In this document: in pieces, positions 1-64,000 of the stretch | Layout of the letters: every line of letters begins with the position of its first letter | Position numbering within the stretch: position 1 is the first letter of the stretch | Source of the DNA: Pseudomonadales bacterium | GTDB lineage: Bacteria > Patescibacteriota > Microgenomatia > UBA1400 > PJMF01 | Assembly (NCBI GenBank): GCA_020632265.1 | Contig: JACKFW010000001.1 | Span: 599,272 to 663,271 of the forward strand | Length of the DNA stretch: 64,000 bases | Direction: 5' to 3' | Translations under genes and position numbers: made by a program | Notes under the pieces: generated by a model | Databases searched by the model: none | What the model saw: the letters and a program-made list of their open reading frames with translations, nothing else | Told to the model about the DNA's origin: nothing

Positions 1-2397
1 GTTAAACTTTCTGCTTCTATTAAGGCTTCAGTTGAGAGGAGATATCTCTGTGCTTGATCATACTCTGTGTACAAATCAGAAAGTGATTTTAAACCTAAGT
101 CTGTTATTTTTTCAGGTAATTCAAATGTTTCATCAGCTTCTTTGACTTTTAACACTTTAAAAATCTCAAACAAGAAGGGATTCTTTGCTAAACCAAACCT
201 CTTAATAAAAGCAGATGCAATCTCTATATCATTTGAAAAATTAAATGTTACTTCATCCAGGTATGGTGAGCCGTATCGTTGACTTGCGGTTTGCTTTTGC
301 ATTTCAACCAGCCACTGACTTGTTCGATCATAATCATTATGTAAAAATGCATTTCTTCTTTCATCTGTCTTTTTTGGAAGTGCAGACAAAAATGCCTCTG
401 CTCTATCAACTCCAAAGTACTCGATTAACAACTCTTTGGACAAGGATAGTACAAATAATGAATAATTATTTTTACTCCAATATTCAAGTATTTTTGTATT
501 CCGATCTTTATCGCTCTGGCTATTAGAGAATATTAAAAAAATTGGATTATAATGATCGGTAAGTGGAATGCGAGATAGACGAAGCACTGGCAAGATTTTA
601 TTTAGGTACTTTACGTACCCATCAGCAATACCAGAGTTTTCAAGCATGTTCGCAATTTCGTTATGCAAGTTATTCGAAATTGCATGGTCACTTGAAAAAA
701 ACAATAATATAAAATTTTCATTGATTTTAAAATCATCATCAACATGCTGAGCAACTTGATCGATGTTTTCTAATATAAAATTCAGTAAACTTGGTGAGGT
801 ATTTACATCAAGCTGATCAATTAAGTGAACTAGTTTTCTTCCAACTTCTGGTAGCATTTTTTTCGTATGCTCATCTAGATACCCATTCATCGAAACATCT
901 TTTGCTTTTCCAGCAAGAAGACGAACAAGCTTTGTGTCAACTTCTCCACCCTCACTCATCAACATTGTTCTAGATAAAACTCGCTTAAATGCTAATCTGC
1001 GTTCAAAAACATCCATAAAATTATGTTCATCACCAGTTTTTCTTATTCTGCCTGATTCTTCCAAATCTTTATCTAATTGTATCCATTCTTGAAACATATC
1101 ACTTGATTCATCCTGTTCAAAAATATCTTTAATACCATAAAATGATTTGTGTGGGGCTGTATCATTTAACTTTGAAATTGTTTCTTGCCTGACATTAAAT
1201 GATACATTGAGTAAAAGCGTTTTTTGTACTAAAGCATCAATACGAACAACAAGTTGTGTGGTTTCTAAAGTATGTAAATCAAGAATATTGGCAATCTTTT
1301 GCTGATCGGGGGTAAGTGAAACTCCTATTTGTTCTTCTAGTTGAGCCTCTTGTTCAGAATCAAGGTAACTGTAACTAAGTTTATTAATATTTCGATCTTG
1401 AGGAGATATTCTTCTTCCTTCAAGAATACGGTTTGTAAGATCAAGCAATATTGATTTTTTATTCCATAATTTTTTAAGTTTTTCTCTATCTTGATAGTTT
1501 ACAATATTATCATTTCCTTTATCACGATTCATAAAAAACTCTTTTGCAATAACCACTAGAGCCTGGATTTCCGCATTATTTCCCATTACTTGAGACAATC
1601 TTTCAACTGGAGAGCCACAAATTCCTTCCAAGACAACCTGACCTTGAAATGCCGCTTGATCCTCTGTAGAAAAGTTGGGAAATTTTTCTAAATACTGCAA
1701 ACGTGCAGAAAATTCTGCAGAAAAATCATCTTGAAAGCTATAGGAAGTATCTAACCAAGTCAATTGTTGCATAGATTTTGCCGCAGCAGTAAATTTATCC
1801 TCAGGCATTTCCATGAGTGATTTACATAAATTCATAAAATCTGGGTTAAATTTTGATTCGTTTGATATCATTGTGTAAACAAGTCCAATAGCACTGGACC
1901 TTCTCAAAAATGTGACTGGATCTTCAAATAACTCAGCTAACTCTCCTCCCAAATACACCGCCCTATCATAATTATATCCAACCACAGTGTCATGATTTGA
2001 TTCCCTATCTTCTTCCTCAATAAAAATTGTTGTGGGCTGATCAAAACAAAGTTTCAAGAACTCTTTTGGATTTGCAATCCCCATAAAATGTAATTTAACT
2101 AAAGAATATATTCTTCTCACTTTTCTCTGAGGAAGCTCACCACTTTCAAGCTTGGCAAAGAGCTCTTCTTTCTTTGTTTTTTCGTCAGATTCAACAAACG
2201 GAACCTTGTTAGATTGGTGAGCAATACCTTGATTCATTCTTTCACGAATTTTATTGGCTTTCTTTTGATCATACTCCTCAACTGAGTCGAGAGATGCATT
2301 TTCTCCCTCAGGCACAGGTGCATAAATGAAATCTAGTTGGGTAACAGAACCTTGAAAATTTTCTTTCTTAGATTTTTCTTCAGCACTTTTTGGCATA
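1..2397 (-). CDS. Large uncharacterised protein, partial (at least 799 aa). Start ATG at 2397-2395; the C-terminus runs past the window start. No recognisable catalytic motif.
   Basis: My manual reverse-strand translation from the ATG at 2397 to position 1 gives about 799 codons with no stop. Only short plus-strand ORFs appear here in the ORF track. A minus ORF without a stop would not be listed, which fits. Confidence 0.5.
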
Positions 2398-2641
2398 AGA
2401 CCAGTATATCAAAAATAGTAATTCAAATTGCTCCTACTCAATAACTTCTTAAACGAGCATTTTCACAAGCCGTACTAGTTTTAGTTGTCTGCACCAACAA
2501 TATTTGCCAGTATCGTCTCATTATGAAACGAAAACATTAAATGAATGAAATATATCACAAGCCGATTTAAGAAATATAACAAACTTATGTTACTTTATCC
2601 TGATTCGGATATCCTCCCACATTCTCAACAATTAATGAAGA

Positions 2642-2667
2642 TGGCGACATAAGTCGTCTTTTTTATT
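2642..2667 (+). terminator. Rho-independent terminator-like hairpin (GGCGAC-ATAA-GTCGTC) followed by TTTTTTATT. There is no obvious plus-strand gene upstream.
   Basis: 6-bp stem (one G.U), 4-nt loop, then a U-tract. Seen directly in the sequence. Confidence 0.3.
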
Positions 2668-2685
2668 AATTGTTGTGTTTGAATT

Positions 2686-2775
2686 TGATGTCATCGATGA
2701 AATCAATTTGAATCTGACCGAAGCGTAAGCGAGGGAATGTCCGGAGCATGGGCGGAGGACCCAAGTCCCGCAACA
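2686..2775. other. GC-rich island of about 90 nt in an AT-rich spacer. It contains a 10-nt palindrome TCATCGATGA and a GGAC-CCAA-GTCC hairpin. Candidate structured RNA or protein-binding element of unknown class.
   Basis: Sharp local rise in GC (ccgaagcgtaagcgagggaatgtccggagcatgggcggaggacccaagtcccgc) against flanks below 30% GC. I could not fold it as a tRNA cloverleaf or match the SRP RNA domain IV motif. Confidence 0.2.
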
Positions 2776-2844
2776 ATGTAAAAATATCAAGTGAGAAGTA
2801 TTTACTTAAATCGTATCCACGACCCATTTCTATTCAACACTGAA

Positions 2845-3483
2845 TTAATTTGTTGAAGCCCTGGCAAATATGTATGTACGCAATCCGGTCATATTTAAAG
2901 AGTAATTTTCGTATAAACCCGCTTCTCTGCAGAAACTGTAAAGAGCAAATAATTCTTGAAGGTTAAGGTTTGATAACATCAGCTGAGGTTCATATGTCAA
3001 TAAGTGCAAAACTGCTTGATATGGATGCTGACTTTTCACATTATCGATATATCTAATAATCGTATTGAGCTGATTCGAACTTGCTATCTTTTTAAATGAT
3101 TCAAGTTGTTGATGTGCAAATTGTTTAAGAAGTTTGGGGAAAGATTTTAATATTAAATTATATTGAGTATTCAAAGAATTTTTTAATCCATCAACATCTC
3201 TCTCACTACCATTAGGTAGTTCTGAGACATAAATATTCGCAAGCGATAATTTAATACCGTTTAATTCATGAAATTTATAAACTATAATATTAGCAGTTGT
3301 GGGAGAAGGATCAATTCTTTTTTCTAAAACAACTTGTTGCGGCATCGCTAATTTACGAAGAAGATTGAATCTTTGTTTTGGATCAAGTTCACCGGCTTTT
3401 AATTCGAGAATAGCATTTTCTTGCTGAATCAACATAGGTCCTTCAAAACCGAAAGGTCGTTCAGAATTAATTTTTTTACTCAT
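2845..3483 (-). CDS. Hypothetical protein, 212 aa, no recognisable domain.
   Basis: Complete ORF in the track. Upstream neighbour, on the same strand, of the large uncharacterised protein. Confidence 0.5.
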   Translation of the reverse strand: MSKKINSERPFGFEGPMLIQQENAILELKAGELDPKQRFNLLRKLAMPQQVVLEKRIDPSPTTANIIVYKFHELNGIKLSLANIYVSELPNGSERDVDGLKNSLNTQYNLILKSFPKLLKQFAHQQLESFKKIASSNQLNTIIRYIDNVKSQHPYQAVLHLLTYEPQLMLSNLNLQELFALYSFCREAGLYENYSLNMTGLRTYIFARASTN

Positions 3484-3732
3484 AATGCATAGAATTATAT
3501 CACATAACTATATAAAATGACATCATAAAAAAATCTCATGTCTGTGGGAAAGCATATGGTAATTGTGATATGAAGATACACAATAATAGGCTCAGAGAAA
3601 TTTCCACAAATTTGGAGTTTGAACGTGAAATAGTAGATACCTTTTTACCACGAATCTAGTATTTCTCCTAAAACTAGTCAACCTAGAAAAACCAAGGATG
3701 GACAAAGTGTAGCTCCAGTTTATGTGGTACAA

Positions 3733-3776
3733 AAAAAATAACCCTTTTTGTACTTTATTAGGGTTGCAGATAATTT
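3733..3776 (-). terminator. Hairpin AACCCT-N14-AGGGTT. On the minus strand it is followed by a U8 tract, so it is terminator-like, but no minus-strand gene lies upstream.
   Basis: Inverted repeat seen at 3739-3764 with an A8 run on the plus strand at 3731-3738. Confidence 0.25.
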
Positions 3777-3853
3777 ATAATGAATTTTATAAAAATAGAA
3801 TGAGATTGTATTGGCTGTCCGATAATAGTGATAATTAACACAAGAAAAGATAT

Positions 3854-5263
3854 TTGAAGCAAAAGAAAAAATGCTTACAAGCCCAGTTAGTTATGATTTC
3901 CATTCTAAAAAATAGTTCAAAAATATATTTTTCCTCGGTCTTCATCTTTCTTACTGGTATATTTCTCTTCCACTATTTGTTTTCTGGCCAAGCTGTTTAT
4001 GGTGATGGAATTGGTTATTATTCATACATGCATTCCTGGTATTTTGATTTTGATAATAACTTTACCAATGAATATAAACACATTTACGGACACGAAAATA
4101 ATAACTCGCTTTTACCAAAACATTCTAACGCTGTGCAAATTGTAAGAACAAATAATCAAGGAAAAGCTCTCAATCATTTTTCACCCGGCATGGCTATTCT
4201 TCTCATGCCTTTTTACATTCTAGCCGATTTAATTGTTGTTATATCAAACGCTCTGGGAATAAATCTGGTGCGCAATGGATATTCCGATATTTACCAAATA
4301 ATTTGTGGATTGGGAGCAATAACTTATGTTACCTTGACTCTCTGGATGAGTGAAAAATTGTTAAAAATATTTAAATTTAAAATTTCTATTCAGCGACTGG
4401 CCGTACTAACACTATTTTTTGCAACAAACCTTTTGTATTACGGTGCTTTTGATGTACTTAATTCACACTTTGCATCTTTCTTTTTATCAACATTATTTTT
4501 TCTTTATTTCTTTGAACATAGAAAAAAATTAACTATTAGGAATTACTTTCTATTAGGCCTAATTACTGGTCTAATTGCCGTCACCAGGCCCCAAGATGGA
4601 ATAATTGCAATTGTAATTATTATAGATGCCTTAGTATCACTCAAAGCTAAACATAACGTTTTGTTTTGGAAAGCGCAATTTGTTCAAACTTTAAAAAATT
4701 TATTGTCTTTTACCCTACCTTTAGTGGTTATAATTAGTCCGCTAATAATTCAATGGATTACAACTTTCGACACCCTAGATTCTCATCCCTATTTTCTTTG
4801 GATAACCGCTCGTAATGACTTTAATTTGGTTTTTAACATATTTGGAACTTTGTTTCACCCCACAAATGGTCTTTTTAGCAGAACACCAATTATTTTGCTA
4901 TGTGCGCTAATGCTCTGGCAACTAACTGTGAATAAAAAACTCAGTTATTCATTAAAATTATTCTCAATATTTTTTTTCTTTGAGTTTTTGTTAATCGTAA
5001 TTCAAGAAGGCTGGAAAGCCGCGGCTTACGGCGGAAGAATGTATATCTCGTTGTCACCATTTTTCCTGGTATTAATTGCCAAACTCCTTCAATGGATTGA
5101 ACTGAAATATTCAAATTCAGCTAAGTGGTTGTTTATTATTATTTTCATTTCAATCAATATCTTATCTATGTTTAGCTTCATTTTATTTGAAAAAGAAGCC
5201 AGTGATAATCATAGAGGAACAGAAAAATATACTTTTGAACGAATTATCAAATTTATTAAATAA
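3854..5263 (+). CDS. Polytopic integral membrane protein, 469 aa. Possible GT-C fold glycosyltransferase: an acidic YGDGIGYY loop follows the first TM helix.
   Basis: Ten or more hydrophobic segments. An Asp-containing first extracytoplasmic loop, as seen in PMT/ArnT-type enzymes. Weak family assignment. Confidence 0.45.
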   Translation: MKQKKKCLQAQLVMISILKNSSKIYFSSVFIFLTGIFLFHYLFSGQAVYGDGIGYYSYMHSWYFDFDNNFTNEYKHIYGHENNNSLLPKHSNAVQIVRTNNQGKALNHFSPGMAILLMPFYILADLIVVISNALGINLVRNGYSDIYQIICGLGAITYVTLTLWMSEKLLKIFKFKISIQRLAVLTLFFATNLLYYGAFDVLNSHFASFFLSTLFFLYFFEHRKKLTIRNYFLLGLITGLIAVTRPQDGIIAIVIIIDALVSLKAKHNVLFWKAQFVQTLKNLLSFTLPLVVIISPLIIQWITTFDTLDSHPYFLWITARNDFNLVFNIFGTLFHPTNGLFSRTPIILLCALMLWQLTVNKKLSYSLKLFSIFFFFEFLLIVIQEGWKAAAYGGRMYISLSPFFLVLIAKLLQWIELKYSNSAKWLFIIIFISINILSMFSFILFEKEASDNHRGTEKYTFERIIKFIK

Positions 5264-6989
5264 ATATTTTGTGCAAAATTTTAAATATCCTGCTATAACC
5301 AAAAAACATCAAAATTCCTATGGCTGAAACAAACTTACCCAATTCTTGAAAATTAGTATCACTCTTATAAACGCTTTCAATCACATGTTTTCCGGACAAA
5401 ATCGGTATAATTACTCTTCCAGGAAATTCTATGTCGTCAGTAATATTTTCTACAGTTTTATTATCTACACTCGAATGCCATCCAGGAAAATATGTCGTTT
5501 TTTGAATAACATTAGCAGATTGAGAAGCCTCAACCTTATATTTCATCTTTGTTCCAGTCCACTCAAGAATTTCAATCTTACCCTGATTATTTGGTTCTTC
5601 TTGCCTAATATTGTCAAATGTTTTACTTCCATCAAGTCTTATGACAACATTCTCGTTTAATTTTAAGTTTTTGTGACTATCAAAACCTTTTGGTAATAAC
5701 CCATCATAATTTTGTGAAATATCTCCAAACTCAAACCAATCTTCGCTCAATTTAGAAATATATCTATCTGGGTGACCCCAAAATAGTAAAGCGAAGGCCG
5801 ATTGTCCAAAAATTAGCCCAATAATTATTAATGAGATTAACCCTTTTTCAAAAATTAGTTTTTCCAAATAGATTAAGCAAAAAACTGATGCGATTGTTGG
5901 AACCCACAATAGAAGCCAAGGGAACTCAATCATTCCAATAATTGGAAGTGTATTCCAAAGAAAATAACTCATAGATAACATTAGGAAAAAAGTTATTAAC
6001 GAAATTCCTACCCAGAAAAAAGCCTGAATTTGACGTATTTTATCAATTTTTTTTGTAATTAGAGCAAATAATGTCACTATCAAAATAAATAATGAAGCAA
6101 AACCAAGAAAAGTAGGTACTGGTCGCATTACCGAAGAATAACAAAATTGCTGACAATCCCACAAACTCCACCATAATTGATTAATCTTTAAAAAGCCAGA
6201 GTCTCCAACACCAATACTACTTCCAGATACTTCTATTAGTGAAGATCCTAATAAAGCTGGAATCCAATAAAAAGCTGTAGCGAAAATTGAAGAAAAAATA
6301 ATTAATGATTGTTGAATGATGTTTTTACGAACATTTGGTTGGGAAATTTTCCATGAAACAACTAGCCAACCCGCCGTCAATGGTAAAAAAACCATCAGGG
6401 CAACGTGGTGACTTAAAAGCAACGCGCACAAAATTAAAAAAAAGATTAATTTCTCGTAAAATTTACTAAAACCTTTTTTTACAATGAGTGCAAAAGTAAC
6501 TGGCAATAGTCCCAAAAATAATGCTTCTGCAACTGCCCCTCTAATATAAATAGTTAAAAGAAAATAAGGACTTAATGCATAGACTAGCGATGCCAAAAAA
6601 CTAACGAAATTAGATTTTTTATGAGTCTTTGCCAAAAAATAAGCGCCAAAAGCTCCTAAAAATATTGAAATAATAAAAACAAAATTTAAAGCTTGTTCTA
6701 CTGAATTAGTAATCACAAATGGTACTAAGCCAATTAAATATGGCAAATGATAGCTGTAAACGAAGACTGGATATCCAAATCCATAATTCATATTTGGTGC
6801 CCACTGCGGAGGATATTGATCTTGTTTTATTGCCAGATAATAATTTGCCAATCTCACTCCATGAACCTCGGTGTCATGACCAGCAATCAACTTGGTTGAA
6901 ATAAATGCTGAACTTAGGAAAATACATAAAATCAAAACTAGAATGATTGACCAATTATTATTAAAAAATATTTTAATTGATTTTTTCAT
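5256..6989 (-). CDS. GT-C glycosyltransferase of the PMT/GT39-like family (polyprenol-phosphate-sugar dependent protein or glycan glycosyltransferase), 577 aa.
   Basis: First-loop motif GHDTEVHGVRLANYY resembles the PMT DEVHFGKF..YY signature. Many TM helices and a C-terminal soluble domain. Confidence 0.55.
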   Translation of the reverse strand: MKKSIKIFFNNNWSIILVLILCIFLSSAFISTKLIAGHDTEVHGVRLANYYLAIKQDQYPPQWAPNMNYGFGYPVFVYSYHLPYLIGLVPFVITNSVEQALNFVFIISIFLGAFGAYFLAKTHKKSNFVSFLASLVYALSPYFLLTIYIRGAVAEALFLGLLPVTFALIVKKGFSKFYEKLIFFLILCALLLSHHVALMVFLPLTAGWLVVSWKISQPNVRKNIIQQSLIIFSSIFATAFYWIPALLGSSLIEVSGSSIGVGDSGFLKINQLWWSLWDCQQFCYSSVMRPVPTFLGFASLFILIVTLFALITKKIDKIRQIQAFFWVGISLITFFLMLSMSYFLWNTLPIIGMIEFPWLLLWVPTIASVFCLIYLEKLIFEKGLISLIIIGLIFGQSAFALLFWGHPDRYISKLSEDWFEFGDISQNYDGLLPKGFDSHKNLKLNENVVIRLDGSKTFDNIRQEEPNNQGKIEILEWTGTKMKYKVEASQSANVIQKTTYFPGWHSSVDNKTVENITDDIEFPGRVIIPILSGKHVIESVYKSDTNFQELGKFVSAIGILMFFGYSRIFKILHKIFI

Positions 6990-6993
6990 ATTA

Positions 6994-7335
6994 CTAATTA
7001 AAATCCAATAAATTTACTGGAAATTGAGATTTGTATAAATTGTAATCAACAATTTGCTGACTATATTGTTCTTCTTCTCTATTTAAAACTGCTTCTGCCT
7101 CAATAACTGCTAGATCTTTCTCTTTTAGTGGTAAATCTCTGTTTACAACATTCATAAGATTTTGTTCGGCATTTTCAATTTTAATTTTCTGATGATATAT
7201 TGAGTCGCTAAGAAACTCTAGTCGCTGTTTAGCATCGAAAATATACAAAAATATAAAAACAAAAATAGTAAATAAAATAACTGAAAATATAAAAACAAAG
7301 GAATTATTTAAAAATTTCTTATTTTTTTCAAACAT
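6994..7335 (-). CDS. Small bitopic coiled-coil protein, FtsB/DivIC-like septum formation initiator candidate, 113 aa.
   Basis: N-terminal TM helix followed by a heptad-rich segment. Immediately upstream of the GT-C gene in the same orientation. Confidence 0.35.
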   Translation of the reverse strand: MFEKNKKFLNNSFVFIFSVILFTIFVFIFLYIFDAKQRLEFLSDSIYHQKIKIENAEQNLMNVVNRDLPLKEKDLAVIEAEAVLNREEEQYSQQIVDYNLYKSQFPVNLLDFN

Positions 7336-7522
7336 TTAAACTTTCAAATCAAATGCCAACATACTAAAAAACTACTATTAATCATAATATGACTTGTTCC
7401 AGATAAAAACAACAGAAACTCTTCGAATCAATCAATTGTGAAGCTTTTATTGCCAAAGCACCTCTTCCAAAACTAATAATTTTCTTGCTATTATTAAGTG
7501 TTACTTAAAAAGGGAGAAAAAA

Positions 7523-7723
7523 ATGTTAACAAACAATAGTTTTGTAGAAATTTTAATGATTGTTGGAGTTGTACTAATACTTTACGGAGCATCGAAACTT
7601 GAAATAACCAAAAAGAAACCTGAGGTTGTTAAGCCTGCTGAAGTTTCAAAGCCTGCAAAAGTCAAAAAACTTGCTAAAGCTACCAAGAAAACAACAAAAG
7701 CTAAAAAGAAATCAAAAAAATAG
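7523..7723 (+). CDS. Small membrane-anchored protein with a lysine-rich, histone H1-like tail, 66 aa.
   Basis: Strong RBS AAGGGAG 8 nt upstream. One TM helix, then a KKPEVVKPAEVSKPAKVKKLAKATKKTTKAKKKSKK tail. Confidence 0.45.
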   Translation: MLTNNSFVEILMIVGVVLILYGASKLEITKKKPEVVKPAEVSKPAKVKKLAKATKKTTKAKKKSKK

Positions 7724-7765
7724 CTATCAATACTTATTTGAGATTTTTACCTAAAATCACCAATA

Positions 7766-8437
7766 ATGCCTAACTCATCTTTAGTTAATTTTTTTGTCGG
7801 TAAAAATGATTCTCTCGATGAAGTTTTATCCAATAAAAAACTTGAAAATTTCACTCTGGTTAAAATGGAGCAAATTCATGGTAGTGATTTTTTTGAGATA
7901 AATGATGATTTTTTTGTCACTAAAAAAAGTAACTTAGATCCCTACGCTTCTATTATCCTAGACAAAAAATCCAAACAAATCACAATTCCCAAAGTAGACG
8001 CCATAATTTCCACTAAAAAAAATGTTTTGCTCTCAATAAAAACTGCAGATTGTTTGCCAATTACAATTCATTGGCAAAACCAAAAAGATGAACTCGTAGC
8101 TGCCATCCACGCCGGTCGCGTTGGAACTGAAAAACAAATTTTAAAAAAAGTACTTCAACATTTAGAAAATAAATATCATATGAATCGCCATGCCAGCGAA
8201 TTAGAAATTTGGTTTGGTCCAGCAATTTGTAAAGATTGTTATCAAATTGATCGAGCAACCAACTTACACTACGATCTTTTCCAAGAAAACATCAAACAAC
8301 TTGAAGAACTATTTCCAATTAATAACATTAAATTCCACAAAAGCGACCGATGTACCCTTTATCACAACGATCAACTCCATAGTTATCGAAAAACTGGTAA
8401 GGGAGTAAAAATGAACTACAGCTTGATCGGGTTTTGA
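7766..8437 (+). CDS. pgeF: YfiH/PgeF family protein (peptidoglycan editing factor / purine nucleoside phosphorylase LACC1-like).
   Basis: The family triad motifs are present in order: QIHG, TADCLP and AAIHAGRVG. Confidence 0.75.
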   Translation: MPNSSLVNFFVGKNDSLDEVLSNKKLENFTLVKMEQIHGSDFFEINDDFFVTKKSNLDPYASIILDKKSKQITIPKVDAIISTKKNVLLSIKTADCLPITIHWQNQKDELVAAIHAGRVGTEKQILKKVLQHLENKYHMNRHASELEIWFGPAICKDCYQIDRATNLHYDLFQENIKQLEELFPINNIKFHKSDRCTLYHNDQLHSYRKTGKGVKMNYSLIGF

Positions 8438-8483
8438 GAGCGAGCCTTTTAAACCAAACTAAAAAAATCGGTTTTTAATCCAA

Positions 8484-8519
8484 AAAGCCCCCGATTTTTC
8501 GAGGGCTTTCCTTTTTTTT
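8484..8519 (+). terminator. Bidirectional rho-independent terminator between the convergent pgeF and groEL genes.
   Basis: AAAGCCCCCGA-TTTTT-CGAGGGCTTT hairpin, followed by CCTTTTTTTT and preceded by an A-run. Confidence 0.5.
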
Positions 8520-8632
8520 AAAATATTAAATATTTTTTGTAAGCATTAAATATTTTTTGTAAGTATTAAATAAGTTTTTACGAACATTCAGGCATATGTC
8601 TGCGAGAGCAAAAAATTATTTAATATGTAGAG

Positions 8633-10288
<1,656 letters not shown>

Positions 10289-10351
10289 TCAATTGTTTTT
10301 TATTTGATTGCAATTTTTTTATTTTAATTTCAATTATTTTTTTAATTTCAA

Positions 10352-10663
10352 TTATTTAACAATAGCCAATACATCTTCGAATTTTAAAAACTGATATTCA
10401 ACATCGTTAATTTTGTAATCATTGCCACCCCATTTTTTATAAATCACTGTATCACCAGCTTTTACCGGGCATTTAATTTCTTTTACCCCACTTTCCCAAA
10501 CTGACTCACCACAAGATAAAACTTTACCATGTTGAGGTTTTTCAGTATTGGATTCTGGTAAATAGATTCCAGAAGCAGTTTTATTAGAAGCAACAGCTGG
10601 TTCAACTAAAATGTATCCAGCCAATGGTGAAATTTTCTTGACAGATATATCTGACATAATCAA
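10352..10663 (-). CDS. groS: Co-chaperonin GroES (Cpn10), 103 aa.
   Basis: Typical size and position directly upstream of groEL. Conserved ILVEP and GD.V.Y segments. Confidence 0.85.
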   Translation of the reverse strand: MIMSDISVKKISPLAGYILVEPAVASNKTASGIYLPESNTEKPQHGKVLSCGESVWESGVKEIKCPVKAGDTVIYKKWGGNDYKINDVEYQFLKFEDVLAIVK

Positions 10664-10697
10664 CTCCTTTTAAATTAAAATTATATATACTATTAAA

Positions 10698-10724
10698 TTG
10701 GCAGTTTTATTATGCGACTGCTAA
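10698..10724 (-). promoter_or_regulatory. CIRCE-like inverted repeat (TTGGCAGTT-N9-GACTGCTAA), a putative HrcA operator. It sits downstream of a TTGACT-N17-ATATTA promoter for groES-groEL.
   Basis: Matches the TTAGCACTC-N9-GAGTGCTAA consensus with 4 mismatches. Canonical location about 40-70 nt upstream of groES. Confidence 0.4.
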
Positions 10725-10793
10725 GGCAACATATAATATATCGTAATGAAATATTAAGTCAACAGCAATTCTCAAATAAGAAAGAATGAAAAC

Positions 10794-11408
10794 TTATTTG
10801 GTTGAATCATCAACCTCGTCAGATACCACTACTTTGTTACTCCCTTTTGCATTTACCAACTTTACAGCAGAAAGCAAAAATCCCTCGCAATCTAGACCTC
10901 TATCTTTAAAATAATGATTTAGTTCTTCTTTAACAATATTCTCTACCTCAGAACGATGTTGTTTTATTTGATCTAAGGTCAAATCGGAAAATAAACCTGC
11001 TATCTTACTTCTAGAAAAAGGTCTGACAACTTTTGAGACTACATTTTCACCAAGATTTTCCCATAATTCGGGCGCATTGTGTTTATCAATTCTAAAAAGA
11101 ATTGATCCTTCAACACTGATATCTTTGCCGTCTTTAGTAGTAACGAATACTTTTTCATCTCCTAAAGCTTCTTTATTTTTTGAAAAATCAAAACCATCGG
11201 AGATAGAATACTCAATTATTTGAGCATTAAAAAGTTTTGCAACTTGCCAAAAAGGAATTTTGAAATGCAGTCCTGGTCCCCAAATTCTGGGCAAAACCCC
11301 ACGACCTCTATCATAAATACATGCGACATGACCAGGGGGAACAGAAATAAAAAAACCACCAACTACTTCGTCTACCAAAAAAGAAACAACAAGTCTATCA
11401 AATTCCAT
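10794..11408 (-). CDS. SPFH/band-7 (stomatin/prohibitin/HflK-C) domain protein, 204 aa.
   Basis: GPGLHFKIPF motif and overall SPFH-like layout. Confidence 0.65.
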   Translation of the reverse strand: MEFDRLVVSFLVDEVVGGFFISVPPGHVACIYDRGRGVLPRIWGPGLHFKIPFWQVAKLFNAQIIEYSISDGFDFSKNKEALGDEKVFVTTKDGKDISVEGSILFRIDKHNAPELWENLGENVVSKVVRPFSRSKIAGLFSDLTLDQIKQHRSEVENIVKEELNHYFKDRGLDCEGFLLSAVKLVNAKGSNKVVVSDEVDDSTK

Positions 11409-11503
11409 ATGATTAAATTTAATTTATATCTTAGTATTGTATAACTTAGTTTAGTAAAACAAAAGAGTACTCTTATTAGTAACAAAAAAAATATTTTACA
11501 ATA

Positions 11504-11565
11504 ACAACTATTTCTCGAAGACAATTATTTCTCGAAGACAATTATTTATCGAAGACAGCTATTTT
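11504..11565. repeat. Tandem 17-nt direct repeats, about 3.5 copies (acaattatttctcgaag), between the yidC stop and the SPFH gene promoter.
   Basis: acaactatttctcgaag / acaattatttctcgaag / acaattatttatcgaag / acagctatttt, seen directly. Confidence 0.6.
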
Positions 11566-12359
11566 ACAGCAACCACTATTTTTTCTTCACCAACTTTTTC
11601 TTTGTGATTTTGTTTTTGGGCGTCTTTTTCTGCTTTAATAAATTTATATGATGAGTATTTTCTTTTAATTGCTTTGAATATAGTAATAATAATACTAAAT
11701 ATCAGCGACGTAATCACAAAGAGTTTTTTTCCAGCAGGTAATCCCATAAAAATTATGAATGAAACTAACGGTAGCACAAGTTGTAACCTAACTACTTCAT
11801 GCCGACTAACTTTATATGGTGAAGTAAACAACGAAATACTTTCTAAAAAGAAAATTAAAAAAGTTTGAACTAAGTTCAGAAATATATTAGTTCTTGACAA
11901 GTCATACTTGCCCAAAAACATCAAATTAAACGGCAAATCAAACTTAGGCATAAATTGATATATCAAATGAATATCTTCACCTTCCAGACCAGTCTTAAAT
12001 ATCTTCCAAAGCATTAAGGCTATCGAAACCTGAATAAAAAGATTAAAAAGTTCGCCAACCATAACTTTTCTACTTTTAACCAAAATTTTCCGTTTTTCTT
12101 TTTCAATTTTAATTGGTTCAGTTGCATAAAGCTCTTCGATATCACGAACTTTTTTTGCAATTTCTCTTCGTTCAATTTCAGACCTGTCTCCAGCCAATGA
12201 AATTGGCAGCAACAAAATTCTTATCAGCACTGTCAATAAAATGACGGCAATTCCCATATCGGGCTTACCAACAGTAAATTGTCCTAAAATCCAATAAAAC
12301 CCAACCAAAATATTAAAAAATGGCTGATAAATAAATGTAATAAACAAATTGATGAACAT
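11559..12359 (-). CDS. yidC: YidC/Oxa1-family membrane protein insertase, short form without the large periplasmic domain, 266 aa.
   Basis: The first TM helix GIAVILLTVLIRILLLPISL resembles the YidC core. A charged coiled region is followed by further TM helices. Confidence 0.6.
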   Translation of the reverse strand: MFINLFITFIYQPFFNILVGFYWILGQFTVGKPDMGIAVILLTVLIRILLLPISLAGDRSEIERREIAKKVRDIEELYATEPIKIEKEKRKILVKSRKVMVGELFNLFIQVSIALMLWKIFKTGLEGEDIHLIYQFMPKFDLPFNLMFLGKYDLSRTNIFLNLVQTFLIFFLESISLFTSPYKVSRHEVVRLQLVLPLVSFIIFMGLPAGKKLFVITSLIFSIIITIFKAIKRKYSSYKFIKAEKDAQKQNHKEKVGEEKIVVAVK

Positions 12360-12368
12360 ATCGGTGAA

Positions 12369-12713
12369 TTAACTACTCAATTGACTCTCAGAACCTAATA
12401 TTGCTTCAACAGATTTAACTGCTTTTTCTAGGGAAATAACTAATTTTTGCGATAAATGCAATACTTCTTTATCTAATGAAATCTTTTTTAAAACTAAATT
12501 GGAATCGTCTACAAATAAATCCAATGCGTAATCAACAATTTCTCCATACTGCTTTTTCCAAACTTCTTGCTCTGCTTTGGAAAGTTGCATAACTTTATTT
12601 AGAACTTTATTAATTTCTTTGACTTCTTTATTTTTTAAATATAAAACAAATTTTAACGAGGAATTAAAATTTTTTGAACGTGGTTTTGATGAAATAGAAT
12701 CTACAGATATCAT
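12369..12713 (-). CDS. Hypothetical protein, 114 aa.
   Basis: Complete ORF directly upstream of yidC. No rnpA-like basic motif. Confidence 0.4.
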   Translation of the reverse strand: MISVDSISSKPRSKNFNSSLKFVLYLKNKEVKEINKVLNKVMQLSKAEQEVWKKQYGEIVDYALDLFVDDSNLVLKKISLDKEVLHLSQKLVISLEKAVKSVEAILGSESQLSS

Positions 12714-12915
12714 AATTGCTATTATTATAGCAAAGTAATTGAATCTTGAAGTAGTATAATACTATACCTGAGAATTAAATATTGTTTTCAACAAAAGATA
12801 AACTTCGCAGATTTATTAAATTACTTGCGCTCTTTAAGAGCATAGATCTAAGCTACGTCATACTTTTTTATGAATATAATGTTAAATTCTCAAAAGTAAA
12901 AAATGAAGTAAAGAA

Positions 12916-14067
12916 ATGAAGATCATCGATATTAAAAAAACTAGCACGAAGGAAATAATTTCAAACTGCATTGAAGTTTTAAATTCTGGTGGCTTAATTA
13001 TCTTTCCTACTGAGACAACCTATGGAGCTGGAGTTGATGCTACAAACCCAAGAGCAGTAGATAAGATTTTAGCCTATAAAAGCCGACGTGAGGGCAAACC
13101 TCTTTCCGTTGCCTTATCAAATAAAGAGACTACTTCTGAGTATATTTATATCAATGATCAAGCCAATGCTTTAATCGATCAATTTTTACCAGGACCAATG
13201 ACAGTTGTGTGCAAAGCAAAACCAGATTCTAAAATTGCTCCCGGTGTTATTTCCGAATTTGGCACCTTAGGCATTAGAATTCCCGACTATAAATTAATCC
13301 TAGATCTTCTTAGAAAGTTTCAAAAACCAATTACTGCTACCTCAGCAAATGGATCAAATAAAAAAAGACCATACACTGTGGATGATGTCCTAAATAACCT
13401 TTCAGAAAAGCAAAAAAAGTTAATAGATTTAATTCTTGATGCGGGTGAATTACCACATAATGAACCTTCTACTGTGATTGATACTACGCTATCTACGCCA
13501 GTAACCATGAGATCTAGAGGAATTGAAAAATCACAAGTTACCAACCTGATTTCAAAATCAGAATCAGAAACCAAAGAAATTGCTGGAAAATTATTATTAA
13601 AACACTGGAATAATGTAAATGAAAAAGGATTGTTGATTGCGCTTGATGGTAAACTTGGCACTGGAAAAACCATTTTTACCAAAGGTTTAGCGGAATTTTT
13701 GAAAATTACTCAGACCGTCAAATCACCCACGTACTCATATATTGAGGAATACGATTATAAACGCCATCAGACTTCTGGCAAATTGTTTCATCTAGATATG
13801 TGGAAGGTTGATAGTCAAGATCTTTTTGATAAATTAGAGGTGATCAAACTTTTTGGGAAAAATAATGTCGTCGTAATTGAATGGTTTGACCAAGTTTCAG
13901 CTTTTCTCTTTGCGAGCTTGAACAAAAATACTCAATTAAACAAAAAAATGCCTAAAATTATAAAAATTGCTATCGAACAAGATGATAAAACCAAAACTGA
14001 TGGAAAAGATGGCATAGATAGCAACATTAGAAAACTCAAAATTACGCTGAATGTAAATTACACATGA
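12916..14067 (+). CDS. Fusion protein: N-terminal TsaC/YrdC (threonylcarbamoyl-AMP synthase) domain plus C-terminal TsaE (YjeE P-loop ATPase) domain, 383 aa.
   Basis: N-terminal half has the YrdC-type segments GGLIIFPTETTYGAGVDA and PSTVIDTT. C-terminal half has the TsaE signatures LDGKLGTGKT, VKSPTYSYIEEYD, HLDMWKV and VVIEWFD. Confidence 0.75.
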   Translation: MKIIDIKKTSTKEIISNCIEVLNSGGLIIFPTETTYGAGVDATNPRAVDKILAYKSRREGKPLSVALSNKETTSEYIYINDQANALIDQFLPGPMTVVCKAKPDSKIAPGVISEFGTLGIRIPDYKLILDLLRKFQKPITATSANGSNKKRPYTVDDVLNNLSEKQKKLIDLILDAGELPHNEPSTVIDTTLSTPVTMRSRGIEKSQVTNLISKSESETKEIAGKLLLKHWNNVNEKGLLIALDGKLGTGKTIFTKGLAEFLKITQTVKSPTYSYIEEYDYKRHQTSGKLFHLDMWKVDSQDLFDKLEVIKLFGKNNVVVIEWFDQVSAFLFASLNKNTQLNKKMPKIIKIAIEQDDKTKTDGKDGIDSNIRKLKITLNVNYT

Positions 14068-15221
14068 ATCAACATATCTCAAAAGATAATATCATCCTGG
14101 CTGTCGACACTTCGTGCGACGATACATCTGCTTCAGTTGTTAAAGGCAATGTGGTTTTATCCAATATTATCGCCTCACAAACAGAACTTCATAGGCCCTA
14201 CGGAGGTGTATTTCCTACTGTAGCCAAACAAGCTCACAAGGAAAATATTGATGCTACTGTCAAACTGGCTTTGAAAAGAGCTAAAGTGGAATTGAAATAT
14301 ATTGATGCCTTGGCAGTTACCGTGGGCCCAGGCCTGGCACCGGCTTTGGAGGTTGGCATCAACTATATCAAGGAGCTTGCTCAGACTACCAACAAGCCCC
14401 TCATTGCAGTAAACCATATCGAGGGGCACGCTCTCTCGGCATTGGCGTGCAGAAATCCCAAAAACCTTTCAAAAAGCATTCCTAAAAAAAATGGTGAACA
14501 CCCTGAAAAAATCAATTTTCCAGTACTCTCCATTGTTGTATCCGGAGGCCACACCGAATTTATTTTATTCAATGAAATCGGAAAATATGAAATTATTGGC
14601 TCAACCATCGATGATGCTGCCGGCGAATGTTTAGATAAAATTGGTAGGATGCTAAACCTTGGATACCCAGCTGGTCCTGTGATAGAAAAGTTTGCAATGC
14701 TCGGAAATCCAAAAGCAATTGAGTTTCCACTCCCAATGACTACTATTAAAAATTTTGACATGAGCTTCTCGGGACTCAAAACATTTGCCCGAAACTATAT
14801 CGAAAGTACTTTCGGGAAAACTTCACTAAATAAACAACAAATTTATGATATGTGTGCATCTACACAATATGGGGTATTTAGGCATATTATATATAAATTG
14901 AACAAAGTTTTATATGCTTATAAAGTCAGTGAAGTTTGGCTTGGTGGTGGAGTGGCTGCAAATACAAAACTTAAGCAAATGATAAGAAAAACTTTGACTG
15001 ATTTTGAGAAAAATGTAAACGCAAAAAATAAAAATGAGGGTAATCAAAAATCATTAGTCAAAATTATATTTAGAACTCCATTTACAAAAAGACTCTGCAT
15101 GGATAATGCGGCAATGATTGGTTTAGTGGCGGGATATAAATTTGATAGAAATGAATTTGCTGAGAATTCAAAGGCACTAGAGAGGTTGCCAAGATTGAAT
15201 GTTGAAAATACTAATTTCTAA
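14064..15221 (+). CDS. tsaD: tRNA N6-adenosine threonylcarbamoyltransferase TsaD (Kae1/Gcp family), 385 aa.
   Basis: AVDTSCDDTSASV, HIEGHA and SGGHTE motifs. Its start overlaps the fusion gene stop (ATGA). Confidence 0.85.
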   Translation: MNQHISKDNIILAVDTSCDDTSASVVKGNVVLSNIIASQTELHRPYGGVFPTVAKQAHKENIDATVKLALKRAKVELKYIDALAVTVGPGLAPALEVGINYIKELAQTTNKPLIAVNHIEGHALSALACRNPKNLSKSIPKKNGEHPEKINFPVLSIVVSGGHTEFILFNEIGKYEIIGSTIDDAAGECLDKIGRMLNLGYPAGPVIEKFAMLGNPKAIEFPLPMTTIKNFDMSFSGLKTFARNYIESTFGKTSLNKQQIYDMCASTQYGVFRHIIYKLNKVLYAYKVSEVWLGGGVAANTKLKQMIRKTLTDFEKNVNAKNKNEGNQKSLVKIIFRTPFTKRLCMDNAAMIGLVAGYKFDRNEFAENSKALERLPRLNVENTNF

Positions 15222-15239
15222 ATACCAACTTCCTATTAT

Positions 15240-15818
15240 TTAGGTTTTTAAGTTTTTGGTCCGTTTAATATTATCCAAATACATTTTCAAATTCGATAAT
15301 AAAAAATCTTGATTCTTGATTGCAGAGCTATCTTTACCTTTATCTTCCGCTGAATCAGCATCATTGCCAGCTGAATCAGCATCATTGCCAGCTGAATCAG
15401 CATCATTGCCAGCTGAACTAGCATCATTGCCAGCTGAATTGGTATTATTGCCAGCTGAACTAGTATTATTGCCAGCTGAACTAGCATCATTGCCAGCTGA
15501 ATTGGTACTATAATCATCAATCAAACTAGTTGAAGATTCATCTAAAATTTCAGGACCATCATAAGATGTAACATTTGGCTTTTTAACAGCAAAATCACTA
15601 TCTTCAAAATCTAACCCGTCAAATGAGAAATTTGATTTTTGTGACAACGAAGAATTTTCTGATTTAAAATATAAGGGGTCGATTCCATCGAGAGCATCAT
15701 CTTCCCCAACATTCAAAGTGCTATTAGCACTCATTCGCCTATCAACTTCTAGTTTTATGTATTCCTGCAACTCATGTTTAAAATTATCAAGAATTTTTTG
15801 GAGTTGATCATTATTCAT
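15240..15818 (-). CDS. Acidic low-complexity protein, 192 aa, with a tandem heptad repeat (SAGNDAD/SAGNNTS)n.
   Basis: ORF contains 7 copies of a 21-nt repeat. N-terminal 60 aa are non-repetitive. Confidence 0.5.
   Translation of the reverse strand: MNNDQLQKILDNFKHELQEYIKLEVDRRMSANSTLNVGEDDALDGIDPLYFKSENSSLSQKSNFSFDGLDFEDSDFAVKKPNVTSYDGPEILDESSTSLIDDYSTNSAGNDASSAGNNTSSAGNNTNSAGNDASSAGNDADSAGNDADSAGNDADSAEDKGKDSSAIKNQDFLLSNLKMYLDNIKRTKNLKT
15350..15500. repeat. 21-bp tandem repeat (gctgaatcagcatcattgcca), about 7 copies, in-frame within the CDS 15240-15818.
   Basis: Seen directly in the sequence. It produces mirror ORFs on both strands in the ORF track. Confidence 0.85.
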
Positions 15819-15986
15819 AATTCACTTTTCATTAATAATATTTAGTCATAATTGATAAATATTTTTTGATACCTATCCTTTTTATTACAAAAGAATTGCT
15901 TATAGATTGGTATATAAAAGTATACATATCTAGGAAGATTCTTGCAATATTGAAGAAAGATTTTTGCTTAAACTATTATAATCAAG

Positions 15987-18191
15987 TTATATTGGACAAG
16001 CCCCACTCGCACATTTCAAATGCTCATAATCAATGTCTTCTGCCAATAATTCATCTTTTTCGATTTCATCAAGTACTCTCATGAATTCAGAAGTTGTCAC
16101 CGGCTGCTCAGGTTGGTATTCATAGGCAGTAGCATCTGTTTGAGGCATCACACTACAACATTTTATTCGACTTTGATATTTAATAATCATCTCAGAAAAT
16201 TCTTTATAGCCAACAATTTCCGGATTATATTTCAAGGTGTAGGAAACTTGATTGCCTGTATCCTCTTTGTTTATCTTGCCATCCTTATCAATACCAGTGA
16301 TCCAATATTTTTCCAACAATAATAACCATTTAAATTGTTCTTCGGGAGTTGCTTCGCCTGCGGTAACAAGTTCGCCGTTCATCCCAATTCTACAAATCAA
16401 AGGTTGAGTAGGAAATCCAACTGCAGTTGAGCCTTTATAACTTTGCAAAACTTTAACTGGATAACCTTTTTCTTTATATTTTTTTACCATTGGATCATCA
16501 CTCCTATATTGAACCCATCTTATATATTCGCGCATACTTGGCAAATGAGCCCCTTCAGTCAGAGCAAATAGCTTGGAAACGGTCCCAGATGGTTTAATCG
16601 TGGTATCAGTGTGCGGCGCAGTTACCCCTATCTTTTCAGAATAATTTCTTGCCTCTTCAACTATCGCATTTTTAAATCTTGCTAAGGTCAACCAAAATTC
16701 TTTTGATTTTTCCTCATCGATAAGATCTCTAAAAGCAAATCCATAAGTATTCCAAGCAAATTCGTGAATTCCAGTCATTCCTACGCCAATTCTGTTAGTT
16801 CTTTTTACTTCTCGAGAATATAAACAATCCATTGTGTTGACTCTGATCAGAGCTCTAACTGCGGCTCTAAACGCTTCTTCAGCATCATCAAGTGTAGGAG
16901 CGTGATAAGGAACAACGTCTGCAATCACACAATAACCACCCAACATATTTAATGAAATTTCCCCACAAGGATTAGGAATTTGTGAATACAATTTTGCAGA
17001 GGCATTTCGTGCAATTAAAGACAGCATCTTTTCTGTTCTTTGAGATGGTTTATATTTTTGACTTTCTGCATATTTACCGTCTTGATAATCATCATAACCG
17101 TCATCATTTTGAACTAATCGATGTTGATTAATAAAACCTGGCTCCCCAGTGCCATCATCATAACTAGCTTTCATGATAGCTTCTAAAACTTTTTTAGAAT
17201 GTTTTGTCCTTTGTTTCCAAAATTTTTCATCAACAGTGACGGAATTATTTGCCGACCATAAGAATCCACCCCTTTTGATATCAATAAACTCAAATACTTC
17301 TGGATCAGTCCAATTTTTAGTTGCAATTCTAGCGCTTCTTCTAGCACCACCGACTAAAACACATTCGGCCAAATAATGATCAATAAAAAGTGCTTGTTTC
17401 CAAAGAGGCATGTCTGCTCCTTTTATTGTAGCAACTCTCTCGATTGCGTTCATGATTGGTTTTGGTCCAGAAGCAGGTCTATTTTGCATTCCCCTAATCA
17501 CAGATCCTTTTTCTCTAACATCAGAAAAGTCTAAAATCAATAATTCATCCTTAAATTTTTTTTCATAAGCCATAACTTCCATCATTTCAATTGCTTGAGC
17601 CCAACCTTCACGACTGTCAGGAACTTTAAACCAGTGAATATTGTCACCTTTGCCATACTTATGTTCTGCGTCGCGAACACTCTCATCAAAACCCCAAACA
17701 AAATCTGGATGATCAGAAGAAATCACGCATCTTACGCTTGGCATATTATCCCAATTAACCACACACATATCATCGTCGTATGATCGTCCTACTCCAGATC
17801 CATTCATCAATAAGTAAAACACAATATAAGATGCTGAAGCTGTACTGCAGTTAGTAAAGACTTCCATATTTCTGTTGGGCTGAGTTTCATCTCCATGCTG
17901 TAAATGTCTGCCAGACATCAAAAGTGATGCATTAGCGATATGCTTTCTCAATACTTCATATTCTTCTTTTTGATGTTTTAAGCCCAATCCTTTGATGTTT
18001 TTTACTAACAAAGAATTTCCCAAGGCTACTCTATCAGCAACTTCTTTCCATTTTTCCCAACGCTCTCTACCCGTATCTTTGTCAGTAATTTTCCTCAAGT
18101 AGGTTCTTCGAGCAACAGCAACTCCCATGCCATTATCTAGTTTTCTATTGGTAAATTGCATTTGTTTTTTGGGAAGAGTTTTCTTATTCAT
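15987..18191 (-). CDS. nrdJ: Ribonucleoside reductase, class II (adenosylcobalamin-dependent NrdJ-type), 734 aa.
   Basis: Catalytic NPCGEI motif of class I/II RNRs. No glycine-radical RVCGY motif and no nrdB partner. C-terminal Cys pair CASGAC. Confidence 0.8.
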   Translation of the reverse strand: MNKKTLPKKQMQFTNRKLDNGMGVAVARRTYLRKITDKDTGRERWEKWKEVADRVALGNSLLVKNIKGLGLKHQKEEYEVLRKHIANASLLMSGRHLQHGDETQPNRNMEVFTNCSTASASYIVFYLLMNGSGVGRSYDDDMCVVNWDNMPSVRCVISSDHPDFVWGFDESVRDAEHKYGKGDNIHWFKVPDSREGWAQAIEMMEVMAYEKKFKDELLILDFSDVREKGSVIRGMQNRPASGPKPIMNAIERVATIKGADMPLWKQALFIDHYLAECVLVGGARRSARIATKNWTDPEVFEFIDIKRGGFLWSANNSVTVDEKFWKQRTKHSKKVLEAIMKASYDDGTGEPGFINQHRLVQNDDGYDDYQDGKYAESQKYKPSQRTEKMLSLIARNASAKLYSQIPNPCGEISLNMLGGYCVIADVVPYHAPTLDDAEEAFRAAVRALIRVNTMDCLYSREVKRTNRIGVGMTGIHEFAWNTYGFAFRDLIDEEKSKEFWLTLARFKNAIVEEARNYSEKIGVTAPHTDTTIKPSGTVSKLFALTEGAHLPSMREYIRWVQYRSDDPMVKKYKEKGYPVKVLQSYKGSTAVGFPTQPLICRIGMNGELVTAGEATPEEQFKWLLLLEKYWITGIDKDGKINKEDTGNQVSYTLKYNPEIVGYKEFSEMIIKYQSRIKCCSVMPQTDATAYEYQPEQPVTTSEFMRVLDEIEKDELLAEDIDYEHLKCASGACPI

Positions 18192-18219
18192 AAAATCTTT
18201 CTAATTGATAAATCCATTT

Positions 18220-18669
18220 CTATTCTGTAAGTTTATTTAATTCTTCTTTAAAATCCTCAATGCTGTCAAAATCTCTATACACACTTGCAAAAAGTAAATA
18301 TGACAGTGTATCAACTTTTTTTAGTCTATTAATAACTAGATTTCCGATTTCCCAACTCTTAACTTCACTTGATTTTTTTTGCCTCAACATTCTCTCAACT
18401 TCATCAATTAAATCATCAATGTCTGACATTGATATTGGTCTTTTCCAGGTTGCTTTTGAAAGACCCCTTTTTAACTTTTCTCTAGAAAAATCCTCTTTAG
18501 AACCATCTTTTTTGATCACTTTTAAATCAATGCCCTCAATTCTTTCATAGGTAGTAAAACGTTTTGCACAACTGGAACAACTACGGCGCCTTCTAATTGT
18601 TGTCTGATCTTCAGCCTCGCGTGAGTCAATTACTGACGTTTCTGCCTTGCTACAATAAGGACATTTCAT
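18220..18669 (-). CDS. nrdR: Transcriptional repressor NrdR (zinc ribbon plus ATP cone), 149 aa.
   Basis: MKCPYCS...SVIDSR N-terminus and CSSCAKRF zinc ribbon. Located directly upstream of the RNR gene. Confidence 0.85.
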   Translation of the reverse strand: MKCPYCSKAETSVIDSREAEDQTTIRRRRSCSSCAKRFTTYERIEGIDLKVIKKDGSKEDFSREKLKRGLSKATWKRPISMSDIDDLIDEVERMLRQKKSSEVKSWEIGNLVINRLKKVDTLSYLLFASVYRDFDSIEDFKEELNKLTE

Positions 18670-18724
18670 ATTTTCCTTGTTAATCCCATATATACATTAA
18701 GTTGTATGTATTTAATGTATAAAC

Positions 18725-18738
18725 CACAATATCTTGTG
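18725..18738. promoter_or_regulatory. Candidate NrdR box (cacaatatcttgtg palindrome) upstream of nrdR.
   Basis: Resembles the acaCwAtATaTwGtgt NrdR operator. Lies about 55 nt upstream of the nrdR start. Confidence 0.3.
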
Positions 18739-18895
18739 TATTATTTTTTTTAGGAATATAAGAATCTCATGCTTTTAGAATGTGGTCAACCAAAACAAAA
18801 TATATCAAAATGATTTAAATATCAAATAGATATGATTGAAATTTAATACAAAAAATACCCAAAAATAGAATAAAAACTTATGAGTCAGGAAATTT

Positions 18896-18940
18896 TAAAT
18901 TTAGTTTTTTAAATTTAGTTATTTAAATTTAGTTATTTAA
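18896..18940. repeat. Three tandem copies of a 15-nt unit (aaatttagttattt), overlapping the 3' end of CDS 18929-19462.
   Basis: Seen directly in the sequence. Confidence 0.5.
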
Positions 18941-19462
18941 CTTTATGATTAATGCGTCTAATTCCACTAACAAAGATTCAATTGGAGATGTGTCAACTCT
19001 CTCAAAATTGTCTTTACATTTCTTTAACTCCCTGGAATTATTTTCTAATGATCTTAATAGATCTTTTTTGACTGATTCCTGTTGATTATCACTGTTTAGA
19101 AATTCTTGAGCAGCGTTAATTAAATACTTTTGGGCTTTAGTCATAGTTGATAAAGCTAGTTCTTCTTGATCATTATTTATCAGGACTTTAGAACTATATA
19201 GTCTATCGTCTGCTAATCTCATTTGAACATATATTTTTCGATTGCCAAATGATGACTGCAAAATTATTCTGTCAGCAACCATTAAAATCGGATATAAAAC
19301 ATGATCGGGTAAAATTGTCTTTCCCACATAAAATTTTCGCTCACTAACTCTTAGTGAATTTTCAGATCTAATTTGTGAAGCCATTATTAGAGAAACCCCA
19401 AAAATAAAAAGGGCAATTATTAACGCCAAACCAGACATCATCAACTTTGTTTTCTTAGCCAT
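18929..19462 (-). CDS. Membrane-anchored hypothetical protein, 177 aa. N-terminal TM helix, soluble C-terminal domain.
   Basis: Complete ORF. Last gene of a four-gene minus-strand module. Confidence 0.45.
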   Translation of the reverse strand: MAKKTKLMMSGLALIIALFIFGVSLIMASQIRSENSLRVSERKFYVGKTILPDHVLYPILMVADRIILQSSFGNRKIYVQMRLADDRLYSSKVLINNDQEELALSTMTKAQKYLINAAQEFLNSDNQQESVKKDLLRSLENNSRELKKCKDNFERVDTSPIESLLVELDALIIKLNN

Positions 19463-19523
19463 GAACGATAGATTGTAGCACTAAAAAAGTTTTATTCAAA
19501 TAAAAACTATTGGGAGAAAATCT

Positions 19524-20225
19524 CTAAAAACCGCTATGAACTAGTAAAACCATTCCCCAAATAGCATGAGATAAAACAAGGGCAAAAGAATTTCTTCTAG
19601 TATAAAATAAAAATCCTTGTCCAATTGCAAATAAGAATAAAATAAATATTTGCGGTAAAACCAAAGAAGCATCATATCTTAAGAGAATATTTGGAATGTG
19701 AAATAATAGAAATATTATCGAAACAAGCAATACCTGAGATGTCATAGACCAAGTTTTAAATTTTTCTTGAATAACGGTCATTACAAAACTAAAAAATAAC
19801 AAAGTTTCCCAAAATGCAGTAAACAAGGCTAGTGCAAATTCATACCAAAAAATATTTGAGTCGAAAAGAGACACCGCCTCTACCGTTGCTTCATTTTGAA
19901 TAATAGTTAAAATTGAAAATACAAAACCCAAAACTCCGCCAACAGTAATTCCAAGCAGTAATCCACTTTTCATTTTTCGAGCAGCAAAAGTATCGGTAAT
20001 TGATTCTGTTTGAGTAATGCTGATATATAACCACACTGGAAGCCCAAAAAATACTGCTTTACCAAGAGTTTCATCAAACCAAACTGGAAAATTAAATAAC
20101 ATTCTGTATAAAACCCAAAAAATAAAAACCAAAATCAGTAAAGGAAAAAAAACAACATTAGCACTACCATTTTTGTTTTTCAAAACATTTGTAGTGGCTT
20201 TATTTTGTGATTGCATCGATAACAA
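19524..20225 (-). CDS. CPBP/Abi-family (CAAX protease-like) intramembrane protein with partly degenerate motifs, 233 aa.
   Basis: About 6 TM helices. FWETLLF stands in place of EExxxR, FLLFH matches FxxxH, and HAIWG stands in place of HxxxN. No Cys, so it is not an exosortase. Confidence 0.4.
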   Translation of the reverse strand: MLSMQSQNKATTNVLKNKNGSANVVFFPLLILVFIFWVLYRMLFNFPVWFDETLGKAVFFGLPVWLYISITQTESITDTFAARKMKSGLLLGITVGGVLGFVFSILTIIQNEATVEAVSLFDSNIFWYEFALALFTAFWETLLFFSFVMTVIQEKFKTWSMTSQVLLVSIIFLLFHIPNILLRYDASLVLPQIFILFLFAIGQGFLFYTRRNSFALVLSHAIWGMVLLVHSGF

Positions 20226-20895
20226 TTTGTAATGTTTTCTGTTGATTGGCTGAATATGTATCTATAATTACATCGTATAGATTTGGACGCCAAAAATCAA
20301 TTGGATCACTAGCTTTTGCTTTGCCAGTTTTAACTACCCACTCATTCCATTCATTAGCATACACTCTTTTCCACTTAGTAAGATTATTGACGTACCTCTC
20401 CTGCATATTTTTAATTGCTTCTCCTGGAGTAACAACGTCTCGATTCACAATTCTATCAACTTTCACTGCCTTATCACTACAAATCATTAAAACCTTTAAG
20501 GTTCCTTCAATATTTTGAGCCATAAAACCTGACAACCATGATTCAATTATCCACCCACTTTCATTGCTCAATTTCTCTCTCATACCAAAGTCTACTTTTC
20601 TATCAAAATCATCTTCATAATGTGAAGCATCATGATGCAAGCCATTTTGCTCAACAAATAACCCTTTTTCTTTGGCGTAGGCTCTCATGAATTCGCCACC
20701 ACTAAAACCAGTCCAACCAGCAAATTTTAGCGCCTCATGTTTTTTTAACTTATTTAATAAAGTCGTTGAACCACTTCCTGGCAAACCAGAAATTGTAATA
20801 TTCTTAAATTTGAAATCATCCCCAGGAGATTTAGGTGACATCATATTTCCTTTATTTTGAAATGTTACTATTCGCTTGGGTATTTCCAAAATCAA
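20200..20895 (-). CDS. Cytidylate-kinase-like (NMP kinase fold) protein with a lysine-less P-loop, probably a pseudokinase or nucleotide-binding protein. 231 aa; the real start is possibly the internal Met at codon 18-19.
   Basis: ITISGLPGSGSTTL aligns with the Cmk ITIDGPSGAGKGT motif, but the Walker A lysine is replaced by Ser. A bona fide cmk gene exists elsewhere in the window. Confidence 0.45.
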   Translation of the reverse strand: MILEIPKRIVTFQNKGNMMSPKSPGDDFKFKNITISGLPGSGSTTLLNKLKKHEALKFAGWTGFSGGEFMRAYAKEKGLFVEQNGLHHDASHYEDDFDRKVDFGMREKLSNESGWIIESWLSGFMAQNIEGTLKVLMICSDKAVKVDRIVNRDVVTPGEAIKNMQERYVNNLTKWKRVYANEWNEWVVKTGKAKASDPIDFWRPNLYDVIIDTYSANQQKTLQIVIDAITK

Positions 20896-21367
20896 CTTGA
20901 CATTCTACCAAAGATTTCATTGAATTGCTCAATTGCATTAATTTATTACCAGCCTCATCTAATGAAATAATATTATCATCATTCACATAATAATGAAAAA
21001 CTCTATTTCTGCATTGTAACCAAGTTTCCCAAAGATCTCGAGCCAATTCCACTCCGCAAATTTGTTCAAGATCATCAAAAAGCCAATACTTATCTCGCTG
21101 ATTTTCGTGCACATCGGGATTTAATGCTTTACCAATGCGAAATCTTTTCCCTTCATAAGTCTTGATATCAATTATTCTTAAATCTAGAAAACTTGTCTTT
21201 AAAAAGCCTTCATAAGCTTTAGACATTGGAAAAACAATAAAAGAATAATCCTCGAGATCTGATTTTAATTCATACTCTCTCTCATATAAATCAACGGCAG
21301 TGCGAACCAGGCGCCTGTGTCTGTCGTTCATAAATGAAAACCAACTATTATCTAAGATATGTCTCAT
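20852..21367 (-). CDS. HEPN-like protein with an Rx4HxY motif (RNRVFHYY), putative RNase or toxin component, 171 aa.
   Basis: A C-terminal R-N-x3-H-x-Y matches the HepT/DUF86-type HEPN active-site signature. Gene end abuts or overlaps the Cmk-like gene. Confidence 0.35.
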   Translation of the reverse strand: MRHILDNSWFSFMNDRHRRLVRTAVDLYEREYELKSDLEDYSFIVFPMSKAYEGFLKTSFLDLRIIDIKTYEGKRFRIGKALNPDVHENQRDKYWLFDDLEQICGVELARDLWETWLQCRNRVFHYYVNDDNIISLDEAGNKLMQLSNSMKSLVECQVDFGNTQANSNISK

Positions 21368-21423
21368 GTTTGATTTATTTTTGGTACACTAGACAGTATA
21401 CTTCAAAATAAAAATTTAAAAAC

Positions 21424-23919
21424 ATGAAACGTAAAAAAAATAAACTCAAGGTCAAAGATATTAAGAGATCAAAGAAAGTCAGATCGGTCCTTTCTGGTAA
21501 AAATAACTCAACAAAATCTTCATCACTAATCCAAAAAATTAATTTTCAAAAAATAATTAAGCAATTTAATTTAAAACTATTATCAAAAACTATTGATTCA
21601 ACAAAATTTCAAAAAATATTTCTTAACAAATCGACTCTGAAAATTTTTGGCAAGAAAAAGAAAGATAAGAAATTTATTAAAGTTATTATAATACTGTTGC
21701 TTCTCTTATTCTCAGCTTCTGTTTTCGGACTAATTTATTTGCTCAAAGATATTCCATCGCCTCGAAGATTAACAAGTTCTGACAACTACTCGGTAAGTAC
21801 TCAAATCTTTGACCGCAACAACAAGTTACTTTACGAAATTTTTGCAGATGAAAATAGAACCCCAATAAAACTTAAATCTTTACCCGATTATGTTTTCCAG
21901 GCTTCAGTGGCAATTGAAGATAAAAATTTTTATAATCACTTTGGTTTTGATATTTTTGGGATTATTCGCGCACTCAAAACTAATATTACTGGAGGAAGAT
22001 TAGAAGGTGGATCGACGATCACTCAACAATTAGTTAAAAATGCACTCTTAACTAGAGAAAGGTCATTACAACGAAAAGTTAAAGAGGGAGTTTTAGCCAT
22101 TTTCACTGAAATTCTTTATACAAAAGATGAAATTTTAGAAATGTATCTTAACTATATTTCCTATGGTGGAACATCTGTGGGAATTGAAGCTGCGGCCAAT
22201 AGCTATTTTGATAAAAGCGCCAACGAATTAACACTTGCAGAGGCAGCGTTACTTGCAGGATTACCTCAAGCCCCAAGTAGATACTCTCCTTTTGGATCTG
22301 ATCCTCAAGCTGCAAAAATTCGCCAAACCGAAGTACTAAGAAGAATGGTTGAGGACAAATATATTACCCAAGAAGAAGCAGATAGTGCACAAAAAGAGGT
22401 ACTTAACTATGCTCTTTCCAAAACTGACATTAGCGCTCCTCACTTTGTCTTTTATGTCAGGGACCTACTTTACGAAGAATATGGAGTGGAAACAGTTGAA
22501 AAAGGTGGTCTTAGAGTTACTACAACCCTTGATCTTGACTTACAAAACACCGCTCAGGCTTCTTTGTCAGCAGAAATCAAAAAACTCGAAAATTATCGAG
22601 TAGGCAATGGGGCAGCTTTAATTGTTAAACCAGACACTGGTGAAATATTAAGCATGATTGGTTCAAAAGATTACTTTAATTCAACAGACGAAGGACAAGT
22701 CAATGTTACTATTGCCGATCGACAGCCTGGGTCTTCGATTAAACCAATAATGTATGCTACAGCATTTCAAGAAAAGGTTTTAAATCCTGGAACAATTTTG
22801 ATTGATTCTCCAACTTGTTTTCTGTCACCAGGACAAAGACCATATTGTCCAAAAAATTATGATGGTTCGTTCAAAGGCCCAGTCACAATTCGATCTTCTA
22901 TTGGCAATTCTCTTAATATTCCAGCAGTAAAAGCACTAAAAATTTTAGGAGTTGAAAATTTTATAAAACAAGCAAATAAAATGGGCATTACCTCTTGGAC
23001 TGATCCTTCTAGATATGGGCTCTCGTTAACCCTAGGTGGCGGTGAAGTTAAAATGATCAACTTAGCTCAGGCATTTGCGGTTTTGGCAAATGAAGGAGTC
23101 AAAACTCCATTCACCCCATTTTTAAAAATTGAAAATTATAAAGGTGAAATTCTACAAGAAATTGACATTGAGAAAAGAAAAAAAGATTTGAAAGTTTTAA
23201 CTGAATTTGATGGTGAAACTGAATTAGGCGATCTTTCTAGAGTGATGGATAGAGCTCCAGCGTATATGACTAGCCATATTATGCAAGACAATAATGCTAG
23301 AGTTCAAGCGTTTGGACCTCGGTCAGAATTAGTTATTCCTGGCAAAATAGTTAGTGCGAAAACTGGAACCACCAATGATCTTAAGGATAACTGGACTGTT
23401 GGATTCACTCCAGAATATCTGGTAATTACCTGGGTGGGAAATAATAACAACACGCCAATGAACAGAAATGTTGTTTCTGGAGTAACTGGAGCAGCTCCAA
23501 TCTTTAATGATATTATGAGTTATATTTTGAAGGATATTGATTATGATTGGCAAACAAAACCAGAGGACGTAATTATGGCCGGAGTTTGTGCCAATGGTTT
23601 TCCTCCTGAAAAATCAGGAAATAACTGTGCTATTACTTCATCGGATTTTTACTGGGAAGCTTCGAAGCCATCAAGCTCTGAAAAAATTACCAAAGAAGTA
23701 TGGATCGATCCCACCACAGGATTACCTCCAAAATATGGGGAACAAACTGAGGGCCTGGTACTTGAAAATCATACAATATATATTGATCCAGTCACGAGAG
23801 TTTATTGCGTAGATTGTAATAGACCCACCACTGAAGACGGAAAAATTATTTATGAACAAAATACAGTGGAAGATAACTTTTTGATTCAGTATGACGAAAA
23901 CAAAATTATTAGCTATTAA
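21424..23919 (+). CDS. Class A penicillin-binding protein (GT51 transglycosylase plus transpeptidase), 831 aa.
   Basis: EDKNFYNHFGFD, GGSTITQQLVKN and RKVKE (GT51 motifs). SSIK, SLN and KTGT (transpeptidase motifs). Confidence 0.85.
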   Translation: MKRKKNKLKVKDIKRSKKVRSVLSGKNNSTKSSSLIQKINFQKIIKQFNLKLLSKTIDSTKFQKIFLNKSTLKIFGKKKKDKKFIKVIIILLLLLFSASVFGLIYLLKDIPSPRRLTSSDNYSVSTQIFDRNNKLLYEIFADENRTPIKLKSLPDYVFQASVAIEDKNFYNHFGFDIFGIIRALKTNITGGRLEGGSTITQQLVKNALLTRERSLQRKVKEGVLAIFTEILYTKDEILEMYLNYISYGGTSVGIEAAANSYFDKSANELTLAEAALLAGLPQAPSRYSPFGSDPQAAKIRQTEVLRRMVEDKYITQEEADSAQKEVLNYALSKTDISAPHFVFYVRDLLYEEYGVETVEKGGLRVTTTLDLDLQNTAQASLSAEIKKLENYRVGNGAALIVKPDTGEILSMIGSKDYFNSTDEGQVNVTIADRQPGSSIKPIMYATAFQEKVLNPGTILIDSPTCFLSPGQRPYCPKNYDGSFKGPVTIRSSIGNSLNIPAVKALKILGVENFIKQANKMGITSWTDPSRYGLSLTLGGGEVKMINLAQAFAVLANEGVKTPFTPFLKIENYKGEILQEIDIEKRKKDLKVLTEFDGETELGDLSRVMDRAPAYMTSHIMQDNNARVQAFGPRSELVIPGKIVSAKTGTTNDLKDNWTVGFTPEYLVITWVGNNNNTPMNRNVVSGVTGAAPIFNDIMSYILKDIDYDWQTKPEDVIMAGVCANGFPPEKSGNNCAITSSDFYWEASKPSSSEKITKEVWIDPTTGLPPKYGEQTEGLVLENHTIYIDPVTRVYCVDCNRPTTEDGKIIYEQNTVEDNFLIQYDENKIISY

Positions 23920-25211
23920 TGTCTAAAAAAATCTTTATCAAATCAAATGTTCAAATGTTGGGGTTATTTGGAAAAAAAAGTAATTCAAACATAAAATGGT
24001 TTCAGAAAAATAAGCTCAAAATTAAAATTGCACTTCTTATTTTTGTCACATTTTTTTCAACAGTAGCAATTTTTTTATGGAAATTCTGGGACATCCCTTT
24101 AATCTCTCCAATCGATTCTCTCACAACATTTATGTTTTTATCAAAATCGCAACTTCCTAGAAATAATGAAAAGATAGTTTATGGCTTTTTACCTTATTGG
24201 AACATCAACAAATTTTCAATACAAAAAGAACTTACTCATCTTGGGTATTTCTCGTTAACTATTGATGCTAATGGCAATTTTGTTTCAGATTACCAGGGAG
24301 AAATTGACATGGGTTTGCGCCGACTAAATTCTGATGAATTTATCGACATTAGCAATGATTTAACCAAGAATAATAAAAAAATTGAATTAGTTATTTCTCA
24401 GTTCAATTATGATGATATTACATATTTCTTAAATTCAAAAACTTCTCAAGAAAATTTCTTACAATCACTTGATAATGCATTCTTAGCATATCCATTTTCT
24501 GGAATAAATATTGATATTGAAACCTCGGGAACAACGAATGAAAAGATGAGACAAAATCTGACTACTTTTCTTTTGTTACTAAGACAACATCTAGATAATA
24601 AATATGATCATGTCCAATTAAGTATTGATATGTATGCCGGCGCTGCTGCCAACCAACAATTGTGGAATGTCAAAGATATTGCTCCCTTGGTTGATTATAT
24701 TGTGGTGATGGCATATGATTTTCATCGCAGTAGCTCTTCAAATGCAGGTCCAGTTGCCCCTCTATTTGGCGGTAAAGATTTATGGGACGGCGACATCAAT
24801 CATTACTTACAAGCATTTTTGGAAATTGTACCTTCAGAAAAAATCCTACTTGGAATACCTTTCTATGGATATGAATGGCAAACCACATCTAGAGATGCTC
24901 AATCACACACTTTTCCTGATACTGGCAACACTGCTAGTTATCAACGAGTAACAGAATTACTTGAGGAATCCGAAAAATTACAGGTTGAAGAGCATTGGAA
25001 TGAAGATGCATTATCCCCTTATATTTCATATAAAGAAGATGGTGAAATATTTGTAATATATTATGAAGATAGCAGATCGATTTCTTATAAACTTGATTAT
25101 GTTAATCAACTAGATCTCGGTGGAGTTGCCATTTGGGCACTCGGATACGAAGGCAACTCTCGAGAACTTTGGGATGTGATTGAAAGAAAAATTAATATCA
25201 AAGTTGAATAA
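23919..25211 (+). CDS. Glycoside hydrolase family 18-like protein (chitinase / spore-cortex-lytic-like), probably a peptidoglycan or glycan hydrolase. 430 aa, with an N-terminal TM helix.
   Basis: GINIDIE aligns with the DxxDxDxE catalytic box; the terminal D and E are conserved. VVMAYDFH matches the GH18 MxYD motif. Start overlaps the PBP stop. Confidence 0.6.
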   Translation: MSKKIFIKSNVQMLGLFGKKSNSNIKWFQKNKLKIKIALLIFVTFFSTVAIFLWKFWDIPLISPIDSLTTFMFLSKSQLPRNNEKIVYGFLPYWNINKFSIQKELTHLGYFSLTIDANGNFVSDYQGEIDMGLRRLNSDEFIDISNDLTKNNKKIELVISQFNYDDITYFLNSKTSQENFLQSLDNAFLAYPFSGINIDIETSGTTNEKMRQNLTTFLLLLRQHLDNKYDHVQLSIDMYAGAAANQQLWNVKDIAPLVDYIVVMAYDFHRSSSSNAGPVAPLFGGKDLWDGDINHYLQAFLEIVPSEKILLGIPFYGYEWQTTSRDAQSHTFPDTGNTASYQRVTELLEESEKLQVEEHWNEDALSPYISYKEDGEIFVIYYEDSRSISYKLDYVNQLDLGGVAIWALGYEGNSRELWDVIERKINIKVE

Positions 25212-25311
25212 TATTATTATATATCATTTTGCTTTACATCTTAAATTATTTATATATAATGTCATTATTCAGAAAAATATTAAATAATACACAAATAAAA
25301 CTCTAAATAAT

Positions 25312-26262
25312 ATGATTAACAACATAGAAGATGCAATGCAACCTTGGGCAGATTATGCTTCACTGAATCAAGCTCATGTACAAGACTATCCCAATAAAAA
25401 TAGTGATCAAGAACAGTCAATTGAAGAAGATGCAGATACTACTCAAGATTGGAAAAAAGGAGGATCTGAAGAAAGGCAATTCACTAGTGAAAATTCAGTA
25501 AGATTAGCAAATGAGCGTTCATTCAATTCATTGTTGGATAGTGCAACCCAAAGACAACAAATTTTAGATTTATGGAGCGCTGTTATTTCTCCAGATGAAA
25601 CAAATTCAAAGAAAAAAACTAGATATCAAATTCTCACTGGAGCTAATGATAATAAACAAGAAGAGTTCTCAAAGCTTGTTGCTAAAAAACTAGAGACTTT
25701 TGAAAGCCAAGACAAATCAAGTAAACCTTATATAGATCAAATCAGACAAATGGCTTCAGCAGAAGAAATAGATCATCAAATGGAACTTATTCTGCCTGCT
25801 ATAGAAGATTTAGTAAATATAAAAAAAATGAGAACGGAAAATTTACAAGAAATCAAGCAAGAAGCTTTAGATAGGAAAAAGCAATTAATAAGGATTGAGA
25901 TAGAAAGAGAATCAAGATTGAAGCACTATGAATTAACGAAATTAATAAAGGAAGCTACTTATGTTCAAGAGGTTAATGAATGTCTAAAAGAAGCAAGGAA
26001 GTTGAAAAAAAGTGGTCACTTATCTATAAATCATTTTATAGATATTATTAAGATCGCCCAGTCAAAAATAAACAGATTTAGTGATAGCAATTCGTTTGAT
26101 TTACGTAATGAATTAGAAGAAGCTTTAAATTTGGCGGATGACATGGAAACGATTAATTATTGGGTAGCACGTGCAAAAGAACTTCATGCGAATGGCTTGC
26201 TACATAGAATAGATTTAACTATATTTTTAAATAAAGTGACCAGTTACAAAAATAGTGTATGA
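25312..26262 (+). CDS. Hypothetical acidic coiled-coil protein, 316 aa.
   Basis: Complete ORF between the two PBP paralogs. Confidence 0.45.
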   Translation: MINNIEDAMQPWADYASLNQAHVQDYPNKNSDQEQSIEEDADTTQDWKKGGSEERQFTSENSVRLANERSFNSLLDSATQRQQILDLWSAVISPDETNSKKKTRYQILTGANDNKQEEFSKLVAKKLETFESQDKSSKPYIDQIRQMASAEEIDHQMELILPAIEDLVNIKKMRTENLQEIKQEALDRKKQLIRIEIERESRLKHYELTKLIKEATYVQEVNECLKEARKLKKSGHLSINHFIDIIKIAQSKINRFSDSNSFDLRNELEEALNLADDMETINYWVARAKELHANGLLHRIDLTIFLNKVTSYKNSV

Positions 26263-26425
26263 AAAACTCTTAATTTAGGAAATAATCCTAATTTCAATTC
26301 ATAATACAAAAGTTATTTTTCTTAACAATTCTCTTAATTAATTTGTTTCAGACTATAAATACATCCAATTGTATCAAGTAGTTTAGTGTGTTATTATCCA
26401 AAATCGGACTAAATATTTCGAACTA

Positions 26426-28768
26426 TTGATGGAAAAAATTACCCTCACCCACTACAATCAAAAAACTAAAAAAGAATATTTAGAGAAATATCTACTTTCA
26501 TATGCAAAAAAACAAAAAATAAATCAAAAGTTGGAGCAAAAAAAATTAGAAAAATTAAAAAAGTTTCCAAAGCTATACATATTAAGCAATAAATTTCAAA
26601 AGCAGCAAAAAAAAATTAGAAAAACGCTGCAATTTCAAAAAAGAAAAATTAAAAAATCAAATATATATCAACTTTTAGCTGATATATTTATCTCTTTTAA
26701 ACTAACTTTTAAAAATTACTCGATTCATTCGGTTGCAGCAATTCTAATAAGTTTGCTAATTTTTTCCGGTACATACTGGACCTATGATCAAATTTTCAAA
26801 GACTTACCTTCTCCCTATGATTTAACCAAAAAAGAACAAAGTGTTTCTACCAAAATCCTAGATAGGAATGGGGAAATTTTGTATAGAATTTATGAAGATG
26901 AAAATCGCACAATTATACCTTTGTCAGAGATTCCAAAAAATTTGATTAACGCTACTATCGCGATAGAAGATAAAGATTTTTATAATCATCACGGATTTTC
27001 AATCCGTGGCATTTCAAGAGCAATCATTTCAAATATTAAAGGTGAAGATCTACAAGGAGGTTCAACCCTTACGCAACAATTGGTAAAAAATCGTCTACTT
27101 TCTTCAAAGAGAACTTTCAGTCGAAAATTTAAAGAATTACTGCTCGCAATTTTAGTTGAAGGAGTTTATACGAAAGATGAAATTATTGAAATGTATTTAA
27201 ACCAAGTTGCATACGGTGGATCAACCTATGGTATTGAAGAGGCTGCGCAAAAATATTTTGACAAATCTGCTAATAAATTATCACTTGCTGAAAGCGCCAT
27301 GCTCGCTGGTCTTCCTGCCGCTCCATCTGTGTATACTCCGTTTGGGGCAAATCCGGAATTAGCCTTAAATCGACAAGAAGAAGTTCTTAGAAGAATGGTT
27401 GAGGATGGTTATATTTTAGAATCATCGGCAGAAAAGGCAAAAAAGCAAGATTTAGTTTTTAATACCAGTAAAATTGAAATTGAGGCTCCACATTTTGTCA
27501 TGTATGTAAAAAAAATTCTTGCCCAACAGTATGGTGAAGACATATTAAATAATGGTGGTTTGGAAGTTAAAACAAGCCTAGATTTAGATACTCAAAAAAA
27601 AGTTGAAAAAATAGTTTATGACGAAATTCAAAGTTTACAAAAACTCAGAGTCGGCAATGGAGCTGCTATGGTCACTAATCCACAAACTGGTGAAATACTG
27701 GCAATGGTTGGAAGTGCAGACTACTTTGACTTCGAAAATGATGGTCAGGTAAATGTAACTTTAAGACCAAGACAGCCCGGAAGTTCTATCAAACCAATCA
27801 ACTACGCTCTTTCACTTTCAAATGGAAAAACCCCTAGCACAATCATTAACGATAGTTCTATCACATACCACACTTTAGGATCAAAACCTTACACTCCCAA
27901 AAATTATGATGGAAAATATCATGGCAATGTCACAATTAGAGAAGCCCTGGCATCCTCGTACAATATTCCTGCAGTAAAATCTTTAGCTGAAAATGGAGTA
28001 AGTAATATGCTTGATTTAGGTGAAGAAATGGGTATATCTACCTGGAAAGATAGATCAAGATTTGGTTTATCATTAACTCTTGGTGGTGGTGAAGTAACTA
28101 TGTTAGATATGACAGAAGTCTATGGAACTTTTGCCACAGGTGGCTGGCACGTTACCACCAACCCAATTTTAGAAGTTAAAGATTATAAAGGAAACATTTA
28201 TTATCAAAACAAATGTGCACTTGAAAACAAAGATTGTAAAGAATCACAAGTACTCAGCGAAGATGTTGCTTTTTTAATTTCAGATATCTTATCTGACAAT
28301 GAAGCCAGAACTCCCGCATTTGGACCAATTTCGACTTTAAATATTCCCAATCAACAAGTTGCAGTAAAAACTGGAACAACCAATAATCTAAGAGATAATT
28401 GGACCTTTGGATACACCACCAACAGATTAGTGTCGGTTTGGGTAGGAAATAATAACAATACGCCAATGAGTTATGTTGCATCTGGAATTACTGGCGCCTC
28501 TCCAATATGGAATAAGATTATGAGGACTCAACTCAGCGATCTGTTTCCACATAGATTTCAAGTGCCAACGAATGTTGTCAAACTTCCTATCTGTATTACT
28601 TCGGGCACACTCCCTTGCACTGGATGTCCTAAAGTTAGGGAAGAATATTTTATCAAAGGAACAGAACCAAAAACTAAATGCACAATAATAGCTGATCCAA
28701 ATAAGATGCCAAGCAGAAAACCTGATTCTAATCAAAGAGGTCAAATATTAAATGGAATAAGTTTCTAA
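26426..28768 (+). CDS. Class A penicillin-binding protein paralog (GT51 plus transpeptidase), 780 aa.
   Basis: IEDKDFYNHHGFS, GGSTLTQQLVKN, SSIK and KTGTTNN motifs. Confidence 0.85.
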   Translation: MMEKITLTHYNQKTKKEYLEKYLLSYAKKQKINQKLEQKKLEKLKKFPKLYILSNKFQKQQKKIRKTLQFQKRKIKKSNIYQLLADIFISFKLTFKNYSIHSVAAILISLLIFSGTYWTYDQIFKDLPSPYDLTKKEQSVSTKILDRNGEILYRIYEDENRTIIPLSEIPKNLINATIAIEDKDFYNHHGFSIRGISRAIISNIKGEDLQGGSTLTQQLVKNRLLSSKRTFSRKFKELLLAILVEGVYTKDEIIEMYLNQVAYGGSTYGIEEAAQKYFDKSANKLSLAESAMLAGLPAAPSVYTPFGANPELALNRQEEVLRRMVEDGYILESSAEKAKKQDLVFNTSKIEIEAPHFVMYVKKILAQQYGEDILNNGGLEVKTSLDLDTQKKVEKIVYDEIQSLQKLRVGNGAAMVTNPQTGEILAMVGSADYFDFENDGQVNVTLRPRQPGSSIKPINYALSLSNGKTPSTIINDSSITYHTLGSKPYTPKNYDGKYHGNVTIREALASSYNIPAVKSLAENGVSNMLDLGEEMGISTWKDRSRFGLSLTLGGGEVTMLDMTEVYGTFATGGWHVTTNPILEVKDYKGNIYYQNKCALENKDCKESQVLSEDVAFLISDILSDNEARTPAFGPISTLNIPNQQVAVKTGTTNNLRDNWTFGYTTNRLVSVWVGNNNNTPMSYVASGITGASPIWNKIMRTQLSDLFPHRFQVPTNVVKLPICITSGTLPCTGCPKVREEYFIKGTEPKTKCTIIADPNKMPSRKPDSNQRGQILNGISF

Positions 28769-28773
28769 TTCAA

Positions 28774-28998
28774 TTAATTTCTACTAAAACGACTGACTAA
28801 GAATGAAATAATTATTGTAATAATTAGTAAAATTGGAGCTACTAATTTCTCAATTTGCTGTTGTTTTTTTTTCTTTTCTTTAAGAAGCTTTTTTTCTAAA
28901 CGCTCTCTTTGTTTTTCATGCTTATCTTCCTCAATTCTTTGAGTCTTTTTAATTAACTCTTCATTAGAATAATCTGCTGAGGAATGTCTTTTCTTCAT
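28774..28998 (-). CDS. Small basic protein with a C-terminal TM helix, 74 aa, translationally coupled to cmk.
   Basis: ATGA overlap with the cmk stop. KR-rich N-terminal part, hydrophobic C-terminus. Confidence 0.35.
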   Translation of the reverse strand: MKKRHSSADYSNEELIKKTQRIEEDKHEKQRERLEKKLLKEKKKKQQQIEKLVAPILLIITIIISFLVSRFSRN

Positions 28999-29705
28999 AA
29001 TCGCACATCTCTCATAACTGTAGCTTTCGCAACTATTAAATCAACAACCTGTCTAATTGATAAATCCGTAGTATCTACTATCCAAGCATCATCAACTATT
29101 TTTAAAGGATCATTTTGTCTTTCAGAATCGAGTTTATCACGACTTATCAAGTCCAAATATACTTGATTAAAAGAAATATCTACTCCTCGACTTTGTAACT
29201 GAATATGTCGACGATTAGCTCGAACAAAATCTTTACCAGTCAAATATATTTTAAGATTTGCATTGGGCAAGACTCTATAGGTAATATCTCTACCCTCCAT
29301 AACAACGTTTTGATTGGCAGCTATATGTTGCTGTTTTTCAACAAGTACTAGTCTAACAGACATAATTTGTGCTACTTTTGAAGCACCATTTCCCACTTCT
29401 TCGCTCCTAATTTTCCATGAAACATCTTTGTCGTCAACAATCACCGTGGTAAGACGACCATCTTTTTCGAAATCAATAGGATTACGCATTTGAATATCAG
29501 CGTTTCTAATCAAATTTACAATTTTTTCTTCATCATGAAAATCTACTTTGTTTTGAAGAGCTAATAACGATGCAACTCGATACATTGCTCCCGTATCAAC
29601 ATACAAAAAACCTAATCTATCTGCTACTAATCTAGAAACAGTTCCTTTTCCAGCAGCCACAGGACCATCGATCGCAATATGAAATAATTTTTCTTCGCTA
29701 CTCAT
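28995..29705 (-). CDS. cmk: Cytidylate kinase, 236 aa.
   Basis: IAIDGPVAAGKGTVSRLVA P-loop and Cmk-like overall layout. Confidence 0.85.
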   Translation of the reverse strand: MSSEEKLFHIAIDGPVAAGKGTVSRLVADRLGFLYVDTGAMYRVASLLALQNKVDFHDEEKIVNLIRNADIQMRNPIDFEKDGRLTTVIVDDKDVSWKIRSEEVGNGASKVAQIMSVRLVLVEKQQHIAANQNVVMEGRDITYRVLPNANLKIYLTGKDFVRANRRHIQLQSRGVDISFNQVYLDLISRDKLDSERQNDPLKIVDDAWIVDTTDLSIRQVVDLIVAKATVMRDVRL

Positions 29706-29729
29706 AAGTAAATTTATTGTATACCTATA

Positions 29730-29984
29730 TTATTTTTTAGCTTTTCGAGTAGTTTTGCTTGAATTTTTGCTTGAAGTTTTTCTTTTAGCTTTTTGTGAAA
29801 TTGGTTTTGCGGAAGTAGTTTCCCATTCATCACTATCAGATGTAAGTAATCCACCCAAACCAACAACTATTAAAACTATTGGCCAAAGATTCCAAAATGC
29901 TCTTGGCAAATATCCGAGGTTAGAAGCCAGGAAGATCAAACCCATTGTTACCAGTGCAGCAGGCCAAAAAACTTTTTTAGGCAT
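29730..29984 (-). CDS. Small two-TM membrane protein with a lysine/serine-rich tail, 84 aa.
   Basis: Complete ORF upstream of cmk. Confidence 0.4.
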   Translation of the reverse strand: MPKKVFWPAALVTMGLIFLASNLGYLPRAFWNLWPIVLIVVGLGGLLTSDSDEWETTSAKPISQKAKRKTSSKNSSKTTRKAKK

Positions 29985-30068
29985 AAGTGATACTCCTTTA
30001 AATAATAAAAAACTATTATCTATATTAAAAATGAAATTTATACAAATGTCGAGGGTATGTTTATTAAA

Positions 30069-30512
30069 TTATCTCAATGACTTTATTTCTTTAGCAACTT
30101 CTCGATCAAGAGTTCTTTTTTTCATTTTTGCCCTTTTATCGAATAATTTTAATCCACGGCCTACTCCAATTTTTAATTTTATATTTTTCCCTACCAATTC
30201 AAAACTTAATGGAATAAGCGAACGACTTTTTTGATCCAACTCAACTTTTAAAAATTCAATTTCTTTTTTTCTTAACAACAATTTCCTAGTTCTCTTAGAA
30301 TCATAATTTTCGTTATCAGCAAACTTATAAGGAGTGATCTGCATATTGATCAAAAACACTTCGTTTGAAATAACCTTAACATAACTACCCTTAAAACTTC
30401 CACTTTTGTTTCTAAGACTCTTAACTTCAGGGCCCGTCAACTCAACCCCAGCCACATAAGTTTTTTCAATGGCGTAATCATGGACGGCTCGTTTGTTTTT
30501 GAGTAACAACAT
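30069..30512 (-). CDS. smpB: SsrA-binding protein SmpB, 147 aa.
   Basis: N-terminal KNKRAVHDYAIEKTYVAGVELTGPEVKSLR is the typical SmpB signature. Confidence 0.85.
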   Translation of the reverse strand: MLLLKNKRAVHDYAIEKTYVAGVELTGPEVKSLRNKSGSFKGSYVKVISNEVFLINMQITPYKFADNENYDSKRTRKLLLRKKEIEFLKVELDQKSRSLIPLSFELVGKNIKLKIGVGRGLKLFDKRAKMKKRTLDREVAKEIKSLR

Positions 30513-30535
30513 GAAGATATTATAACAAGGATAAA

Positions 30536-32545
30536 TTACTCATTAGCATCAATCTCAAAAATTATTGAACCGCTAACCGCATAAATTTTATTGGAGGACT
30601 TGCTGACTGCAATTGAGCTAACAGTTGCAAGAGACACAGATTTTATTTCACGTATAAAATCACCCGATTTTGACAAAATTACTATTCGCTTATTGTTGGC
30701 ATCTAAAATATAGAGATTGTCTAAGTCGTCATTGGTGTAAATTTTTATACCATTCAAAAATTGATTACTAAGACCCCTAATTTCAAAACTCTCTTCTTTG
30801 CCTGAGGCAAATTTCTTTATTTGGCCACTTGAATTTGTAAGCCAAATATCACCATCAATTGCCATTGATAAAACTTCATCATATTTCAAACCAGTTTCAG
30901 ATTTCATCCAGCCCACAGGATCTGAATAACCTTCTGATTCTTTCGAATATCGATAAATATTGCGTTTATCAGGACTAAAAACGTACACAAATCTATCATA
31001 CGCATCAATATACAATGCATTTCTATTTGAATCTCCCAAAACCTTAACCTCTTTTATTTCACTACCTTCTTCCAAATCAAAGGACTTAATTCCATCAGTT
31101 AATACATAAACGGTATTAGCATTGATTGATAAATCTTTTACTTGTTCAAATTTTGCAAAATCCCTAACACTGACTTTTTTGGTGAGTGCATCCAAAACAA
31201 CAACCTGTTTTTTTTCTGAATCAAGTATACTAATTTTCTCATTACTAACATCAAGATTGCTTGCAATATAATCAGATCTAACCAACCTAAGATCGTAAAA
31301 TATTGGTAGTTCATCCAATTCAACTTTTCCTGAAATTTCATCGTAAAAAGTGGTGGTTTCAGCGAGTTTATTATCAATCAAACTTACAGAACTACTCTTT
31401 AAATTTTCTGCCTTCAATTTTTCAAGGGAGTTAATTACTCCCAAAGTAATATCTCTAGAAGAAATTGGATCATCATTAATATTCTGCTTAGCGATTAAAA
31501 TTCGTTCTTCAATTGGAATCAATAGATTTTGAATCCTTTCTTTATCCTTGCGTCTACCATTGGTAAAAATAACAATAGTAGTAAGAAACACGATAAAAAT
31601 TAATCCAATAATAAGAAATTTAAACAGACTTTTGTTTCTACCACTATCATCGCGCAAAGAGATTTTGCCATTAAACAAATCCTTCAATCTAATCTTTTTT
31701 AAAGACTTAAAAAATACTTTAATTTTTGACAAGTTAATTTTTTTTATTAAATTCGGAAGATATTTGATCAAAATAACAAGATAATTAATCAGACCTTTGA
31801 TAATCATTATTATTTTAAATAAATAATCGCTTGACAACAACTTAATATCATTCTCTTTTTCAATAATGAAAGAATTATTTTCATTAGCTTGGAGTCCTTC
31901 GTCTTGATCGTCAAAATCAATACTGGCTTGAATACTTGGTTCTTTTTCCCAGTTTTCGTTATCTGAAATTTTTTCCAAAGATTTTGCTTGATTAATAAAT
32001 ACAATTGCCGACAACGAAGAATCTGCTTGAGCATGTAACCCAGGAACTACGGAAGTAATAATAATGTCAACATCAAAACCCTTTATAAATTTTTGCTCAA
32101 TTTCATTAAGGAATTGCGAAGCTTGATATGTAGTAAGAACAAATACATCATTTTCTGTATAACTTCCTTTTACAATTTTAATTTCATCCTTTGAAAACAA
32201 AATTTTTCCCACTTTTTCTTTTCGTTTTAAAAACACCGAGCCACCATATGTTACAAAAATGCTTTTATCACCATTTATCAATGCACTTGATAAATATATT
32301 TTGCAATCGTTATCTTGAACAAATTCAATTAAATCATTAACAAACTCGTGGAGTTGCTCAATATCATAAAAATAGAAATCAGAAATTTTGTCTGAAACAT
32401 CTCTTCCAACATTGCCGGCGTGTTTACCAGAAATAGCAAAGACACAGATTAATCTAGTGTTAACTGAAGATGTGCTTTCAGCTACTTGGGACCAACCAGT
32501 AAACTGTGGCAATCCAACGACTGGAGTTACCTTGAAACGAATCAT
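30536..32545 (-). CDS. Hypothetical bitopic membrane protein, 669 aa. Cytoplasmic N-terminal domain, one central TM helix and a C-terminal beta-propeller-like repeat region.
   Basis: Central hydrophobic helix LIIGLIFIVFLTTIVIF. The C-terminal region has repeated Y/D-rich blades. Confidence 0.5.
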   Translation of the reverse strand: MIRFKVTPVVGLPQFTGWSQVAESTSSVNTRLICVFAISGKHAGNVGRDVSDKISDFYFYDIEQLHEFVNDLIEFVQDNDCKIYLSSALINGDKSIFVTYGGSVFLKRKEKVGKILFSKDEIKIVKGSYTENDVFVLTTYQASQFLNEIEQKFIKGFDVDIIITSVVPGLHAQADSSLSAIVFINQAKSLEKISDNENWEKEPSIQASIDFDDQDEGLQANENNSFIIEKENDIKLLSSDYLFKIIMIIKGLINYLVILIKYLPNLIKKINLSKIKVFFKSLKKIRLKDLFNGKISLRDDSGRNKSLFKFLIIGLIFIVFLTTIVIFTNGRRKDKERIQNLLIPIEERILIAKQNINDDPISSRDITLGVINSLEKLKAENLKSSSVSLIDNKLAETTTFYDEISGKVELDELPIFYDLRLVRSDYIASNLDVSNEKISILDSEKKQVVVLDALTKKVSVRDFAKFEQVKDLSINANTVYVLTDGIKSFDLEEGSEIKEVKVLGDSNRNALYIDAYDRFVYVFSPDKRNIYRYSKESEGYSDPVGWMKSETGLKYDEVLSMAIDGDIWLTNSSGQIKKFASGKEESFEIRGLSNQFLNGIKIYTNDDLDNLYILDANNKRIVILSKSGDFIREIKSVSLATVSSIAVSKSSNKIYAVSGSIIFEIDANE

Positions 32546-32580
32546 TAATCAGATTCTATCACAAGAAAATTAAAATTACC

Positions 32581-32844
32581 TTACAAAACTAGCAAGAAGT
32601 ATATCAAAACCAATACGCTAGCAATAAAATGCACGTATCCCAAAATTTTGTTATTTAAAGAAAAAGTGGTACTTAAAGTTTTACTCATTAATGAAACTTG
32701 CTTAATAATTAGAAATGCAAATAAAACATAAATTACGCCACCAAGAATAAACATGTACTTGATTAAAATTAACATAAAATCATTGCCCGGATTAAAATCA
32801 AGCATTCCTGAATTTGATATAAGTGTTAACATTAAAGTAATCAT
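32581..32844 (-). CDS. Small two-TM membrane protein, 87 aa.
   Basis: Complete ORF. Its start abuts the upstream gene. Confidence 0.35.
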   Translation of the reverse strand: MITLMLTLISNSGMLDFNPGNDFMLILIKYMFILGGVIYVLFAFLIIKQVSLMSKTLSTTFSLNNKILGYVHFIASVLVLIYFLLVL

Positions 32845-33500
32845 TATTTAACCCTTCCTTCAAACTTTTCAAGTTCTTCTTCTAAGATCATCTCATTTAA
32901 TAAAGCTGTAACTTTTGAAGTTTTAGGGACATTTTCAAAACATAATTCCTGTTTAGTGGCAGCAGTTTGAATAATAATAGTGCCATAATCAAAGATTGAG
33001 GAAAAAAAACCACTGGTTAATGAGGTAATATCTTCAATTTTATCTATTTTAGTTGTCGAAATATCTTTATAAATCATTGAGATAAAATCAACATCAATAA
33101 TTCTTTCATCAGTCACAATATAAACTCTATAAAACCATTTTAAATATGACTCAAGTGCAAATCCTGTCGTTAATAAATACCATCCTAAAAGACTTGCAAA
33201 TTGAAATCTCGAAGGTAAAAATGAGAAAATTTCTGAGACAGAAAAAAGGATTGGAAGCATAATCATTACAACAACTATCGCAACCCACTTTACCTGAGTA
33301 ACTACATGCTGTCTTAACAATAAGATAATTTGTTCATCCTCTGCTTGAATATCGATAGTTAATCTTTTAGGTTTGGGCAAATATGATGATATTATCCGTC
33401 GAGCTGGAGGCTCTTTTCTCATTGTTTCAGAATATTCATCGACGTGTCTTCTTTTTTTGTTTGTTGAAGCTGATGTATGAGTTGATTCTTTATGCGACAT
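32844..33500 (-). CDS. Membrane protein with two TM helices followed by a bacterial PH-like (YdbS/YdbT, DUF304-like) domain, 218 aa.
   Basis: Its topology and size fit the bPH_2 family. Weak motif-level support. Confidence 0.35.
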   Translation of the reverse strand: MSHKESTHTSASTNKKRRHVDEYSETMRKEPPARRIISSYLPKPKRLTIDIQAEDEQIILLLRQHVVTQVKWVAIVVVMIMLPILFSVSEIFSFLPSRFQFASLLGWYLLTTGFALESYLKWFYRVYIVTDERIIDVDFISMIYKDISTTKIDKIEDITSLTSGFFSSIFDYGTIIIQTAATKQELCFENVPKTSKVTALLNEMILEEELEKFEGRVK

Positions 33501-33518
33501 ATAGATTATTATATCATC

Positions 33519-34157
33519 TCAAGTAAGTGAAGAACTATTTAATCTGGAGTTGTTGGCTTTTAATTTTAGATTATTAACCTCGAAATCAGTGGATTCCATA
33601 AAAAAATCTTCAAGCATTTCCTGACAACTTTTATAAAAATCAAATATCGAGGAATTATTAACGAGTTTATAATCTGCTAACTCCAAACACTCTGAAACTT
33701 GTTGACCATTACCATCTTCACCTACGCCTAAATCTCTTGCATCAACTTGCTTAAACTTAGAAGCAGATGCTGAATCCTCACCCCTAACTTTAGCTCTTTC
33801 TATATATCTTTCTAAACGTCGATTTTTATAAGCAGAAATATGCACAATTTTTCCACCCAAACTATCCTTAATTGTCACAACTTCTTGAGGATTTCTCACA
33901 CCGTCAATTACCACTAAATCATGTTTTTTTATTTCATTTGCAATTTTTTCAACAAGTACGGCGCCACCAAAGCTTTCTCTTAAATCATTGCCTACATCTT
34001 GTAAGTTCTTTCTCGTCATTGCTAAACCACGAGCTTGAGCTTCGTTTCTCACTACATCAGAAAGAGAGAAATATTTAAATCCCTTTGATTTCAAAAACTC
34101 AGAAATGGTTCCTTTTCCGCTAGCAATTGGTCCAACTAAAGCAATAATAATTTTCAT
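33519..34157 (-). CDS. P-loop nucleoside-monophosphate-kinase-like protein (adenylate/cytidylate kinase fold), 212 aa.
   Basis: GPIASGKGT Walker A in an NMP-kinase context. LID and NMP-binding signatures are not clearly canonical. Confidence 0.5.
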   Translation of the reverse strand: MKIIIALVGPIASGKGTISEFLKSKGFKYFSLSDVVRNEAQARGLAMTRKNLQDVGNDLRESFGGAVLVEKIANEIKKHDLVVIDGVRNPQEVVTIKDSLGGKIVHISAYKNRRLERYIERAKVRGEDSASASKFKQVDARDLGVGEDGNGQQVSECLELADYKLVNNSSIFDFYKSCQEMLEDFFMESTDFEVNNLKLKANNSRLNSSSLT

Positions 34158-34194
34158 CTATAAACACTGTACAAGAAAAAACCCAAATTAAAAA

Positions 34195-36006
34195 CTACCT
34201 TTTAAGCACAGCCATAAATGTTTCTTGATTAAGCTCAACTTTACCAAATTGCTTCATACGTTTTTTGCCTTTAGCTTGTTTGGAAAGGAGTTTTTTTCTT
34301 CTAGTAACATCACCACCATATAATTTAGCAGTAACATCCTTTCTAAATGCTTTGACAGTTTCTCTTGCTATCACTGTGCCCCCAATTGAAGCTTGAATTG
34401 GAAGCTCAAACATTTGTCTTGGAATTACATCTTTCAATTTATTGACTACACTTCTTCCTTGTTTAGAGGCACTTTCCCTGACAGTCATAAAACTTAATGC
34501 CTCAACTTCTTCTCGATTTAACAAAATGGAAACTTTAACAACATCTACTGGTCTAAATTCAAATAGCTTGTATTCCATTGAAGCATAGCCAGAAGAAAGT
34601 GATTTTAGCGTATCATGAAAATCGGTTATCAACTCTGCTAGAGGAACAACACATTCAATATTTACTCTATTCCCCACATGGGTGCTTTTTACAAAACTTC
34701 CTCTTCTCTCTCTGCAAAGATTAATAATTTCGCTCATTTGATTTGTTGGTGCAAGAATATTTACTCTTGTAATCGGTTCTCTAATTTCTTTAATTGTTGA
34801 AGGATCAGGCATATCAGAAGGGGTTCGTACTAATAATTCCTCACCTGTAACGCTGGTTACTTGATAAGTAACGGAGGGGATTGTGGCAATAAGCTCTAAA
34901 TTGTATTCTCGTTGTAATCTTTCAACCACAATTTCTGCATGTAAAATACCTAAGAAACCAACTCTAAGACCGCTTCCGAGCGCCTGTGAATGAGTACCTG
35001 AAAATTTTAATGCCGCATCTCTAAGAGACAGCTTGTCCATTGCATCTTGTAAAAAAGTAAATTCACCAGCATCTGTGGGATAAATTTCCATATAAACCAT
35101 TGGCATTGGTTCTTTATATCCAGCCAAAGATTGGACTTTTTCTCGTTTACTGAAAGTTGTCATAGTATCACCAATTTTTAAGGACTTAATATCTTTAAGT
35201 CCAGTGGCTACATAGCCAACTTCTCCAGCTCTTAGTTCATGAGTGGAATTCATTCCTGGGGAAAATACTCCTAAATCAATCGGTAAAAAAGAAGCTTTGG
35301 ATTGCGTAAAGCCCATTTTTTCTTTTTTAACTACACCATCAACAACTCTTATCAATGCCACAGCACCTTTGTGTGAATCAAAATGTGAAGTTATCAATAA
35401 AGAGCGCGTATCTTTTGCATCATCACCTTCTGGGGATGGAATACGATCTATGATTGCTTCCAAAACAGATTGAACATTTTCACCAGTTTTTGCAGAAACC
35501 ATAATTAATTCATCTTCACTACAATCACACAATTCCATAACTTCTAATGACACTCTTTCAACTTCTGCAGAAGGCAAATCAACTTTATTTAATACAGGAA
35601 TAACTACTAATCCTAATGCTTTTGCTTGTTCAAAATTTGACAATGTTTGTGCTTGAATTCCTTGCGATGCATCTACTATTAATAAAACACCTTCGCAAGC
35701 AGCTAAAGAACGACTAACCTCATATCCAAAATCAACGTGTCCTGGAGTATCAATCAAATTAAAAATATATGTTTGATTCTCATGATTAGGACTAACGTAT
35801 TCAATTCTTACAGGAGCCAATTTAATAGTAATCCCTCTCTCTCTTTCAATGGGATTACTATCCATCATTCTATCCTGAAAATTTAAAGCATTAACTGTAT
35901 TTGTGAAACGCAAAAATCTATCGGTTAAAGTTGTTTTACCATGATCAATATGTGCAATGATAGAAAAATTTCTGATAGAAGCGCGCGAATAGGCTTGGCT
36001 TGACAT
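34195..36006 (-). CDS. lepA: Elongation factor 4 (LepA), 603 aa.
   Basis: IRNFSIIAHIDHGKTTL, DTPGHVDF and NKVD GTPase motifs. LepA-specific C-terminal domain. Confidence 0.95.
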   Translation of the reverse strand: MSSQAYSRASIRNFSIIAHIDHGKTTLTDRFLRFTNTVNALNFQDRMMDSNPIERERGITIKLAPVRIEYVSPNHENQTYIFNLIDTPGHVDFGYEVSRSLAACEGVLLIVDASQGIQAQTLSNFEQAKALGLVVIPVLNKVDLPSAEVERVSLEVMELCDCSEDELIMVSAKTGENVQSVLEAIIDRIPSPEGDDAKDTRSLLITSHFDSHKGAVALIRVVDGVVKKEKMGFTQSKASFLPIDLGVFSPGMNSTHELRAGEVGYVATGLKDIKSLKIGDTMTTFSKREKVQSLAGYKEPMPMVYMEIYPTDAGEFTFLQDAMDKLSLRDAALKFSGTHSQALGSGLRVGFLGILHAEIVVERLQREYNLELIATIPSVTYQVTSVTGEELLVRTPSDMPDPSTIKEIREPITRVNILAPTNQMSEIINLCRERRGSFVKSTHVGNRVNIECVVPLAELITDFHDTLKSLSSGYASMEYKLFEFRPVDVVKVSILLNREEVEALSFMTVRESASKQGRSVVNKLKDVIPRQMFELPIQASIGGTVIARETVKAFRKDVTAKLYGGDVTRRKKLLSKQAKGKKRMKQFGKVELNQETFMAVLKR

Positions 36007-36031
36007 CTTTCACCTGCTCCTCGAGATGATA

Positions 36032-36454
36032 TTATTTTTTAACGGCTGAAGATTTTGCTTTACTAACTTTTTTTGTTGCTTTTTTTGCCACGGATTTTTT
36101 AGCTGCTGCTTTCTTACTAGCTTTTTTTGCCACGGTTTTTTTTGCCCCCGATTTTTTGGCAGTAGTTTTCTTTGCCCCCGATTTTTTTGAAACTTTGACT
36201 GAAGATTTCTCTTTTAATTCAGAACCAACCAATTTACTAAGCTGAGATTTTAATCTTCCTGCTTTATTTTTATGCATTAAATTTCTTTTAACTGTTTTAT
36301 CAATACTTGAGAAAGCAGCGGTTAAATTGGCATCGGTTGGCTCTTTTCTCATCTTGTCAGTTTTAGTTTTTAAAATTGACTTGACTCTTGAATTGATAAC
36401 AGCTTTTTTTCTACTAGATCTGAGTGCTTTTTTTGCGTTTTGTAATATTGGCAT
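36032..36454 (-). CDS. rpsT: Ribosomal protein S20 with a C-terminal Lys/Ala-rich (AKKS-repeat) extension, 140 aa.
   Basis: N-terminal NAKKALRSSRKKAVINSR and LMHKNKAGRLKSQLSKL match S20. The tail is low-complexity. Confidence 0.6.
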   Translation of the reverse strand: MPILQNAKKALRSSRKKAVINSRVKSILKTKTDKMRKEPTDANLTAAFSSIDKTVKRNLMHKNKAGRLKSQLSKLVGSELKEKSSVKVSKKSGAKKTTAKKSGAKKTVAKKASKKAAAKKSVAKKATKKVSKAKSSAVKK

Positions 36455-36545
36455 ATATATTGTTTAATGATATTAATCAAATTTTAACTTTTACTATTTT
36501 AGACTAGGCAGGAATTATACCAGAAATATTCTATAATTGATATAA

Positions 36546-38237
36546 ATGTTTTCACTTACAAAAAATACTATCACGAAACTGCTGACAAGCAATACCAAAT
36601 GGTTGGAAAATCAACAAACTAGTATTAATTCAGCCGCTGTCGTAATCGCTTTAGCCAATATACTATCCATTGTTTCGGGATTTGTGAGAACGAGAGTTAT
36701 TCTCTCATACTTCAACGAAGAAATAGTTACTGCCTGGACACTGGCATTTCAAATTCCTGATATTTTATTTCAACTATTAATTTTTGGAGCTTTATCAGCA
36801 TCCTTTATTCCCATATTTTTATCCGTTAAACAACGTTATGATTCCCAAACAGCTTTTAAAATGAGCTCTATTGTGCTTAATATTTTATTAGTCCTATTTG
36901 TGGCTTCAAGCCTTGTAATCTTTATTTTTGCTGAACCTCTTACTATTTTTAGGATTGGTGACAAAATTTCGTCTTCTCAACTCGCAATTGTGATTGGACT
37001 AACAAAAGTAATGCTCCTTGCTCAAATATTTTTTACCATTTCCAATGTTATGACTGGTGTTTTACAGTCCTTTCAAAGATTTATCATTCCAAGTATTGCT
37101 CCAATTATCTACAATTTAGGCATAATTATTGGAATTGCAGTCTTTCATAAATCATTTGGAATTTACTCAGCAGGCATAGGTGTGGTGCTTGGCGCACTAT
37201 TGCACATGTTTGTACAAATTCCCCTTGCTGGTAGGCTTGGATTTAAACCAAGTTTCTCACTTAATTTTAGACACCCGGGAGTAAAAAAATTATTACTTCT
37301 TTCTCCAGCTCGATTTTTGACTATTGGACTTGCCCAAATTCAAAGCCTTGCCTTAGGATATTTTGCTACATCCATTGGCCAACTAAGCTTTCTTTATATT
37401 TCCTACGCAACTTATTTATCAGTTTTTCCCATTAGACTCTTCGGAGTACCACTAAGTCAAGCGGCTCTGCCATTTTTATCGGAATATTCTGGAGAAAATC
37501 AATTGATAAAGTTTAGAGATTTGATTTTACAATCCTTAAATCAAATCTCATTTTTAGCAATGCCAACATCTGTATTGTTGCTTATTTTAAGAGTTCCTAT
37601 AGTTCGTTTAGCTTTTGGAACTGATAATTTTAGTTGGCATTCGACTATTACAACAGGAAAAATCTTGGCAATTTTAGCTATTTCCATTACTGCTCAAGCT
37701 ATGGTTCAACTTCTGATTAGAGGCTTTCATGCTCTTAAAAATACCAAAACACCTTTGATAATCTCTATCATTTTTACTATTTTTTATCTCACAAGCTCAT
37801 TTTTAATGGTTAAATATACCGATTATGGAATATTGGGATTAGCTCTTATAAATTCCGTAAGTTTTGTTTTAGAACTTTTTCTTTTTATGATAATATTCAA
37901 CCGCTTCATTCCAAATTTTATTGGAAAATCTTTAATTATTCCTCAACTTAAAATGCTTTTAGCAAGTTTCTTCATGGCGATATTTCTCTATCTTCCATTT
38001 AGAATCTTTGACGAATTAATCTTTGATACCACTAAAACAATTGAGCTTGTTGCGTTAACTATCACAACTGGAACAATTGGAATGCTTGTGTACATTTACT
38101 TTGCAGCCATCTTTGATATTAAAGAGCTTGAATTAGTGAATCGAGCAATTCAATCGTTTGGTAAAAAATGGAAAACTGGAACTGTAAAGACTCAAGAATT
38201 TTTAATTGAAACTTCGATCGATGACGAGGTAATTTAG
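36546..38237 (+). CDS. murJ: Lipid II flippase MurJ (MviN, MOP superfamily), 563 aa.
   Basis: AFQIPDILFQLLIFGALSASFIPIF resembles the MurJ AF.IPN..R..AEGA.S.AFVP motif. About 14 TM helices. Confidence 0.7.
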   Translation: MFSLTKNTITKLLTSNTKWLENQQTSINSAAVVIALANILSIVSGFVRTRVILSYFNEEIVTAWTLAFQIPDILFQLLIFGALSASFIPIFLSVKQRYDSQTAFKMSSIVLNILLVLFVASSLVIFIFAEPLTIFRIGDKISSSQLAIVIGLTKVMLLAQIFFTISNVMTGVLQSFQRFIIPSIAPIIYNLGIIIGIAVFHKSFGIYSAGIGVVLGALLHMFVQIPLAGRLGFKPSFSLNFRHPGVKKLLLLSPARFLTIGLAQIQSLALGYFATSIGQLSFLYISYATYLSVFPIRLFGVPLSQAALPFLSEYSGENQLIKFRDLILQSLNQISFLAMPTSVLLLILRVPIVRLAFGTDNFSWHSTITTGKILAILAISITAQAMVQLLIRGFHALKNTKTPLIISIIFTIFYLTSSFLMVKYTDYGILGLALINSVSFVLELFLFMIIFNRFIPNFIGKSLIIPQLKMLLASFFMAIFLYLPFRIFDELIFDTTKTIELVALTITTGTIGMLVYIYFAAIFDIKELELVNRAIQSFGKKWKTGTVKTQEFLIETSIDDEVI

Positions 38238-38282
38238 TCTAGGTATTGGTTACAATATAAATTTCTTGTACAATAAAAACCA

Positions 38283-38897
38283 TTGATGAAAAAAACTGCC
38301 CAAATAAAGATTAACTTAATTCCAAAAGATCCTTTTTTTTCTACCATTATTGGCAAATTACTCAAGTGGGCACTATCTGTTGGCAGATATATCGTAATTT
38401 TCACAGAACTCGTAGTGATTATGAGTTTTATTGCCAGATTTACTTTAGACAGACAAGTAACTGACTTAAATTCCTCTATTAATCAAAAAAAACAAATAAT
38501 ACTTGCTTATGGAGATATTGAAGAAAGTTTTCGAACCGCTCAAGAAAAGATTTCTCAATATGAACAAACAGAACAAGAAGCTAATATTATTGATACATTC
38601 GAAAATTTAAGTAAAATTATGCCGGATGGCATAATTCTTGAGGATCTTTCTATAAAACCAACAACCATTACAATTTCAGGACAAACATTCTCACAAACAT
38701 CATTTAATCTACTGATCAACAATCTTCAGCTCTCTCAAGATTTTACCAAAATTGACGTTGGAGAAATTGAATCTAATAAAGATAAAACAGGATTGAGTTT
38801 CCGAATTCGAGCTAATACAAGACAAGAGGTAAAAATTGAGAAAGCACCAGTTGTCAATGAAAAAGTCAACTTATTAGATAGGACCCAAGGATTATAA
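38283..38897 (+). CDS. PilN-like type IV pilus assembly protein, 204 aa.
   Basis: N-terminal KINLIPKD (the INLLP motif), then one TM helix and a coiled-coil/periplasmic domain. Confidence 0.4.
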   Translation: MMKKTAQIKINLIPKDPFFSTIIGKLLKWALSVGRYIVIFTELVVIMSFIARFTLDRQVTDLNSSINQKKQIILAYGDIEESFRTAQEKISQYEQTEQEANIIDTFENLSKIMPDGIILEDLSIKPTTITISGQTFSQTSFNLLINNLQLSQDFTKIDVGEIESNKDKTGLSFRIRANTRQEVKIEKAPVVNEKVNLLDRTQGL

Positions 38898-38898
38898 A

Positions 38899-39555
38899 AT
38901 GAAAAGTAAAGCCCTACCTATCAACACATCAAAGAAAAAAAAGGAAATAGCAAGCGCCTTAAATCGTTTCTATCAAAAACCAATTGCTAGAGTTTCTCTA
39001 GAATTATTTTTAACCATTGGTCTAGTGTCATTTTTGGCATTATTTGCTATCAAACCCACTATTCTTACCATGTCCAACCTTATTAAAGAAATTGAAAACA
39101 AGCAAAAACTTGAATTACAATTAACTCAGAAAATTGCTGCATTACAAACTGCTCAATCAGAATTTATTTCCATTGAACCATTATTACCAATTCTAGATGA
39201 GGCTATTCCGTCAAATCCTGAATTAATAAGAACTGCTAAAATTATTGAAAAAGTTGCCACTGATACTCAAGTCATAATTAGAAGCATAAGCGTTTCGGAT
39301 CTACCACAAAATTTACTACAAGATGTTCCATTTTCACAAAAATCCAAACAAAATTTAAGCTTTTCTGTAAGTGTTTCAGGCGATTATATTTCAATTAGAA
39401 ATTTTACAGAAACACTCAGAAAATCAAGAAAAAGTTTTGTTATCGATACTATCAATTTTTCCATTGATGAAAGCAAAGGCTCTAAAAAACTTACTGCAAG
39501 CATTACTATTAATGCTCCATTTTTTGGAGTAGAAGCAATTAAAAAGAAGAAATAA
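38899..39555 (+). CDS. PilO-like bitopic protein, 218 aa.
   Basis: One TM helix, a coiled coil and a soluble domain. Start overlaps the PilN-like stop. Confidence 0.3.
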   Translation: MKSKALPINTSKKKKEIASALNRFYQKPIARVSLELFLTIGLVSFLALFAIKPTILTMSNLIKEIENKQKLELQLTQKIAALQTAQSEFISIEPLLPILDEAIPSNPELIRTAKIIEKVATDTQVIIRSISVSDLPQNLLQDVPFSQKSKQNLSFSVSVSGDYISIRNFTETLRKSRKSFVIDTINFSIDESKGSKKLTASITINAPFFGVEAIKKKK

Positions 39556-39565
39556 AAAAGGAAAA

Positions 39566-40081
39566 GTGGCAAAAGAAAAAGATATCAAAAAAGACTTCCA
39601 GCAACTAAAAACTAATAAACAATTTTTAGTAATTCTAATTTTACTATTTGTTTCAGCTTTTTTCTGGATAGTTATTAGCTTGATCAGTTCTCAAACAAAT
39701 GACGAAGTTTCCAGCGAACTCACTCTCTTGGCTAAACCCCTTGTTCCAAATATAAACAAAGAGGTTTTATCAGAAATTCAAGCTAAATATTCATACTCTG
39801 ATGAAGAGCTGTCTTCATTTGTTATTTACAAAATTTTAGTCACAAGAGATGGAAAAACTGAGAGAGTCGTTCCTCTAGATGTATCTATTGACGACATTGA
39901 TCCTAAAAATACTGTTGTTTCTACTCCAAAACCACCGGGGTTTGGGTCGTTATTACAATCAGAAGTTCAAGAATCCGAAAACAAAACAAATGACAATAAT
40001 ATTGAAGCAAGCCCAGACATCAACTTAGATAAAAATTCCCCAGATTATATCCCACCTACTTTGTTAAATAGTAGTCTGTAA
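39566..40081 (+). CDS. Hypothetical bitopic membrane protein, 171 aa, possibly a PilP-like periplasmic component.
   Basis: One TM helix plus a soluble C-terminal domain. Directly follows the PilO-like gene. Confidence 0.3.
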   Translation: MAKEKDIKKDFQQLKTNKQFLVILILLFVSAFFWIVISLISSQTNDEVSSELTLLAKPLVPNINKEVLSEIQAKYSYSDEELSSFVIYKILVTRDGKTERVVPLDVSIDDIDPKNTVVSTPKPPGFGSLLQSEVQESENKTNDNNIEASPDINLDKNSPDYIPPTLLNSSL

Positions 40082-40221
40082 ATTCTTGAATGAAGATCGA
40101 TATATTTTGTATATATAAATCTCACTTCATTCGGTCTTTGTTCGCGTTGCTTTCTTGACTATATTTATCTAAAGTAGATATTAAGGTGTGGAATGCACAC
40201 TTTTGTTTTGTATGAAAACTT

Positions 40222-41973
40222 ATGTTTAAATTTAAAATACCAAAGAAAATTTTAGATAAAAGAATTCCTACTTTAGCGGGTATGGGAATTTTGATTATAT
40301 CTTTAGTAGCAGGTACCCTACTAATTGGCCAGGGAGGTGGAGTTTTTTCTCCAAGAGCATCCGTAGAAACAACTCCTAAAAATATTAAAGTAACAAATGT
40401 TTTTGATACAAGTTTCACAATTTCTTTTTTAACTGATGAAGAAACTCCTGGATTTGTTAAATATGGTACGGCAGAAAATAGTTTGAAATCTCAGGCAGGA
40501 GATGATAGAGATCAAATTTCTGGTACTGTCGGCTCATTTAAATTACATCACATTACTGTTAGAGGATTACAAGAAAATACAACGTATTTCTATGCTCTAG
40601 GGACTGGATCAGGAAATATTTTTAATGATAACGGCGCACCATTTAGAATTAAAACTGCAAGTAGAAGCGGAGCTCCTGCTGCGGCAAAAACAATTTATGG
40701 AAGCGTGAGTACTGAAACTGGAGCACCAGCTGAAGGTTCAATCGTCTATGTTGATGTCAATCGGGCCGGACCAATGTCTTCTCAAGTAAAGTCGTCAGGT
40801 AGTTGGGCGATTCCTCTCTCTAACGCTCGAACGACAGATGGTAGTGCGTATGCATTAATCGTTGATACCGACAACATCATTATTAATGTTCAAGGTCCCC
40901 TTTTTTCACAAACAGCATCTTTAACAACTACTGTTGCAGATTCTCAGCCTGTTGCCAGTATTACTTTTGGTCAAAACAGTGCGGCAGTTGTCAATACACC
41001 CGATCTTCCAACAACTTCTGAAGTTCCATTAGCTTCAGAAATAAAAGAAACTCAAACTGAGGCAACACCTAACCCAGATGAAACTCAAGAAAGTCAGACG
41101 AATGAACAAAATGAAGCTCAAACAGAAGCTCAAACTGAGGCAACACCTAACCCAGATGAAACTCAAGAAAGTCAGACGAATGAACAAAATGAAGCTCAAA
41201 CAGAAGCTCAAACTGAGGCAACACCTAACCCAGATGAAACTCAAGAAAGTCAAACAAGTCCTAATACAGATTATCCAAATAATCAGACTGGAAGTGAAAG
41301 CAATCAAACCAATGAAACTCCATCTGCTAGAACTGCTATGTTAGACGAGTTGGCAACCAATTTGACCCCCGATTATGTGGCAAGTAAAACAGAACTTGAC
41401 CTCGATGCCACTCAACACCAAACAGTCACAACTGCAAATCCGAAAATATTTGGAACAGCTCCTGCTAATGTTACTGTGTCAATTAAAATAAATTCAAATA
41501 CTCAAATTAATCAAACTGTTATAGTTGACGAGCTTGGCAATTTTGTATTAGATATTGCAAGTTTGCCTGAATCTTTGGAACCTGGAGAACATACCATAAC
41601 ATATTCATATGTGGATCCTGATACAAACGAAACAATAGAAAAAACTGTAAACTTTACAGTTGCTGATACCTCCAACCAATTAGCTCTTGCAACAACGCCA
41701 ACTCCTACTCCATATGGCTCTGGGAACCCATATCCAGTGCAATCTCCACTAATTAGCCCAAATCCAGCAACTCAATCTGCTCAGGCAACTGAATCTGGCC
41801 AAGCAACTGAATCTGCTCGGACTTCACAACCCGCCACTGGCGAGGGTGTTCCCGTTTCAGGATCAGTGGGAACAACTTTGGCGCTTGTTTTTGGGGGATT
41901 ATTCTTTATCATTTCTGGCCTATGGAGTTTTTGGATTTCTACTGAGTTGGATAAACGAGAGCTTGAAATATAG
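40222..41973 (+). CDS. Cell-surface protein, 583 aa. Signal/TM segment, fibronectin-III-like (purple-acid-phosphatase N-terminal type) domain, Thr/Glu/Gln-rich 26-aa tandem repeats, PT-linker and a C-terminal TM anchor.
   Basis: FTISFLTDEETPGFVKYGTAENSL...TTYFYALG fits the PAP_N/FN3 pattern. No metallophosphatase motifs follow. The C-terminal hydrophobic helix sits after PATGEG. Confidence 0.6.
   Translation: MFKFKIPKKILDKRIPTLAGMGILIISLVAGTLLIGQGGGVFSPRASVETTPKNIKVTNVFDTSFTISFLTDEETPGFVKYGTAENSLKSQAGDDRDQISGTVGSFKLHHITVRGLQENTTYFYALGTGSGNIFNDNGAPFRIKTASRSGAPAAAKTIYGSVSTETGAPAEGSIVYVDVNRAGPMSSQVKSSGSWAIPLSNARTTDGSAYALIVDTDNIIINVQGPLFSQTASLTTTVADSQPVASITFGQNSAAVVNTPDLPTTSEVPLASEIKETQTEATPNPDETQESQTNEQNEAQTEAQTEATPNPDETQESQTNEQNEAQTEAQTEATPNPDETQESQTSPNTDYPNNQTGSESNQTNETPSARTAMLDELATNLTPDYVASKTELDLDATQHQTVTTANPKIFGTAPANVTVSIKINSNTQINQTVIVDELGNFVLDIASLPESLEPGEHTITYSYVDPDTNETIEKTVNFTVADTSNQLALATTPTPTPYGSGNPYPVQSPLISPNPATQSAQATESGQATESARTSQPATGEGVPVSGSVGTTLALVFGGLFFIISGLWSFWISTELDKRELEI
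41047..41268. repeat. 78-bp tandem repeat, about 2.8 copies, encoding TEATPNPDETQESQTNEQNEAQTEAQ within the surface-protein gene.
   Basis: The caaactgagg anchors at 41053, 41131 and 41209 give a 78-bp period. It generates spurious ORFs on both strands in the track. Confidence 0.85.
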
Positions 41974-42111
41974 ACATCAATCTATTTGCCTTGATTTATA
42001 AAAATTTATAAGTTTCAACATCCAAAAATAACAATAAATAAAACTGCCCAAATATTATCTTAAAAAGAATGATGTTAAAATACTTATTTTAGTGATCAAT
42101 ATATACAATTT

Positions 42112-42723
42112 ATGAATAATTATTTTAACTCTACCAAAAAAAGATTATTCGATATATTTCTTAGCATTATACTTTTAGTTTTGATATTTCCCCTAGTAAT
42201 AGTGTTACTTCCATTCTTATATTTGAAAATAGGTTATCCAATTATATTTAAGCAAGAAAGATTTGGAAAAAATAAAAAAATATTTACTATCTATAAAATT
42301 AGAACTATGAAAATTGGATCGGAAGCTAAGCAAAAATCATTATCAAAAGCTAATATTGCTCCGATACCTATGTTTAAGGTTGAAGATGATCCAAGATTCA
42401 TTTCTTTAGGAAAAATTATTTCTAAACTCGGCATTGATGAATTACCACAATTGTTAAATATATTAAAAGGTGAAATGAGCTTTGTTGGACCACGTCCTCT
42501 TCCAGTTTATGAAGCTGTCAAGCTTTCCTCTTCATGGAACTTTAGATATGAAGCCAGACCAGGATTAATATCTTTTTGGGCTCTTTCACCAAAAAGGTAT
42601 GAGTCACTTAGTAAATGGAAAGAGCTTGAAAAAAACACCCTTAGGATCAACTCTGTTAAAGAAGAAGTGGCACTTGTCTTTAAAGCAATCGATCAAATAA
42701 TAATTAAACGAATTCATTTATAA
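42112..42723 (+). CDS. Bacterial sugar transferase: small polyprenyl-phosphate hexose-1-phosphate transferase (WbaP/WcaJ C-terminal-domain type), the priming enzyme. 203 aa.
   Basis: KRLFDIFLSIILLV..., GKNKKIFTIYKIRTM and DELPQLLNILKGEMSFVGPRP signatures. Confidence 0.8.
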   Translation: MNNYFNSTKKRLFDIFLSIILLVLIFPLVIVLLPFLYLKIGYPIIFKQERFGKNKKIFTIYKIRTMKIGSEAKQKSLSKANIAPIPMFKVEDDPRFISLGKIISKLGIDELPQLLNILKGEMSFVGPRPLPVYEAVKLSSSWNFRYEARPGLISFWALSPKRYESLSKWKELEKNTLRINSVKEEVALVFKAIDQIIIKRIHL

Positions 42724-44946
42724 ATTCGAATTTGGTGAATGGTATGCTTCTAGAGCTCTATCTATATGAATGCCAAAATGGTCAATGGGAATGCCTTCTA
42801 GATTAAGCCAAAATTGCTGTATTTGCTCATCATTATTGAGTAAAGTAAAAACATCTGGCGATAATCTATTAAAACTCCACTCATCAAATTCAAATGCCAT
42901 TTTATACATGTTAGTTGCACTTTCAATATCTTGGTTTTTTAAATCATTATTTCCAATGCTAATTGCTAAATTGGCCAAATACTCACCCAAAAATATTCCT
43001 TCTGAATAACCATTTTTTATCGACTCTTGATTCATTTTCATTATCTCAGTTAATAATTCTCTCAAAGACTGTTGGTCTGTTTCATATAAAAGGCTCAAAT
43101 ACTCTTTTAAATAATCATTCCAATTTGATGAGGATGAAAAATAATTATTATAAATAATGTGATAATTATCATTTGGGTTTATGATAAATAAAGTTGGCAG
43201 TATTCTTCGGTAATAAATTATGGAATGTTGAATATCACCCCTCTGTAATAAACTCAATGCAACTATATGAAGATATTTTAGTATCACTAGTTTTGTAGTT
43301 TGCTGTTGCGGAGTCAGCTCATTATCTAAATTATTCAATACTGTGAGTCCCTGACTTGATACTTCACCAAGTTTTTCATAGTGTTCAAGTTCTTTTAAAG
43401 TTTTTAAATATTCTTCATTGAAAACCACATCAGGTGAATTAATACGAATTTGATCATACAAAAGTTCTTTTATCAATAAATCTTCTGATTCTTCTATGTT
43501 CCTTAATATAAATTCTTCATGATTTTGATAAATCTTATATAGATGTGCCCTATTAGAATCTGATAACGCTCTTCTATTTGAAAGAAAAACTTTTGACTGA
43601 GAGAAAAAATATGGAAATGTTTTAAATGCTAGATCAATAGCATTATCTTTAATCATCATTCTCGTTAATAAATTAACCACTCCTAAAATTATTATCACTA
43701 AAGAAAAAAGTAACCAAGTAAACTTCAAAAATAAATCTGTTTTTATTTCACTTTTTTTGGCTTCTGGATGAAGAAAAAATGCAGCAAATATTAATGACAT
43801 CAGGAATATTGGGAATAAATTCCAATCATAATCAAAAAATGAATTTATTAACAAACTTATAAAACCTATGTAAACAAATTTATTTATCAAAAATTTATCA
43901 TCTTTTTGACTATAAATTTCATAACCTTTTTTTATAATAAAGATAATTATGAAAGAAAAAAATAGTCCAGATAACAGACCAGATTCAGAAGTAAGCTGCA
44001 AAATAAAATTATGAGCATAAATTGAGCTATATTGAGGATCCTTAGTATATTTTCTTGTTATCAATTGAAAAGTGCCTGGTCCAAACCCAAATATGGGATT
44101 TTCTTTAATTGATAGTAAGGATTGCTTAAAATACTCAGGCCTGGCTTCATTGGTAATTTGTTTACATAATTGGTTTTTATATGTGGCTACATAACAACTC
44201 TCTTTCGATACAAAAGAAGAAAAAATTATCAATAAAAGAACAAACCCTAGAGATATATTCACTAAATAGAAGCTTGATTTTTTAAATTGTTTACTTTCTA
44301 CTAAATTATACAAAAATGGCAATTGAACTAAAGATATTAAGAAGGCCAACCTACCGAATGACAAAATCAATAAAATATAAAATAAAATTAATAATGGCTT
44401 TTTAAATCTAAATACTAAATTATCATCTACAAAAACATACCACCAGGCTAATGGAATTAAAAATATAAGAATAGCAGCAAAATGACTATGACCATAAACT
44501 GCGGTCAGGACATTTATTGGAGGCAAAAATGTTGATAAATTTGGATAACTAAAATAACCAATAAAAAATAATGAGAGTGCAAACCCCACTAATAAATATG
44601 TATAAATAAACTCAGATGGTGAAAATATTTTTTTTTGCTTTAAACTTTCAAAAAATACGTAGACACAAAAAGATGAAAAATAAAATATTAATGAATCAAG
44701 TGAAAGTGGTATGCTGTGTGTAAAGATTGCTGATGCTAATAATAACATCAATAACCCAAACCATAAGAATTTTATTCGACTATCTAAAGATATATCCAAC
44801 TTAAAAACCCAAGAGTACAATAGTAAAAATAATAGAAATAATGAAATAATCATAATTTCATAGCCAGTTGAAAAAAAGAAAACTAACAAAAATTGAAAGC
44901 AAGCAAAAAGAAATAAAAAAATACTCTTTTTAAGTGGTAGAATCAT
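42718..44946 (-). CDS. O-antigen ligase/polymerase-family (Wzy_C) membrane protein with a large C-terminal soluble, TPR-like domain, 742 aa.
   Basis: Signature HNFILQLTSESGLLSG (H..x..E.G..G) after about 10 TM helices. Confidence 0.55.
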   Translation of the reverse strand: MILPLKKSIFLFLFACFQFLLVFFFSTGYEIMIISLFLLFLLLYSWVFKLDISLDSRIKFLWFGLLMLLLASAIFTHSIPLSLDSLIFYFSSFCVYVFFESLKQKKIFSPSEFIYTYLLVGFALSLFFIGYFSYPNLSTFLPPINVLTAVYGHSHFAAILIFLIPLAWWYVFVDDNLVFRFKKPLLILFYILLILSFGRLAFLISLVQLPFLYNLVESKQFKKSSFYLVNISLGFVLLLIIFSSFVSKESCYVATYKNQLCKQITNEARPEYFKQSLLSIKENPIFGFGPGTFQLITRKYTKDPQYSSIYAHNFILQLTSESGLLSGLFFSFIIIFIIKKGYEIYSQKDDKFLINKFVYIGFISLLINSFFDYDWNLFPIFLMSLIFAAFFLHPEAKKSEIKTDLFLKFTWLLFSLVIIILGVVNLLTRMMIKDNAIDLAFKTFPYFFSQSKVFLSNRRALSDSNRAHLYKIYQNHEEFILRNIEESEDLLIKELLYDQIRINSPDVVFNEEYLKTLKELEHYEKLGEVSSQGLTVLNNLDNELTPQQQTTKLVILKYLHIVALSLLQRGDIQHSIIYYRRILPTLFIINPNDNYHIIYNNYFSSSSNWNDYLKEYLSLLYETDQQSLRELLTEIMKMNQESIKNGYSEGIFLGEYLANLAISIGNNDLKNQDIESATNMYKMAFEFDEWSFNRLSPDVFTLLNNDEQIQQFWLNLEGIPIDHFGIHIDRALEAYHSPNSNL

Positions 44947-45044
44947 GTAACAATGCTAACATAATCAGTGCCACCATTCCTAGTCTCAGGCACTTATTTT
45001 TATAAAATAAATAATTGTAGCATCAAGAATAAAATATAATTAAT

Positions 45045-45920
45045 ATGCAAATTGCTTTAATTGGATATGGATATTGGGGTCATAAAATTTATAAAACTTT
45101 AAGTAAGATAATTTCGTCAAAAAATATCTCGGTTGTAGACATAAATATCAATGATTCAACAGGTAAACTTAAAATTGAATCAATTATTAATATACTTTCG
45201 GATGATAAAATTAATCATGTTATTATCGCTACTCCAGAAGAAACCCACTATAAAATTGCAAAAATTTGTCTAGAAAACTCAAAGAATGTTTTCGTTGAAA
45301 AACCACTTTGTTTAAAAAAGAATGAGGCTATTGAACTACATCAACTGGCAAATAAAAAGAATCTAGGACTTTATGTTGACTATATATTTCTTTTCGATCC
45401 CTATGTAAGAAAGATTAAAAGCATTATTGACCGTGGCACTTTAGGAAGATTGCTTCATATAAAATCAATCCGTCACTCGATAAACATTAATAAACCAAAT
45501 ATAACTGTATTCGATGACCTGGCTACTCACGATATTTATTTAGGCAAGTTCTTTTTTGAAAATTATTGTAAAAAGTTTGCAACTTTAAATGAATCAGTTC
45601 AAGAAGCACAAGTTAATCAAGTCAACCAAGCTTCAATTGTTTTTTATTATGGCAAAAATACTCTTTCAGCAAATTACAGCTGGGTTCAGCCAACTTCCAA
45701 AAGAGTCATGACGTTTATAGGCGATTTAACAACCTTGGTATGGGATAAGAACATGAAATCCTTATATCTGTATAAAAAACAAAAACGAATTAAAAAGATA
45801 GAAATAAAATCTAGCGATTCCGCACTAGAACTTTCAATAAAAGAATTTCTTTTTAATAAACCAAAAAGTAACTATGCAAATGATGTAGAACTTTTAGAGA
45901 ACATTAATGCAAATTCATAA
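45045..45920 (+). CDS. Gfo/Idh/MocA-family NAD(P)-dependent oxidoreductase (WbpB-like sugar 3-dehydrogenase candidate), 291 aa.
   Basis: N-terminal Rossmann IALIGYGYWGHK and an EKPL motif (VFVEKPLCL). Confidence 0.65.
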   Translation: MQIALIGYGYWGHKIYKTLSKIISSKNISVVDININDSTGKLKIESIINILSDDKINHVIIATPEETHYKIAKICLENSKNVFVEKPLCLKKNEAIELHQLANKKNLGLYVDYIFLFDPYVRKIKSIIDRGTLGRLLHIKSIRHSININKPNITVFDDLATHDIYLGKFFFENYCKKFATLNESVQEAQVNQVNQASIVFYYGKNTLSANYSWVQPTSKRVMTFIGDLTTLVWDKNMKSLYLYKKQKRIKKIEIKSSDSALELSIKEFLFNKPKSNYANDVELLENINANS

Positions 45921-45957
45921 GAATTATTAATATTTACATTATGTTAAAATCAATTTC

Positions 45958-47064
45958 ATGAAGAAAATACCCTTATTTGATCTAAAACGACAACATTTTT
46001 TAATTAAAAAAAATGTTCTTAAAAGTTGGGAACAAATTTACGATAAGAATCAGTTTACCAGCGGTGATGAAACTAATAATTTTGAAAAAAAATTTGCAAA
46101 ACTCTGTAATGTTAAATATTCCCTAGGAATTCATTCTGGAACCGACTCTCTTATCATTGCACTTAGTGCAGCTGGAATCAAAGATGGAGATGAAGTCATT
46201 ACTACGCCATGCACTTTTTCGGCTTCATCTGATTGCATTGTTCACGTTGGTGCAAAACCTGTATTCGCTGATGTATTATCGAATACTGGAAATATAGATC
46301 CGACAGAAATTGAAAATAAAATAACTTCAAAAACAAAAGCAATTTTATTAGTTCATCTGTATGGAGTACCTTGTAAAATGGATGAAATAATTAAAATTGC
46401 CAATGATAATAATCTATTAATAATTGAAGACGCATCTCATGCTCATGGGAGTCTTTACAAAAAAAAACCAGTTGGTTCATTTGGTCTAGCTGGTTGTTTT
46501 TCACTTTATCCGTCGAAGTCTCTAGGGGCGCTAGGAAATGCAGGTATTATTACTTCAAATAATAAGTCATTTATAAAAAAATCTAGAATGTTAGCTAATC
46601 ATGGAATAAAAAATTTGAAGACTAAGTATATTCATTATTTTTCTGGTTTTAACAAATTAATTGATAACTTACAATCTGCAGCGTTGAATTGTAAATTGCC
46701 ATACATACAAAAGGTAATTAATAGGAAATTAGAAATAGCTAATCAATACAATAATGCTTTTGAACAAATCGGTTTGAAAGGAATGTATTGGCCTAAATAT
46801 GTTGTTCCATCAATATATATATATTCTTTTCAAACTAAAAGAAGAAAGAAAGTTATCAATATTTTTGAAAAAAACGGCATTTCAACTGGAGTCTATTACC
46901 CCATTCCTCTCCACTTACAACCTTCAATGAAATTTCTTGGATATACCAAAGGTGACTTTCCCAATGCAGAACTTTTTTTTAAACAAACTTTATCTTTGCC
47001 AATTTTCCCAGAACTCACTAACAGGGAAATTAATAAAGTGATTTTCGCAATTAAGCAACTATGA
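45958..47064 (+). CDS. DegT/DnrJ/EryC1/StrS-family PLP-dependent sugar aminotransferase (WbpE-like), 368 aa.
   Basis: Fold-type I aminotransferase layout. The GTDSL, DASHAHG and FSLYPSKSLGALG segments are typical of the DegT family. Confidence 0.8.
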   Translation: MKKIPLFDLKRQHFLIKKNVLKSWEQIYDKNQFTSGDETNNFEKKFAKLCNVKYSLGIHSGTDSLIIALSAAGIKDGDEVITTPCTFSASSDCIVHVGAKPVFADVLSNTGNIDPTEIENKITSKTKAILLVHLYGVPCKMDEIIKIANDNNLLIIEDASHAHGSLYKKKPVGSFGLAGCFSLYPSKSLGALGNAGIITSNNKSFIKKSRMLANHGIKNLKTKYIHYFSGFNKLIDNLQSAALNCKLPYIQKVINRKLEIANQYNNAFEQIGLKGMYWPKYVVPSIYIYSFQTKRRKKVINIFEKNGISTGVYYPIPLHLQPSMKFLGYTKGDFPNAELFFKQTLSLPIFPELTNREINKVIFAIKQL

Positions 47065-47861
47065 GAATACATTTCTTAAAAAAACATATTTATCTAATAT
47101 TGCTCTTTTTATTCATATTTATTACATTTTTATACTCTATGCAGGACATCTCAAGACCAATGATTGCGGAAGGAGATGCCTACTCAAGGGTTAATGAAAC
47201 AATTAAGCAAAAAGACCTTAATATTTATTTTAATAAGTACGGAGGTGCATGGTTGCCTCTTTATTTCTCTATGATGGTTTCGGCTTTATCTTTACTTAAT
47301 AATTCGCACATAACTCCAAGATTAATTACATTAGTCTTTAGTTTGTCGTCTTGTGCAGCATTATATTTTTATACAAAAGAATATACCAAAGATAAAATCA
47401 TTGCTCTTCTTTCTTCCTTTATATACTTAATTTTTCCGCTTAGACTTTTTCTTAGTACGCAAACATTATCGGAAACCATTTTTATATTCTTTTTATTGGT
47501 GAGCTTTACATTTTTATTGAAAGAAAAATTAAATACTTATGAACTAATTTTGACATTATTATTTGTAAATATTGCCCATGGTATCAGATATGAATCTTGG
47601 ATTATTTTGCCATTAATTTGGATTATTGTTCTATCAAGAAAAAACAGCTATAAAGTAAAAAGTCTGTTAATTTTTTCTAGCACACTATTTCCGCTCTATT
47701 GGCTTTACCTCAACCAAATATACACAGGAAATTATTTAACTTTTTTCAACGTCAAATATGAAGTTGCTCAAAGTAATAAAATATCTCAATACTCTAATTT
47801 TTATTTATCTTATAAAGCCTGGAGAGATAAACTCATTCCTTTATTCCAATTCCATTTATAA
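47061..47861 (+). CDS. N-terminal portion of a GT-C (ArnT/PMT-like) membrane glycosyltransferase, 266 aa, possibly disrupted.
   Basis: First-loop acidic motif AEGDAYSR. Multiple TM helices. Followed in the same frame by ORF 47916-48548 after three stop codons. Confidence 0.4.
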   Translation: MRIHFLKKHIYLILLFLFIFITFLYSMQDISRPMIAEGDAYSRVNETIKQKDLNIYFNKYGGAWLPLYFSMMVSALSLLNNSHITPRLITLVFSLSSCAALYFYTKEYTKDKIIALLSSFIYLIFPLRLFLSTQTLSETIFIFFLLVSFTFLLKEKLNTYELILTLLFVNIAHGIRYESWIILPLIWIIVLSRKNSYKVKSLLIFSSTLFPLYWLYLNQIYTGNYLTFFNVKYEVAQSNKISQYSNFYLSYKAWRDKLIPLFQFHL

Positions 47862-47915
47862 TGCTTGCTTTTTATGATTTCAAATCCTTAATAAAAAAAT
47901 TTTAACTATAAAAAA

Positions 47916-48548
47916 TTGATCTATTATGGTCTTCCAGTAATCTTGTTCGCCTCACTAATTATTCAAGTATACTTGGGCACAATGGAGTGGTTTCCATCAA
48001 GATATTTGCTTATTCCAATCACCTCTATCATACCCATGTTGTCATCTACAATATGGAACATAATAATAGAATATAAAAAAATACTTAGAGATCAATATTC
48101 AATTAAAAAGTTTCTCAAGTTAATATTATTATTTTTATTTTCTATAATAATTGTTTTTGAGTACAACCTATCTTTTAAATATACAGACTTAGAAATTAAT
48201 GACTGGGCTCTCTTACAATCATATAATCAACCAGATGTAAATATTGAAAACAGCATACTTTACAATGATTTTACATCAGTAATCTATGTAATAAAAAAAC
48301 TGAACATCGATAAAGCTATTTACTTTAATAAAGATATAAATAAATCTTATATGGATCAAGGAATTTTTTATTTTTCTCAAGCTGATGGCATTGTTGCCAA
48401 CAAATCAGAGCTCAGTAAACTCATTCAAAAAGATCAGGTTTATATTTGGGAAAGAGACTTTGATGAGCAAGAAGAAAAAATATTAGAAAAATTTATAAAA
48501 CTATATTCAAATGACACATTCTACTTACTTAAGTTAGAGCATTTATAG
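47916..48548 (+). pseudogene. Probable C-terminal portion of the same GT-C glycosyltransferase (TTG start in the track), a split or pseudogenised gene.
   Basis: Same reading frame as 47061-47861. TM helices are followed by a soluble domain. Separated by in-frame stops at 47859, 47889 and 47892. Confidence 0.3.
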
Positions 48549-49273
48549 AAGTCACCAGGGACTTTAATGCATTTAATATTTAAATTTTTATGATTTAAAT
48601 ACACTTCTGAATGTAATAAAAATTCTTCATCCTGATCAAGAAGTTCGGTTTTCTTGATGTCAAATAAAATATTTTTTAAAGGACAAAGTTTTATAAGTGC
48701 ATTATATGAAGTAGCCTCACATTTATAATATCCAACTTCTAAAAGATGTGGACTTATAATCACAATTTCATCATGATTTCTTTGTGGAAAATCAAACTTA
48801 GGATAAAATATATTTTTATAATTGCTCGATGTAATCAATAAAATTATAAAAATATATAAAAATAAGTCTGACTTATTTTTTTGCATTGCAAGTGCATAAC
48901 CCCAATATATTGAAATAATACTTGCAAGAACAAACATTTGCCTGATATGAAAGAAGTGGAAAGAACCTAGGAAATTTATTAAATATGCAAAAAATAAAAT
49001 TATGATTGAGAATATAAACATATAATGAAATATTATTTCTTTATTTTTTCGAAAAGCCTGAATTTCAATTTTTATAGAACGTAAAAATTTTATGATTATA
49101 GCGATTAATAGAAAAGAAATCATCAAACAAAATATTTCTATATCATTTGTAATTAATCCAATTTTTTCAAAATAATTAAAGTAATCAAAACCACTTAAGC
49201 TCAAAAATGAAAGTCCAAAGTCATAAAATTCAGGGATTTTTACCCAATTTAGAAATAAGGGTATTCCTCCCAT
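48521..49273 (-). pseudogene. Membrane protein fragment, 250 aa, possibly the 3' part of a frameshifted polytopic membrane protein gene.
   Basis: Adjacent to and co-oriented with the ORF 49279-49782, which is in a different frame. Both are hydrophobic. Confidence 0.3.
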
Positions 49274-49278
49274 ATCAT

Positions 49279-49782
49279 TTAAAAAATTGAAAACAAAAAT
49301 AATGTAAATAAAGTTAAAATTATTATTGGAAATATTATTGCCGATAAATTAAATTTCTGCAACGCAAATGCTTTAAAAAATATCAGTAACAAAAGTTTGA
49401 TTACTATCCAGATTACATAACCATAAACAAATAATAAACCAATTACATCAATTAAATATGATATGAATAAATGTTTTTCTCTACCTGTTCGAATAAAATA
49501 TAAAAATAGATACAAAGAGCAAATGAACAAGAAAATTCCTGCTCCATACATTCTTAGCATATATCCAAATCTTAAGAAATAAAGAGAGATAGAAAAGGGA
49601 AAAATAAATAATAATTTTTGCTCGAAATTAAAATTAAATAAGCTTCCAATCTTAAAAAGAATTAATATATTAGTTAAAATGAATAGCAGGTTAAAAAATT
49701 TTATATAAATTACTTGATCAACAAATTTAAGAACTACCTTTAGTAAAATAAAATATCCATTAGGATTTGTAATTTCGATCAA
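49279..49782 (-). pseudogene. Membrane protein fragment, 167 aa, the 5' part of the putative frameshifted gene.
   Basis: Four to five TM helices. The stop at 49279 is followed 6 nt later by the next ORF in another frame. Confidence 0.3.
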
Positions 49783-49937
49783 CTTAGTGAAGAAATGATT
49801 TAGAGGATATGAATTTGCTTCGAAAATTGAAACTATTTCATCACCATATAGACTTGAATTTAAAAAATAATGTAGGTGAAATAGAAACGCAATAAATAAA
49901 CTATAGATAAATAATAAATCGAAAATTAAAAATTTTT

Positions 49938-50915
49938 TTAAAATTTTTCATAAATATTTTGAATTGTACTATACAAACCAATCTTAAACTCTGTCTTTGA
50001 TTTCCAACCCAAACTTCTTAACTTCGAACTATCCAGCATTCTTCTCTGAGAGCCTTCTGGTTTTGTTGTATCGTAAAAAATTTTTAGTTTTTTATCATTA
50101 AAAAACTTTGCAATTAGCTCCACTACTTCTTTAACTGTTTTCTCACAATTAGAATCTACATTATAAACTTCTCCAGCAACACCTCTTTCAGCTAAAACTA
50201 ACAAGGCATTTACTACATCATCTACATAAATAAATGATCGCTTTTGATTTCCGCTACCGAATATTTCAACTTTCTTATCAGCCTCAATAAATTTTCTAAT
50301 TACAACGGGAATAAAATGTCCCATTTCATCATAATTATCGTCTTCTCCATAGACATTAATAAATCTTACAATCACAGTATCTAATCCGGTATCTTTATAG
50401 TACCAATTGGCTAAATATTCGCCCATTTGCTTGGCAAGCGCATATCCAAGCTTTGACTTTTCGGGCTCACCACCGGCTGCAGATTCTGGAGTTGGAATTT
50501 GATTTACCATTGCGTCTGTAGAATATATGCTTGCAGAACTAGCTTGAATAAATCTTTTTACACTGCCACTTTTTTGAGACATCTTAAGGGGCATCATCTG
50601 AAGCAGCATATTTTGCTCAAACATTACCTCTGTTCTGCCCAAATCAAAATCGACACCGGTATTCAATGCTGCTAAATTGAAAATTATTTCTTGGTTTTTA
50701 AAATACTTTTGAGAAGATTTCAAGTTTGTTACATCTGCTTTATAAAAATTAATTTTATCTTTAATATCAATTAATCGATTAATATTTCCCCTCGAAAGAT
50801 TATCAATAATACTAACCTTAGATCCCAGCAAAGCTAACTTACGAGCTAGATGTGATCCAATGAACCCAGCCCCACCAGTTATCAATACATTTTTATTTAA
50901 AAAATAATCATTCAT
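49938..50915 (-). CDS. NAD-dependent epimerase/dehydratase (extended SDR; UDP-sugar 4-epimerase-like), 325 aa.
   Basis: VLITGGAGFIGSHLARKL Rossmann motif and YALAK (YxxxK). Confidence 0.75.
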   Translation of the reverse strand: MNDYFLNKNVLITGGAGFIGSHLARKLALLGSKVSIIDNLSRGNINRLIDIKDKINFYKADVTNLKSSQKYFKNQEIIFNLAALNTGVDFDLGRTEVMFEQNMLLQMMPLKMSQKSGSVKRFIQASSASIYSTDAMVNQIPTPESAAGGEPEKSKLGYALAKQMGEYLANWYYKDTGLDTVIVRFINVYGEDDNYDEMGHFIPVVIRKFIEADKKVEIFGSGNQKRSFIYVDDVVNALLVLAERGVAGEVYNVDSNCEKTVKEVVELIAKFFNDKKLKIFYDTTKPEGSQRRMLDSSKLRSLGWKSKTEFKIGLYSTIQNIYEKF

Positions 50916-52080
50916 GATAGGTTAATTTTTGAAAAAGGAAGTTTTCAAGCAATTTTTGTGAATAATTTTGCTTGATATTTTTGTATGCGTTTTTTGAAAG
51001 GATTTTGCGCAATTTTTTATTTCTTAATAAAATTATTATACATCTTGCAAAATTATTATCAAAAGAAACTAATAACCCGTCTGTAGAAACGAGTCCCCAT
51101 GATGCTTTTTCTGTTGAAACAACTGGTAAGCCATAACTTATGTAAGTGAGAATTTTTACTTTTATACCAGCATTTATTCTCACTGGAGCAATTGATATCG
51201 TAGCCTGACCGTATTCTTTTTCTAAATCCTTTACATATCCTTTATAAATGATATTTTTATTGTTATTAAAATATGAAATTAGCTCTTTGGTTGCACCTTG
51301 ACCAATAATAACCAGCTTAGCATCGGGAACAAATTTCAAAACATTGGCCCAATGTGAATCAATAAACCACTTAATGCCATCAACATTTTCCTTCCAATTT
51401 AATGTGCCAGTAAAAACAATCCGGTGCCCTTTATTAGAATATATATATTTATTCAAAGGCATAACTGTTGGCATTAAAGAGGTTGTGACGTTTGACGCTT
51501 TTTTTAATCTTAATTCTGTTTTAGGACTAATAGCCCATATTTGATCAACTTTCCTCATATAGAAGTAATCATAAATAAAGCTCTTAATATATTCATGAAA
51601 ATAAAAGAGTTTCTTTAAATAACTGGTTTCAGAAATAAATCTCTGCCAAAAAAGGCTTGTAAAATCCTCATCATCTATATAAATTTTATGGACATCAATA
51701 TTTTTATTTAAATACTGTAGCGTAGAATAACCATCAAATATTACATTTGAATAAGACTTACGAGTGAGCAAATCAGCTAAAAGCATTTCTAAATCATGAT
51801 TAAATAATCTTCTAATAGTGGCCGGAACAACTGAAAAAATAATGTGTGCAATCTTTTTGTAAAACGCTAACGATAATTTATTTTGTCTTTTATTTTTAAC
51901 TGTAAAAATTTTTAAATTTTTATGTTTAAAATTGTGAACTTTAAATTCTTCAAAATGAAAACAACAAACGTCAATTTTATACCCCTTTTTTAATAGTACC
52001 TCGAGAGTATTCCTTGTTTTAACGCTGGTTCCATTCAAACCAGAGGGAAAATCTTCAGTGATAAATAATATTTCATTCAT
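50908..52080 (-). CDS. Glycosyltransferase, GT-B fold (GT4-like), 390 aa.
   Basis: The C-terminal half has a GT4-type nucleotide-binding layout. Overlaps the upstream and downstream genes. Confidence 0.55.
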   Translation of the reverse strand: MNEILFITEDFPSGLNGTSVKTRNTLEVLLKKGYKIDVCCFHFEEFKVHNFKHKNLKIFTVKNKRQNKLSLAFYKKIAHIIFSVVPATIRRLFNHDLEMLLADLLTRKSYSNVIFDGYSTLQYLNKNIDVHKIYIDDEDFTSLFWQRFISETSYLKKLFYFHEYIKSFIYDYFYMRKVDQIWAISPKTELRLKKASNVTTSLMPTVMPLNKYIYSNKGHRIVFTGTLNWKENVDGIKWFIDSHWANVLKFVPDAKLVIIGQGATKELISYFNNNKNIIYKGYVKDLEKEYGQATISIAPVRINAGIKVKILTYISYGLPVVSTEKASWGLVSTDGLLVSFDNNFARCIIILLRNKKLRKILSKNAYKNIKQNYSQKLLENFLFQKLTYHE

Positions 52081-52128
52081 TTGATTAATAGACTAAAAGA
52101 TATCATAACATGTGATAAAATCTAGTCT

Positions 52129-53223
52129 ATGAAAATGGCAATTGTTCATGACGGATTTTTACATGTTGGAGGTGCTGAAAAAGTTTTACTTAATTTAATT
52201 GAAATATTTCCTAAGGCAGATTTATTCATTCCGATAATAAACAAGGATTATAAATCTAAAATAGAAAATTTAACAAAAGGAAAAATCCATTCAACTTTTT
52301 TTTCAAAAATTTCTTTTTTTTATAAAAACGCTAGTTTATTAAAACCGCTTTTAATTTTTTATTGGGAAAAACTTAACTTGTCTGAATACGACCTAGTCTT
52401 ATCATCATCTCATTCTTTTAACTCAAAACTTGTTAACGTCCCAAAAAGCGCAATTCATATATCTTATGTTTATACTCCTCCGAGATATTTATCAACACAA
52501 TTTAATGAATTTCAAATTCTAAACAACAAAGCTATCAAGCTAGTATTTGATCCTTTATTAAATTGGCTTAAAAAAAAAGATTTTGAAAGTGGAAGAAACC
52601 CTAAGATCTTAATCAGTATTTCTAAAGAAATTCAAAAAAGAATAAGAAACACCTACAATCGTAACAGTCTATTGGTTTATCCCCCAGTGGAACTATCTAC
52701 AAGAACTACTAAGATTGGCGACGGAAAATATTATTTGTTCTTCTCAAGGTTGGTAAAACAAAAAGGAGCTGAATTAGCGGTCGAAGCTTTTACAACCTTA
52801 AATCTGCCTTTAGTCGTAGTCGGGACTGGACCAGAACTTAAAAAATTAAAATCAATTGCTGGGCCTAATATTATTTTTAAAGGATTTGTAAAAAACAAAG
52901 AACTGGAAAAAATATTTGCAAATACAAAGGCACTGATTAACTGCTCTATCGAGGAGGATTTTGGAATGGTTACTATTGAAGTTGCTTCAAGAGGAATTCC
53001 TACAATCGGGTTTTTCTCCGGAGGTTTAATGGAAACCATTATTAATAAAAAAACAGGCATATTTTTTCGTCAATATACTGTAAAATCATTAACTATAGCT
53101 ATTAAAAAGTTTGAGATTATGAAATTTAATAAAAATGAGTGTCACAATTTTGCCAAAAGGTTCTCTAAAAAAATATTTGAGGTAAAAATGAAAACAATAG
53201 TTAATCATTATCTAAAAAAATAA
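52129..53223 (+). CDS. Glycosyltransferase family 4 (GT-B), 364 aa.
   Basis: N-terminal MAIVHDGFLHVGGAEKV. A C-terminal domain with Glu-containing motifs (the EX7E region). Confidence 0.65.
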   Translation: MKMAIVHDGFLHVGGAEKVLLNLIEIFPKADLFIPIINKDYKSKIENLTKGKIHSTFFSKISFFYKNASLLKPLLIFYWEKLNLSEYDLVLSSSHSFNSKLVNVPKSAIHISYVYTPPRYLSTQFNEFQILNNKAIKLVFDPLLNWLKKKDFESGRNPKILISISKEIQKRIRNTYNRNSLLVYPPVELSTRTTKIGDGKYYLFFSRLVKQKGAELAVEAFTTLNLPLVVVGTGPELKKLKSIAGPNIIFKGFVKNKELEKIFANTKALINCSIEEDFGMVTIEVASRGIPTIGFFSGGLMETIINKKTGIFFRQYTVKSLTIAIKKFEIMKFNKNECHNFAKRFSKKIFEVKMKTIVNHYLKK

Positions 53224-53226
53224 ATT

Positions 53227-54186
53227 ATGAAGACTGCAATTATTACTGGGGCCGGTGGTTTTATTGGTTCACACTTGGCAAAATTTCTCAAAAAAAAAGG
53301 GTACTTTGTTACTGGAATTGATATTAAGAAACCAGAATTTTCAAAAACTGCTGCTGACAAATTTATAATTGCTGATTTAAGAGACCCCAAGATCGTAAAA
53401 AAACATTTATATAAAGTTGATGAGCTTTATATGCTGGCTGCTGATATGGGCGGTATGGGCTTTATAAGCTGTAATGGACCTCAAATTGTTCATAACAACG
53501 CAATTATTAATCTCAACCTACTTCATAGATCAGCAGAGCTCAGAATTGGCAAAGTATTTTTCTCATCCTCTGCATGCGCGTATCCTGAAGAAAAACAGCT
53601 CTCAACAAAGAATTCAGGTCTAAAAGAGCAAGAAGCATATCCGGCAAATCCAGATACAGCTTACGGTTGGGAGAAAATCTTCACAGAACAAACTTGCATG
53701 GCATATCACAAAGAACTTGGTCTAAAAATAGCTATTGCTAGATTTCATAACATATATGGTCCAGAGGGTACATATGAGGGTGGACGAGAAAAGTCTCCCG
53801 CAGCTTTGTGTAGAAAGATAGCAATGGCCAAAAAAACTGATTCAATTAATGTCTGGGGTGACGGAAAACAAACACGTTCTTACTGCTATATTGATGATTG
53901 TCTCGAAGGCATTTTTAAGTTAATGCAATCAGATTATGATATGCCTTTAAATATTGGATCAGACAGATTGGTCACAATTAACAAAATGGTCGATATTATT
54001 GCAAAAATTGCTAAAAAGAAAATCTCAAAACATTATGATTTAAGCAAGCCTCAGGGAGTAAGAGGTAGAAACTCTGATAATACTCTCATAAAAAAAACTC
54101 TTGAATGGTCTCCAAAAATAACGATAGAAGAAGGTCTGGAAAAAACATACAAATGGATTGATTCTCAATTAAAAAAGAATAAATAA
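53227..54186 (+). CDS. NAD-dependent epimerase/dehydratase with similarity to UDP-glucuronate decarboxylase (UXS/ArnA-like), 319 aa.
   Basis: AIITGAGGFIGSHLAKFL. PANPDTAYGWEKIFTEQTCMAY aligns with the UXS P..P..YDEGKRVAETMCYAY segment. Confidence 0.6.
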   Translation: MKTAIITGAGGFIGSHLAKFLKKKGYFVTGIDIKKPEFSKTAADKFIIADLRDPKIVKKHLYKVDELYMLAADMGGMGFISCNGPQIVHNNAIINLNLLHRSAELRIGKVFFSSSACAYPEEKQLSTKNSGLKEQEAYPANPDTAYGWEKIFTEQTCMAYHKELGLKIAIARFHNIYGPEGTYEGGREKSPAALCRKIAMAKKTDSINVWGDGKQTRSYCYIDDCLEGIFKLMQSDYDMPLNIGSDRLVTINKMVDIIAKIAKKKISKHYDLSKPQGVRGRNSDNTLIKKTLEWSPKITIEEGLEKTYKWIDSQLKKNK

Positions 54187-54929
54187 ATTCTTTTTATTAG
54201 ATATTTAGGTATTAAAATTAAATATCTCCTCCACAATCTTAATGGAGAAACTAGCAATCTGAATAACCACTCTAATCCCATACTTTGAACCATGGCGGGA
54301 GCCATAGGTTGTTTATCTGCCAAAAAATCAAACGCAGCTCCAACACAAAGAATAGACGTAGCAGGTAGCAACTTTGACCAACGGGAAGCTAACTTTACTT
54401 GTTTAGGGGAACTTAATCCTATCCAAAGAACATCAATCTTGTGTTTGATAATGTCAGCAATATAATTTGCCTCTTCCACAAGAGTTAAATCTCTAAAAGG
54501 TGGGGAGATCATACCAAGAACAGTAAGATTAGGATTTATTTTTTTTACATTAATACTAAGCTTATCTAAAGTGCTTTGGGAGGATCCATAAAATAGATGC
54601 CGTATTTTTTTATCACTCATTGCGAGAATATCTTTGGTTAAATTCGGTCCATACACTCTTTCAACTCGTTGACTTTTCTTCAACATATTTCGCCACTTAT
54701 TTTTTAAACTGAAAAACCAAACTAAAGGCATGCCATCTGTTACACAGAAATCTATTGATCTGTAATCCTTTTGTAAGGATACATTCTCTTCAATAGATGC
54801 TAAATCATTTAAAGAAATTGGCAAAAGAGTAAATTTTTCTTTTCTGCTAATTTTTCTAGAAATAAACTCGGTGACCGATGATCTTGTTCCAATTAAAAAA
54901 TTTATGTTTTCAAGTTTTATTCTCTTCAT
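54165..54929 (-). CDS. WecB/TagA/CpsF-family glycosyltransferase (GT26), 254 aa.
   Basis: The CVTDGMPLVW motif matches the DGMPLVW signature of WecG/TagA. Confidence 0.6.
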   Translation of the reverse strand: MKRIKLENINFLIGTRSSVTEFISRKISRKEKFTLLPISLNDLASIEENVSLQKDYRSIDFCVTDGMPLVWFFSLKNKWRNMLKKSQRVERVYGPNLTKDILAMSDKKIRHLFYGSSQSTLDKLSINVKKINPNLTVLGMISPPFRDLTLVEEANYIADIIKHKIDVLWIGLSSPKQVKLASRWSKLLPATSILCVGAAFDFLADKQPMAPAMVQSMGLEWLFRLLVSPLRLWRRYLILIPKYLIKRIYLFFFN

Positions 54930-55864
54930 TTTTGTACAATCTGCATATCTTTTATTCTTAATTTATAAAAATGCCGTAACACTTTGACATAAATATATGT
55001 TAATCCAACATTAATTGAGATCAAGAAGGTTTTTAATAAGCTCAATGAATGTTTATTTTTAAACTCTACAAATAATTCAAGTTTTGATAACAAAGGTCTC
55101 TGAGTATTAATTCCACTCCTAATTCGTGACCACTTTTTTTCATAAACTAAATGATTTAACAATGTAAATGAGGCTTTTTTATAATATTGCCAAAAATTGA
55201 CAGGATCTTTATGAACTACTTTAATAGTTTTATCGTAATATGCCAATCCTCTTGCTAGAAAAATTTGCATTCCTAGATCGCAATCTTCGCTTGCGCCTTG
55301 GGCATATTTTAATAATTGAATATCAAAATTTATTCTGTGTTTATCCAAAAATTTTTTATTATAAATTACATTTTTAGAATCTAATATCTCATGATCCAAA
55401 ATTATGTTTTTCTTGATAGCACCGATTTTTCCAATTTCATCAACATAAGATCTAGATAAGGCAACAATACTTTTTTTATGATATTCGCTGGAGTGTCCTA
55501 AAATTGCACTAAATTTTGGCAAGCGAGCAGTAATTAGCTTAATCCTACTAAACCAGTCAAAGTCTGCGACACAGTCATCGTCAATAAAAGCTATCCAATC
55601 ACCCTTTGCTTCCTTCAAGCCTCGATTGTATACATGAGGATAGCCTACTAAGCGATGTTTTACATAACTTACTTTAAATTTAACATTTTTAGAAAAGTTT
55701 TTTACAACTTTTTGAGTTTCATCCGACGAATTGTTGTCAACCACAACTAGATTTTCTAAAGATATGGACTGGCAAGCTAAAGAACCAAGACAATGCTTAA
55801 GTTCTTCTTGTCGATTTTTTGTAACCACTACTACTGTAATTCTATTATCCATTGCAATCTTCAT
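54926..55864 (-). CDS. Glycosyltransferase family 2 (GT-A), 312 aa.
   Basis: ITVVVVTKNRQEEL, VVDNNSSDET and FIDDDC (DxD). Confidence 0.75.
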   Translation of the reverse strand: MKIAMDNRITVVVVTKNRQEELKHCLGSLACQSISLENLVVVDNNSSDETQKVVKNFSKNVKFKVSYVKHRLVGYPHVYNRGLKEAKGDWIAFIDDDCVADFDWFSRIKLITARLPKFSAILGHSSEYHKKSIVALSRSYVDEIGKIGAIKKNIILDHEILDSKNVIYNKKFLDKHRINFDIQLLKYAQGASEDCDLGMQIFLARGLAYYDKTIKVVHKDPVNFWQYYKKASFTLLNHLVYEKKWSRIRSGINTQRPLLSKLELFVEFKNKHSLSLLKTFLISINVGLTYIYVKVLRHFYKLRIKDMQIVQK

Positions 55865-56745
55865 GATGTTAATTTCAATAACCTATTAAACAATAATATT
55901 TGTTTCGAAACTATTAATAACCAAAATTGCTGAAACTTCGTAAGCGAATATTTATTTCCATAATTTTTTACAAGTCTAGTGATTGGAATTGGATTATTCT
56001 TTAAACTGTACCTTCTAATTAAATTCCACTTCTTCTCCAAACTATTATATGATTTCCAAGACAGATAATCTTTCTTTATAAAATCAATCAAATGGCATGG
56101 GTCCTTATGGCTAATAATCATTTTTTTATTAACAACTGCTTTACCACTAGCATTTTGAATTTGTATTCCAAAATCGCAGTCCTGAGCAGCACCGAGAACA
56201 TATGATGACCTGCTGTTATCAAATGATAAATGTCTAGATTTTAAGAATTTATTGTTAAATACAATATTCTTTGTATCTAGAACTTCAAGGTCTAAAACTT
56301 TATTCGCGTTTAGTGATCTCTGTTTCCAATCGTTATCAAACATATTTGTAGTTTGTGAAAAAACATTATCTGAATAATAAGTTTCACACCATCCCATAAT
56401 AGCCGCATGCTTTGGATATTTCTTTATGCTACTTAAGATTTCACTAATCCAGTTAATATCCGCAACGCAATCATCATCAATAAAAGCTACCCAATTACCT
56501 TTTGCTTCTTTTAAGCCTCTATTGTAAATTTTAGGATAACCTATTGATTTAGTATTTATATATTTAACAGCAATATTTACATTTACAATCATATTCATAA
56601 GAAGTTGTTTTGTGTCATCATTTGAGTTATTATCTATCACAATGATCTCTTTAGGTAAAAGACTGTTTGAAAGTAATGAACCTAGACAATGAGATAGCTC
56701 TAAAGCCCTGTTCTTCGTAACGATCACAATTGATAAATGAACCAT
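55861..56745 (-). CDS. Glycosyltransferase family 2 paralog, 294 aa.
   Basis: LSIVIVTKNRALEL, VIDNNSNDDT and FIDDDC. Confidence 0.75.
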   Translation of the reverse strand: MVHLSIVIVTKNRALELSHCLGSLLSNSLLPKEIIVIDNNSNDDTKQLLMNMIVNVNIAVKYINTKSIGYPKIYNRGLKEAKGNWVAFIDDDCVADINWISEILSSIKKYPKHAAIMGWCETYYSDNVFSQTTNMFDNDWKQRSLNANKVLDLEVLDTKNIVFNNKFLKSRHLSFDNSRSSYVLGAAQDCDFGIQIQNASGKAVVNKKMIISHKDPCHLIDFIKKDYLSWKSYNSLEKKWNLIRRYSLKNNPIPITRLVKNYGNKYSLTKFQQFWLLIVSKQILLFNRLLKLTS

Positions 56746-57963
56746 AATATGACGACTTCCAAAAAAAATATTATTTATATCACTCAGCTTTTACCGTATC
56801 CCCCAATTTCTGGAGGAAGAATTAAATCTCTCAATACCATACAAACATTATCAAAGAAATTCAATATCATTCTAATATGTTTTAGTAAAAATAGACCTTC
56901 AAAAAAAAGTTTAGCTTATCTTAAAAAATATGTAAAAGTAATTAAAGTATTCCATTTGCCTAAAATTGACGAAGAGCCTAAGGAAGATATCAAAAAATTG
57001 CTTAAAAACTATTTTAGGTTTATCCCAAATTATGTTTCTCAATTTCACTCAAATAAAGCCACAACATACATAAATAATCTTATCCAAAAAATAAGTCCTA
57101 CTGTAATTCATATCGATCATATTAATATGGCGCAATATTTACCAAAAAATAAAAAACAAGCTTGGATCTTAGAAGAACATAATGTTGAATACCAATTAGC
57201 CTGGAAAAGGTTCCTTAATTTCCAGGAAATAAAGAAAACAAAGGTTTATTTATTAATTGAATTTGTACTTACCTACGCATATGAGCGAAAATTTTTGCGA
57301 AAGTTTGATCATATTTTTTCTATTTCAGAATTTGATAAGCTTGCACTAGAAAAAAAATTTTATCTTAATAATATTAGTGTTCAAGCACCTGTTTACATAG
57401 ACAATGGGGAAAAAAGATCGTTAATTGAAAAACATAAAAAAGAAATTCTCTTTATTGGAGATATGACTTGGATGCCGAATATAATAGCAGTTAAATGGTT
57501 TATCGATAAAATTTTTCCTCTGATCCTGAGACTAGAAGGATCTACAACTTTAATTATTGTTGGGAAAACTGAGAATGATTTTAAACATCAGTATGACGAC
57601 CATAAGAATATTAGGTTTTTAGGTTTTCAAATGAATATTAGTGAATATTTTAAAAAGGCTTCTTTATTCGTTTTACCATTTAAAGTCGGAGGCGGGGTTA
57701 GGATAAAAGCACTCACGGCTTTTTCACACTCATTGGCAATTGTTACAACTAAACTTGGAATTCAAGGAATCAAAGGCACAAATTATAGAGATTTTTTGAT
57801 AGCAGAAAACGAAAAGCAGTTTGCCAAAGCCTGCTTATTATTAATTAGAAATGAGAAAATTAATAAATTAATTGGGGAAAACGGATGGAAATACTTACAA
57901 AAAAATCACTCCAAAAATAATAACTCTGAATTTTTAAAAAAATATAATAAACTTATTCAATAA
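56737..57963 (+). CDS. Glycosyltransferase family 4 (GT-B), 408 aa.
   Basis: GT4-like C-terminal domain: ILFIGDMTWMPNIIAVKWFI... Confidence 0.6.
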   Translation: MNHNMTTSKKNIIYITQLLPYPPISGGRIKSLNTIQTLSKKFNIILICFSKNRPSKKSLAYLKKYVKVIKVFHLPKIDEEPKEDIKKLLKNYFRFIPNYVSQFHSNKATTYINNLIQKISPTVIHIDHINMAQYLPKNKKQAWILEEHNVEYQLAWKRFLNFQEIKKTKVYLLIEFVLTYAYERKFLRKFDHIFSISEFDKLALEKKFYLNNISVQAPVYIDNGEKRSLIEKHKKEILFIGDMTWMPNIIAVKWFIDKIFPLILRLEGSTTLIIVGKTENDFKHQYDDHKNIRFLGFQMNISEYFKKASLFVLPFKVGGGVRIKALTAFSHSLAIVTTKLGIQGIKGTNYRDFLIAENEKQFAKACLLLIRNEKINKLIGENGWKYLQKNHSKNNNSEFLKKYNKLIQ

Positions 57964-58771
57964 TTTCAATTATTTTTGCTCTGCTCACGACTTCAGGAAA
58001 ATGAAACCAAACATCTTCTCCAATCTTAATTGCTGCTCCATCAAGAGTCATATAAAACCCTTCTATGTCTTTTATAGCAACTACCGTGACGACGGCATAA
58101 ACATCTTTGTTTTGATCCTTAGTTAAATAAATTCTATCTCCCACTAGCTTAATTTGAGATAATTTACTATCTTCAACACGAACACTTTCAATTCTTGCTA
58201 ACACTCTACCCTTTGAATCTTTCATTTCCATTCCTTCTTGATAAGAACTTGCGAGCCAATCTTCAATATTTTCCATTTTTACACGTATCTTTTTTTGATA
58301 TCTTTGCTCAGGCTCAGAATCTAATGATTCTATCAAACCACTAACATTATTTGAACCAAAAGTTAAATCTATTGGCTTTCCTTTTTGAATTGGTTGGAAA
58401 TTATATAAATAAGTTTGACTTTTTTTATTATATGAAACCTTTAAGCTCAAATCCACGTAAGCTCGTTTATTTGGTCCTCCCAGAGAATATATTTCTAAAT
58501 CAGTAATTTTAGCGACCTCTTCACCAAACGAATTATAAGATACCATGCCAACGCTGAGATCATTTATATACCAATAGGGAGATGGTTCTCCATTCCACCA
58601 CAAATCACTATCAGAAATAGATATTCTTGCGCTTATCCAAATACTTTTTCTTGAAATTCTATTATATATAAAAATTGAAAAAATAATTAAAATTGTAAAT
58701 ACAACAACTAAATCAAAATAATGCACCTTTTCAAATTTGAAATTTTTTATTTTGTGTATAATACTTTTCAT
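57953..58771 (-). CDS. Hypothetical membrane-anchored protein, 272 aa.
   Basis: N-terminal TM helix. No recognisable domain. Confidence 0.4.
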   Translation of the reverse strand: MKSIIHKIKNFKFEKVHYFDLVVVFTILIIFSIFIYNRISRKSIWISARISISDSDLWWNGEPSPYWYINDLSVGMVSYNSFGEEVAKITDLEIYSLGGPNKRAYVDLSLKVSYNKKSQTYLYNFQPIQKGKPIDLTFGSNNVSGLIESLDSEPEQRYQKKIRVKMENIEDWLASSYQEGMEMKDSKGRVLARIESVRVEDSKLSQIKLVGDRIYLTKDQNKDVYAVVTVVAIKDIEGFYMTLDGAAIKIGEDVWFHFPEVVSRAKIIEIIE

Positions 58772-60263
58772 GATTAATAAATTAATTAAGTTTTTTTACT
58801 CAAAAGAATTAAGAACGTTCTCTATTTTATCTTTATTTCATTTATCACTTTATTTTAGCACTAGCAATAAAATAACGTTTCTTTTTTCTATTTTTTTATT
58901 AGTAGCACTATACCAGCATCTAAAAAAATTACCACTCACACTGTTTTATGTTTTTCTAATTATGCTTCCATTTGCTAAAGGAAAGGGAATAGACATATTA
59001 TTACTTGATAAAAAATATGTCATAAATTATTCATTCTTTAATATTAGCTATTTATTTCCTCTATATCTATCAACATTTTATTTAAGTTTGTTTTATCTTT
59101 ATATTTTGAGAACTCTAATATTTACAAAAATAAAAATGAATAATCTTAGCAAAGAAAATAAACTAGTGATTTCAATTTTTCTATTATTCATAATTACATC
59201 CTGCGCAGGATCAATATCCAATATCTTTGAAATTCCAATTTTCCTTTCTTCAATGCAGTTAGTTATACTTCTACTAATTTTTTTTATTCCATTTGTATTG
59301 CGCACATTTTATATGAAACTAAATGATTTTTATATGGTTATTGCAAACTCCACACTTTTTCAGTCAATTTGGTTGACCCTTCAAACATTAAATAATGGTC
59401 ACTTAAACAGGGATATTGAGGTCTTTTTATTCAGCTCAAAAATAAGTATTCAATCATCAGAAAATAGCAACTTGTTAAGGTTGCCAGGAACTTTTTATGA
59501 AAGTAGTATATTAGGAACTTTTTTAATTACAAACATTTCAATTCTCATTTTATATCTAATTAACAATAATAAAATTCAAATGAGAAAAAAAACAATGATA
59601 TTCTTGTCAATAGCTATGGGTACAATTGCAATAATTTTAACTGGAAGTAGAGCAATTTACTTAATTTCATTTTTAATTTTAATTATTCTCCTAAAAACAA
59701 AACATTGTTTATCAAAGGATAAAATTAAAGCTTTGATATTATCGATTAAAAAAATCAAACTCATAATCCCAATTATATTTGCAATACTTTTTGTTTGGCC
59801 ATATTTTATCAACCGAATATCGTCCGCCAATCAAGTTTTCTCTAAAGAAGGAAGTGGCTCATATAGAATTCAATTATCAGAATACGCTCTTAAATTAACA
59901 GATAAAAAACCATTATTTGGGGTTGGCTTGAATTTGTCAGAATTTTATCTCGCTACTTCATTCCCTGGCGAAGATTACTTTTTTGATGCAGCTTACCCGC
60001 ACAATATAATTATTCAAATCTTAGCTGAAACAGGGTTGGTTGGAATCACGTTATTTATATATTTTATTTACCTAATATTATTTAGACCAACAATCAAAAG
60101 GAACTTGAACAACTTTAACGAGTTTCACTTGGCCTCAATTGTTTTCTTAATGTGTGCTCAATTTTACCCAATTTTCATAAACCATATGGAAATTATTTCT
60201 TACCTATTCCTATATTTAGGATTTGCTGCATTTTCTAATCAAAAAAAAATATATGAAAAATAA
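58737..60263 (+). CDS. O-antigen ligase/polymerase-family (Wzy_C) membrane protein, 508 aa.
   Basis: HNIIIQILAETGLVGITLF signature (H..x..E.G..G). LTGSRAIYL periplasmic-loop motif. Confidence 0.55.
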   Translation: MKFFILCIILFMINKLIKFFYSKELRTFSILSLFHLSLYFSTSNKITFLFSIFLLVALYQHLKKLPLTLFYVFLIMLPFAKGKGIDILLLDKKYVINYSFFNISYLFPLYLSTFYLSLFYLYILRTLIFTKIKMNNLSKENKLVISIFLLFIITSCAGSISNIFEIPIFLSSMQLVILLLIFFIPFVLRTFYMKLNDFYMVIANSTLFQSIWLTLQTLNNGHLNRDIEVFLFSSKISIQSSENSNLLRLPGTFYESSILGTFLITNISILILYLINNNKIQMRKKTMIFLSIAMGTIAIILTGSRAIYLISFLILIILLKTKHCLSKDKIKALILSIKKIKLIIPIIFAILFVWPYFINRISSANQVFSKEGSGSYRIQLSEYALKLTDKKPLFGVGLNLSEFYLATSFPGEDYFFDAAYPHNIIIQILAETGLVGITLFIYFIYLILFRPTIKRNLNNFNEFHLASIVFLMCAQFYPIFINHMEIISYLFLYLGFAAFSNQKKIYEK

Positions 60264-61359
60264 AAAAGTGATAGTAATTCCTTTCACTCTTCCTTGGGAT
60301 TGGAGCGCAGATTTCCAAAGACAAACATGCTTGGAATTGGCAAGGAAAAATATCCAAGTTTTCGCATATATGAGTGATGATTCATATTTTTTTATTAAAA
60401 ATAAAAAAAGACATTATCCAAAAATAAAAAATGTATCGTTTTATGTTCCAAGATATTATGTTCCCTTAAGAAGATTTAAAATAATTGAAGAATTAAATAA
60501 ATATCTTAGTCTTATAATTTTTACCTGCAAAATTTTTAGCAAAAAAAAAATAGTATGGATATTTGATCCTCAGTTTCACTACTTTCCAAAATTCTTCAAA
60601 AACTCGAAGTCACTTTATGATTGTGTAGATTTTTTTGGGATTGAACACGAAAGTGATGAAAATAAACTAATTAATAATACTGACATGCTTTTTGTTAATT
60701 CCCATACATTATTGTCTTTTCATAAAAATAAAATAAAAAATATCTTTTTAGTCCCTCAAGGTTTTAACTCATCGGAATTTAACAAGAATATCAAGTTAAT
60801 TAAAAAATCAAAAAACAATAAAAAACCAATTATAGGATACGCTGGAGGCATAAATTATAGAATTGACTACAAGCTGCTAATTAAGCTAATAAGTAGAAAT
60901 CCTCAGTGGAATTTCTCATTTTGGGGACCAATACAAGAATGCCAAAAAGAAAAATTAAAAGACATTCTCAGACAAATCAAAAAACTCAAGCAGTTTTCCA
61001 ACGTCCAGTTTAGCTCAACAAAAAATAAATTAAAATTAATGAACGCGATAAACAGTTTCGATGTTTGTATAATACCGTATGATATAAAGCAAAGTTTTAA
61101 CTTAAATTCATATCCAATGAAAGTTTTTGAATATTTTTACTTAGGCAAGCCCGTGATCTCAACTAAAATTTCTGAATTAAAATTAGAGAAATTTAAAGAT
61201 TTGATTTTTACAAGTAATAATAGTAAAAGCTGGGAAAAGAAAATTAAAAATATCTTAGATTCCCCATGGCCAGCAAAATTAAAAAATAAACAACGTACTC
61301 TTGCAATTGAAAATAGCTGGGAAAATAAAGTTAATAAAATTCTAGAAATAATAATCTAG
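60223..61359 (+). CDS. Glycosyltransferase, GT-B fold, 378 aa.
   Basis: The C-terminal half is GT1/GT4-like (IIGYAGGINYRIDYKLL...). Confidence 0.5.
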   Translation: MLHFLIKKKYMKNKKVIVIPFTLPWDWSADFQRQTCLELARKNIQVFAYMSDDSYFFIKNKKRHYPKIKNVSFYVPRYYVPLRRFKIIEELNKYLSLIIFTCKIFSKKKIVWIFDPQFHYFPKFFKNSKSLYDCVDFFGIEHESDENKLINNTDMLFVNSHTLLSFHKNKIKNIFLVPQGFNSSEFNKNIKLIKKSKNNKKPIIGYAGGINYRIDYKLLIKLISRNPQWNFSFWGPIQECQKEKLKDILRQIKKLKQFSNVQFSSTKNKLKLMNAINSFDVCIIPYDIKQSFNLNSYPMKVFEYFYLGKPVISTKISELKLEKFKDLIFTSNNSKSWEKKIKNILDSPWPAKLKNKQRTLAIENSWENKVNKILEIII

Positions 61360-61704
61360 GACAAATATATATTGTTAGTATTGCAGATAAATAGTAAAAA
61401 CCTATTAAGACCTTCTGTTAAATAATCTTATTCTATAAAATTACAAAAGGGAATGATTTCATGCAATCGCAAATTTTAGAAAGGAATAGCAGAACTTATT
61501 AATAATATAATTATTATACTAACCTCATACTAATCAACTAGCTAAAAGCTATATTGGATTTTATTAATGCTTCACTATATACTTATTCAACTGGTGTGAT
61601 GATTCGATTAGAATTTAGAATAGTAATCCATAAATATACAGAAATATTATTATTGGATGAAAGTAATGAAGGCGAGCATATAGATTAATTGTTTCCTAAA
61701 AACA

Positions 61705-62808
61705 TTGTTTCAAAAGATGATTTTCTCTAATAAACTAAAACTCATAAAATGGAAAATATTCATTTATTTCGAACAGTGTCTCTCTATTTTTTTATTGAAT
61801 TATTTACTTATTCCATTTGTTAAAATATTCTTCTTCTTTGAAATTTTTAAATCTAAATTCAGTAAAAAAATTGAAGTGGCAGAATTAAAAGCAACCGTTT
61901 TTTATTGTAGTGGAAAAAATGACTTTTTTTTAACTCTTATTTCAATTTTTAGCTTAGCAACACATGTAAAAAATATAGAATATTATATTTATCATGAAAA
62001 ATATAATATTTTTCATGAACAAATTGTTGATTATCTAAATAAAAAAATCCATATTCATTTAATTGATAAGAAAACCATAAATGCAACGATTTATGGTATG
62101 ACTAAGTACAAAAATATTAAATCTTTTATGGAATATGGTTGGTCTGGAAAAAAATGCTTCTTACCGTTAATTTTCAAGAAGACTAAGAAATCTATTCTAA
62201 TAGATAGTGATACTATTTTTTTTAGCAAACCTGTCGAAATCATAGAATGGATAAACAAGGAAAACAAACATAATCTTTATCTTAAAGATTATAAGAACTT
62301 TTCCATAATATCAAAATCAGAAGCAAAAACAATTTTGGGGGAAAAACTATCTTTTGATATGCTAAATTCTGGTTTATTATGCTTTAATATTGATGCTATT
62401 TTTTCAAAATTAAGTTTGATTGAAATAAATGTCTTTATTGAAAAAATATTAAAAATTGTTCAAACCAGATTGACATTTGATGCTATTGAAAGAAGCAAAT
62501 TTTTTTATGTTTTTCCCTTGCTTGAACAAAGTCTTCATTTATTAATTTTCAATAAATCTATATCAAAATCATTACCTAAAAAGAAATATTTTGTCTTACC
62601 AAAACATACGATCTTTGGAGAAAATATCAAAAAAGCGATTTTTATTCACTATACAGGAGATAGTTTGCGCTTGCACATATATAAGCAATTATTTTTATCA
62701 CTTTTTAGCTATTTAATTAAACAGAACAGCACTCTGTGGTTTATAAATAAAAATAGATGTCTATCATGCTCTCATCCGAAAATTCCATTTTGGTATAAGT
62801 TATTATGA
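61705..62808 (+). CDS. Putative nucleotide-diphospho-sugar (GT-A-like) transferase, 367 aa.
   Basis: An ILIDSDTIFF DxD-like motif only. Weak assignment. Confidence 0.3.
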   Translation: MFQKMIFSNKLKLIKWKIFIYFEQCLSIFLLNYLLIPFVKIFFFFEIFKSKFSKKIEVAELKATVFYCSGKNDFFLTLISIFSLATHVKNIEYYIYHEKYNIFHEQIVDYLNKKIHIHLIDKKTINATIYGMTKYKNIKSFMEYGWSGKKCFLPLIFKKTKKSILIDSDTIFFSKPVEIIEWINKENKHNLYLKDYKNFSIISKSEAKTILGEKLSFDMLNSGLLCFNIDAIFSKLSLIEINVFIEKILKIVQTRLTFDAIERSKFFYVFPLLEQSLHLLIFNKSISKSLPKKKYFVLPKHTIFGENIKKAIFIHYTGDSLRLHIYKQLFLSLFSYLIKQNSTLWFINKNRCLSCSHPKIPFWYKLL

Positions 62809-63849
62809 TTATTTAAAAAGATTCAACCAAATCAGGGTAGCTTTCTTTAAAGTAGTAAAATATTTTTCATATTTTTCCAACTTCAACCAATTTATTTTAT
62901 CTAATAATTCTATATAGCAATCAATGGGTGTTGTTTTTTTTAATTTTACTTCATCAACCAGTTTCCAGAATATTTCATTAACTTCAATCCCCTTTGCTTC
63001 CTTTTGCAAATTATTATAAACGTTTGATGCTCGTTCATGCCAAACAATTGGTGACCCGCTTACAGCAGCTAACTTTAAATGGTCTATTATTTTTTTAGTA
63101 ATAACACCAGACCAAATATCATCAAACCTATCAAAGCCCCATGCTTTTCCATTCTTATCTTCACCCATGAGAAGTTGATAAAGAAGAGGAACTATTTCTC
63201 TACTAAATCCTAAATTCATTACACTCATTGGAAAATAAACACCTTTAGGAAATACATGCAGGATATTTGGTAATTCAGGAAAACTTTTTTCTAATAAATG
63301 TAGTTGAGTGGTTGCATCCAAGTCAGGGATATTCGCCCAAATTCCGTGACTTAGAACTACTTGTTTTTTATTTCTTATTTCATAAGGAAAACCCCTCATT
63401 AAACTAAGTTCTCTAAAAGGATACGTTGGAGACCAGTTGGTTGCTACCTTAAGTTTTAAGTTTTCTATATGATTTTTTACAAAGTCTTGACTAAATGGTT
63501 TGCAATCATCATCCATGGTGATAATTATATCTGCTCCATTTTGCCAAGCTTTATAAAAGCCGTAAGATCTTACAGCTGAAGTACGATAAGGAAAAATCCA
63601 AGCTTTGTTTTTAAACTCTCTTTCAATGTCTTGATGCGAATAATGAAATAATGATCGACATCTTATTTTAGGGATTTTGATTTCTTTTTTTATATGATCC
63701 TCAATGATAATAAGATCCACAGATTCAAATAGATTAAGTTCATTCCATTTTTTAAGAAATTCTAGATTTCTTATTGTTGGGATGACTATAGAAACAGAAA
63801 CCATAATAAATATTCCAAAGTAAATTTTATCTTTATGTATATAATACAC
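62809..63849 (-). CDS. GT75-family protein: homolog of reversibly glycosylated polypeptide / UDP-L-arabinopyranose mutase. 346 aa.
   Basis: Multiple collinear blocks match plant RGP/UAM: IVIPTIRNLEFL, ITMDDDC, SHGIWANIPDLDATTQL, FPKGVYFPMSVMNLGF, FDRFDDIWSG and PIVWHERASN. Confidence 0.7.
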   Translation of the reverse strand: MYYIHKDKIYFGIFIMVSVSIVIPTIRNLEFLKKWNELNLFESVDLIIIEDHIKKEIKIPKIRCRSLFHYSHQDIEREFKNKAWIFPYRTSAVRSYGFYKAWQNGADIIITMDDDCKPFSQDFVKNHIENLKLKVATNWSPTYPFRELSLMRGFPYEIRNKKQVVLSHGIWANIPDLDATTQLHLLEKSFPELPNILHVFPKGVYFPMSVMNLGFSREIVPLLYQLLMGEDKNGKAWGFDRFDDIWSGVITKKIIDHLKLAAVSGSPIVWHERASNVYNNLQKEAKGIEVNEIFWKLVDEVKLKKTTPIDCYIELLDKINWLKLEKYEKYFTTLKKATLIWLNLFK

Positions 63850-63908
63850 TATTATCTATGTTTGATATGATTCAACTTGAATGTATTACTTAAATAATAA
63901 TTTTAAAA

Positions 63909-64000
63909 ATGAATAGAAAATTATTTGCTACTTTATCTGATCAAAACGCATTATCTCAAGTTAAAATAAGTTTAACTTCTTTAATTCAAAATTCAGCTTT
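63909..64000 (+). CDS. Partial ORF (MNRKLFATLSDQNALSQVKISLTSLIQNSA...) running off the window end.
   Basis: ATG at 63909 with no stop before the window end. Too short to classify. Confidence 0.2.
   Translation, partial: MNRKLFATLSDQNALSQVKISLTSLIQNSA

Follow-up and report, generated by a model that had tools for sequence, protein, structure and literature searches.

A conserved TsaC-TsaE fusion protein linked to TsaD in CPR bacteria

In the canonical t6A systems of E. coli and T. maritima (PDB 6s84, 6n9a), the synthase TsaC is a separate protein that works with a TsaB-TsaD-TsaE complex, and tsaE is followed by tsaB. TsaB serves there as the dimerization subunit, and TsaE binds at the interface of TsaB and TsaD in an ATP-dependent manner, its ATPase activity being stimulated by TsaBD. 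Structural work on this complex has shown that TsaE lies where the active site of TsaD opens, thereby shutting out tRNA, with its SPT(F/Y)T loop dipping into the active site beside a modelled TC-AMP (PMC6009658). The same study proposes that TsaE 'prepares' TsaD for TC-AMP arriving from TsaC, after which ATP hydrolysis frees TsaE. A complex of TsaC, TsaB, TsaD and TsaE was seen only transiently, and a stable TsaC-TsaBDE complex could not be isolated (PMC6009658). It has been proposed that having TsaC close to TsaD would circumvent the diffusion of the labile TC-AMP (PMC10484737).

Several proteins that couple such modules covalently have been described, and they provide the frame in which we discuss a TsaC-TsaE fusion from a CPR genome. 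Like it, Sua5/TsaC2 proteins (6f87, 9dsq, 3aje) are TC-AMP synthases of two domains, in which YrdC at the N-terminus is joined through a linker to an alpha/beta domain at the C-terminus, but the latter is SUA5 and not TsaE. TobZ and HypF join a YrdC-like domain to a Kae1/TsaD-like domain, with an internal channel connecting the sites, and Pandoravirus TsaN has the order TsaD-TsaC-SUA5-TcdA. These proteins resemble the fusion in that an adenylate-forming module is covalently coupled to a carbamoyl-transfer machine, the rationale being the delivery of a labile adenylate. However, they fuse the synthase to the transferase itself, whereas here the synthase is joined to the regulatory ATPase, leaving the transferase as a protein of its own. 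The archaeal Kae1-Bud32 fusion (MJ1130, HVO_1895) likewise includes an accessory protein of ATPase/kinase type from the t6A transferase complex. Although unrelated in fold, Bud32 and TsaE both attach to one and the same helical insertion of Kae1/TsaD; the ATPase partner is the transferase Kae1 in the archaeal protein and the TC-AMP synthase in ours. Reported bacterial fusions (yeaZ::rimI::ygjD, yjeE::alr, hydrolase::yeaZ and M. genitalium TsaC/HemK) support links among t6A genes, but none of the YgjD-complex gene fusions couples TsaC/YrdC to TsaE/YjeE, and the survey of these fusions remarked that YrdC had not been reported to be physically linked to the complex. A literature search for a TsaC-TsaE fusion, or for t6A in CPR, found no description, and the fusion is apparently undescribed.

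The locus lies in a 64-kb window, by which we mean the whole stretch of DNA analysed. An original prediction made from the letters alone had placed a complete TsaC and a complete TsaE domain on a single 383-aa ORF, and profile searches bear this out. Pfam matches Sua5_yciO_yrdC (PF01300) to aa 20-199 (E 6e-46, 156.5 bits against a cut-off of 25.1) and TsaE (PF02367) to aa 214-333 (E 3e-25, 88.9 bits against 26.6). NCBIfam matches TIGR00057 (TC-AMP synthase) to aa 8-210 (172.3 bits, cut-off 123.2) and TIGR00150 (TsaE) to the C-terminal half (73.5 bits, cut-off 60.1), which excludes that this half is something other than TsaE. Sequence matches in the PDB again belong to the TsaC/YrdC and TsaE families, and the SUA5 domain of Pfam has no match in the protein. 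Besides the fusion, the window contains no further TsaC or TsaE homologue. The neighbouring gene product scores as TsaD (TIGR03723, 319.2 bits against 296.1; PF00814, E 1.6e-73) and contains the metal-binding H118-IEG-H122, the N-terminal AVDTSCDDT and DNAAMI. The locus comprises the same three catalytic/ATPase families as the canonical system, with all motifs, but TsaC and TsaE form one polypeptide.

Table 1. Features of the tsaC-tsaE/tsaD locus (positions in the window).
Feature	Position	Strand	Basis or remark
Divergent intergenic region, presumed promoter region	12714..12915	.	Between conserved divergent 114-aa ORF and fusion
tsaC-tsaE fusion gene	12916..14067	+	ATG-start ORF, 383 aa plus stop; Pfam and NCBIfam over cut-off
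TsaC/YrdC (L-threonylcarbamoyladenylate synthase) domain, aa 1-199	12916..13512	+	TIGR00057, AF2, Foldseek
K55-x-R57 (K55-S-R57), half of TsaC catalytic tetrad	13078..13086	+	Sequence; invariant in alignment
S143-x-N145 (S143-A-N145), half of TsaC catalytic tetrad	13342..13350	+	Sequence; invariant in alignment
Inter-domain linker, about aa 200-207	13513..13536	+	Lowest-conservation block, low pLDDT
TsaE (YjeE) P-loop ATPase domain, aa 208-383	13537..14064	+	PF02367, TIGR00150, Foldseek; Lys-rich variable C-terminal tail
Walker A / P-loop GKLGTGKT, aa 245-252	13648..13671	+	G245, G248, G250, K251, T252 invariant
SPTYS loop, aa 270-274	13723..13737	+	S270, P271, T272, Y273 invariant; equivalent of TsaE SPT(F/Y)T loop
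HLDMWK, Walker-B-like H-x-D motif, aa 292-297	13789..13806	+	H292, D294, W296 invariant; K297 nearly
IEWF, aa 321-324	13876..13887	+	E322, W323 invariant
ATGA, tsaD start overlapping fusion stop	14064..14067	+	Fusion TGA 14065-14067, tsaD ATG 14064-14066
tsaD (tRNA A37 threonylcarbamoyltransferase), 385 aa	14064..15221	+	TIGR03723, PF00814

As originally read, the stop codon of the fusion overlaps the start of tsaD, the junction being ...ACACATGAATC... (Table 1). Wherever a locus contains the fusion as well as tsaD, tsaD lies downstream of the fusion on the same strand (23/23), with a stop/start overlap in 11/23 and a gap of at most 30 bp in 14/23, and the fusion-linked TsaDs form one clade in a TsaD tree. 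Upstream, a conserved ORF of 114 aa (12369-12713) is divergently oriented. A promoter scan upstream of the operon stayed at chance level in this AT-rich DNA (18 found, 15.2 expected), and a terminator scan at the locus found none beyond chance.

An alignment of 53 homologues describes how the protein is conserved. The TsaC domain contains PTETTYG at aa 31-37, and P31, E33, T34, Y36, G37, K55, R57, R121, S143, N145 and R199 are invariant; these include K-x-R and S-x-N, which we take to be the catalytic tetrad of the TsaC/YrdC family. The TsaE motifs quoted in the original prediction are all found in the sequence, with some traits of their own: SPTYS has Ser in place of the final Thr of SPT(F/Y)T, and the H-x-D motif is followed by W/K, as opposed to Y/R in the other TsaEs compared. 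T252 and E322 are presumably the counterparts of Thr42 and Glu108 of TmTsaE, which bind and coordinate Mg, respectively (PMC6009658). The linker is the least conserved block (majority fraction 0.31), the spacing from R199 to T219 ranges from 17 to 30 aa while the catalytic residues of both domains are invariant, and the TsaE-domain tail past W323 is variable (27-60 aa). An internal restart at M198, giving a separate TsaE, was rejected: homologues have L or M at this position, so there is no conserved start. By sequence, the protein comprises complete members of both families with intact catalytic motifs.

The AF2 model of the fusion has a pLDDT of 90.8 and a pTM of 0.81. Confidence exceeds 90 over most of aa 1-199, where the final TsaC strand spans aa 196-199, falls to about 68-73 in the linker, and the first TsaE strand begins at aa 208. 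In Foldseek comparisons the N-terminal half matches E. coli YrdC (1hru, TMt 0.80, rmsd 3.0 Å) and YciO (1k7j, TMt 0.82) and thus has the twisted open-sheet alpha/beta fold of YrdC. The C-terminal half has the TsaE fold, matching HI0065 (1htw) with a TMt of 0.78 and the TsaE of T. maritima within TsaBDE (6s84_B) with a TMt of 0.75. The best whole-chain matches are the Sua5/TsaC2 structures (6f87, 9dsq, 3aje; E about 1e-19), but with a whole-chain rmsd of 14-16 Å only the YrdC half superposes. The pTM together with a tether of ~8 residues suggests that the two domains form one defined unit and are not loosely strung together.

Could the fusion be an artefact of a frameshift or lost stop that merges two genes? 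The source is a metagenome-assembled genome and was checked for this reason; we found nothing else to support such an error. An identical 383-aa protein is present in an independent Logan assembly of run SRR28385526, the closest relatives among the database matches listed are fused in 120/120 cases, and the fusion is a single ORF in 26 species representatives of GTDB and in two further assemblies. The junction is in frame, and linker lengths differ between homologues. A junction-spanning query aligned in one stretch for most of its best 150 representatives at 50% identity, 135 of which have both domains; these at least 135 clusters all keep the order TsaC to TsaE, down to about 32-35% identity. 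The sequencing error that the original prediction had allowed for is thereby excluded, an artefact being practically inconceivable, and the fusion is both genuine and ancient. The source genome is not peculiar in carrying it, and all named relatives with the fusion are Patescibacteria. Its description as unusual holds for bacteria in general but not within a large CPR clade, where it is standard, and the proposed adaptation in a reduced genome agrees with this CPR-restricted distribution. A different objection is that the TsaC half could be a paralogue resembling YciO, or the P-loop of the TsaE half degenerate, so that no t6A enzyme results. Foldseek matches YciO about as well as YrdC, and the fold alone cannot separate these paralogues. 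However, the equivalog model TIGR00057 reaches 172 bits against 123, the K-x-R/S-x-N tetrad is invariant, the only TsaC and TsaE homologue of the window is the fusion itself, and its linkage to tsaD extends to every locus holding both; Walker A, SPTY, H-x-D and EW, all invariant, oppose a degenerate P-loop. This makes a protein outside t6A synthesis very improbable. More weight is due to a neutral 'Rosetta-stone' fusion, in which adjacent tsaC and tsaE genes merged by stop loss in compact CPR genomes, leaving independent domains and no gain beyond co-expression. It would account for a weakly conserved linker of variable length and sequence. Elsewhere in CPR we find tsaE followed by tsaD (L032, L087) or by mini-tsaB (L102, L164, L184, L190), tsaC followed by mini-tsaB (L104) and tsaD followed by tsaC (Southlakia), and these many alternative arrangements suggest a fluid gene order; the unfused L032 and L087 moreover sit amid fused lineages in the TsaD tree. 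Yet the fusion was kept in fixed domain order across all the clusters at such low identity, the model suggests a defined unit, and surveys of YgjD-complex fusions report no comparable case, which would be odd for an easily and neutrally formed protein. On balance we regard a neutral origin as the less likely account, though a serious one.

A related question concerns TsaB. As the original prediction stated, the window has no tsaB: phmmer with E. coli TsaB, a local TsaB profile run on ORFs of at least 40 aa at E<=50, and a mini-TsaB profile each matched only TsaD, and Pfam found none among 20 TsaB-sized ORFs. The divergent 114-aa ORF, considered as a hidden mini-TsaB, gave no TsaB signal with NCBIfam and local profiles. 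Some 28 loci with the fusion, the longest covering 21 kb, likewise yielded neither tsaB nor mini-tsaB, full-length or truncated, at E<=50. In every non-CPR locus examined tsaB lies directly 3' of tsaE, and in other CPR lineages a 'mini-TsaB' of ~100-130 aa directly follows a stand-alone tsaE. Seeds for it came from scanning metagenomes for the GPGSFTG motif and lie at L102 3040-3432, L164 5790-6221, L184 4173-4499 and L104 1409-1732. In the fusion clade this slot after the TsaE-coding part is held by tsaD. Among loci with a stand-alone tsaE, three (L032, L046, L087) have no tsaB nearby, and L088-L091 are on non-CPR contigs. A 121-aa ORF upstream of tsaE in L087 was rejected as TsaB, having no TsaB signal and a membrane/coiled-coil appearance, and a scan of viral contigs with the TsaB alignment gave no match. 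Mitochondrial Qri7 works as a homodimer, and it is conceivable, if rather doubtful, that TsaB was lost in fusion-bearing CPR and TsaD forms a Qri7-like homodimer with TsaC-TsaE as its only partner. The empty neighbourhoods and the occupied slot would fit. In contig-length fingerprints none of the best 120 of at least 7970 mini-TsaB matches agrees with a fusion-bearing contig, which would fit too but, covering those 120, carries little information. However, the loci span about 2-6% of each genome and tsaB may lie elsewhere, and the at least 7970 matches make mini-TsaB very widespread in CPR. In the solved complex TsaE touches both TsaB and TsaD (PMC6009658), so an intact TsaE argues for a retained TsaB-like partner. 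The full two-gene version, a machine of tsaCE and tsaD in which TsaB is gone, TsaD self-dimerizes and the TsaE-type ATPase brings its own TC-AMP synthase, appears slightly more doubtful still.

We consider it probable that the fusion is a bifunctional subunit bringing TC-AMP synthesis to a TsaE-docked TsaD, encoded in a two-gene t6A operon. Its TsaC module would convert threonine, bicarbonate and ATP to the labile L-threonylcarbamoyl-AMP (TC-AMP), and the TsaE module, a P-loop ATPase, would dock, together with ATP, where the active site of TsaD opens. TsaD, presumably translationally coupled to the fusion, would place the threonylcarbamoyl group on A37 of tRNAs that decode ANN codons. A short tether of about 8-20 residues would keep TsaC beside TsaE, so that the docking of TsaE on TsaD, with or without TsaB, would place the TC-AMP source there and TC-AMP would be loaded while TsaE is bound. 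Hydrolysis of ATP could then release the whole TsaC-TsaE protein and free the site for tRNA. The fusion would also fix TsaC and TsaE at 1:1, and the stop/start overlap would couple TsaD synthesis to it. This bifunctional subunit fits a published, unproven model. The original prediction had assigned TsaC and TsaE to different steps, which is not settled: that model puts both on TsaBD at TC-AMP loading (PMC6009658).

Several points speak against this reading. In the published model TsaC docks TobZ-like on TsaD, on the side opposite TsaE (PMC6009658). A linker of about 8-20 residues could hardly span to that side, so TsaC would dock elsewhere or act in trans on a second TsaD. If TsaE instead served to reset the complex after catalysis (Luthra et al., as cited in PMC6009658), there would be no need for TsaC nearby. 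A tsaB gene, needed for canonical TsaE docking, was not found near any fusion locus, which runs against the hand-off. Any benefit of the tether is putative. Tn-seq scored the t6A genes of a cultivated CPR bacterium as non-essential, and efficiency may therefore be under weak selection.

Public records label the fusion proteins as TsaC only or as TsaE only, and with such single-function names pipelines may score the other function as missing in genomes that carry the fusion. In bacterial t6A synthesis two questions are open, namely how the labile TC-AMP travels from TsaC to TsaD and what purpose the ATPase cycle of TsaE serves. A natural, widely conserved TsaC-TsaE protein provides independent evolutionary evidence that the two enzymes act together in space and time, and it offers a ready-made reagent to trap TsaC-TsaE-TsaD, with or without TsaB, for structural and kinetic studies. 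Should the two-gene system of tsaCE and tsaD prove true, it would represent a previously unknown architecture of the t6A pathway. Together with the 100-130-aa mini-TsaB of other lineages, the fusion points to CPR bacteria rebuilding a universal pathway.

The low-GC DNA of the window (~31% GC) encodes a genuine, ancient and predicted bifunctional TsaC-TsaE protein for t6A modification of tRNA A37, which is spread across the Patescibacteria (CPR) and coupled to tsaD. As the original prediction had it, one open reading frame carries both a YrdC-type and a TsaE domain: two separate matches each exceed the curated cut-offs of Pfam and NCBIfam. Sua5_yciO_yrdC covers residues 20-199 (E 6e-46; TIGR00057 172 bits, cut-off 123), and the C-terminal half indeed scores as TsaE (PF02367, residues 214-333, E 3e-25; TIGR00150 73.5 bits, cut-off 60). 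All the TsaE motifs originally quoted are located within residues 245-324, and the TsaC motifs PTETTYG, K55-x-R57 and S143-x-N145 are also present. The downstream protein is TsaD (TIGR03723 319 bits, cut-off 296). At ACACATGAATC, the proposed stop/start overlap can be read directly: the fusion TGA (14065-14067) is overlapped by the tsaD ATG (14064-14066). The observation holds in all its details.

Features of the TsaC-TsaE locus and mini-TsaB genes (L-numbers denote loci or contigs from other sources)
Feature	Location	Position	Strand	Remark
tsaC-tsaE fusion gene	window	12916-14067	+	ORF, 383 aa
tsaD	window	14064-15221	+	ORF, 385 aa
GKLGTGKT	fusion protein	aa 245-252		sequence
SPTYS	fusion protein	aa 270-274		sequence
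HLDMWK	fusion protein	aa 292-297		sequence
IEWF	fusion protein	aa 321-324		sequence
mini-TsaB	L102	3040-3432	+	directly after stand-alone tsaE
mini-TsaB	L164	5790-6221	-	directly after stand-alone tsaE
mini-TsaB	L184	4173-4499	+	directly after stand-alone tsaE
mini-TsaB	L190	140-586	-	directly after stand-alone tsaE
mini-TsaB	L106	1206-1598	-	
mini-TsaB	L104	1409-1732	-	downstream of stand-alone tsaC
mini-TsaB	L212	10001-10393	+	tsaB-rny synteny

Could such a gene be the product of a frameshift or assembly artefact at the domain junction? We reject this reading, because a protein identical over all 383 aa, with the tsaD start behind it, is encoded in an independent assembly of a public run (Logan SRR28385526), and because both Pfam domains occur in all 120 best relatives from a 5.8-billion-protein collection (347-402 aa, 54-66% identity). 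Across an alignment of 53 of these 120, both domains are strongly conserved, with invariant catalytic residues in the TsaC half (K55, R57, R121, S143, N145) and in the TsaE half (G245, G248, G250, K251, T252; S270-P-T-Y273; H292, D294; E322, W323). Conservation is lowest in the block R199-T219, whose length varies from 17 to 30 residues; together these features point to a real inter-domain linker that appears to be selected to stay in frame.

A second alternative comes from structure. The AlphaFold2 model of the fusion (mean pLDDT 90.8, pTM 0.81, 53-sequence alignment) ends the final TsaC strand at residue 199 and begins TsaE with a strand at residue 208, so that the predicted free tether of the window protein would be only ~8 residues. 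In Foldseek searches against the PDB the top whole-chain matches are two-domain Sua5/TsaC2 proteins, as if the fusion were a Sua5. The rmsd of 14-16 Å implies, however, that the YrdC half alone superposes, and this candidate is rejected: taken separately, the N half resembles YrdC/TsaC/YciO (TMt about 0.8) and the C half TsaE/YjeE, namely HI0065 (TMt 0.78) and the TsaE of the T. maritima TsaBDE complex (TMt 0.75). The TsaE of the fusion occupies the topological place of the SUA5 domain in Sua5.

A search of related genomes, suggested at the outset, recovers the same architecture. Full-length fusions lie at 26 loci among GTDB species representatives (34-62% identity). A junction-spanning query (residues 140-300, 161 aa), run on 1.84 billion representatives clustered at 50% identity, gave 194 matches at E<=1e-10; of the best 150, 135 have a TsaC domain and, invariably behind it, a TsaE domain, and in 89 both are nearly complete (median length 361 aa). 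All credibly named sources are Patescibacteria (Pacebacteria, Woesebacteria, Beckwithbacteria, Microgenomates, 'Patescibacteria group'), groups now placed by NCBI in Minisyncoccota. Orthologous, syntenic loci are labelled 'uncultured Pseudomonadales', 'Gammaproteobacteria', 'archaeon', 'Vitreimonas' or 'Clostridia', and NCBI labels the source genome (1,082,363-bp contig) 'Pseudomonadales bacterium'. Synteny, gene content and the relatives with credible names point to Patescibacteria, so these labels, including that of the source genome, look like placeholder misassignments.

The neighbourhood is also conserved: groEL-groES-Band7-yidC-small ORF on the minus strand, fusion-tsaD on the plus strand and, further on, class II RNR-nrdR, an order kept in relatives down to ~52% identity. 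Both genes are present at 23 loci, and at all 23 tsaD follows the fusion on its strand: 11 show a stop/start overlap, 14 a gap of at most 30 bp and 6 a spacing of more than 200 bp. As the gene after tsaD is convergent, the operon consists of two cistrons; promoter and terminator scans around it were uninformative.

Upstream of the fusion lies a divergent 114-aa ORF (12369-12713, minus strand), whose immediate downstream neighbour on the minus strand is yidC. Its position is conserved in nearly all relatives (107-126 aa there), and it has no family match and no TsaB likeness. The 192-aa ORF convergent with tsaD (15240-15818, minus strand) contains a tandem repeat (15349-15503; 21-bp unit, 7.4 copies, 91% matches) encoding a SAGNDA[SD]-type heptapeptide array; at the equivalent position relatives have no homologue, and varied inserted genes fill the interval. 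Next to nrdR (18220-18669, minus strand) lies a 734-aa ribonucleotide reductase (15987-18191, minus strand); the class II insertion domain PF21995 is present in its orthologues at loci L003 and L005, and most relatives keep the pair a few kb beyond tsaD. Elsewhere, a possible toxin-like gene is a 171-aa ORF (20852-21367, minus strand) that matches the HEPN toxin domains of RnlA/RNase LS weakly and below threshold (E 2e-4 and 1e-3). The region 42000-58000, possibly a variable island for cell-surface polysaccharides, holds a sugar-transferase/glycosyltransferase cluster (Bac_transf, WecG/TagA, GFO_IDH_MocA oxidoreductase) with several ORFs lacking a family match, and its GC is markedly below the rest of the window (minimum 0.23 at 48-50 kb).

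What has become of TsaB? Its reported absence from the window is borne out by phmmer with the E. coli protein, by Pfam on 20 suitably sized ORFs, by NCBIfam on unannotated small ORFs, and by a profile of 50 true TsaBs on ORFs of at least 40 aa at E<=50; the window, to which these searches of the source genome were limited, is ~6% of that genome. The same profile finds TsaB directly after tsaE (126-239 bits) in all ~50 non-CPR loci fetched, and in every CPR locus its sole match is TsaD. Scanning metagenomes for GPGSFTG recovered mini-TsaBs, complete ORFs of ~100-130 aa that comprise only the N-terminal ASKHA subdomain, with GPGSFTG[LI]R intact and, in many, a common C-terminal tail (...EK.V.P.YG....IT.P[RK]K). 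Their profile has at least 7970 protein matches, the best 120 of which are all 115-141 aa, named TsaB by NCBI or JGI and located on contigs as long as 0.9 Mb; it has no match in the window or the fusion loci.

Bacterial t6A genes are generally essential, and their non-essentiality in the cultivated Saccharibacterium Southlakia epibionticum is thus unusual. There, tsaC, tsaD, tsaE and mini-tsaB (SEML1_0047, 0048, 0713, 0714) are non-essential by Tn-seq (PMC10633639), and a 393-bp TsaB adjoins tsaE, separate from a tsaD-tsaC pair (PMC10633639 supplement); L212, one of the contigs that carry the 120 best mini-TsaB matches, shares the tsaB-rny synteny of Southlakia. CPR with a separate tsaE keep the truncated TsaB right behind it, the usual placement of the family in CPR-type genomes, and in the fusion clade this slot is taken by tsaD. 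Since TsaE touches both TsaB domains in the solved TsaBDE complex, the truncation should alter that interface. In a neighbour-joining tree without support values, and hence indicative only, all fusion-associated TsaDs form one clade apart from those of canonical tsaE-tsaB-(rimI)-tsaD loci; it also holds two CPR loci in which stand-alone tsaE is directly followed by tsaD (L032 9965-11524, L087 4016-5537). At L104 a stand-alone tsaC (1729-2025, minus strand) overlaps the mini-tsaB behind it by 4 bp. The order of the t6A genes appears to have been reshuffled repeatedly within the CPR radiation.

TsaC makes the unstable intermediate TC-AMP, TsaD moves the threonylcarbamoyl onto A37, and multiple turnovers require TsaE (PMC6009658; PMC10484737). 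TsaE·ATP sits at the TsaD active-site entrance, contacts TsaB and TsaD and excludes tRNA (PMC6009658). One view is that TsaE performs a post-catalytic 'reset'; Missoury et al. propose that it readies TsaD for TC-AMP from TsaC, with the SPT(F/Y)T loop as the TC-AMP sensor, whereupon ATP hydrolysis frees TsaE and tRNA binds (PMC6009658). A four-protein complex was observed only transiently (PMC6009658). A conserved covalent TsaC-TsaE is the 'Rosetta stone' that the Missoury et al. view would predict. Docking of the TsaE module would carry the TC-AMP source to TsaD, and the release step would remove both modules together. In the published model TsaC docks on TsaD as in TobZ, opposite TsaE (PMC6009658), a position that a tether of 8-20 residues could hardly reach. 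If the hand-off is right, TsaC would therefore sit beside TsaE, or the fusion would serve a neighbouring TsaD within a higher-order assembly.

Fusions reported for this pathway include Kae1-Bud32, TobZ/HypF (YrdC-like plus Kae1-like), Pandoravirus TsaN, M. genitalium TsaC/HemK, yeaZ::rimI::ygjD, yjeE::alr and hydrolase::yeaZ; unlike the window protein, none unites TsaC with TsaE, and a survey of YgjD-complex fusions remarked that a physical link between YrdC and that complex had not been reported. Full-text literature searches returned no account of a TsaC-TsaE fusion, nor any of t6A synthesis by CPR bacteria. Public records name such proteins TsaC only or TsaE only, with the architecture visible in domain annotations, so that the fusion is undescribed rather than unseen. 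It is a previously undescribed variant of the known t6A system that would not astonish a specialist. Still, it provides independent evidence on TC-AMP hand-off and on the role of TsaE, as well as a practical tool for studying them, and, taken with the mini-TsaBs, it makes a still smaller t6A machine a possibility that can be tested.

Follow-up and report, generated by a model that had tools for sequence, protein, structure and literature searches.

The 64,000-nucleotide stretch of DNA analysed here (the window) contains four small genes, g1 to g4, on its minus strand. These are followed downstream, on the same strand, by nrdR and the gene for a ribonucleotide reductase (RNR). All four open reading frames named in an earlier, sequence-only reading of the window are present on that strand, with the motifs it described. 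The features discussed below are as follows.

g1: 20852-21367, minus strand; 171 aa, stand-alone RnlA/LsoA-type HEPN domain, predicted metal-independent endoribonuclease (key residues K50, E53, R120, N121 and H125)
g2: 20200-20844, minus strand; 214 aa, divergent archaeal-type NMP-kinase-fold protein (P-loop GLPGSGSTT, no Walker lysine; LID-like motif DRIVNRD)
g3: 19524-20216 (or 20225), minus strand; about 230 aa, CPBP/Rce1-like polytopic membrane protein (E140 and F172xxxH176 conserved; third motif degenerate, H/Q220 and G224)
g4: 18929-19462, minus strand; 177 aa, DUF5667 protein, N-terminally anchored
nrdR: 18220-18669, minus strand; matches TIGR00244 (NrdR) with 186.5 bits, above its cut-off
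RNR: 15987-18191, minus strand; B12-dependent class II ribonucleotide reductase, matches TIGR02505 (RTPR-like) with 247 bits
cmk: 28995-29705; bacterial cytidylate kinase gene, matches TIGR00017 with 229.7 bits (cut-off 135.6)

The TIGR00017 score agrees with the earlier statement that a genuine cmk lies elsewhere in the window. The longest open reading frame of g2 spans 20200-20895 and begins with TTG; its start was set at the ATG at 20844, as indicated by the alignment of homologues and by the ribosome-binding site AGGA. This leaves 7 nt between the stop of g1 and the start of g2. The ATG of g3 lies inside the 3' end of g2, overlapping it by 17 nt, and the median g2-g3 spacing over 75 loci is -8 nt. 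A consensus scan places a promoter-like site upstream of g4 at 19499-19472, and g4 is separated from nrdR by about 260 nt. A scan of the window with Rfam gave no match.

The HEPN protein g1

The g1 protein carries RNRVFHYY (C-R120-N-R-V-F-H125), which had been read as the signature of a HEPN RNase. Conservation bears this out: among close homologues at least 114 of 120 keep a motif of the RNxxFH type, and among distant homologues 41 of 42 do. R120, N121, F124 and H125 are invariant in the g1 alignment (A1), as are K50 and E53. The AF2 model of g1 is all-helical with a pLDDT of 95, and its top Foldseek matches are the HEPN structures TT1696, LsoA (probability 0.99) and RnlA (probability 0.96), all with E-values above 0.1. 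The LsoA alignment spans both motifs.

The type of HEPN domain differs from the one first proposed, which was HepT. The g1 sequence matches Pfam HEPN_RnaseLS with E=2e-4, below the gathering cut-off; its scores on the RnlA/LsoA models are 22.1 bits for PF18869, where the cut-off is 29, and 19.5 bits for PF19034, where it is 27. Within the g1 family 28 of 32 members match RnlA-toxin_DBD and 26 of 32 match HEPN_RnaseLS (E<0.01; best E 1.5e-6), against a single member (1/32) for the HepT-like family PF01934. An hhalign comparison of A1 with Escherichia coli RnlA places K50 at R255, E53 at E258, R120 at R318, H125 at H323 and D40 at D245. R255, E258, R318 and H323 are essential in RnlA (PMC8266594). 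All four have conserved counterparts in g1, where the change from Arg255 to lysine is conservative. By profile and structural comparison g1 is assigned to the RnlA/LsoA subfamily as a stand-alone HEPN domain, and it is predicted to be an active, metal-independent endoribonuclease.

The RnlA and LsoA (RNase LS) toxins of E. coli (PF19034, PF18869) share with g1 the Rx4H motif and, judging by its predicted structure, probably the HEPN helical fold. Unlike these toxins, g1 consists of the HEPN domain alone, without the N-terminal TBP-like and RNase-H-like domains, and the gene downstream of it encodes a P-loop kinase fold, not an RnlB/LsoB antitoxin. It is also chromosomal, vertically inherited and not associated with phages. 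The HepT-MntA (HEPN-MNT) systems likewise include a small single-domain HEPN protein with Rx4H. The g1 locus differs from these in that it is not mobile and in that neither its surroundings in the window nor the Pfam-annotated contigs showed an MNT nucleotidyltransferase.

A catalytically dead g1 lineage was considered and rejected. One locus (L168) encodes a 118-aa orthologue from which the R..H helix is missing. CRNKLFH is retained in P0392, a relative with 96% identity; there are only two sequences of this kind, and the deletion in L168 was judged to be isolated.

The kinase-fold protein g2 and the membrane protein g3

The sequence-only reading described g2 as an NMP-kinase fold that lacks the Walker lysine, and both parts of that description hold. 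The AF2 model of g2 has a pLDDT of 91, and Foldseek finds 204 PDB matches at E<=0.001; all of the matches listed are P-loop kinases. They include the putative kinases 3hdt and 3fdi (E 3e-8 to 2e-7), Fap7, APS kinase and Methanococcus adenylate kinase. The best structural matches, 3hdt and 3fdi, belong to Cytidylate_kin2 (PF13189), are 16-18% identical to g2 and are themselves uncharacterised proteins. Most g2 homologues match this same family. The Pfam and NCBIfam matches of g2 itself are to NMP-kinase and AAA_17/18 families only, the AAA_17 score being 34.7 bits (gathering cut-off 27). Against the archaeal (d)CMP kinase model TIGR02173 g2 scores 68.1 bits (E 8.7e-19, residues 33-188 of the 231-aa open reading frame), which falls below the curated equivalog cut-off of 102.1 bits; sister kinases from the Candidate Phyla Radiation (CPR) score 67-84 bits.

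It had further been suggested that g2 is a pseudokinase, and this suggestion is not supported. The lysine-less P-loop GxPGxGST is found in 119 of 120 g2 homologues. Proteins that score 166-224 bits on TIGR02173 carry GLPGSGTT or GLPGAGTT, and the crystallised trimeric adenylate kinases of Methanococcus (1kht, 1ki9, 6pjw) have the P-loop GVPGVG(S/G)TT, again with no lysine. AMP- and Ap5A-bound structures of Methanococcus adenylate kinases have been described (PMC10883716). The TIGR02173 family is not defined by this lysine, so its absence is no argument against kinase function in g2. Invariant residues of g2 include R54, D85 and the LID-type, phosphate-binding arginines R131, R135 and R150. The LID arginines and the GGE/D-F-R acceptor motif are common to g2 and the archaeal kinases. 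These comparisons place g2 in a branch of the archaeal-type CMP/AMP kinases that belongs to the CPR; we do not regard it as a dead kinase or as a dedicated antitoxin.

The acceptor region of g2 sets it apart from that lineage. In place of the arginine of the archaeal CMP kinase 'EGRL' motif, g2 and the sister CPR kinases have an invariant tryptophan (Trp103, 'ESWLSGF'). There is a CPR-specific HH insert at residues 70-71 and a W-rich insert at 163-180, which is 17 aa long in the g2 clade. We infer that g2 may be an active phosphotransferase on nucleoside monophosphates with an acceptor site different from that of archaeal CMP kinases, although, with the EGRL arginine lost, NMPs may not be its substrates. 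The 17-aa insert was considered as a mark of partnership with g1 and g3 and was discarded, since the L168 kinase has both partners and no insert, and P0243 has the insert with no CPBP gene downstream. Fusion partners of g2-like kinases are GAF, RNHCP, NUDIX, ribulose-phosphate epimerase and a tandem kinase; HEPN and CPBP fusions were sought among these kinases and none was found.

The g3 protein matches Pfam PF02517 (Rce1-like) with 34.7 bits, above the gathering cut-off of 22.4. The CPBP catalytic motifs are EExxxR, FxxxH and HxxxN/D. In g3 the second motif is conserved (F172xxxH176 in 75 of 76 orthologues), and the other two are altered. The first is reduced to a single glutamate (E140, 76/76) without the second Glu or the Arg. 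In the third, only 42 of 76 orthologues have H220 and 34 have Gln instead, and an invariant glycine (Gly224) stands at the Asn position. The complete catalytic set is thus absent and the active site is partly degenerate, as the sequence-only reading had it. Further invariant motifs are YR, FDE..GK and GQ. On this evidence g3 is classed as a CPBP-fold membrane protein, and it differs from the CPBP/Rce1-like proteases also in being translationally coupled to a kinase-fold protein. The CPBP family includes the non-catalytic regulators SpdC and Abx1.

Gene neighbourhood and inheritance

The GH18-PBP1A / g1-g2-g3-g4-nrdR-RNR block is found in about 75 of 80 GTDB species loci and in further contigs. 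It spans 12 kb and is syntenic, and within it g1, g2 and g3 occupy a single-copy locus fixed between PBP1A and DUF5667-nrdR-RNR. The three genes stay contiguous where the flanks are replaced, as in one subclade (L036, L045, L053 and L076), and are also intact in distant lineages (L168, L170, L171 and L175) in which g1 is about 40-45% identical. We found g3 only in the presence of both g1 and g2. By Kimura distance g2 (0.50) diverges at the same rate as PBP1A (0.51), and the block is vertically inherited.

The trio forms a unit, but the pairing of g1 with g2 is not obligate. Three loci (L172, L173 and L174) have g1, with its catalytic motif intact, and neither g2 nor g3. A metagenome scan for kinase loci, for which a 4-sequence kinase alignment was the query, gave 80 loci (L081-L160) with g2-like kinases and neither g1 nor g3. 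Within 5 kb of these sister kinases, 34 loci have a phosphoribosyltransferase, 27 an HD protein and 6 an adenosine deaminase; NrdR and RNR also occur near them. A mirror-tree comparison of g1 and g2 gave a residual correlation of r = 0.36 (Mantel p ~5e-4), with partial correlations not above that of g2 with NrdR.

The g4 protein has an N-terminal transmembrane helix and matches DUF5667 with 29.5 bits against a cut-off of 27. Of the genes in the block, g4 evolves fastest. It directly follows g1 in L172 and L174, it follows the g2-like kinase in sister loci without g1 and g3, and its place after g3 is taken by RNase J in the subclade with replaced flanks. The module of four genes first proposed is in this respect too large: g1-g2-g3 stands as a conserved operon, and g4 is part of the DUF5667-nrdR-RNR backbone, separate from the trio.

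Relatives of g1-g2-g3 were sought in 2.9 M viral contigs and 50,697 phage records and none was found, and neither g1 nor g3 matched a PADLOC defence model. The literature was searched on HEPN proteins with cytidylate kinase or CPBP proteins and on CPR salvage; nothing relevant was found, and no such operon appears in the literature searched, in keeping with the earlier remark that the system is undescribed.

Possible roles of the g1-g2-g3 operon

We tentatively favour the view that g1-g2-g3 is a vertically inherited, housekeeping-type operon for RNA turnover and nucleotide salvage in the Microgenomates-group (CPR/Patescibacteria) lineage. In such an operon g1 would cut RNA and g2 would phosphorylate nucleoside monophosphates; with the adjacent NrdR-controlled, B12-dependent reductase this would lead from RNA through NMPs and NDPs or NTPs to dNTPs, and g3 may anchor or modulate the pathway at the membrane. 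To our knowledge CPR organisms are largely without de novo nucleotide synthesis, and a salvage operon would suit them. HEPN RNases leave fragments with 2',3'-cyclic-phosphate and 5'-OH ends, not 5'-NMPs; additional enzymes would therefore have to act between g1 and g2. This model does not account for the role of g3.

A less probable reading is that the three products are not directly coupled, g1 acting in RNA decay, g2 in nucleotide phosphorylation and g3 in membrane proteolysis or scaffolding, and that they are neighbours through inherited gene order in a slowly rearranging CPR region. Adjacency alone is a weak sign of functional coupling because the whole region is syntenic, PBP1A, GH18, nrdR and RNR included, and the loci with g1 or a g2-like kinase alone agree with this reading, as do partial correlations that are not specific to g1-g2. 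It sits poorly with a trio that is contiguous with both flanks replaced and in distant lineages, with the 7-nt gap and the usual g2-g3 overlap, and with the restriction of g3 to loci that have both partners. The 5'-OH that HEPN cleavage is established to leave suggests another arrangement by analogy with the eukaryotic Las1-Grc3(-Rat1) system (Las1-Grc3, PMC10942766), in which a HEPN nuclease is paired with a P-loop kinase: g2 would phosphorylate this end, RNase J would carry out 5'-3' decay or maturation and g3 would tether the module to the membrane. The altered acceptor site of g2, its structural neighbours Fap7 and other non-NMP P-loop kinases, and the 5'-3' exonuclease RNase J immediately after g3 in one subclade are all consistent with it. 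We nevertheless consider it unlikely, as g2 lies outside the Clp1/Grc3 family and in the Pfam and NCBIfam searches matches no Clp1, Grc3 or PNK-type model, its best family being archaeal CMP kinase; orthologous kinases without a HEPN partner lie amid nucleotide-salvage genes, some lineages have g1 and no kinase, and the RNase J adjacency is confined to that subclade.

The sequence-only reading had raised a non-canonical toxin-antitoxin or abortive-infection system, in which g1 would be an RnlA-like toxin neutralised by the downstream g2, and g3 a membrane protein of the Abi type, acting as an effector or conferring immunity. In its favour, HEPN domains of the RnlA/LsoA kind are well known as toxin-antitoxin and anti-phage toxins (PMC3710099, PMC8266594), the toxin-first order is that of rnlA-rnlB, sister clades have toxin-antitoxin pairs (PIN and others) at the equivalent position, and g1 and g2 show weak residual co-evolution. 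A fixed single-copy locus inherited vertically in about 75 of 80 species, with no viral or phage relatives and no PADLOC match for g1 or g3 in the searches above, is not what such a system would lead one to expect; an intact g1 persists without g2, g2 orthologues occur without g1, and g2 is as conserved as PBP1A, unlike antitoxins. We regard this explanation as quite unlikely. The likeness drawn earlier to RNase L and Ire1, with g2 as a catalytically inactive sensor of nucleotides that would regulate the HEPN RNase allosterically and the logic split over two genes, draws on the missing Walker lysine and on the tight g1-g2 coupling. It is very improbable, given that the lysine loss is ancestral in a family containing accepted kinases, that the LID arginines of g2 are invariant and that g1 and g2 are each found without the other.

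RnlA/LsoA-type HEPN RNases are known as mobile toxin-antitoxin and anti-phage toxins, and here the same catalytic core is found in a vertically inherited gene embedded amid the cell-wall and deoxynucleotide-synthesis genes of a large CPR lineage. This suggests that g1 may be a HEPN RNase domesticated for housekeeping, in organisms whose RNA-decay machinery is poorly understood. If the analogy with Las1-Grc3-Rat1 were true, CPR bacteria would have a pathway of RNA processing that has not been known before. Archaeal-type CMP/AMP kinases normally lack the Walker lysine, which counsels caution in calling pseudokinases. The g2 family has an altered acceptor site and is associated with phosphoribosyltransferase, HD protein, nrdR and RNR genes; it is a candidate for a nucleotide-salvage step that is missing in the CPR.

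The gene block next to nrdR

The window is low in GC (about 31%) and carries housekeeping genes of the CPR (Patescibacteria) type; the whole analysis draws on sequences of metagenome-assembled genomes and on structures predicted from them. A sequence-only reading had described four co-oriented genes at 18929-21367, and ORF calls find them there on the minus strand, here called g1 to g4. The features of interest are:

20852-21367, minus strand: g1, HEPN protein of 171 aa with C-R120-N-R-V-F-H125-YY
start ATG 20844 (longest ORF from TTG 20895), minus strand: g2, kinase-fold protein, P-loop GLPGSGSTT
start ATG 20216, minus strand: g3, CPBP-like membrane protein, overlapping the g2 end by 17 nt
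61 nt after g3, minus strand: g4, membrane-anchored DUF5667 protein; a promoter-like site lies in the gap
18690-18770, minus strand: palindromic acacaagatattgtggt and tacatacaacttaatgtata, resembling NrdR boxes, upstream of nrdR (18669)
15987-18191, minus strand: class II ribonucleotide reductase (RNR), nearest to TIGR02505 (247 bits, under the cut-off of 340)
15240-15818, minus strand: 192-aa protein with low-complexity SAGN(D/N)(A/T) repeats, SSAGNNTSSAGNNTNSAGNDASSAGNDADSAGNDAD...
28995-29705: bacterial cmk, TIGR00017 229.7 bits, which bears out the earlier call of a genuine cmk
33519-34157, minus strand: third nucleotide-kinase-like gene, for a 212-aa P-loop kinase (IALVGPIASGKGT)

The start of g2 is corrected to ATG 20844; homologues align from this codon and not from TTG 20895, AGGA precedes it and the g1 stop is 7 nt upstream. 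The palindromes would mean that nrdR and the RNR have their own autoregulated promoter, apart from g1-g4. TIGR02505 describes monomeric B12-dependent ribonucleoside-triphosphate reductases, so the RNR in the window may reduce NTPs rather than NDPs. The third kinase matches the kinase-like N-terminal part of the NCBIfam 'anti-phage dCTP deaminase' (E-value 5.5e-13) and also PRK08356. An Rfam scan of the whole window (1-64000) found no family at gathering score.

An RnlA/LsoA-type HEPN domain

In Pfam g1 matches HEPN_RnaseLS and RnlA-toxin_DBD, both below threshold. Among 32 diverse members of its family 26 match HEPN_RnaseLS and 28 match RnlA-toxin_DBD (best E-value 1.5e-6), against a single match to the HepT-like model. 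The AF2 model is all-helical (pLDDT 95, pTM 0.89). No Foldseek match to the PDB has a significant E-value; the top matches are nevertheless HEPN proteins, namely TT1696, LsoA (probability 0.99, TMq 0.58), RnlA (probability 0.96, TMq 0.60) and AF0298. LsoA is the sole PDB match of the g1 family profile (E-value 0.73), with both conserved blocks colinear.

Using hhalign, residues 36-66 of g1 fall on residues 241-271 of E. coli RnlA. The g1/RnlA residue pairs are D40/D245, K50/R255, E53/E258, R120/R318 and H125/H323. [quoted passage not shown] K50, E53, R120, N121 and H125 are invariant columns of the g1 alignment, and the RNxxFH motif is present in at least 114 of 120 close homologues and 41 of 42 distant ones. 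The HEPN call and its Rx4H motif in the earlier reading thus hold, its HepT type does not: the profile matches and the counterparts of essential residues indicate that g1 is a stand-alone RnlA/LsoA-type HEPN domain. It is predicted, very probably correctly, to be an active endoribonuclease.

One orthologue of 118 aa (L168:2080-2436) has lost the RNxxFH helix by an in-frame deletion; the kinase and CPBP genes still come after it. This is an isolated deletion or assembly variant, because a 96% identical protein (P0392) retains the motif.

In a 2013 survey of HEPN proteins, the only RNase LS contexts listed are fusions to RNase-H or TBP domains and the partner RnlB (PMC3710099). Compared with RnlA and LsoA, g1 is domain-minimal and found in a non-toxin-antitoxin (non-TA) setting, and on these comparisons it is a new branch of the family. 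The literature that we searched holds no paper joining HEPN with cytidylate-kinase-like or CPBP proteins.

The kinase-fold and CPBP proteins

The family that g2 matches best is TIGR02173, the archaeal-type (d)CMP kinases (68 bits against a cut-off of 102), and in Pfam g2 scores above the AAA_17 cut-off. Structural matches to its AF2 model (pLDDT 91) are P-loop kinases, the best being the uncharacterised, Cytidylate_kin2-like 3hdt and 3fdi, followed by Fap7, APS kinase, Methanococcus adenylate kinase and shikimate kinase. By sequence, g2 is placed within the archaeal CMP/AMP-kinase lineage, on a CPR branch. PADLOC reports a weak match to the kinase part of viperin-kinase fusions.

The lysine-less P-loop is kept in 119 of 120 homologues. 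The Methanococcus adenylate kinases are active enzymes. Their crystallised forms have the P-loop GVPGVGSTT or GVPGVGGTT, and AMP- and Ap5A-bound structures exist (PMC10883716). Proteins scoring 166-224 bits against TIGR02173 have GLPGSGTT or GLPGAGTT, others GPPGSGKT, and R54, D85, R131, R135 and R150 do not vary between g2 and the archaeal CMP kinases. These three observations indicate that the missing lysine is no mark of inactivation; the kinase fold of the earlier reading stands, its pseudokinase is not supported.

The acceptor site of the CPR kinases is changed from 'EGRL' to 'ESWL' (Trp103), with an HH70-71 insert, and the family therefore does not fix the substrate of g2. The g2 clade alone has a further W-rich insert of 17 aa. 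It is a single 50% cluster in a library of 1.84 billion representatives, of which only 681 match at E<=0.001. Some relatives (P0290, P0264, P0300, P0329/P0357) are fused to NUDIX, ribulose-phosphate epimerase-like, RNHCP zinc-ribbon or membrane-anchored GAF domains, which hints at nucleotide or sugar-phosphate metabolism and ligand sensing across the wider family.

The g3 protein passes the Rce1-like/CPBP gathering score in Pfam. Over 76 orthologues E140 and F172xxxH176 are conserved; the His of the third motif is kept in 42 and replaced by Gln in 34, Gly invariably occupies the Asn position, and YR, FDE..GK and GQ are additional invariant motifs. It is a predicted CPBP protein with a partly degenerate active site, as had been read earlier, and the membrane anchor proposed for the fourth protein was also found, in g4.

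Conservation and possible role

With one genome scanned per GTDB species, g1 turned up in 166 species. Inspection covered the best 80 of these loci and a few distant lineages, and all assignments were rechecked with family HMMs. At nearly all of the best 80, GH18 and PBP1A share one strand and g1-g2-g3-g4-nrdR-RNR lie on the opposite one; the remainder are loci at contig ends, L024 with a 3.7-kb insertion and L063 with a rearrangement. Median spacing runs from -8 nt for g2-g3, the closest pair, to about 155 nt for g4-nrdR, the widest. In one subclade (L036, L045, L053, L076) the flanks have changed and g1-g2-g3 remain contiguous, with RNase J directly after g3 in place of DUF5667-nrdR-RNR (e.g. 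L053:9987-11636), giving the series HEPN, kinase, CPBP, 5'-3' exonuclease; in L053 an ABC transporter is upstream. Distant g1 relatives (35-47% identity) and g2-like genes show four architectures.

Architectures of distant loci
g1-g2-g3: L168, L170, L171, L175 (DUF5667 directly after in L171 and L175)
g1-DUF5667-nrdR-RNR, without kinase or CPBP: L172, L174
g1 alone, unrelated surroundings: L173
g2-like kinase (35-47% identical), no g1-like or g3-like gene by family HMMs at E<1e-3: L081-L160, 80 metagenomic loci

Within 5 kb of these 80 kinases are a phosphoribosyltransferase (34 loci), an HD-domain protein (27), DUF5667 (21) or adenosine deaminase (6); nrdR is also nearby, followed by the RNR where the contig is long enough.

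The Kimura distance of g2 (0.50) is close to that of PBP1A (0.51); g1 (0.85) and g3 (0.88) are higher and clearly constrained, and g4 evolves fastest in the block. No g1 relatives were found among the viral contigs of IMG/VR or the phages of GenBank, and no PADLOC model matches g1 or g3. The gene set fits vertical, core-type inheritance rather than a mobile conflict system. At nearly all of the best 80 loci g1 and g2 occur together, but each gene is also found without the other, g1 with its catalytic motif intact, so g2 is no obligate antitoxin and g1 no obligate partner. The trio stays together as an operon in deeply diverged lineages and where the flanks have been exchanged, and g3 is seen only where g1 and g2 are both present, which makes some functional link among the three likely.

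The most parsimonious mechanism, to which we give somewhat less than an even chance, is that g1 would turn over RNA as an endoribonuclease, g2 would salvage nucleotides as an active phosphotransferase, and the products would feed the adjacent NrdR-controlled, B12-dependent, RTPR-like reductase. That the adjacency is inherited synteny and nothing more is a less likely alternative; a mirror-tree test gave only a weak, non-specific g1-g2 signal. A Las1-Grc3-like module, in which RNA is cleaved and then phosphorylated, has a slim chance, with the changed acceptor site of g2 and the RNase J adjoining the trio in one subclade both suggestive. The TA or abortive-infection system of the earlier reading is slimmer still, given the fixed synteny, the vertical pattern, the separable partners, the lack of viral and phage relatives of g1 and the lack of PADLOC matches to g1 or g3. 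A pseudokinase sensor is very improbable, a lysine-less P-loop being normal in the Methanococcus adenylate kinases and among TIGR02173 high scorers.

In related lineages small TA-like pairs (PIN-domain toxin plus antitoxin) adjoin the kinase on its upstream side at L156:5181-5841 and L086:5333-5925, and adjoin g1 on its upstream side in L172 (1374-2001 and 4330-4961); the slot beside the block may be especially prone to TA insertion. The same CPR-type block is present in many records titled 'uncultured Pseudomonadales bacterium' (L003, L005-L007 and many others) and, at L062 and L024, in a record labelled as a TM6 complete genome (CP011212) and in a 1.4-Mb 'Vitreimonas sp.' contig; these public names seem to reflect mistaken taxonomy or mis-binning.

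Follow-up and report, generated by a model that had tools for sequence, protein, structure and literature searches.

The 64-kb stretch of DNA analysed here (the window) encodes, within a bacterial surface-glycan cluster, a GT75/RGP-family protein that is probably an active NDP-sugar pyranose/furanose mutase supplying the surrounding pathway. The host is a CPR (Patescibacteria) bacterium, and the label "Pseudomonadales" in its record is wrong. The protein is a further member of a known family, whose fold and chemistry are also already known: GT75 mutases are flavin-independent and Mn2+-dependent and act through a transient arginine-sugar adduct (PMC6861824, PMC9937993).

The minus-strand ORF is open over 62809–63849 and would yield the originally predicted 346-aa product if translation started at the GTG at 63849. 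This codon falls within the 104-bp divergent intergenic region, and an ATG at 63804 is the likely start, giving 331 aa, because P0001, a database protein of the source MAG with the same sequence, has this length and the alignment to homologues fits it. The original assignment of the product to the GT75/RGP family was borne out. A Pfam search matched RGP (PF03214; E=2e-52, 178.9 bits against a cut-off of 23.8) over profile positions 6–337 of 342, and no other family. The six motif blocks quoted in the original prediction are all present (VIPTIRNLEFL at residues 7–17, DDDC at 98–101, SHGIWANIPDLDATTQL at 152–168, FPMSVMNLGF at 191–200, FDDIWSG at 227–233 and PIVWHERASN at 252–261) and line up with those of Raphanus UAM2 (P0122), to which the protein aligns by BLASTP over its full length (36% identity, E=7e-57). 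Class-1 plant and algal UAMs in general were 36–38% identical to it (176–194 bits), and MtdL 28% identical over 241 aa (94 bits). The AF2 model of the protein (pLDDT 94.6, pTM 0.93) displays the GT-A Rossmann-like N-region, GT75-specific core and C-terminal helical region of the GT75 fold. Foldseek searches with this model retrieved rice UAM2 (8cid; TM 0.84/0.81, rmsd 3.4 Å) and MtdL (TM 0.75–0.79); further hits were generic GT-A folds at TM ~0.4, GT75 structures being the only strong matches. Homology to GT75/RGP proteins, with intact catalytic residues, is confirmed at a level far above chance.

Residues were mapped onto an MtdL reference sequence that matches 20 of 20 published residue numbers. 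None of the catalytic residues known from MtdL and plant UAMs is missing from the window protein (Table 1); D161 is the equivalent of MtdL D195. Conservation across bacterial homologues is nearly complete: D98, D100, R137, D161, D163, D229 and H256 occur in all 190 sequences, D99 and R226 in 189 each (one exception apiece), and position 258 is K or R. If the reaction follows that of MtdL and plant UAMs, D100 and H256 would keep Mn2+ on the diphosphate while R226 and R258 bind the beta-phosphate; D229 would deprotonate R137, positioned by D161, and R137 would then attack C1. Ring opening, closure through O4 and return of the NDP would release an NDP-furanose, and in the CPR host this would be the donor that one of the cluster's many glycosyltransferases uses.

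The glycan locus named in the original prediction is plainly there, with glycosyltransferase, Wzy_C, WecG and Bac_transf genes around the GT75 gene. The cluster, whose left edge lies at about 42112–44946 (Bac_transf and a Wzy_C-type protein), contains the parts expected of a lipid-linked, Wzy/ABC-transporter-exported surface glycopolymer pathway: Bac_transf, WecG/TagA, four GT4, two GT2, GT8, two Wzy_C proteins and a Wzm/Wzt-like ABC transporter. Past GT8 the source contig continues with GT2, ABC_tran and ABC2_membrane genes. Similar surroundings recur at 79 loci carrying window-clade GT75 genes, which are flanked mainly by GT4, GT2, Wzy_C, Bac_transf, ABC-2 and WecG genes. The family of the GT4 encoded nearest to the GT75 gene (60223–61359) is the commonest specific neighbour of the clade (17 of 79 loci, adjacent in 8), which makes this enzyme a candidate for the transferase that uses the furanosyl donor. 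The orphan protein convergent with the GT75 gene has a homologue in the same position at locus L004 and no similarity to the upstream GT8; its single-sequence AF2 model was unusable (pLDDT 40). No promoter or terminator signal beyond chance was detected around the GT75 gene, a scan of the whole window against Rfam gave no matches, and long multi-domain GT75 proteins checked for fusion to transferases of the cluster yielded none.

Table 1. Features of the GT75 gene and of the surrounding glycan cluster (positions in the window).
Feature	Position	Strand	Remarks
Bac_transf initiating phosphoglycosyl transferase	42112-42723	+	
Wzy_C-type membrane protein	42718-44946	-	742 aa
GFO/IDH/MocA oxidoreductase and DegT-family aminotransferase	45045-47064	+	amino-sugar branch of cluster
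Extended SDR, epimerase-like	49938-50915	-	candidate NDP-sugar 4-epimerase
GT4 glycosyltransferase	50908-52080	-	
GT4 glycosyltransferase	52129-53223	+	
GDP-mannose 3,5-epimerase (GME) orthologue	53227-54186	+	makes GDP-L-galactose, GDP-L-gulose
WecG/TagA-family transferase	54165-54929	-	
GT2	54926-55864	-	
GT2	55861-56745	-	
GT4	56737-57963	+	
DUF4330 protein	57953-58771	-	recurrent neighbour; related DUF4330 family at 12/79 loci
Wzy_C (O-antigen ligase/polymerase-like) membrane protein	58737-60263	+	
GT4 glycosyltransferase	60223-61359	+	
Orphan 367-aa protein, hydrophobic N-terminus	61705-62808	+	convergent with GT75, stop codons abut
GT75/RGP-family gene	62809-63804	-	331 aa from ATG; predicted Mn2+-dependent NDP-sugar pyranose/furanose mutase
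H256-E-R258-A-S260 codons	63025-63039	-	= MtdL H287 (Mn2+ ligand), R289 (diphosphate contact)
R226-F-D-D229 codons	63118-63129	-	= MtdL R257 (beta-phosphate and sugar binding), D260 (proposed general base) (PMC9937993)
R137 codon	63394-63396	-	autoglycosylated/nucleophilic Arg (OsUAM1 R158, MtdL R159) (PMC6861824, PMC9937993)
DDD (DxD) metal/nucleotide-sugar motif, D98-D99-D100	63505-63513	-	= MtdL D109-D111; C101 comes next, as in the 'DDDC' of plants (roles: PMC9937993)
Divergent AT-rich intergenic region GT75/GT8	63805-63908		104 bp
GT8 glycosyltransferase, 5' end	63909-64000	+	divergent, runs past window edge

The occurrence of a GT75 protein in a bacterium is not remarkable in itself. CAZy already includes bacterial and archaeal members in the family, two bacterial mutases, MtdL and Hyg20, have been characterised (PMC6861824, PMC9937993), and the clade to which the window protein belongs is present in at least 497 GTDB species genomes and comprises 1,298 clusters at 50% identity. 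A literature search for GT75/RGP in CPR or Patescibacteria found nothing in the library covered. In a neighbour-joining tree the MtdL-type and plant clades were each recovered with 100/100 bootstrap support. The window protein did not group with MtdL, carrying T-S, DDDC, V-M-N and S where MtdL-type proteins have S86-D87, DDDN, (S/T)-Q229-N and H292. The phylogeny proposed as a check places the protein outside the plant class-1 clade and within a bacterial clade supported at 70/100. This bacterial clade appears to be sister to the plant RGPs, albeit with a support of only 70/100, and distinct from the GDP-sugar mutases MtdL and Hyg20. A recent plant-to-bacterium transfer was rejected: the bacterial clade is deep, spans multiple phyla and has the CPR sequences inside it. 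Tentatively, CPR and other uncultured phyla might rely on this large sister clade of plant UAM/RGP as their standard flavin-free means of supplying envelope glycopolymers with UDP-furanoses (UDP-L-Araf and/or UDP-D-Galf).

As for the substrate, five pocket positions of the window protein are plant-like (MtdL residue in parentheses): P9 (T13), S76 (D87), C101 (N112), M196 (Q229) and S260 (H292). In MtdL, the substitutions D87S and Q229A abolish GDP-L-fucose activity, T13P weakens GDP binding ~28-fold, and the plant Asp introduced in place of Ser86 blocks GDP binding (PMC9937993). Of the UDP-type base-pocket residues (Pro13, Asp42 and Asp86 by MtdL numbers) the window protein has the Pro, but the base-discriminating positions 42 and 86 are occupied by Ile (I38) and Thr (T75), as compared with Asp and Asp in plants and Asn and Ser in MtdL; since neither of these two is plant-like, the nucleotide is not readable from the sequence. 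Residues 86, 87 and 228 followed no pattern with respect to GME linkage (T-S-V in the window, T-S-G at L037, N-S-S at L033). Because the residues lining the sugar and the base resemble those of plant UAMs rather than those of MtdL, and because an epimerase-type SDR is encoded in the cluster, we favour, with about even confidence, a UDP-sugar of L-arabino or D-galacto configuration (UDP-L-Arap, UDP-D-Galp or a derivative) over GDP-L-galactose.

Within this class, the protein might specifically be a UDP-L-arabinopyranose mutase that yields a plant-like UDP-L-Araf donor, which we consider possible but doubtful. Its nearest characterised-type relatives are the class-1 plant and algal UAMs and its pocket is plant-like, but it lies outside the plant clade and the necessary precursor enzymes are missing from its surroundings. 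The original prediction suggested a supply of UDP-Xyl and then UDP-Arap by a UXS-like SDR encoded at 53227-54186 and by the 4-epimerase-like SDR. The supposed UXS proved to be a GME: it matched Arabidopsis GME (2c59) with E=1.3e-97 and 330 bits over query residues 5–319, whereas UXS structures reached ~95 bits. It retains the catalytic SSAC, YGxEK (YxxxK) and GREK motifs of GME, and its SSSACAYP differs from the UXS active-site motif, which is of the type S-T-S-E-V-Y-G. UXS was accordingly rejected for this gene, and the supply chain from UDP-Xyl to UDP-Arap has therefore no support in the window. Both UGDH and UXS, which it needs, are absent from the 64-kb window and the next 3.7 kb of the source contig, and the UGDH motif G.GG.C[FLIV].KD, searched for in the window, L001 and the 79 loci, gave a single match, at L043. 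At L043 and L044 a UGDH-family ORF and two SDR genes adjoin the GT75 gene, an arrangement compatible with the route from UDP-GlcA through UDP-Xyl to UDP-Arap. One of these SDRs is epimerase-like; the other has Glu at the UXS/dehydratase position ('SSREVYG'). For the SDRs of L043 and L044, UXS matches scored no higher than epimerase matches. The UGDH-family ORFs are truncated, and L044 also encodes an AsnB-type amidotransferase, which suggests that the chemistry concerns uronic acids and not pentoses. The contrast originally drawn with the decaprenyl-phospho-arabinose route conflates two sugars, as that route delivers D-Araf and plant UAM makes UDP-L-Araf.

A flavin-independent UDP-D-galactopyranose (or UDP-GalNAc/GalA) mutase replacing the flavoenzyme UGM/Glf is a further tentative reading within the same class. 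D-Galf is a common constituent of bacterial glycans, and the only upstream need would be a 4-epimerase. The epimerase-like nature of the cluster's extended SDR was upheld: its top PDB match is the UDP-hexose 4-epimerase 4zrm (121 bits), and it has YxxxK and an 'SSASIYS' motif without the acid-base Glu/Asp after the catalytic Ser. In an NCBIfam search neither of the two window SDRs reached a curated cut-off. SDRs are also operonic with GT75 at L041, L043 and L068 (5, 11 and 97 bp apart, respectively), and the two searched against the PDB, from L041 and L043, best matched 4-epimerases, epimerases scoring equal to or better than UXS. The 25 commonest Pfam families in a set of 119 flanking genes do not include GLF. 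Plant GT75 enzymes are able to make UDP-D-Galf (PMC9937993) but plant UAMs convert UDP-Galp only inefficiently (PMC6861824).

The presence of the GME raises the alternative that the protein is a GDP-L-galactopyranose mutase, converting GDP-Man via GDP-L-Galp to GDP-L-Galf for the surface glycan in the two-step logic of MtdM/MtdL in A201A biosynthesis. The characterised bacterial GT75 enzymes all use GDP-L-Gal or GDP-L-Fuc (PMC9937993), window-type GT75 and GME genes lie within 10 kb of each other at L033, L037, L082 and L087, and Thr at position 86 is small and hydroxylated like Ser86 of MtdL, not the GDP-blocking plant Asp. The window GME, however, is encoded on the other strand, 8.6 kb from the GT75 gene, and four transferase genes and the DUF4330 gene, five in all, separate the two; a general linkage of the two genes was rejected, window-type pairing being found in only 2 of 79 GT75 loci and 2 of 37 GME loci (at least 8 kb). 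The GT75 genes directly coupled to or operonic with GME (L096 and L099) are of the MtdL type (42% and 32% identical to MtdL, with S-D, DDDN and (S/T)-Q-N signatures unlike those of the window protein), on the other side of the 100/100 split from the window clade. In addition, S76 and M196 replace D87 and Q229, which MtdL needs, and P9 stands where T13P weakens GDP binding. We regard this route as unlikely. Least probable is that the protein has no mutase role in vivo and acts instead as a primer, as a protein that glycosylates itself or as a subunit that regulates or scaffolds glycan assembly: GT75 proteins do autoglycosylate on the conserved Arg and inactive class-2 plant RGPs have been retained (PMC6861824, PMC9937993), but class-2 proteins have lost DDD (to DDN), R257 and H287, whereas the window protein and its 190 homologues keep them all, a pattern pointing to selection for catalytic function. 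Family membership, fold, conserved residues and genomic setting are shown here, and from them the mutase activity, the supply of a donor and the class of substrate are inferred. Overall, the original interpretation is partly supported, and an active GT75 mutase serving the glycan cluster, with a UDP-sugar as the favoured substrate, remains our preferred explanation.

Should the protein be an active mutase, ultra-small CPR bacteria would make furanose-containing surface polymers by the metal/arginine chemistry that plants use in cell-wall synthesis and that two antibiotic pathways also employ, not by the usual flavoenzyme. NDP-furanose donors are hard to make chemically (PMC9937993), and such enzymes could find practical use in producing them. 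The clade comprises about 1,300 sequence clusters from many uncultured phyla without a characterised member; one enzyme assay would assign function to all. Its apparent sister relationship to plant RGPs is relevant to the origin of the plant arabinofuranose pathway. If the UDP-furanose reading is true, furanosyl sugars would be common on CPR cell surfaces, and plant cell-wall UAM, instead of being a plant invention, would have its ancestor in a bacterial envelope enzyme or go back to an ancient source common to both.

Among known systems, the flavoenzyme UGM/Glf is the usual bacterial route to furanosyl donors and performs an analogous ring contraction of NDP-sugars (PMC6861824), but it uses FAD, has an unrelated fold and bears no sequence relationship to GT75. 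Campylobacter jejuni HS:15 reportedly makes UDP-L-Araf using a Glf-like FAD mutase; literature searches for a Campylobacter UDP-Araf mutase and for a publication on 8cid found nothing in the library covered. Plant class-2 RGPs (OsUAM2, 8cid; AtRGP5) belong to the same family as the window protein, and 8cid is the best structural match to its model, but they are inactive and only 25% identical to it, and the catalytic residues they have lost are retained in the window protein. MtdL (Marinactinospora, A201A) and Hyg20 (Streptomyces, hygromycin A) are GDP-L-Gal/GDP-L-Fuc pyranose mutases (PMC9937993). They are likewise bacterial GT75-fold proteins, all of whose mutagenesis- and structure-defined catalytic residues the window protein keeps, and the window cluster also includes a GME, the MtdM-type precursor enzyme. 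They differ from it in sequence (the 28% identity to MtdL given above), in clade and at positions 13, 86/87, 112, 229 and 292, and the window gene lies outside an antibiotic cluster and is not operonic with GME. Closest are the class-1 plant and algal UAMs (RGP1-3, OsUAM1/3), with which the window protein shares the full-length Pfam domain, the fold, DDDC, the Arg nucleophile, the D/R/D/H set and the five pocket residues listed above (MtdL positions 13, 87, 112, 229 and 292). It nevertheless belongs to a separate bacterial clade, lacks their Asp at positions 42 and 86, has DLD, the bacterial pattern, in place of DYD as third DxD (PMC6861824), and is encoded in a prokaryotic glycan cluster without a UGDH/UXS/UXE route.

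The original prediction that the window encodes a homologue of plant reversibly glycosylated polypeptides (RGP) was borne out. The Pfam RGP profile (PF03214) matched the protein at E=2e-52 over positions 6–337 of 342; no other Pfam family matched it and no NCBIfam model was found. All six motif blocks that had been quoted line up with Raphanus UAM2 (E=7e-57, 36% identity across 337 aligned columns); plant sequences were fetched from the protein database with a plant RGP1-like sequence as bait, and the analysis used none but the database entries so retrieved. An identical 331-aa database protein, from a 1.08-Mb MAG contig, begins at the ATG at 63804, and this start is preferred because the homologues have matching N-termini. 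The upstream GTG falls inside the 104-bp AT-rich gap between the GT75 gene and the divergent GT8 gene (start at 63909).

An AlphaFold2 model of the protein, built on 43 homologues (pLDDT 94.6, pTM 0.93), was compared with the PDB using Foldseek. Strong matches were to GT75 structures only (rice UAM2, 8cid, TM 0.84/0.81, rmsd 3.4 Å; MtdL, TM 0.75–0.79), after which scores fell to generic GT-A enzymes at TM ∼0.4. The working parts of MtdL, set out in its 2023 JBC structure paper, include the DDD motif (D109–D111), the Arg nucleophile R159, D195, R257 (contacting the β-phosphate and the sugar), the proposed general base D260, the Mn2+ ligand H287 and R289 (PMC9937993); R159 is the counterpart of the autoglycosylated R158 in rice UAM1 (PMC6861824). 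The MtdL and 8cid sequences were transcribed from HMMER alignments, and all 20 published residue numbers were reproduced. Aligned with 190 bacterial homologues, the window protein carries D98-D99-D100, R137, D161/D163, R226, D229, H256 and R258; position 258 is Lys or Arg across the clade, and each of the others is kept in 189 or all 190 homologues. The catalytic residues conserved in plant UAMs are thus all in place, in contrast to the inactive plant class-2 proteins, in which DDD has become DDN and R257 and H287 are lost. Given the intact DDD/Arg/His set and the GT75-only fold match, the window protein belongs to GT75, and its sequence argues strongly for mutase activity.

The gene was also correctly placed in a surface-glycan locus, being surrounded by initiating, glycosyltransferase, Wzy_C, WecG/TagA and ABC transporter genes. 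This cluster starts at ∼42.1 kb and continues beyond the end of the window; the remainder of the window consists of housekeeping genes, with no UGDH, UXS, GalU or ManC among them. The orphan protein convergent with GT75 matches nothing in Pfam or NCBIfam, and an AF2 model made from its sequence alone was too poor to use (pLDDT 40); a homologue 38% identical occupies the same position in the related locus L004. No Rfam family reached its gathering score in the 64 kb, which leaves the stretch without a detected tRNA, rRNA or riboswitch. Among the other genes, Sua5/YciO/YrdC (TsaC-type) and TsaE domains are fused in one ORF, with TsaD next.

Features of the window, its source contig and related loci (L numbers)
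Feature	Location	Strand	Remark
TsaC-type/TsaE fusion	12916–14067	+	
TsaD	14064–15221		
LepA	34195–36006		
Bac_transf initiating transferase	glycan cluster		
Two Wzy_C membrane proteins	glycan cluster		
GFO oxidoreductase, DegT aminotransferase	glycan cluster		
Four GT4, two GT2 transferases	glycan cluster		
WecG/TagA transferase; DUF4330	glycan cluster		
Several ORFs	glycan cluster		without annotation
Epimerase-type SDR	49938–50915		glycan cluster
SDR, GDP-mannose 3,5-epimerase (GME) orthologue	53227–54186		
Orphan protein	61705–62808	+	367 aa; hydrophobic N-terminus, membrane-anchored; convergent with GT75, stop codons abut
GT75 ORF	62809–63849	-	346 aa when begun at GTG
GT8, GT2, Wzm/Wzt-like ABC transporter	source contig		past window end
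UGDH-family (UDP-glucose/GDP-mannose dehydrogenase) ORF	L043 3280–4104		274 aa
UGDH-family (UDP-glucose/GDP-mannose dehydrogenase) ORF	L044 4498–5199		233 aa
GT75 paralogue	L043 5025–6044	+	
GT75 paralogue	L043 8873–9919	-	
GME and MtdL-type GT75	L096 214–1906		overlap 8 nt
GME and MtdL-type GT75	L099 9003–10942		8 nt apart

Despite the label 'Pseudomonadales bacterium' on the source MAG, the host is a CPR bacterium. The closest named relatives of LepA, on contigs of ∼1.1–1.2 Mb, belong to the Patescibacteria group (79% identity), Pacebacteria (72%) and Microgenomates (65%), and the closest GT75 relatives were found in Roizman-, Gottesman-, Woese- and Chisholmbacteria. A CPR genome also accords with the window's GC content of ∼31% and the contig size of ∼1.1 Mb. 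Many related loci recorded as 'uncultured Pseudomonadales/Gammaproteobacteria bacterium' (L003, L004, L007, L010 and others) are probably mislabelled in the same way.

Two SDRs of the locus had been proposed to supply UDP-Xyl and then UDP-Arap, and this pathway reconstruction, unlike the GT75 observation, was not borne out. The SDR taken for a UXS matches Arabidopsis GME (2c59) over its full length (E=1.3e-97, 330 bits) against ∼95 bits for UXS structures, and keeps the motifs with the catalytic Cys, Tyr-x3-Lys and Lys as in GME; by these features it is a GME orthologue. The UXS step thereby fails, and a scan for the UGDH catalytic-site motif was negative in the window and in locus L001. The second SDR, described as 4-epimerase-like, has its best match in a UDP-hexose 4-epimerase (4zrm, 121 bits) and resembles epimerases only generically. 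Its motif 'SSASIYS' is without the acid/base Glu, a residue that at this place marks decarboxylases and dehydratases. Irrespective of the role of GT75, the surface polymer should contain L-galactose or L-gulose, given that this CPR glycan cluster encodes a GME.

Since the GME product, GDP-L-galactose, is the substrate of MtdL, the obvious alternative is that the GME of the cluster feeds the window protein. However, among 79 loci with a window-type GT75 (flanks up to 10 kb) only two, L033 and L037, contained a GME orthologue. Conversely, of 37 metagenomic loci with a GME and a length of 8 kb or more, two had a window-type GT75 gene, both at a distance (9.2 kb in L082, which is syntenic with the window, and 4.6 kb in L087). 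Direct coupling was found in two contigs, L096 and L099, whose GT75 proteins are 42% and 32% identical to MtdL versus ∼26% to the window protein, bear the MtdL-type S-D, DDDN and (S/T)-Q-N signatures and cluster with MtdL in 100/100 bootstraps. These pairs, on environmental contigs, resemble GDP-L-galactofuranose operons and lie outside the kind of actinomycete antibiotic cluster in which MtdL was found. As the tightly GME-coupled GT75 proteins are all of the MtdL type, GDP-L-galactose is a rather unlikely substrate of the window protein. Most likely, the latter provides a furanosyl nucleotide-sugar for the surface glycopolymer pathway of this CPR bacterium, with a small remaining probability that it does not act as a mutase or uses yet another substrate.

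The genes flanking the clade's GT75 have mostly assembly and export functions, as judged from clustering of 1,114 ORFs of the 79 loci and a Pfam census of 119 immediate neighbours (GT4 in 17, GT2 in 14, Wzy_C in 8, Bac_transf in 6, SDRs in only 3). The GT4_60223 family of the window is present in 17 loci and adjacent to GT75 in eight, ABC-2/ABC_tran in 16–17 loci, and WecG and DUF4330 in 12 each; GLF, UGDH and nucleotidyltransferase families are absent from the 25 most frequent Pfam families of the flanking genes. Operonic SDRs lie 5 bp (L041), 11 bp (L043) and 97 bp (L068) from GT75, and the two searched against the PDB, from L041 and L043, best match 4-epimerases (4zrm, 6zl6). Loci L043 and L044 contain a UGDH-family ORF, directly upstream of an SDR with the unusual motif 'SSRE(V/I)YG', and a second, epimerase-like SDR; L044 additionally has an AsnB-type amidotransferase. 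Both UGDH-family ORFs lack the first ∼70–78 N-domain profile positions and the entire C-terminal domain, but are kept in two MAGs. Such a gene set would fit a chemistry derived from UDP-GlcA (UDP-Xyl/Ara or uronic acids), without proving it. Because positions 86/87/228 differ between subclades (N-A-S, V-S-S, T-D-G, T-S-G), substrates may differ inside the clade. The Paceibacterota glycan cluster of L043 holds two GT75 paralogues.

A GT75 relative is encoded in at least 497 GTDB species genomes; Patescibacteria, Chloroflexota, Planctomycetota, Acidobacteriota, Bacteroidota, Dormibacterota, Solirubrobacterales and Myxococcota are among the matches listed. When 1.84 billion cluster representatives were searched exhaustively with HMMER, 1,298 clusters matched at E≤1e-3 and 292 reached E≤1e-30. 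In several Microgenomates genomes (L005, L015, L023, L024, L029 and relatives) only a few hundred bases or less separate the gene from dnaA/dnaN, which places it beside the presumed replication origin. One homologue (P0457, 661 aa) is interrupted exactly at the conserved FP(M/L)-C-G-M-N active-site motif by ∼345 aa of intein-like sequence, which opens with 'CFLEKQ', contains LAGLIDADG-like blocks ('LFLAEGN', 'YFAGDGHV') and closes with 'VVKN' before the 'C' of CGMNLAF. Four others (P0483, P0499, P0504, P0508; 810–927 aa) carry the GT75 domain at approximately residues 145–500, and their additional, unannotated N- and C-terminal regions do not match the transferases of the window.

Bacterial and archaeal GT75 entries are already in CAZy, MtdL and Hyg20 being the only characterised bacterial enzymes (PMC6861824, PMC9937993); our literature search found no paper tying GT75/RGP to CPR bacteria. 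In a neighbour-joining tree (100 bootstraps) plant RGPs and the MtdL-type clade each received 100/100, and the window protein, grouped with those of L003 and L004 (98/100), fell into a multi-phylum bacterial clade (70/100), within which the CPR sequences are nested. This topology argues against a recent plant-to-bacterium transfer. We infer with good confidence that the gene encodes an intact NDP-pyranose/furanose mutase of a bacterial clade sister to plant RGPs. The family thereby gains a member from a large, environmentally widespread clade without any characterised representative, which makes the finding of moderate interest.

Active plant and algal class-1 UAMs (36–38% identity, 176–194 bits, full length) are much nearer to the window protein than are MtdL (28% over 241 aa, 94 bits) or the class-2 protein 8cid (25%, 89 bits); the clade profile scored 156 bits against 8cid and 108 against MtdL. 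The substrate-lining residues are likewise plant-like: P9 (T13 in MtdL), S76 (D87), C101 (N112), M196 (Q229) and S260 (H292). MtdL no longer acts on GDP-L-fucose when it carries D87S or Q229A, and T13P makes its GDP binding ∼28-fold weaker (PMC9937993). Two positions of the base pocket resemble neither plant enzymes nor MtdL: the window protein has Ile at position 42 (Asp in plants, Asn in MtdL) and Thr at position 86 (Asp in plants, Ser in MtdL).
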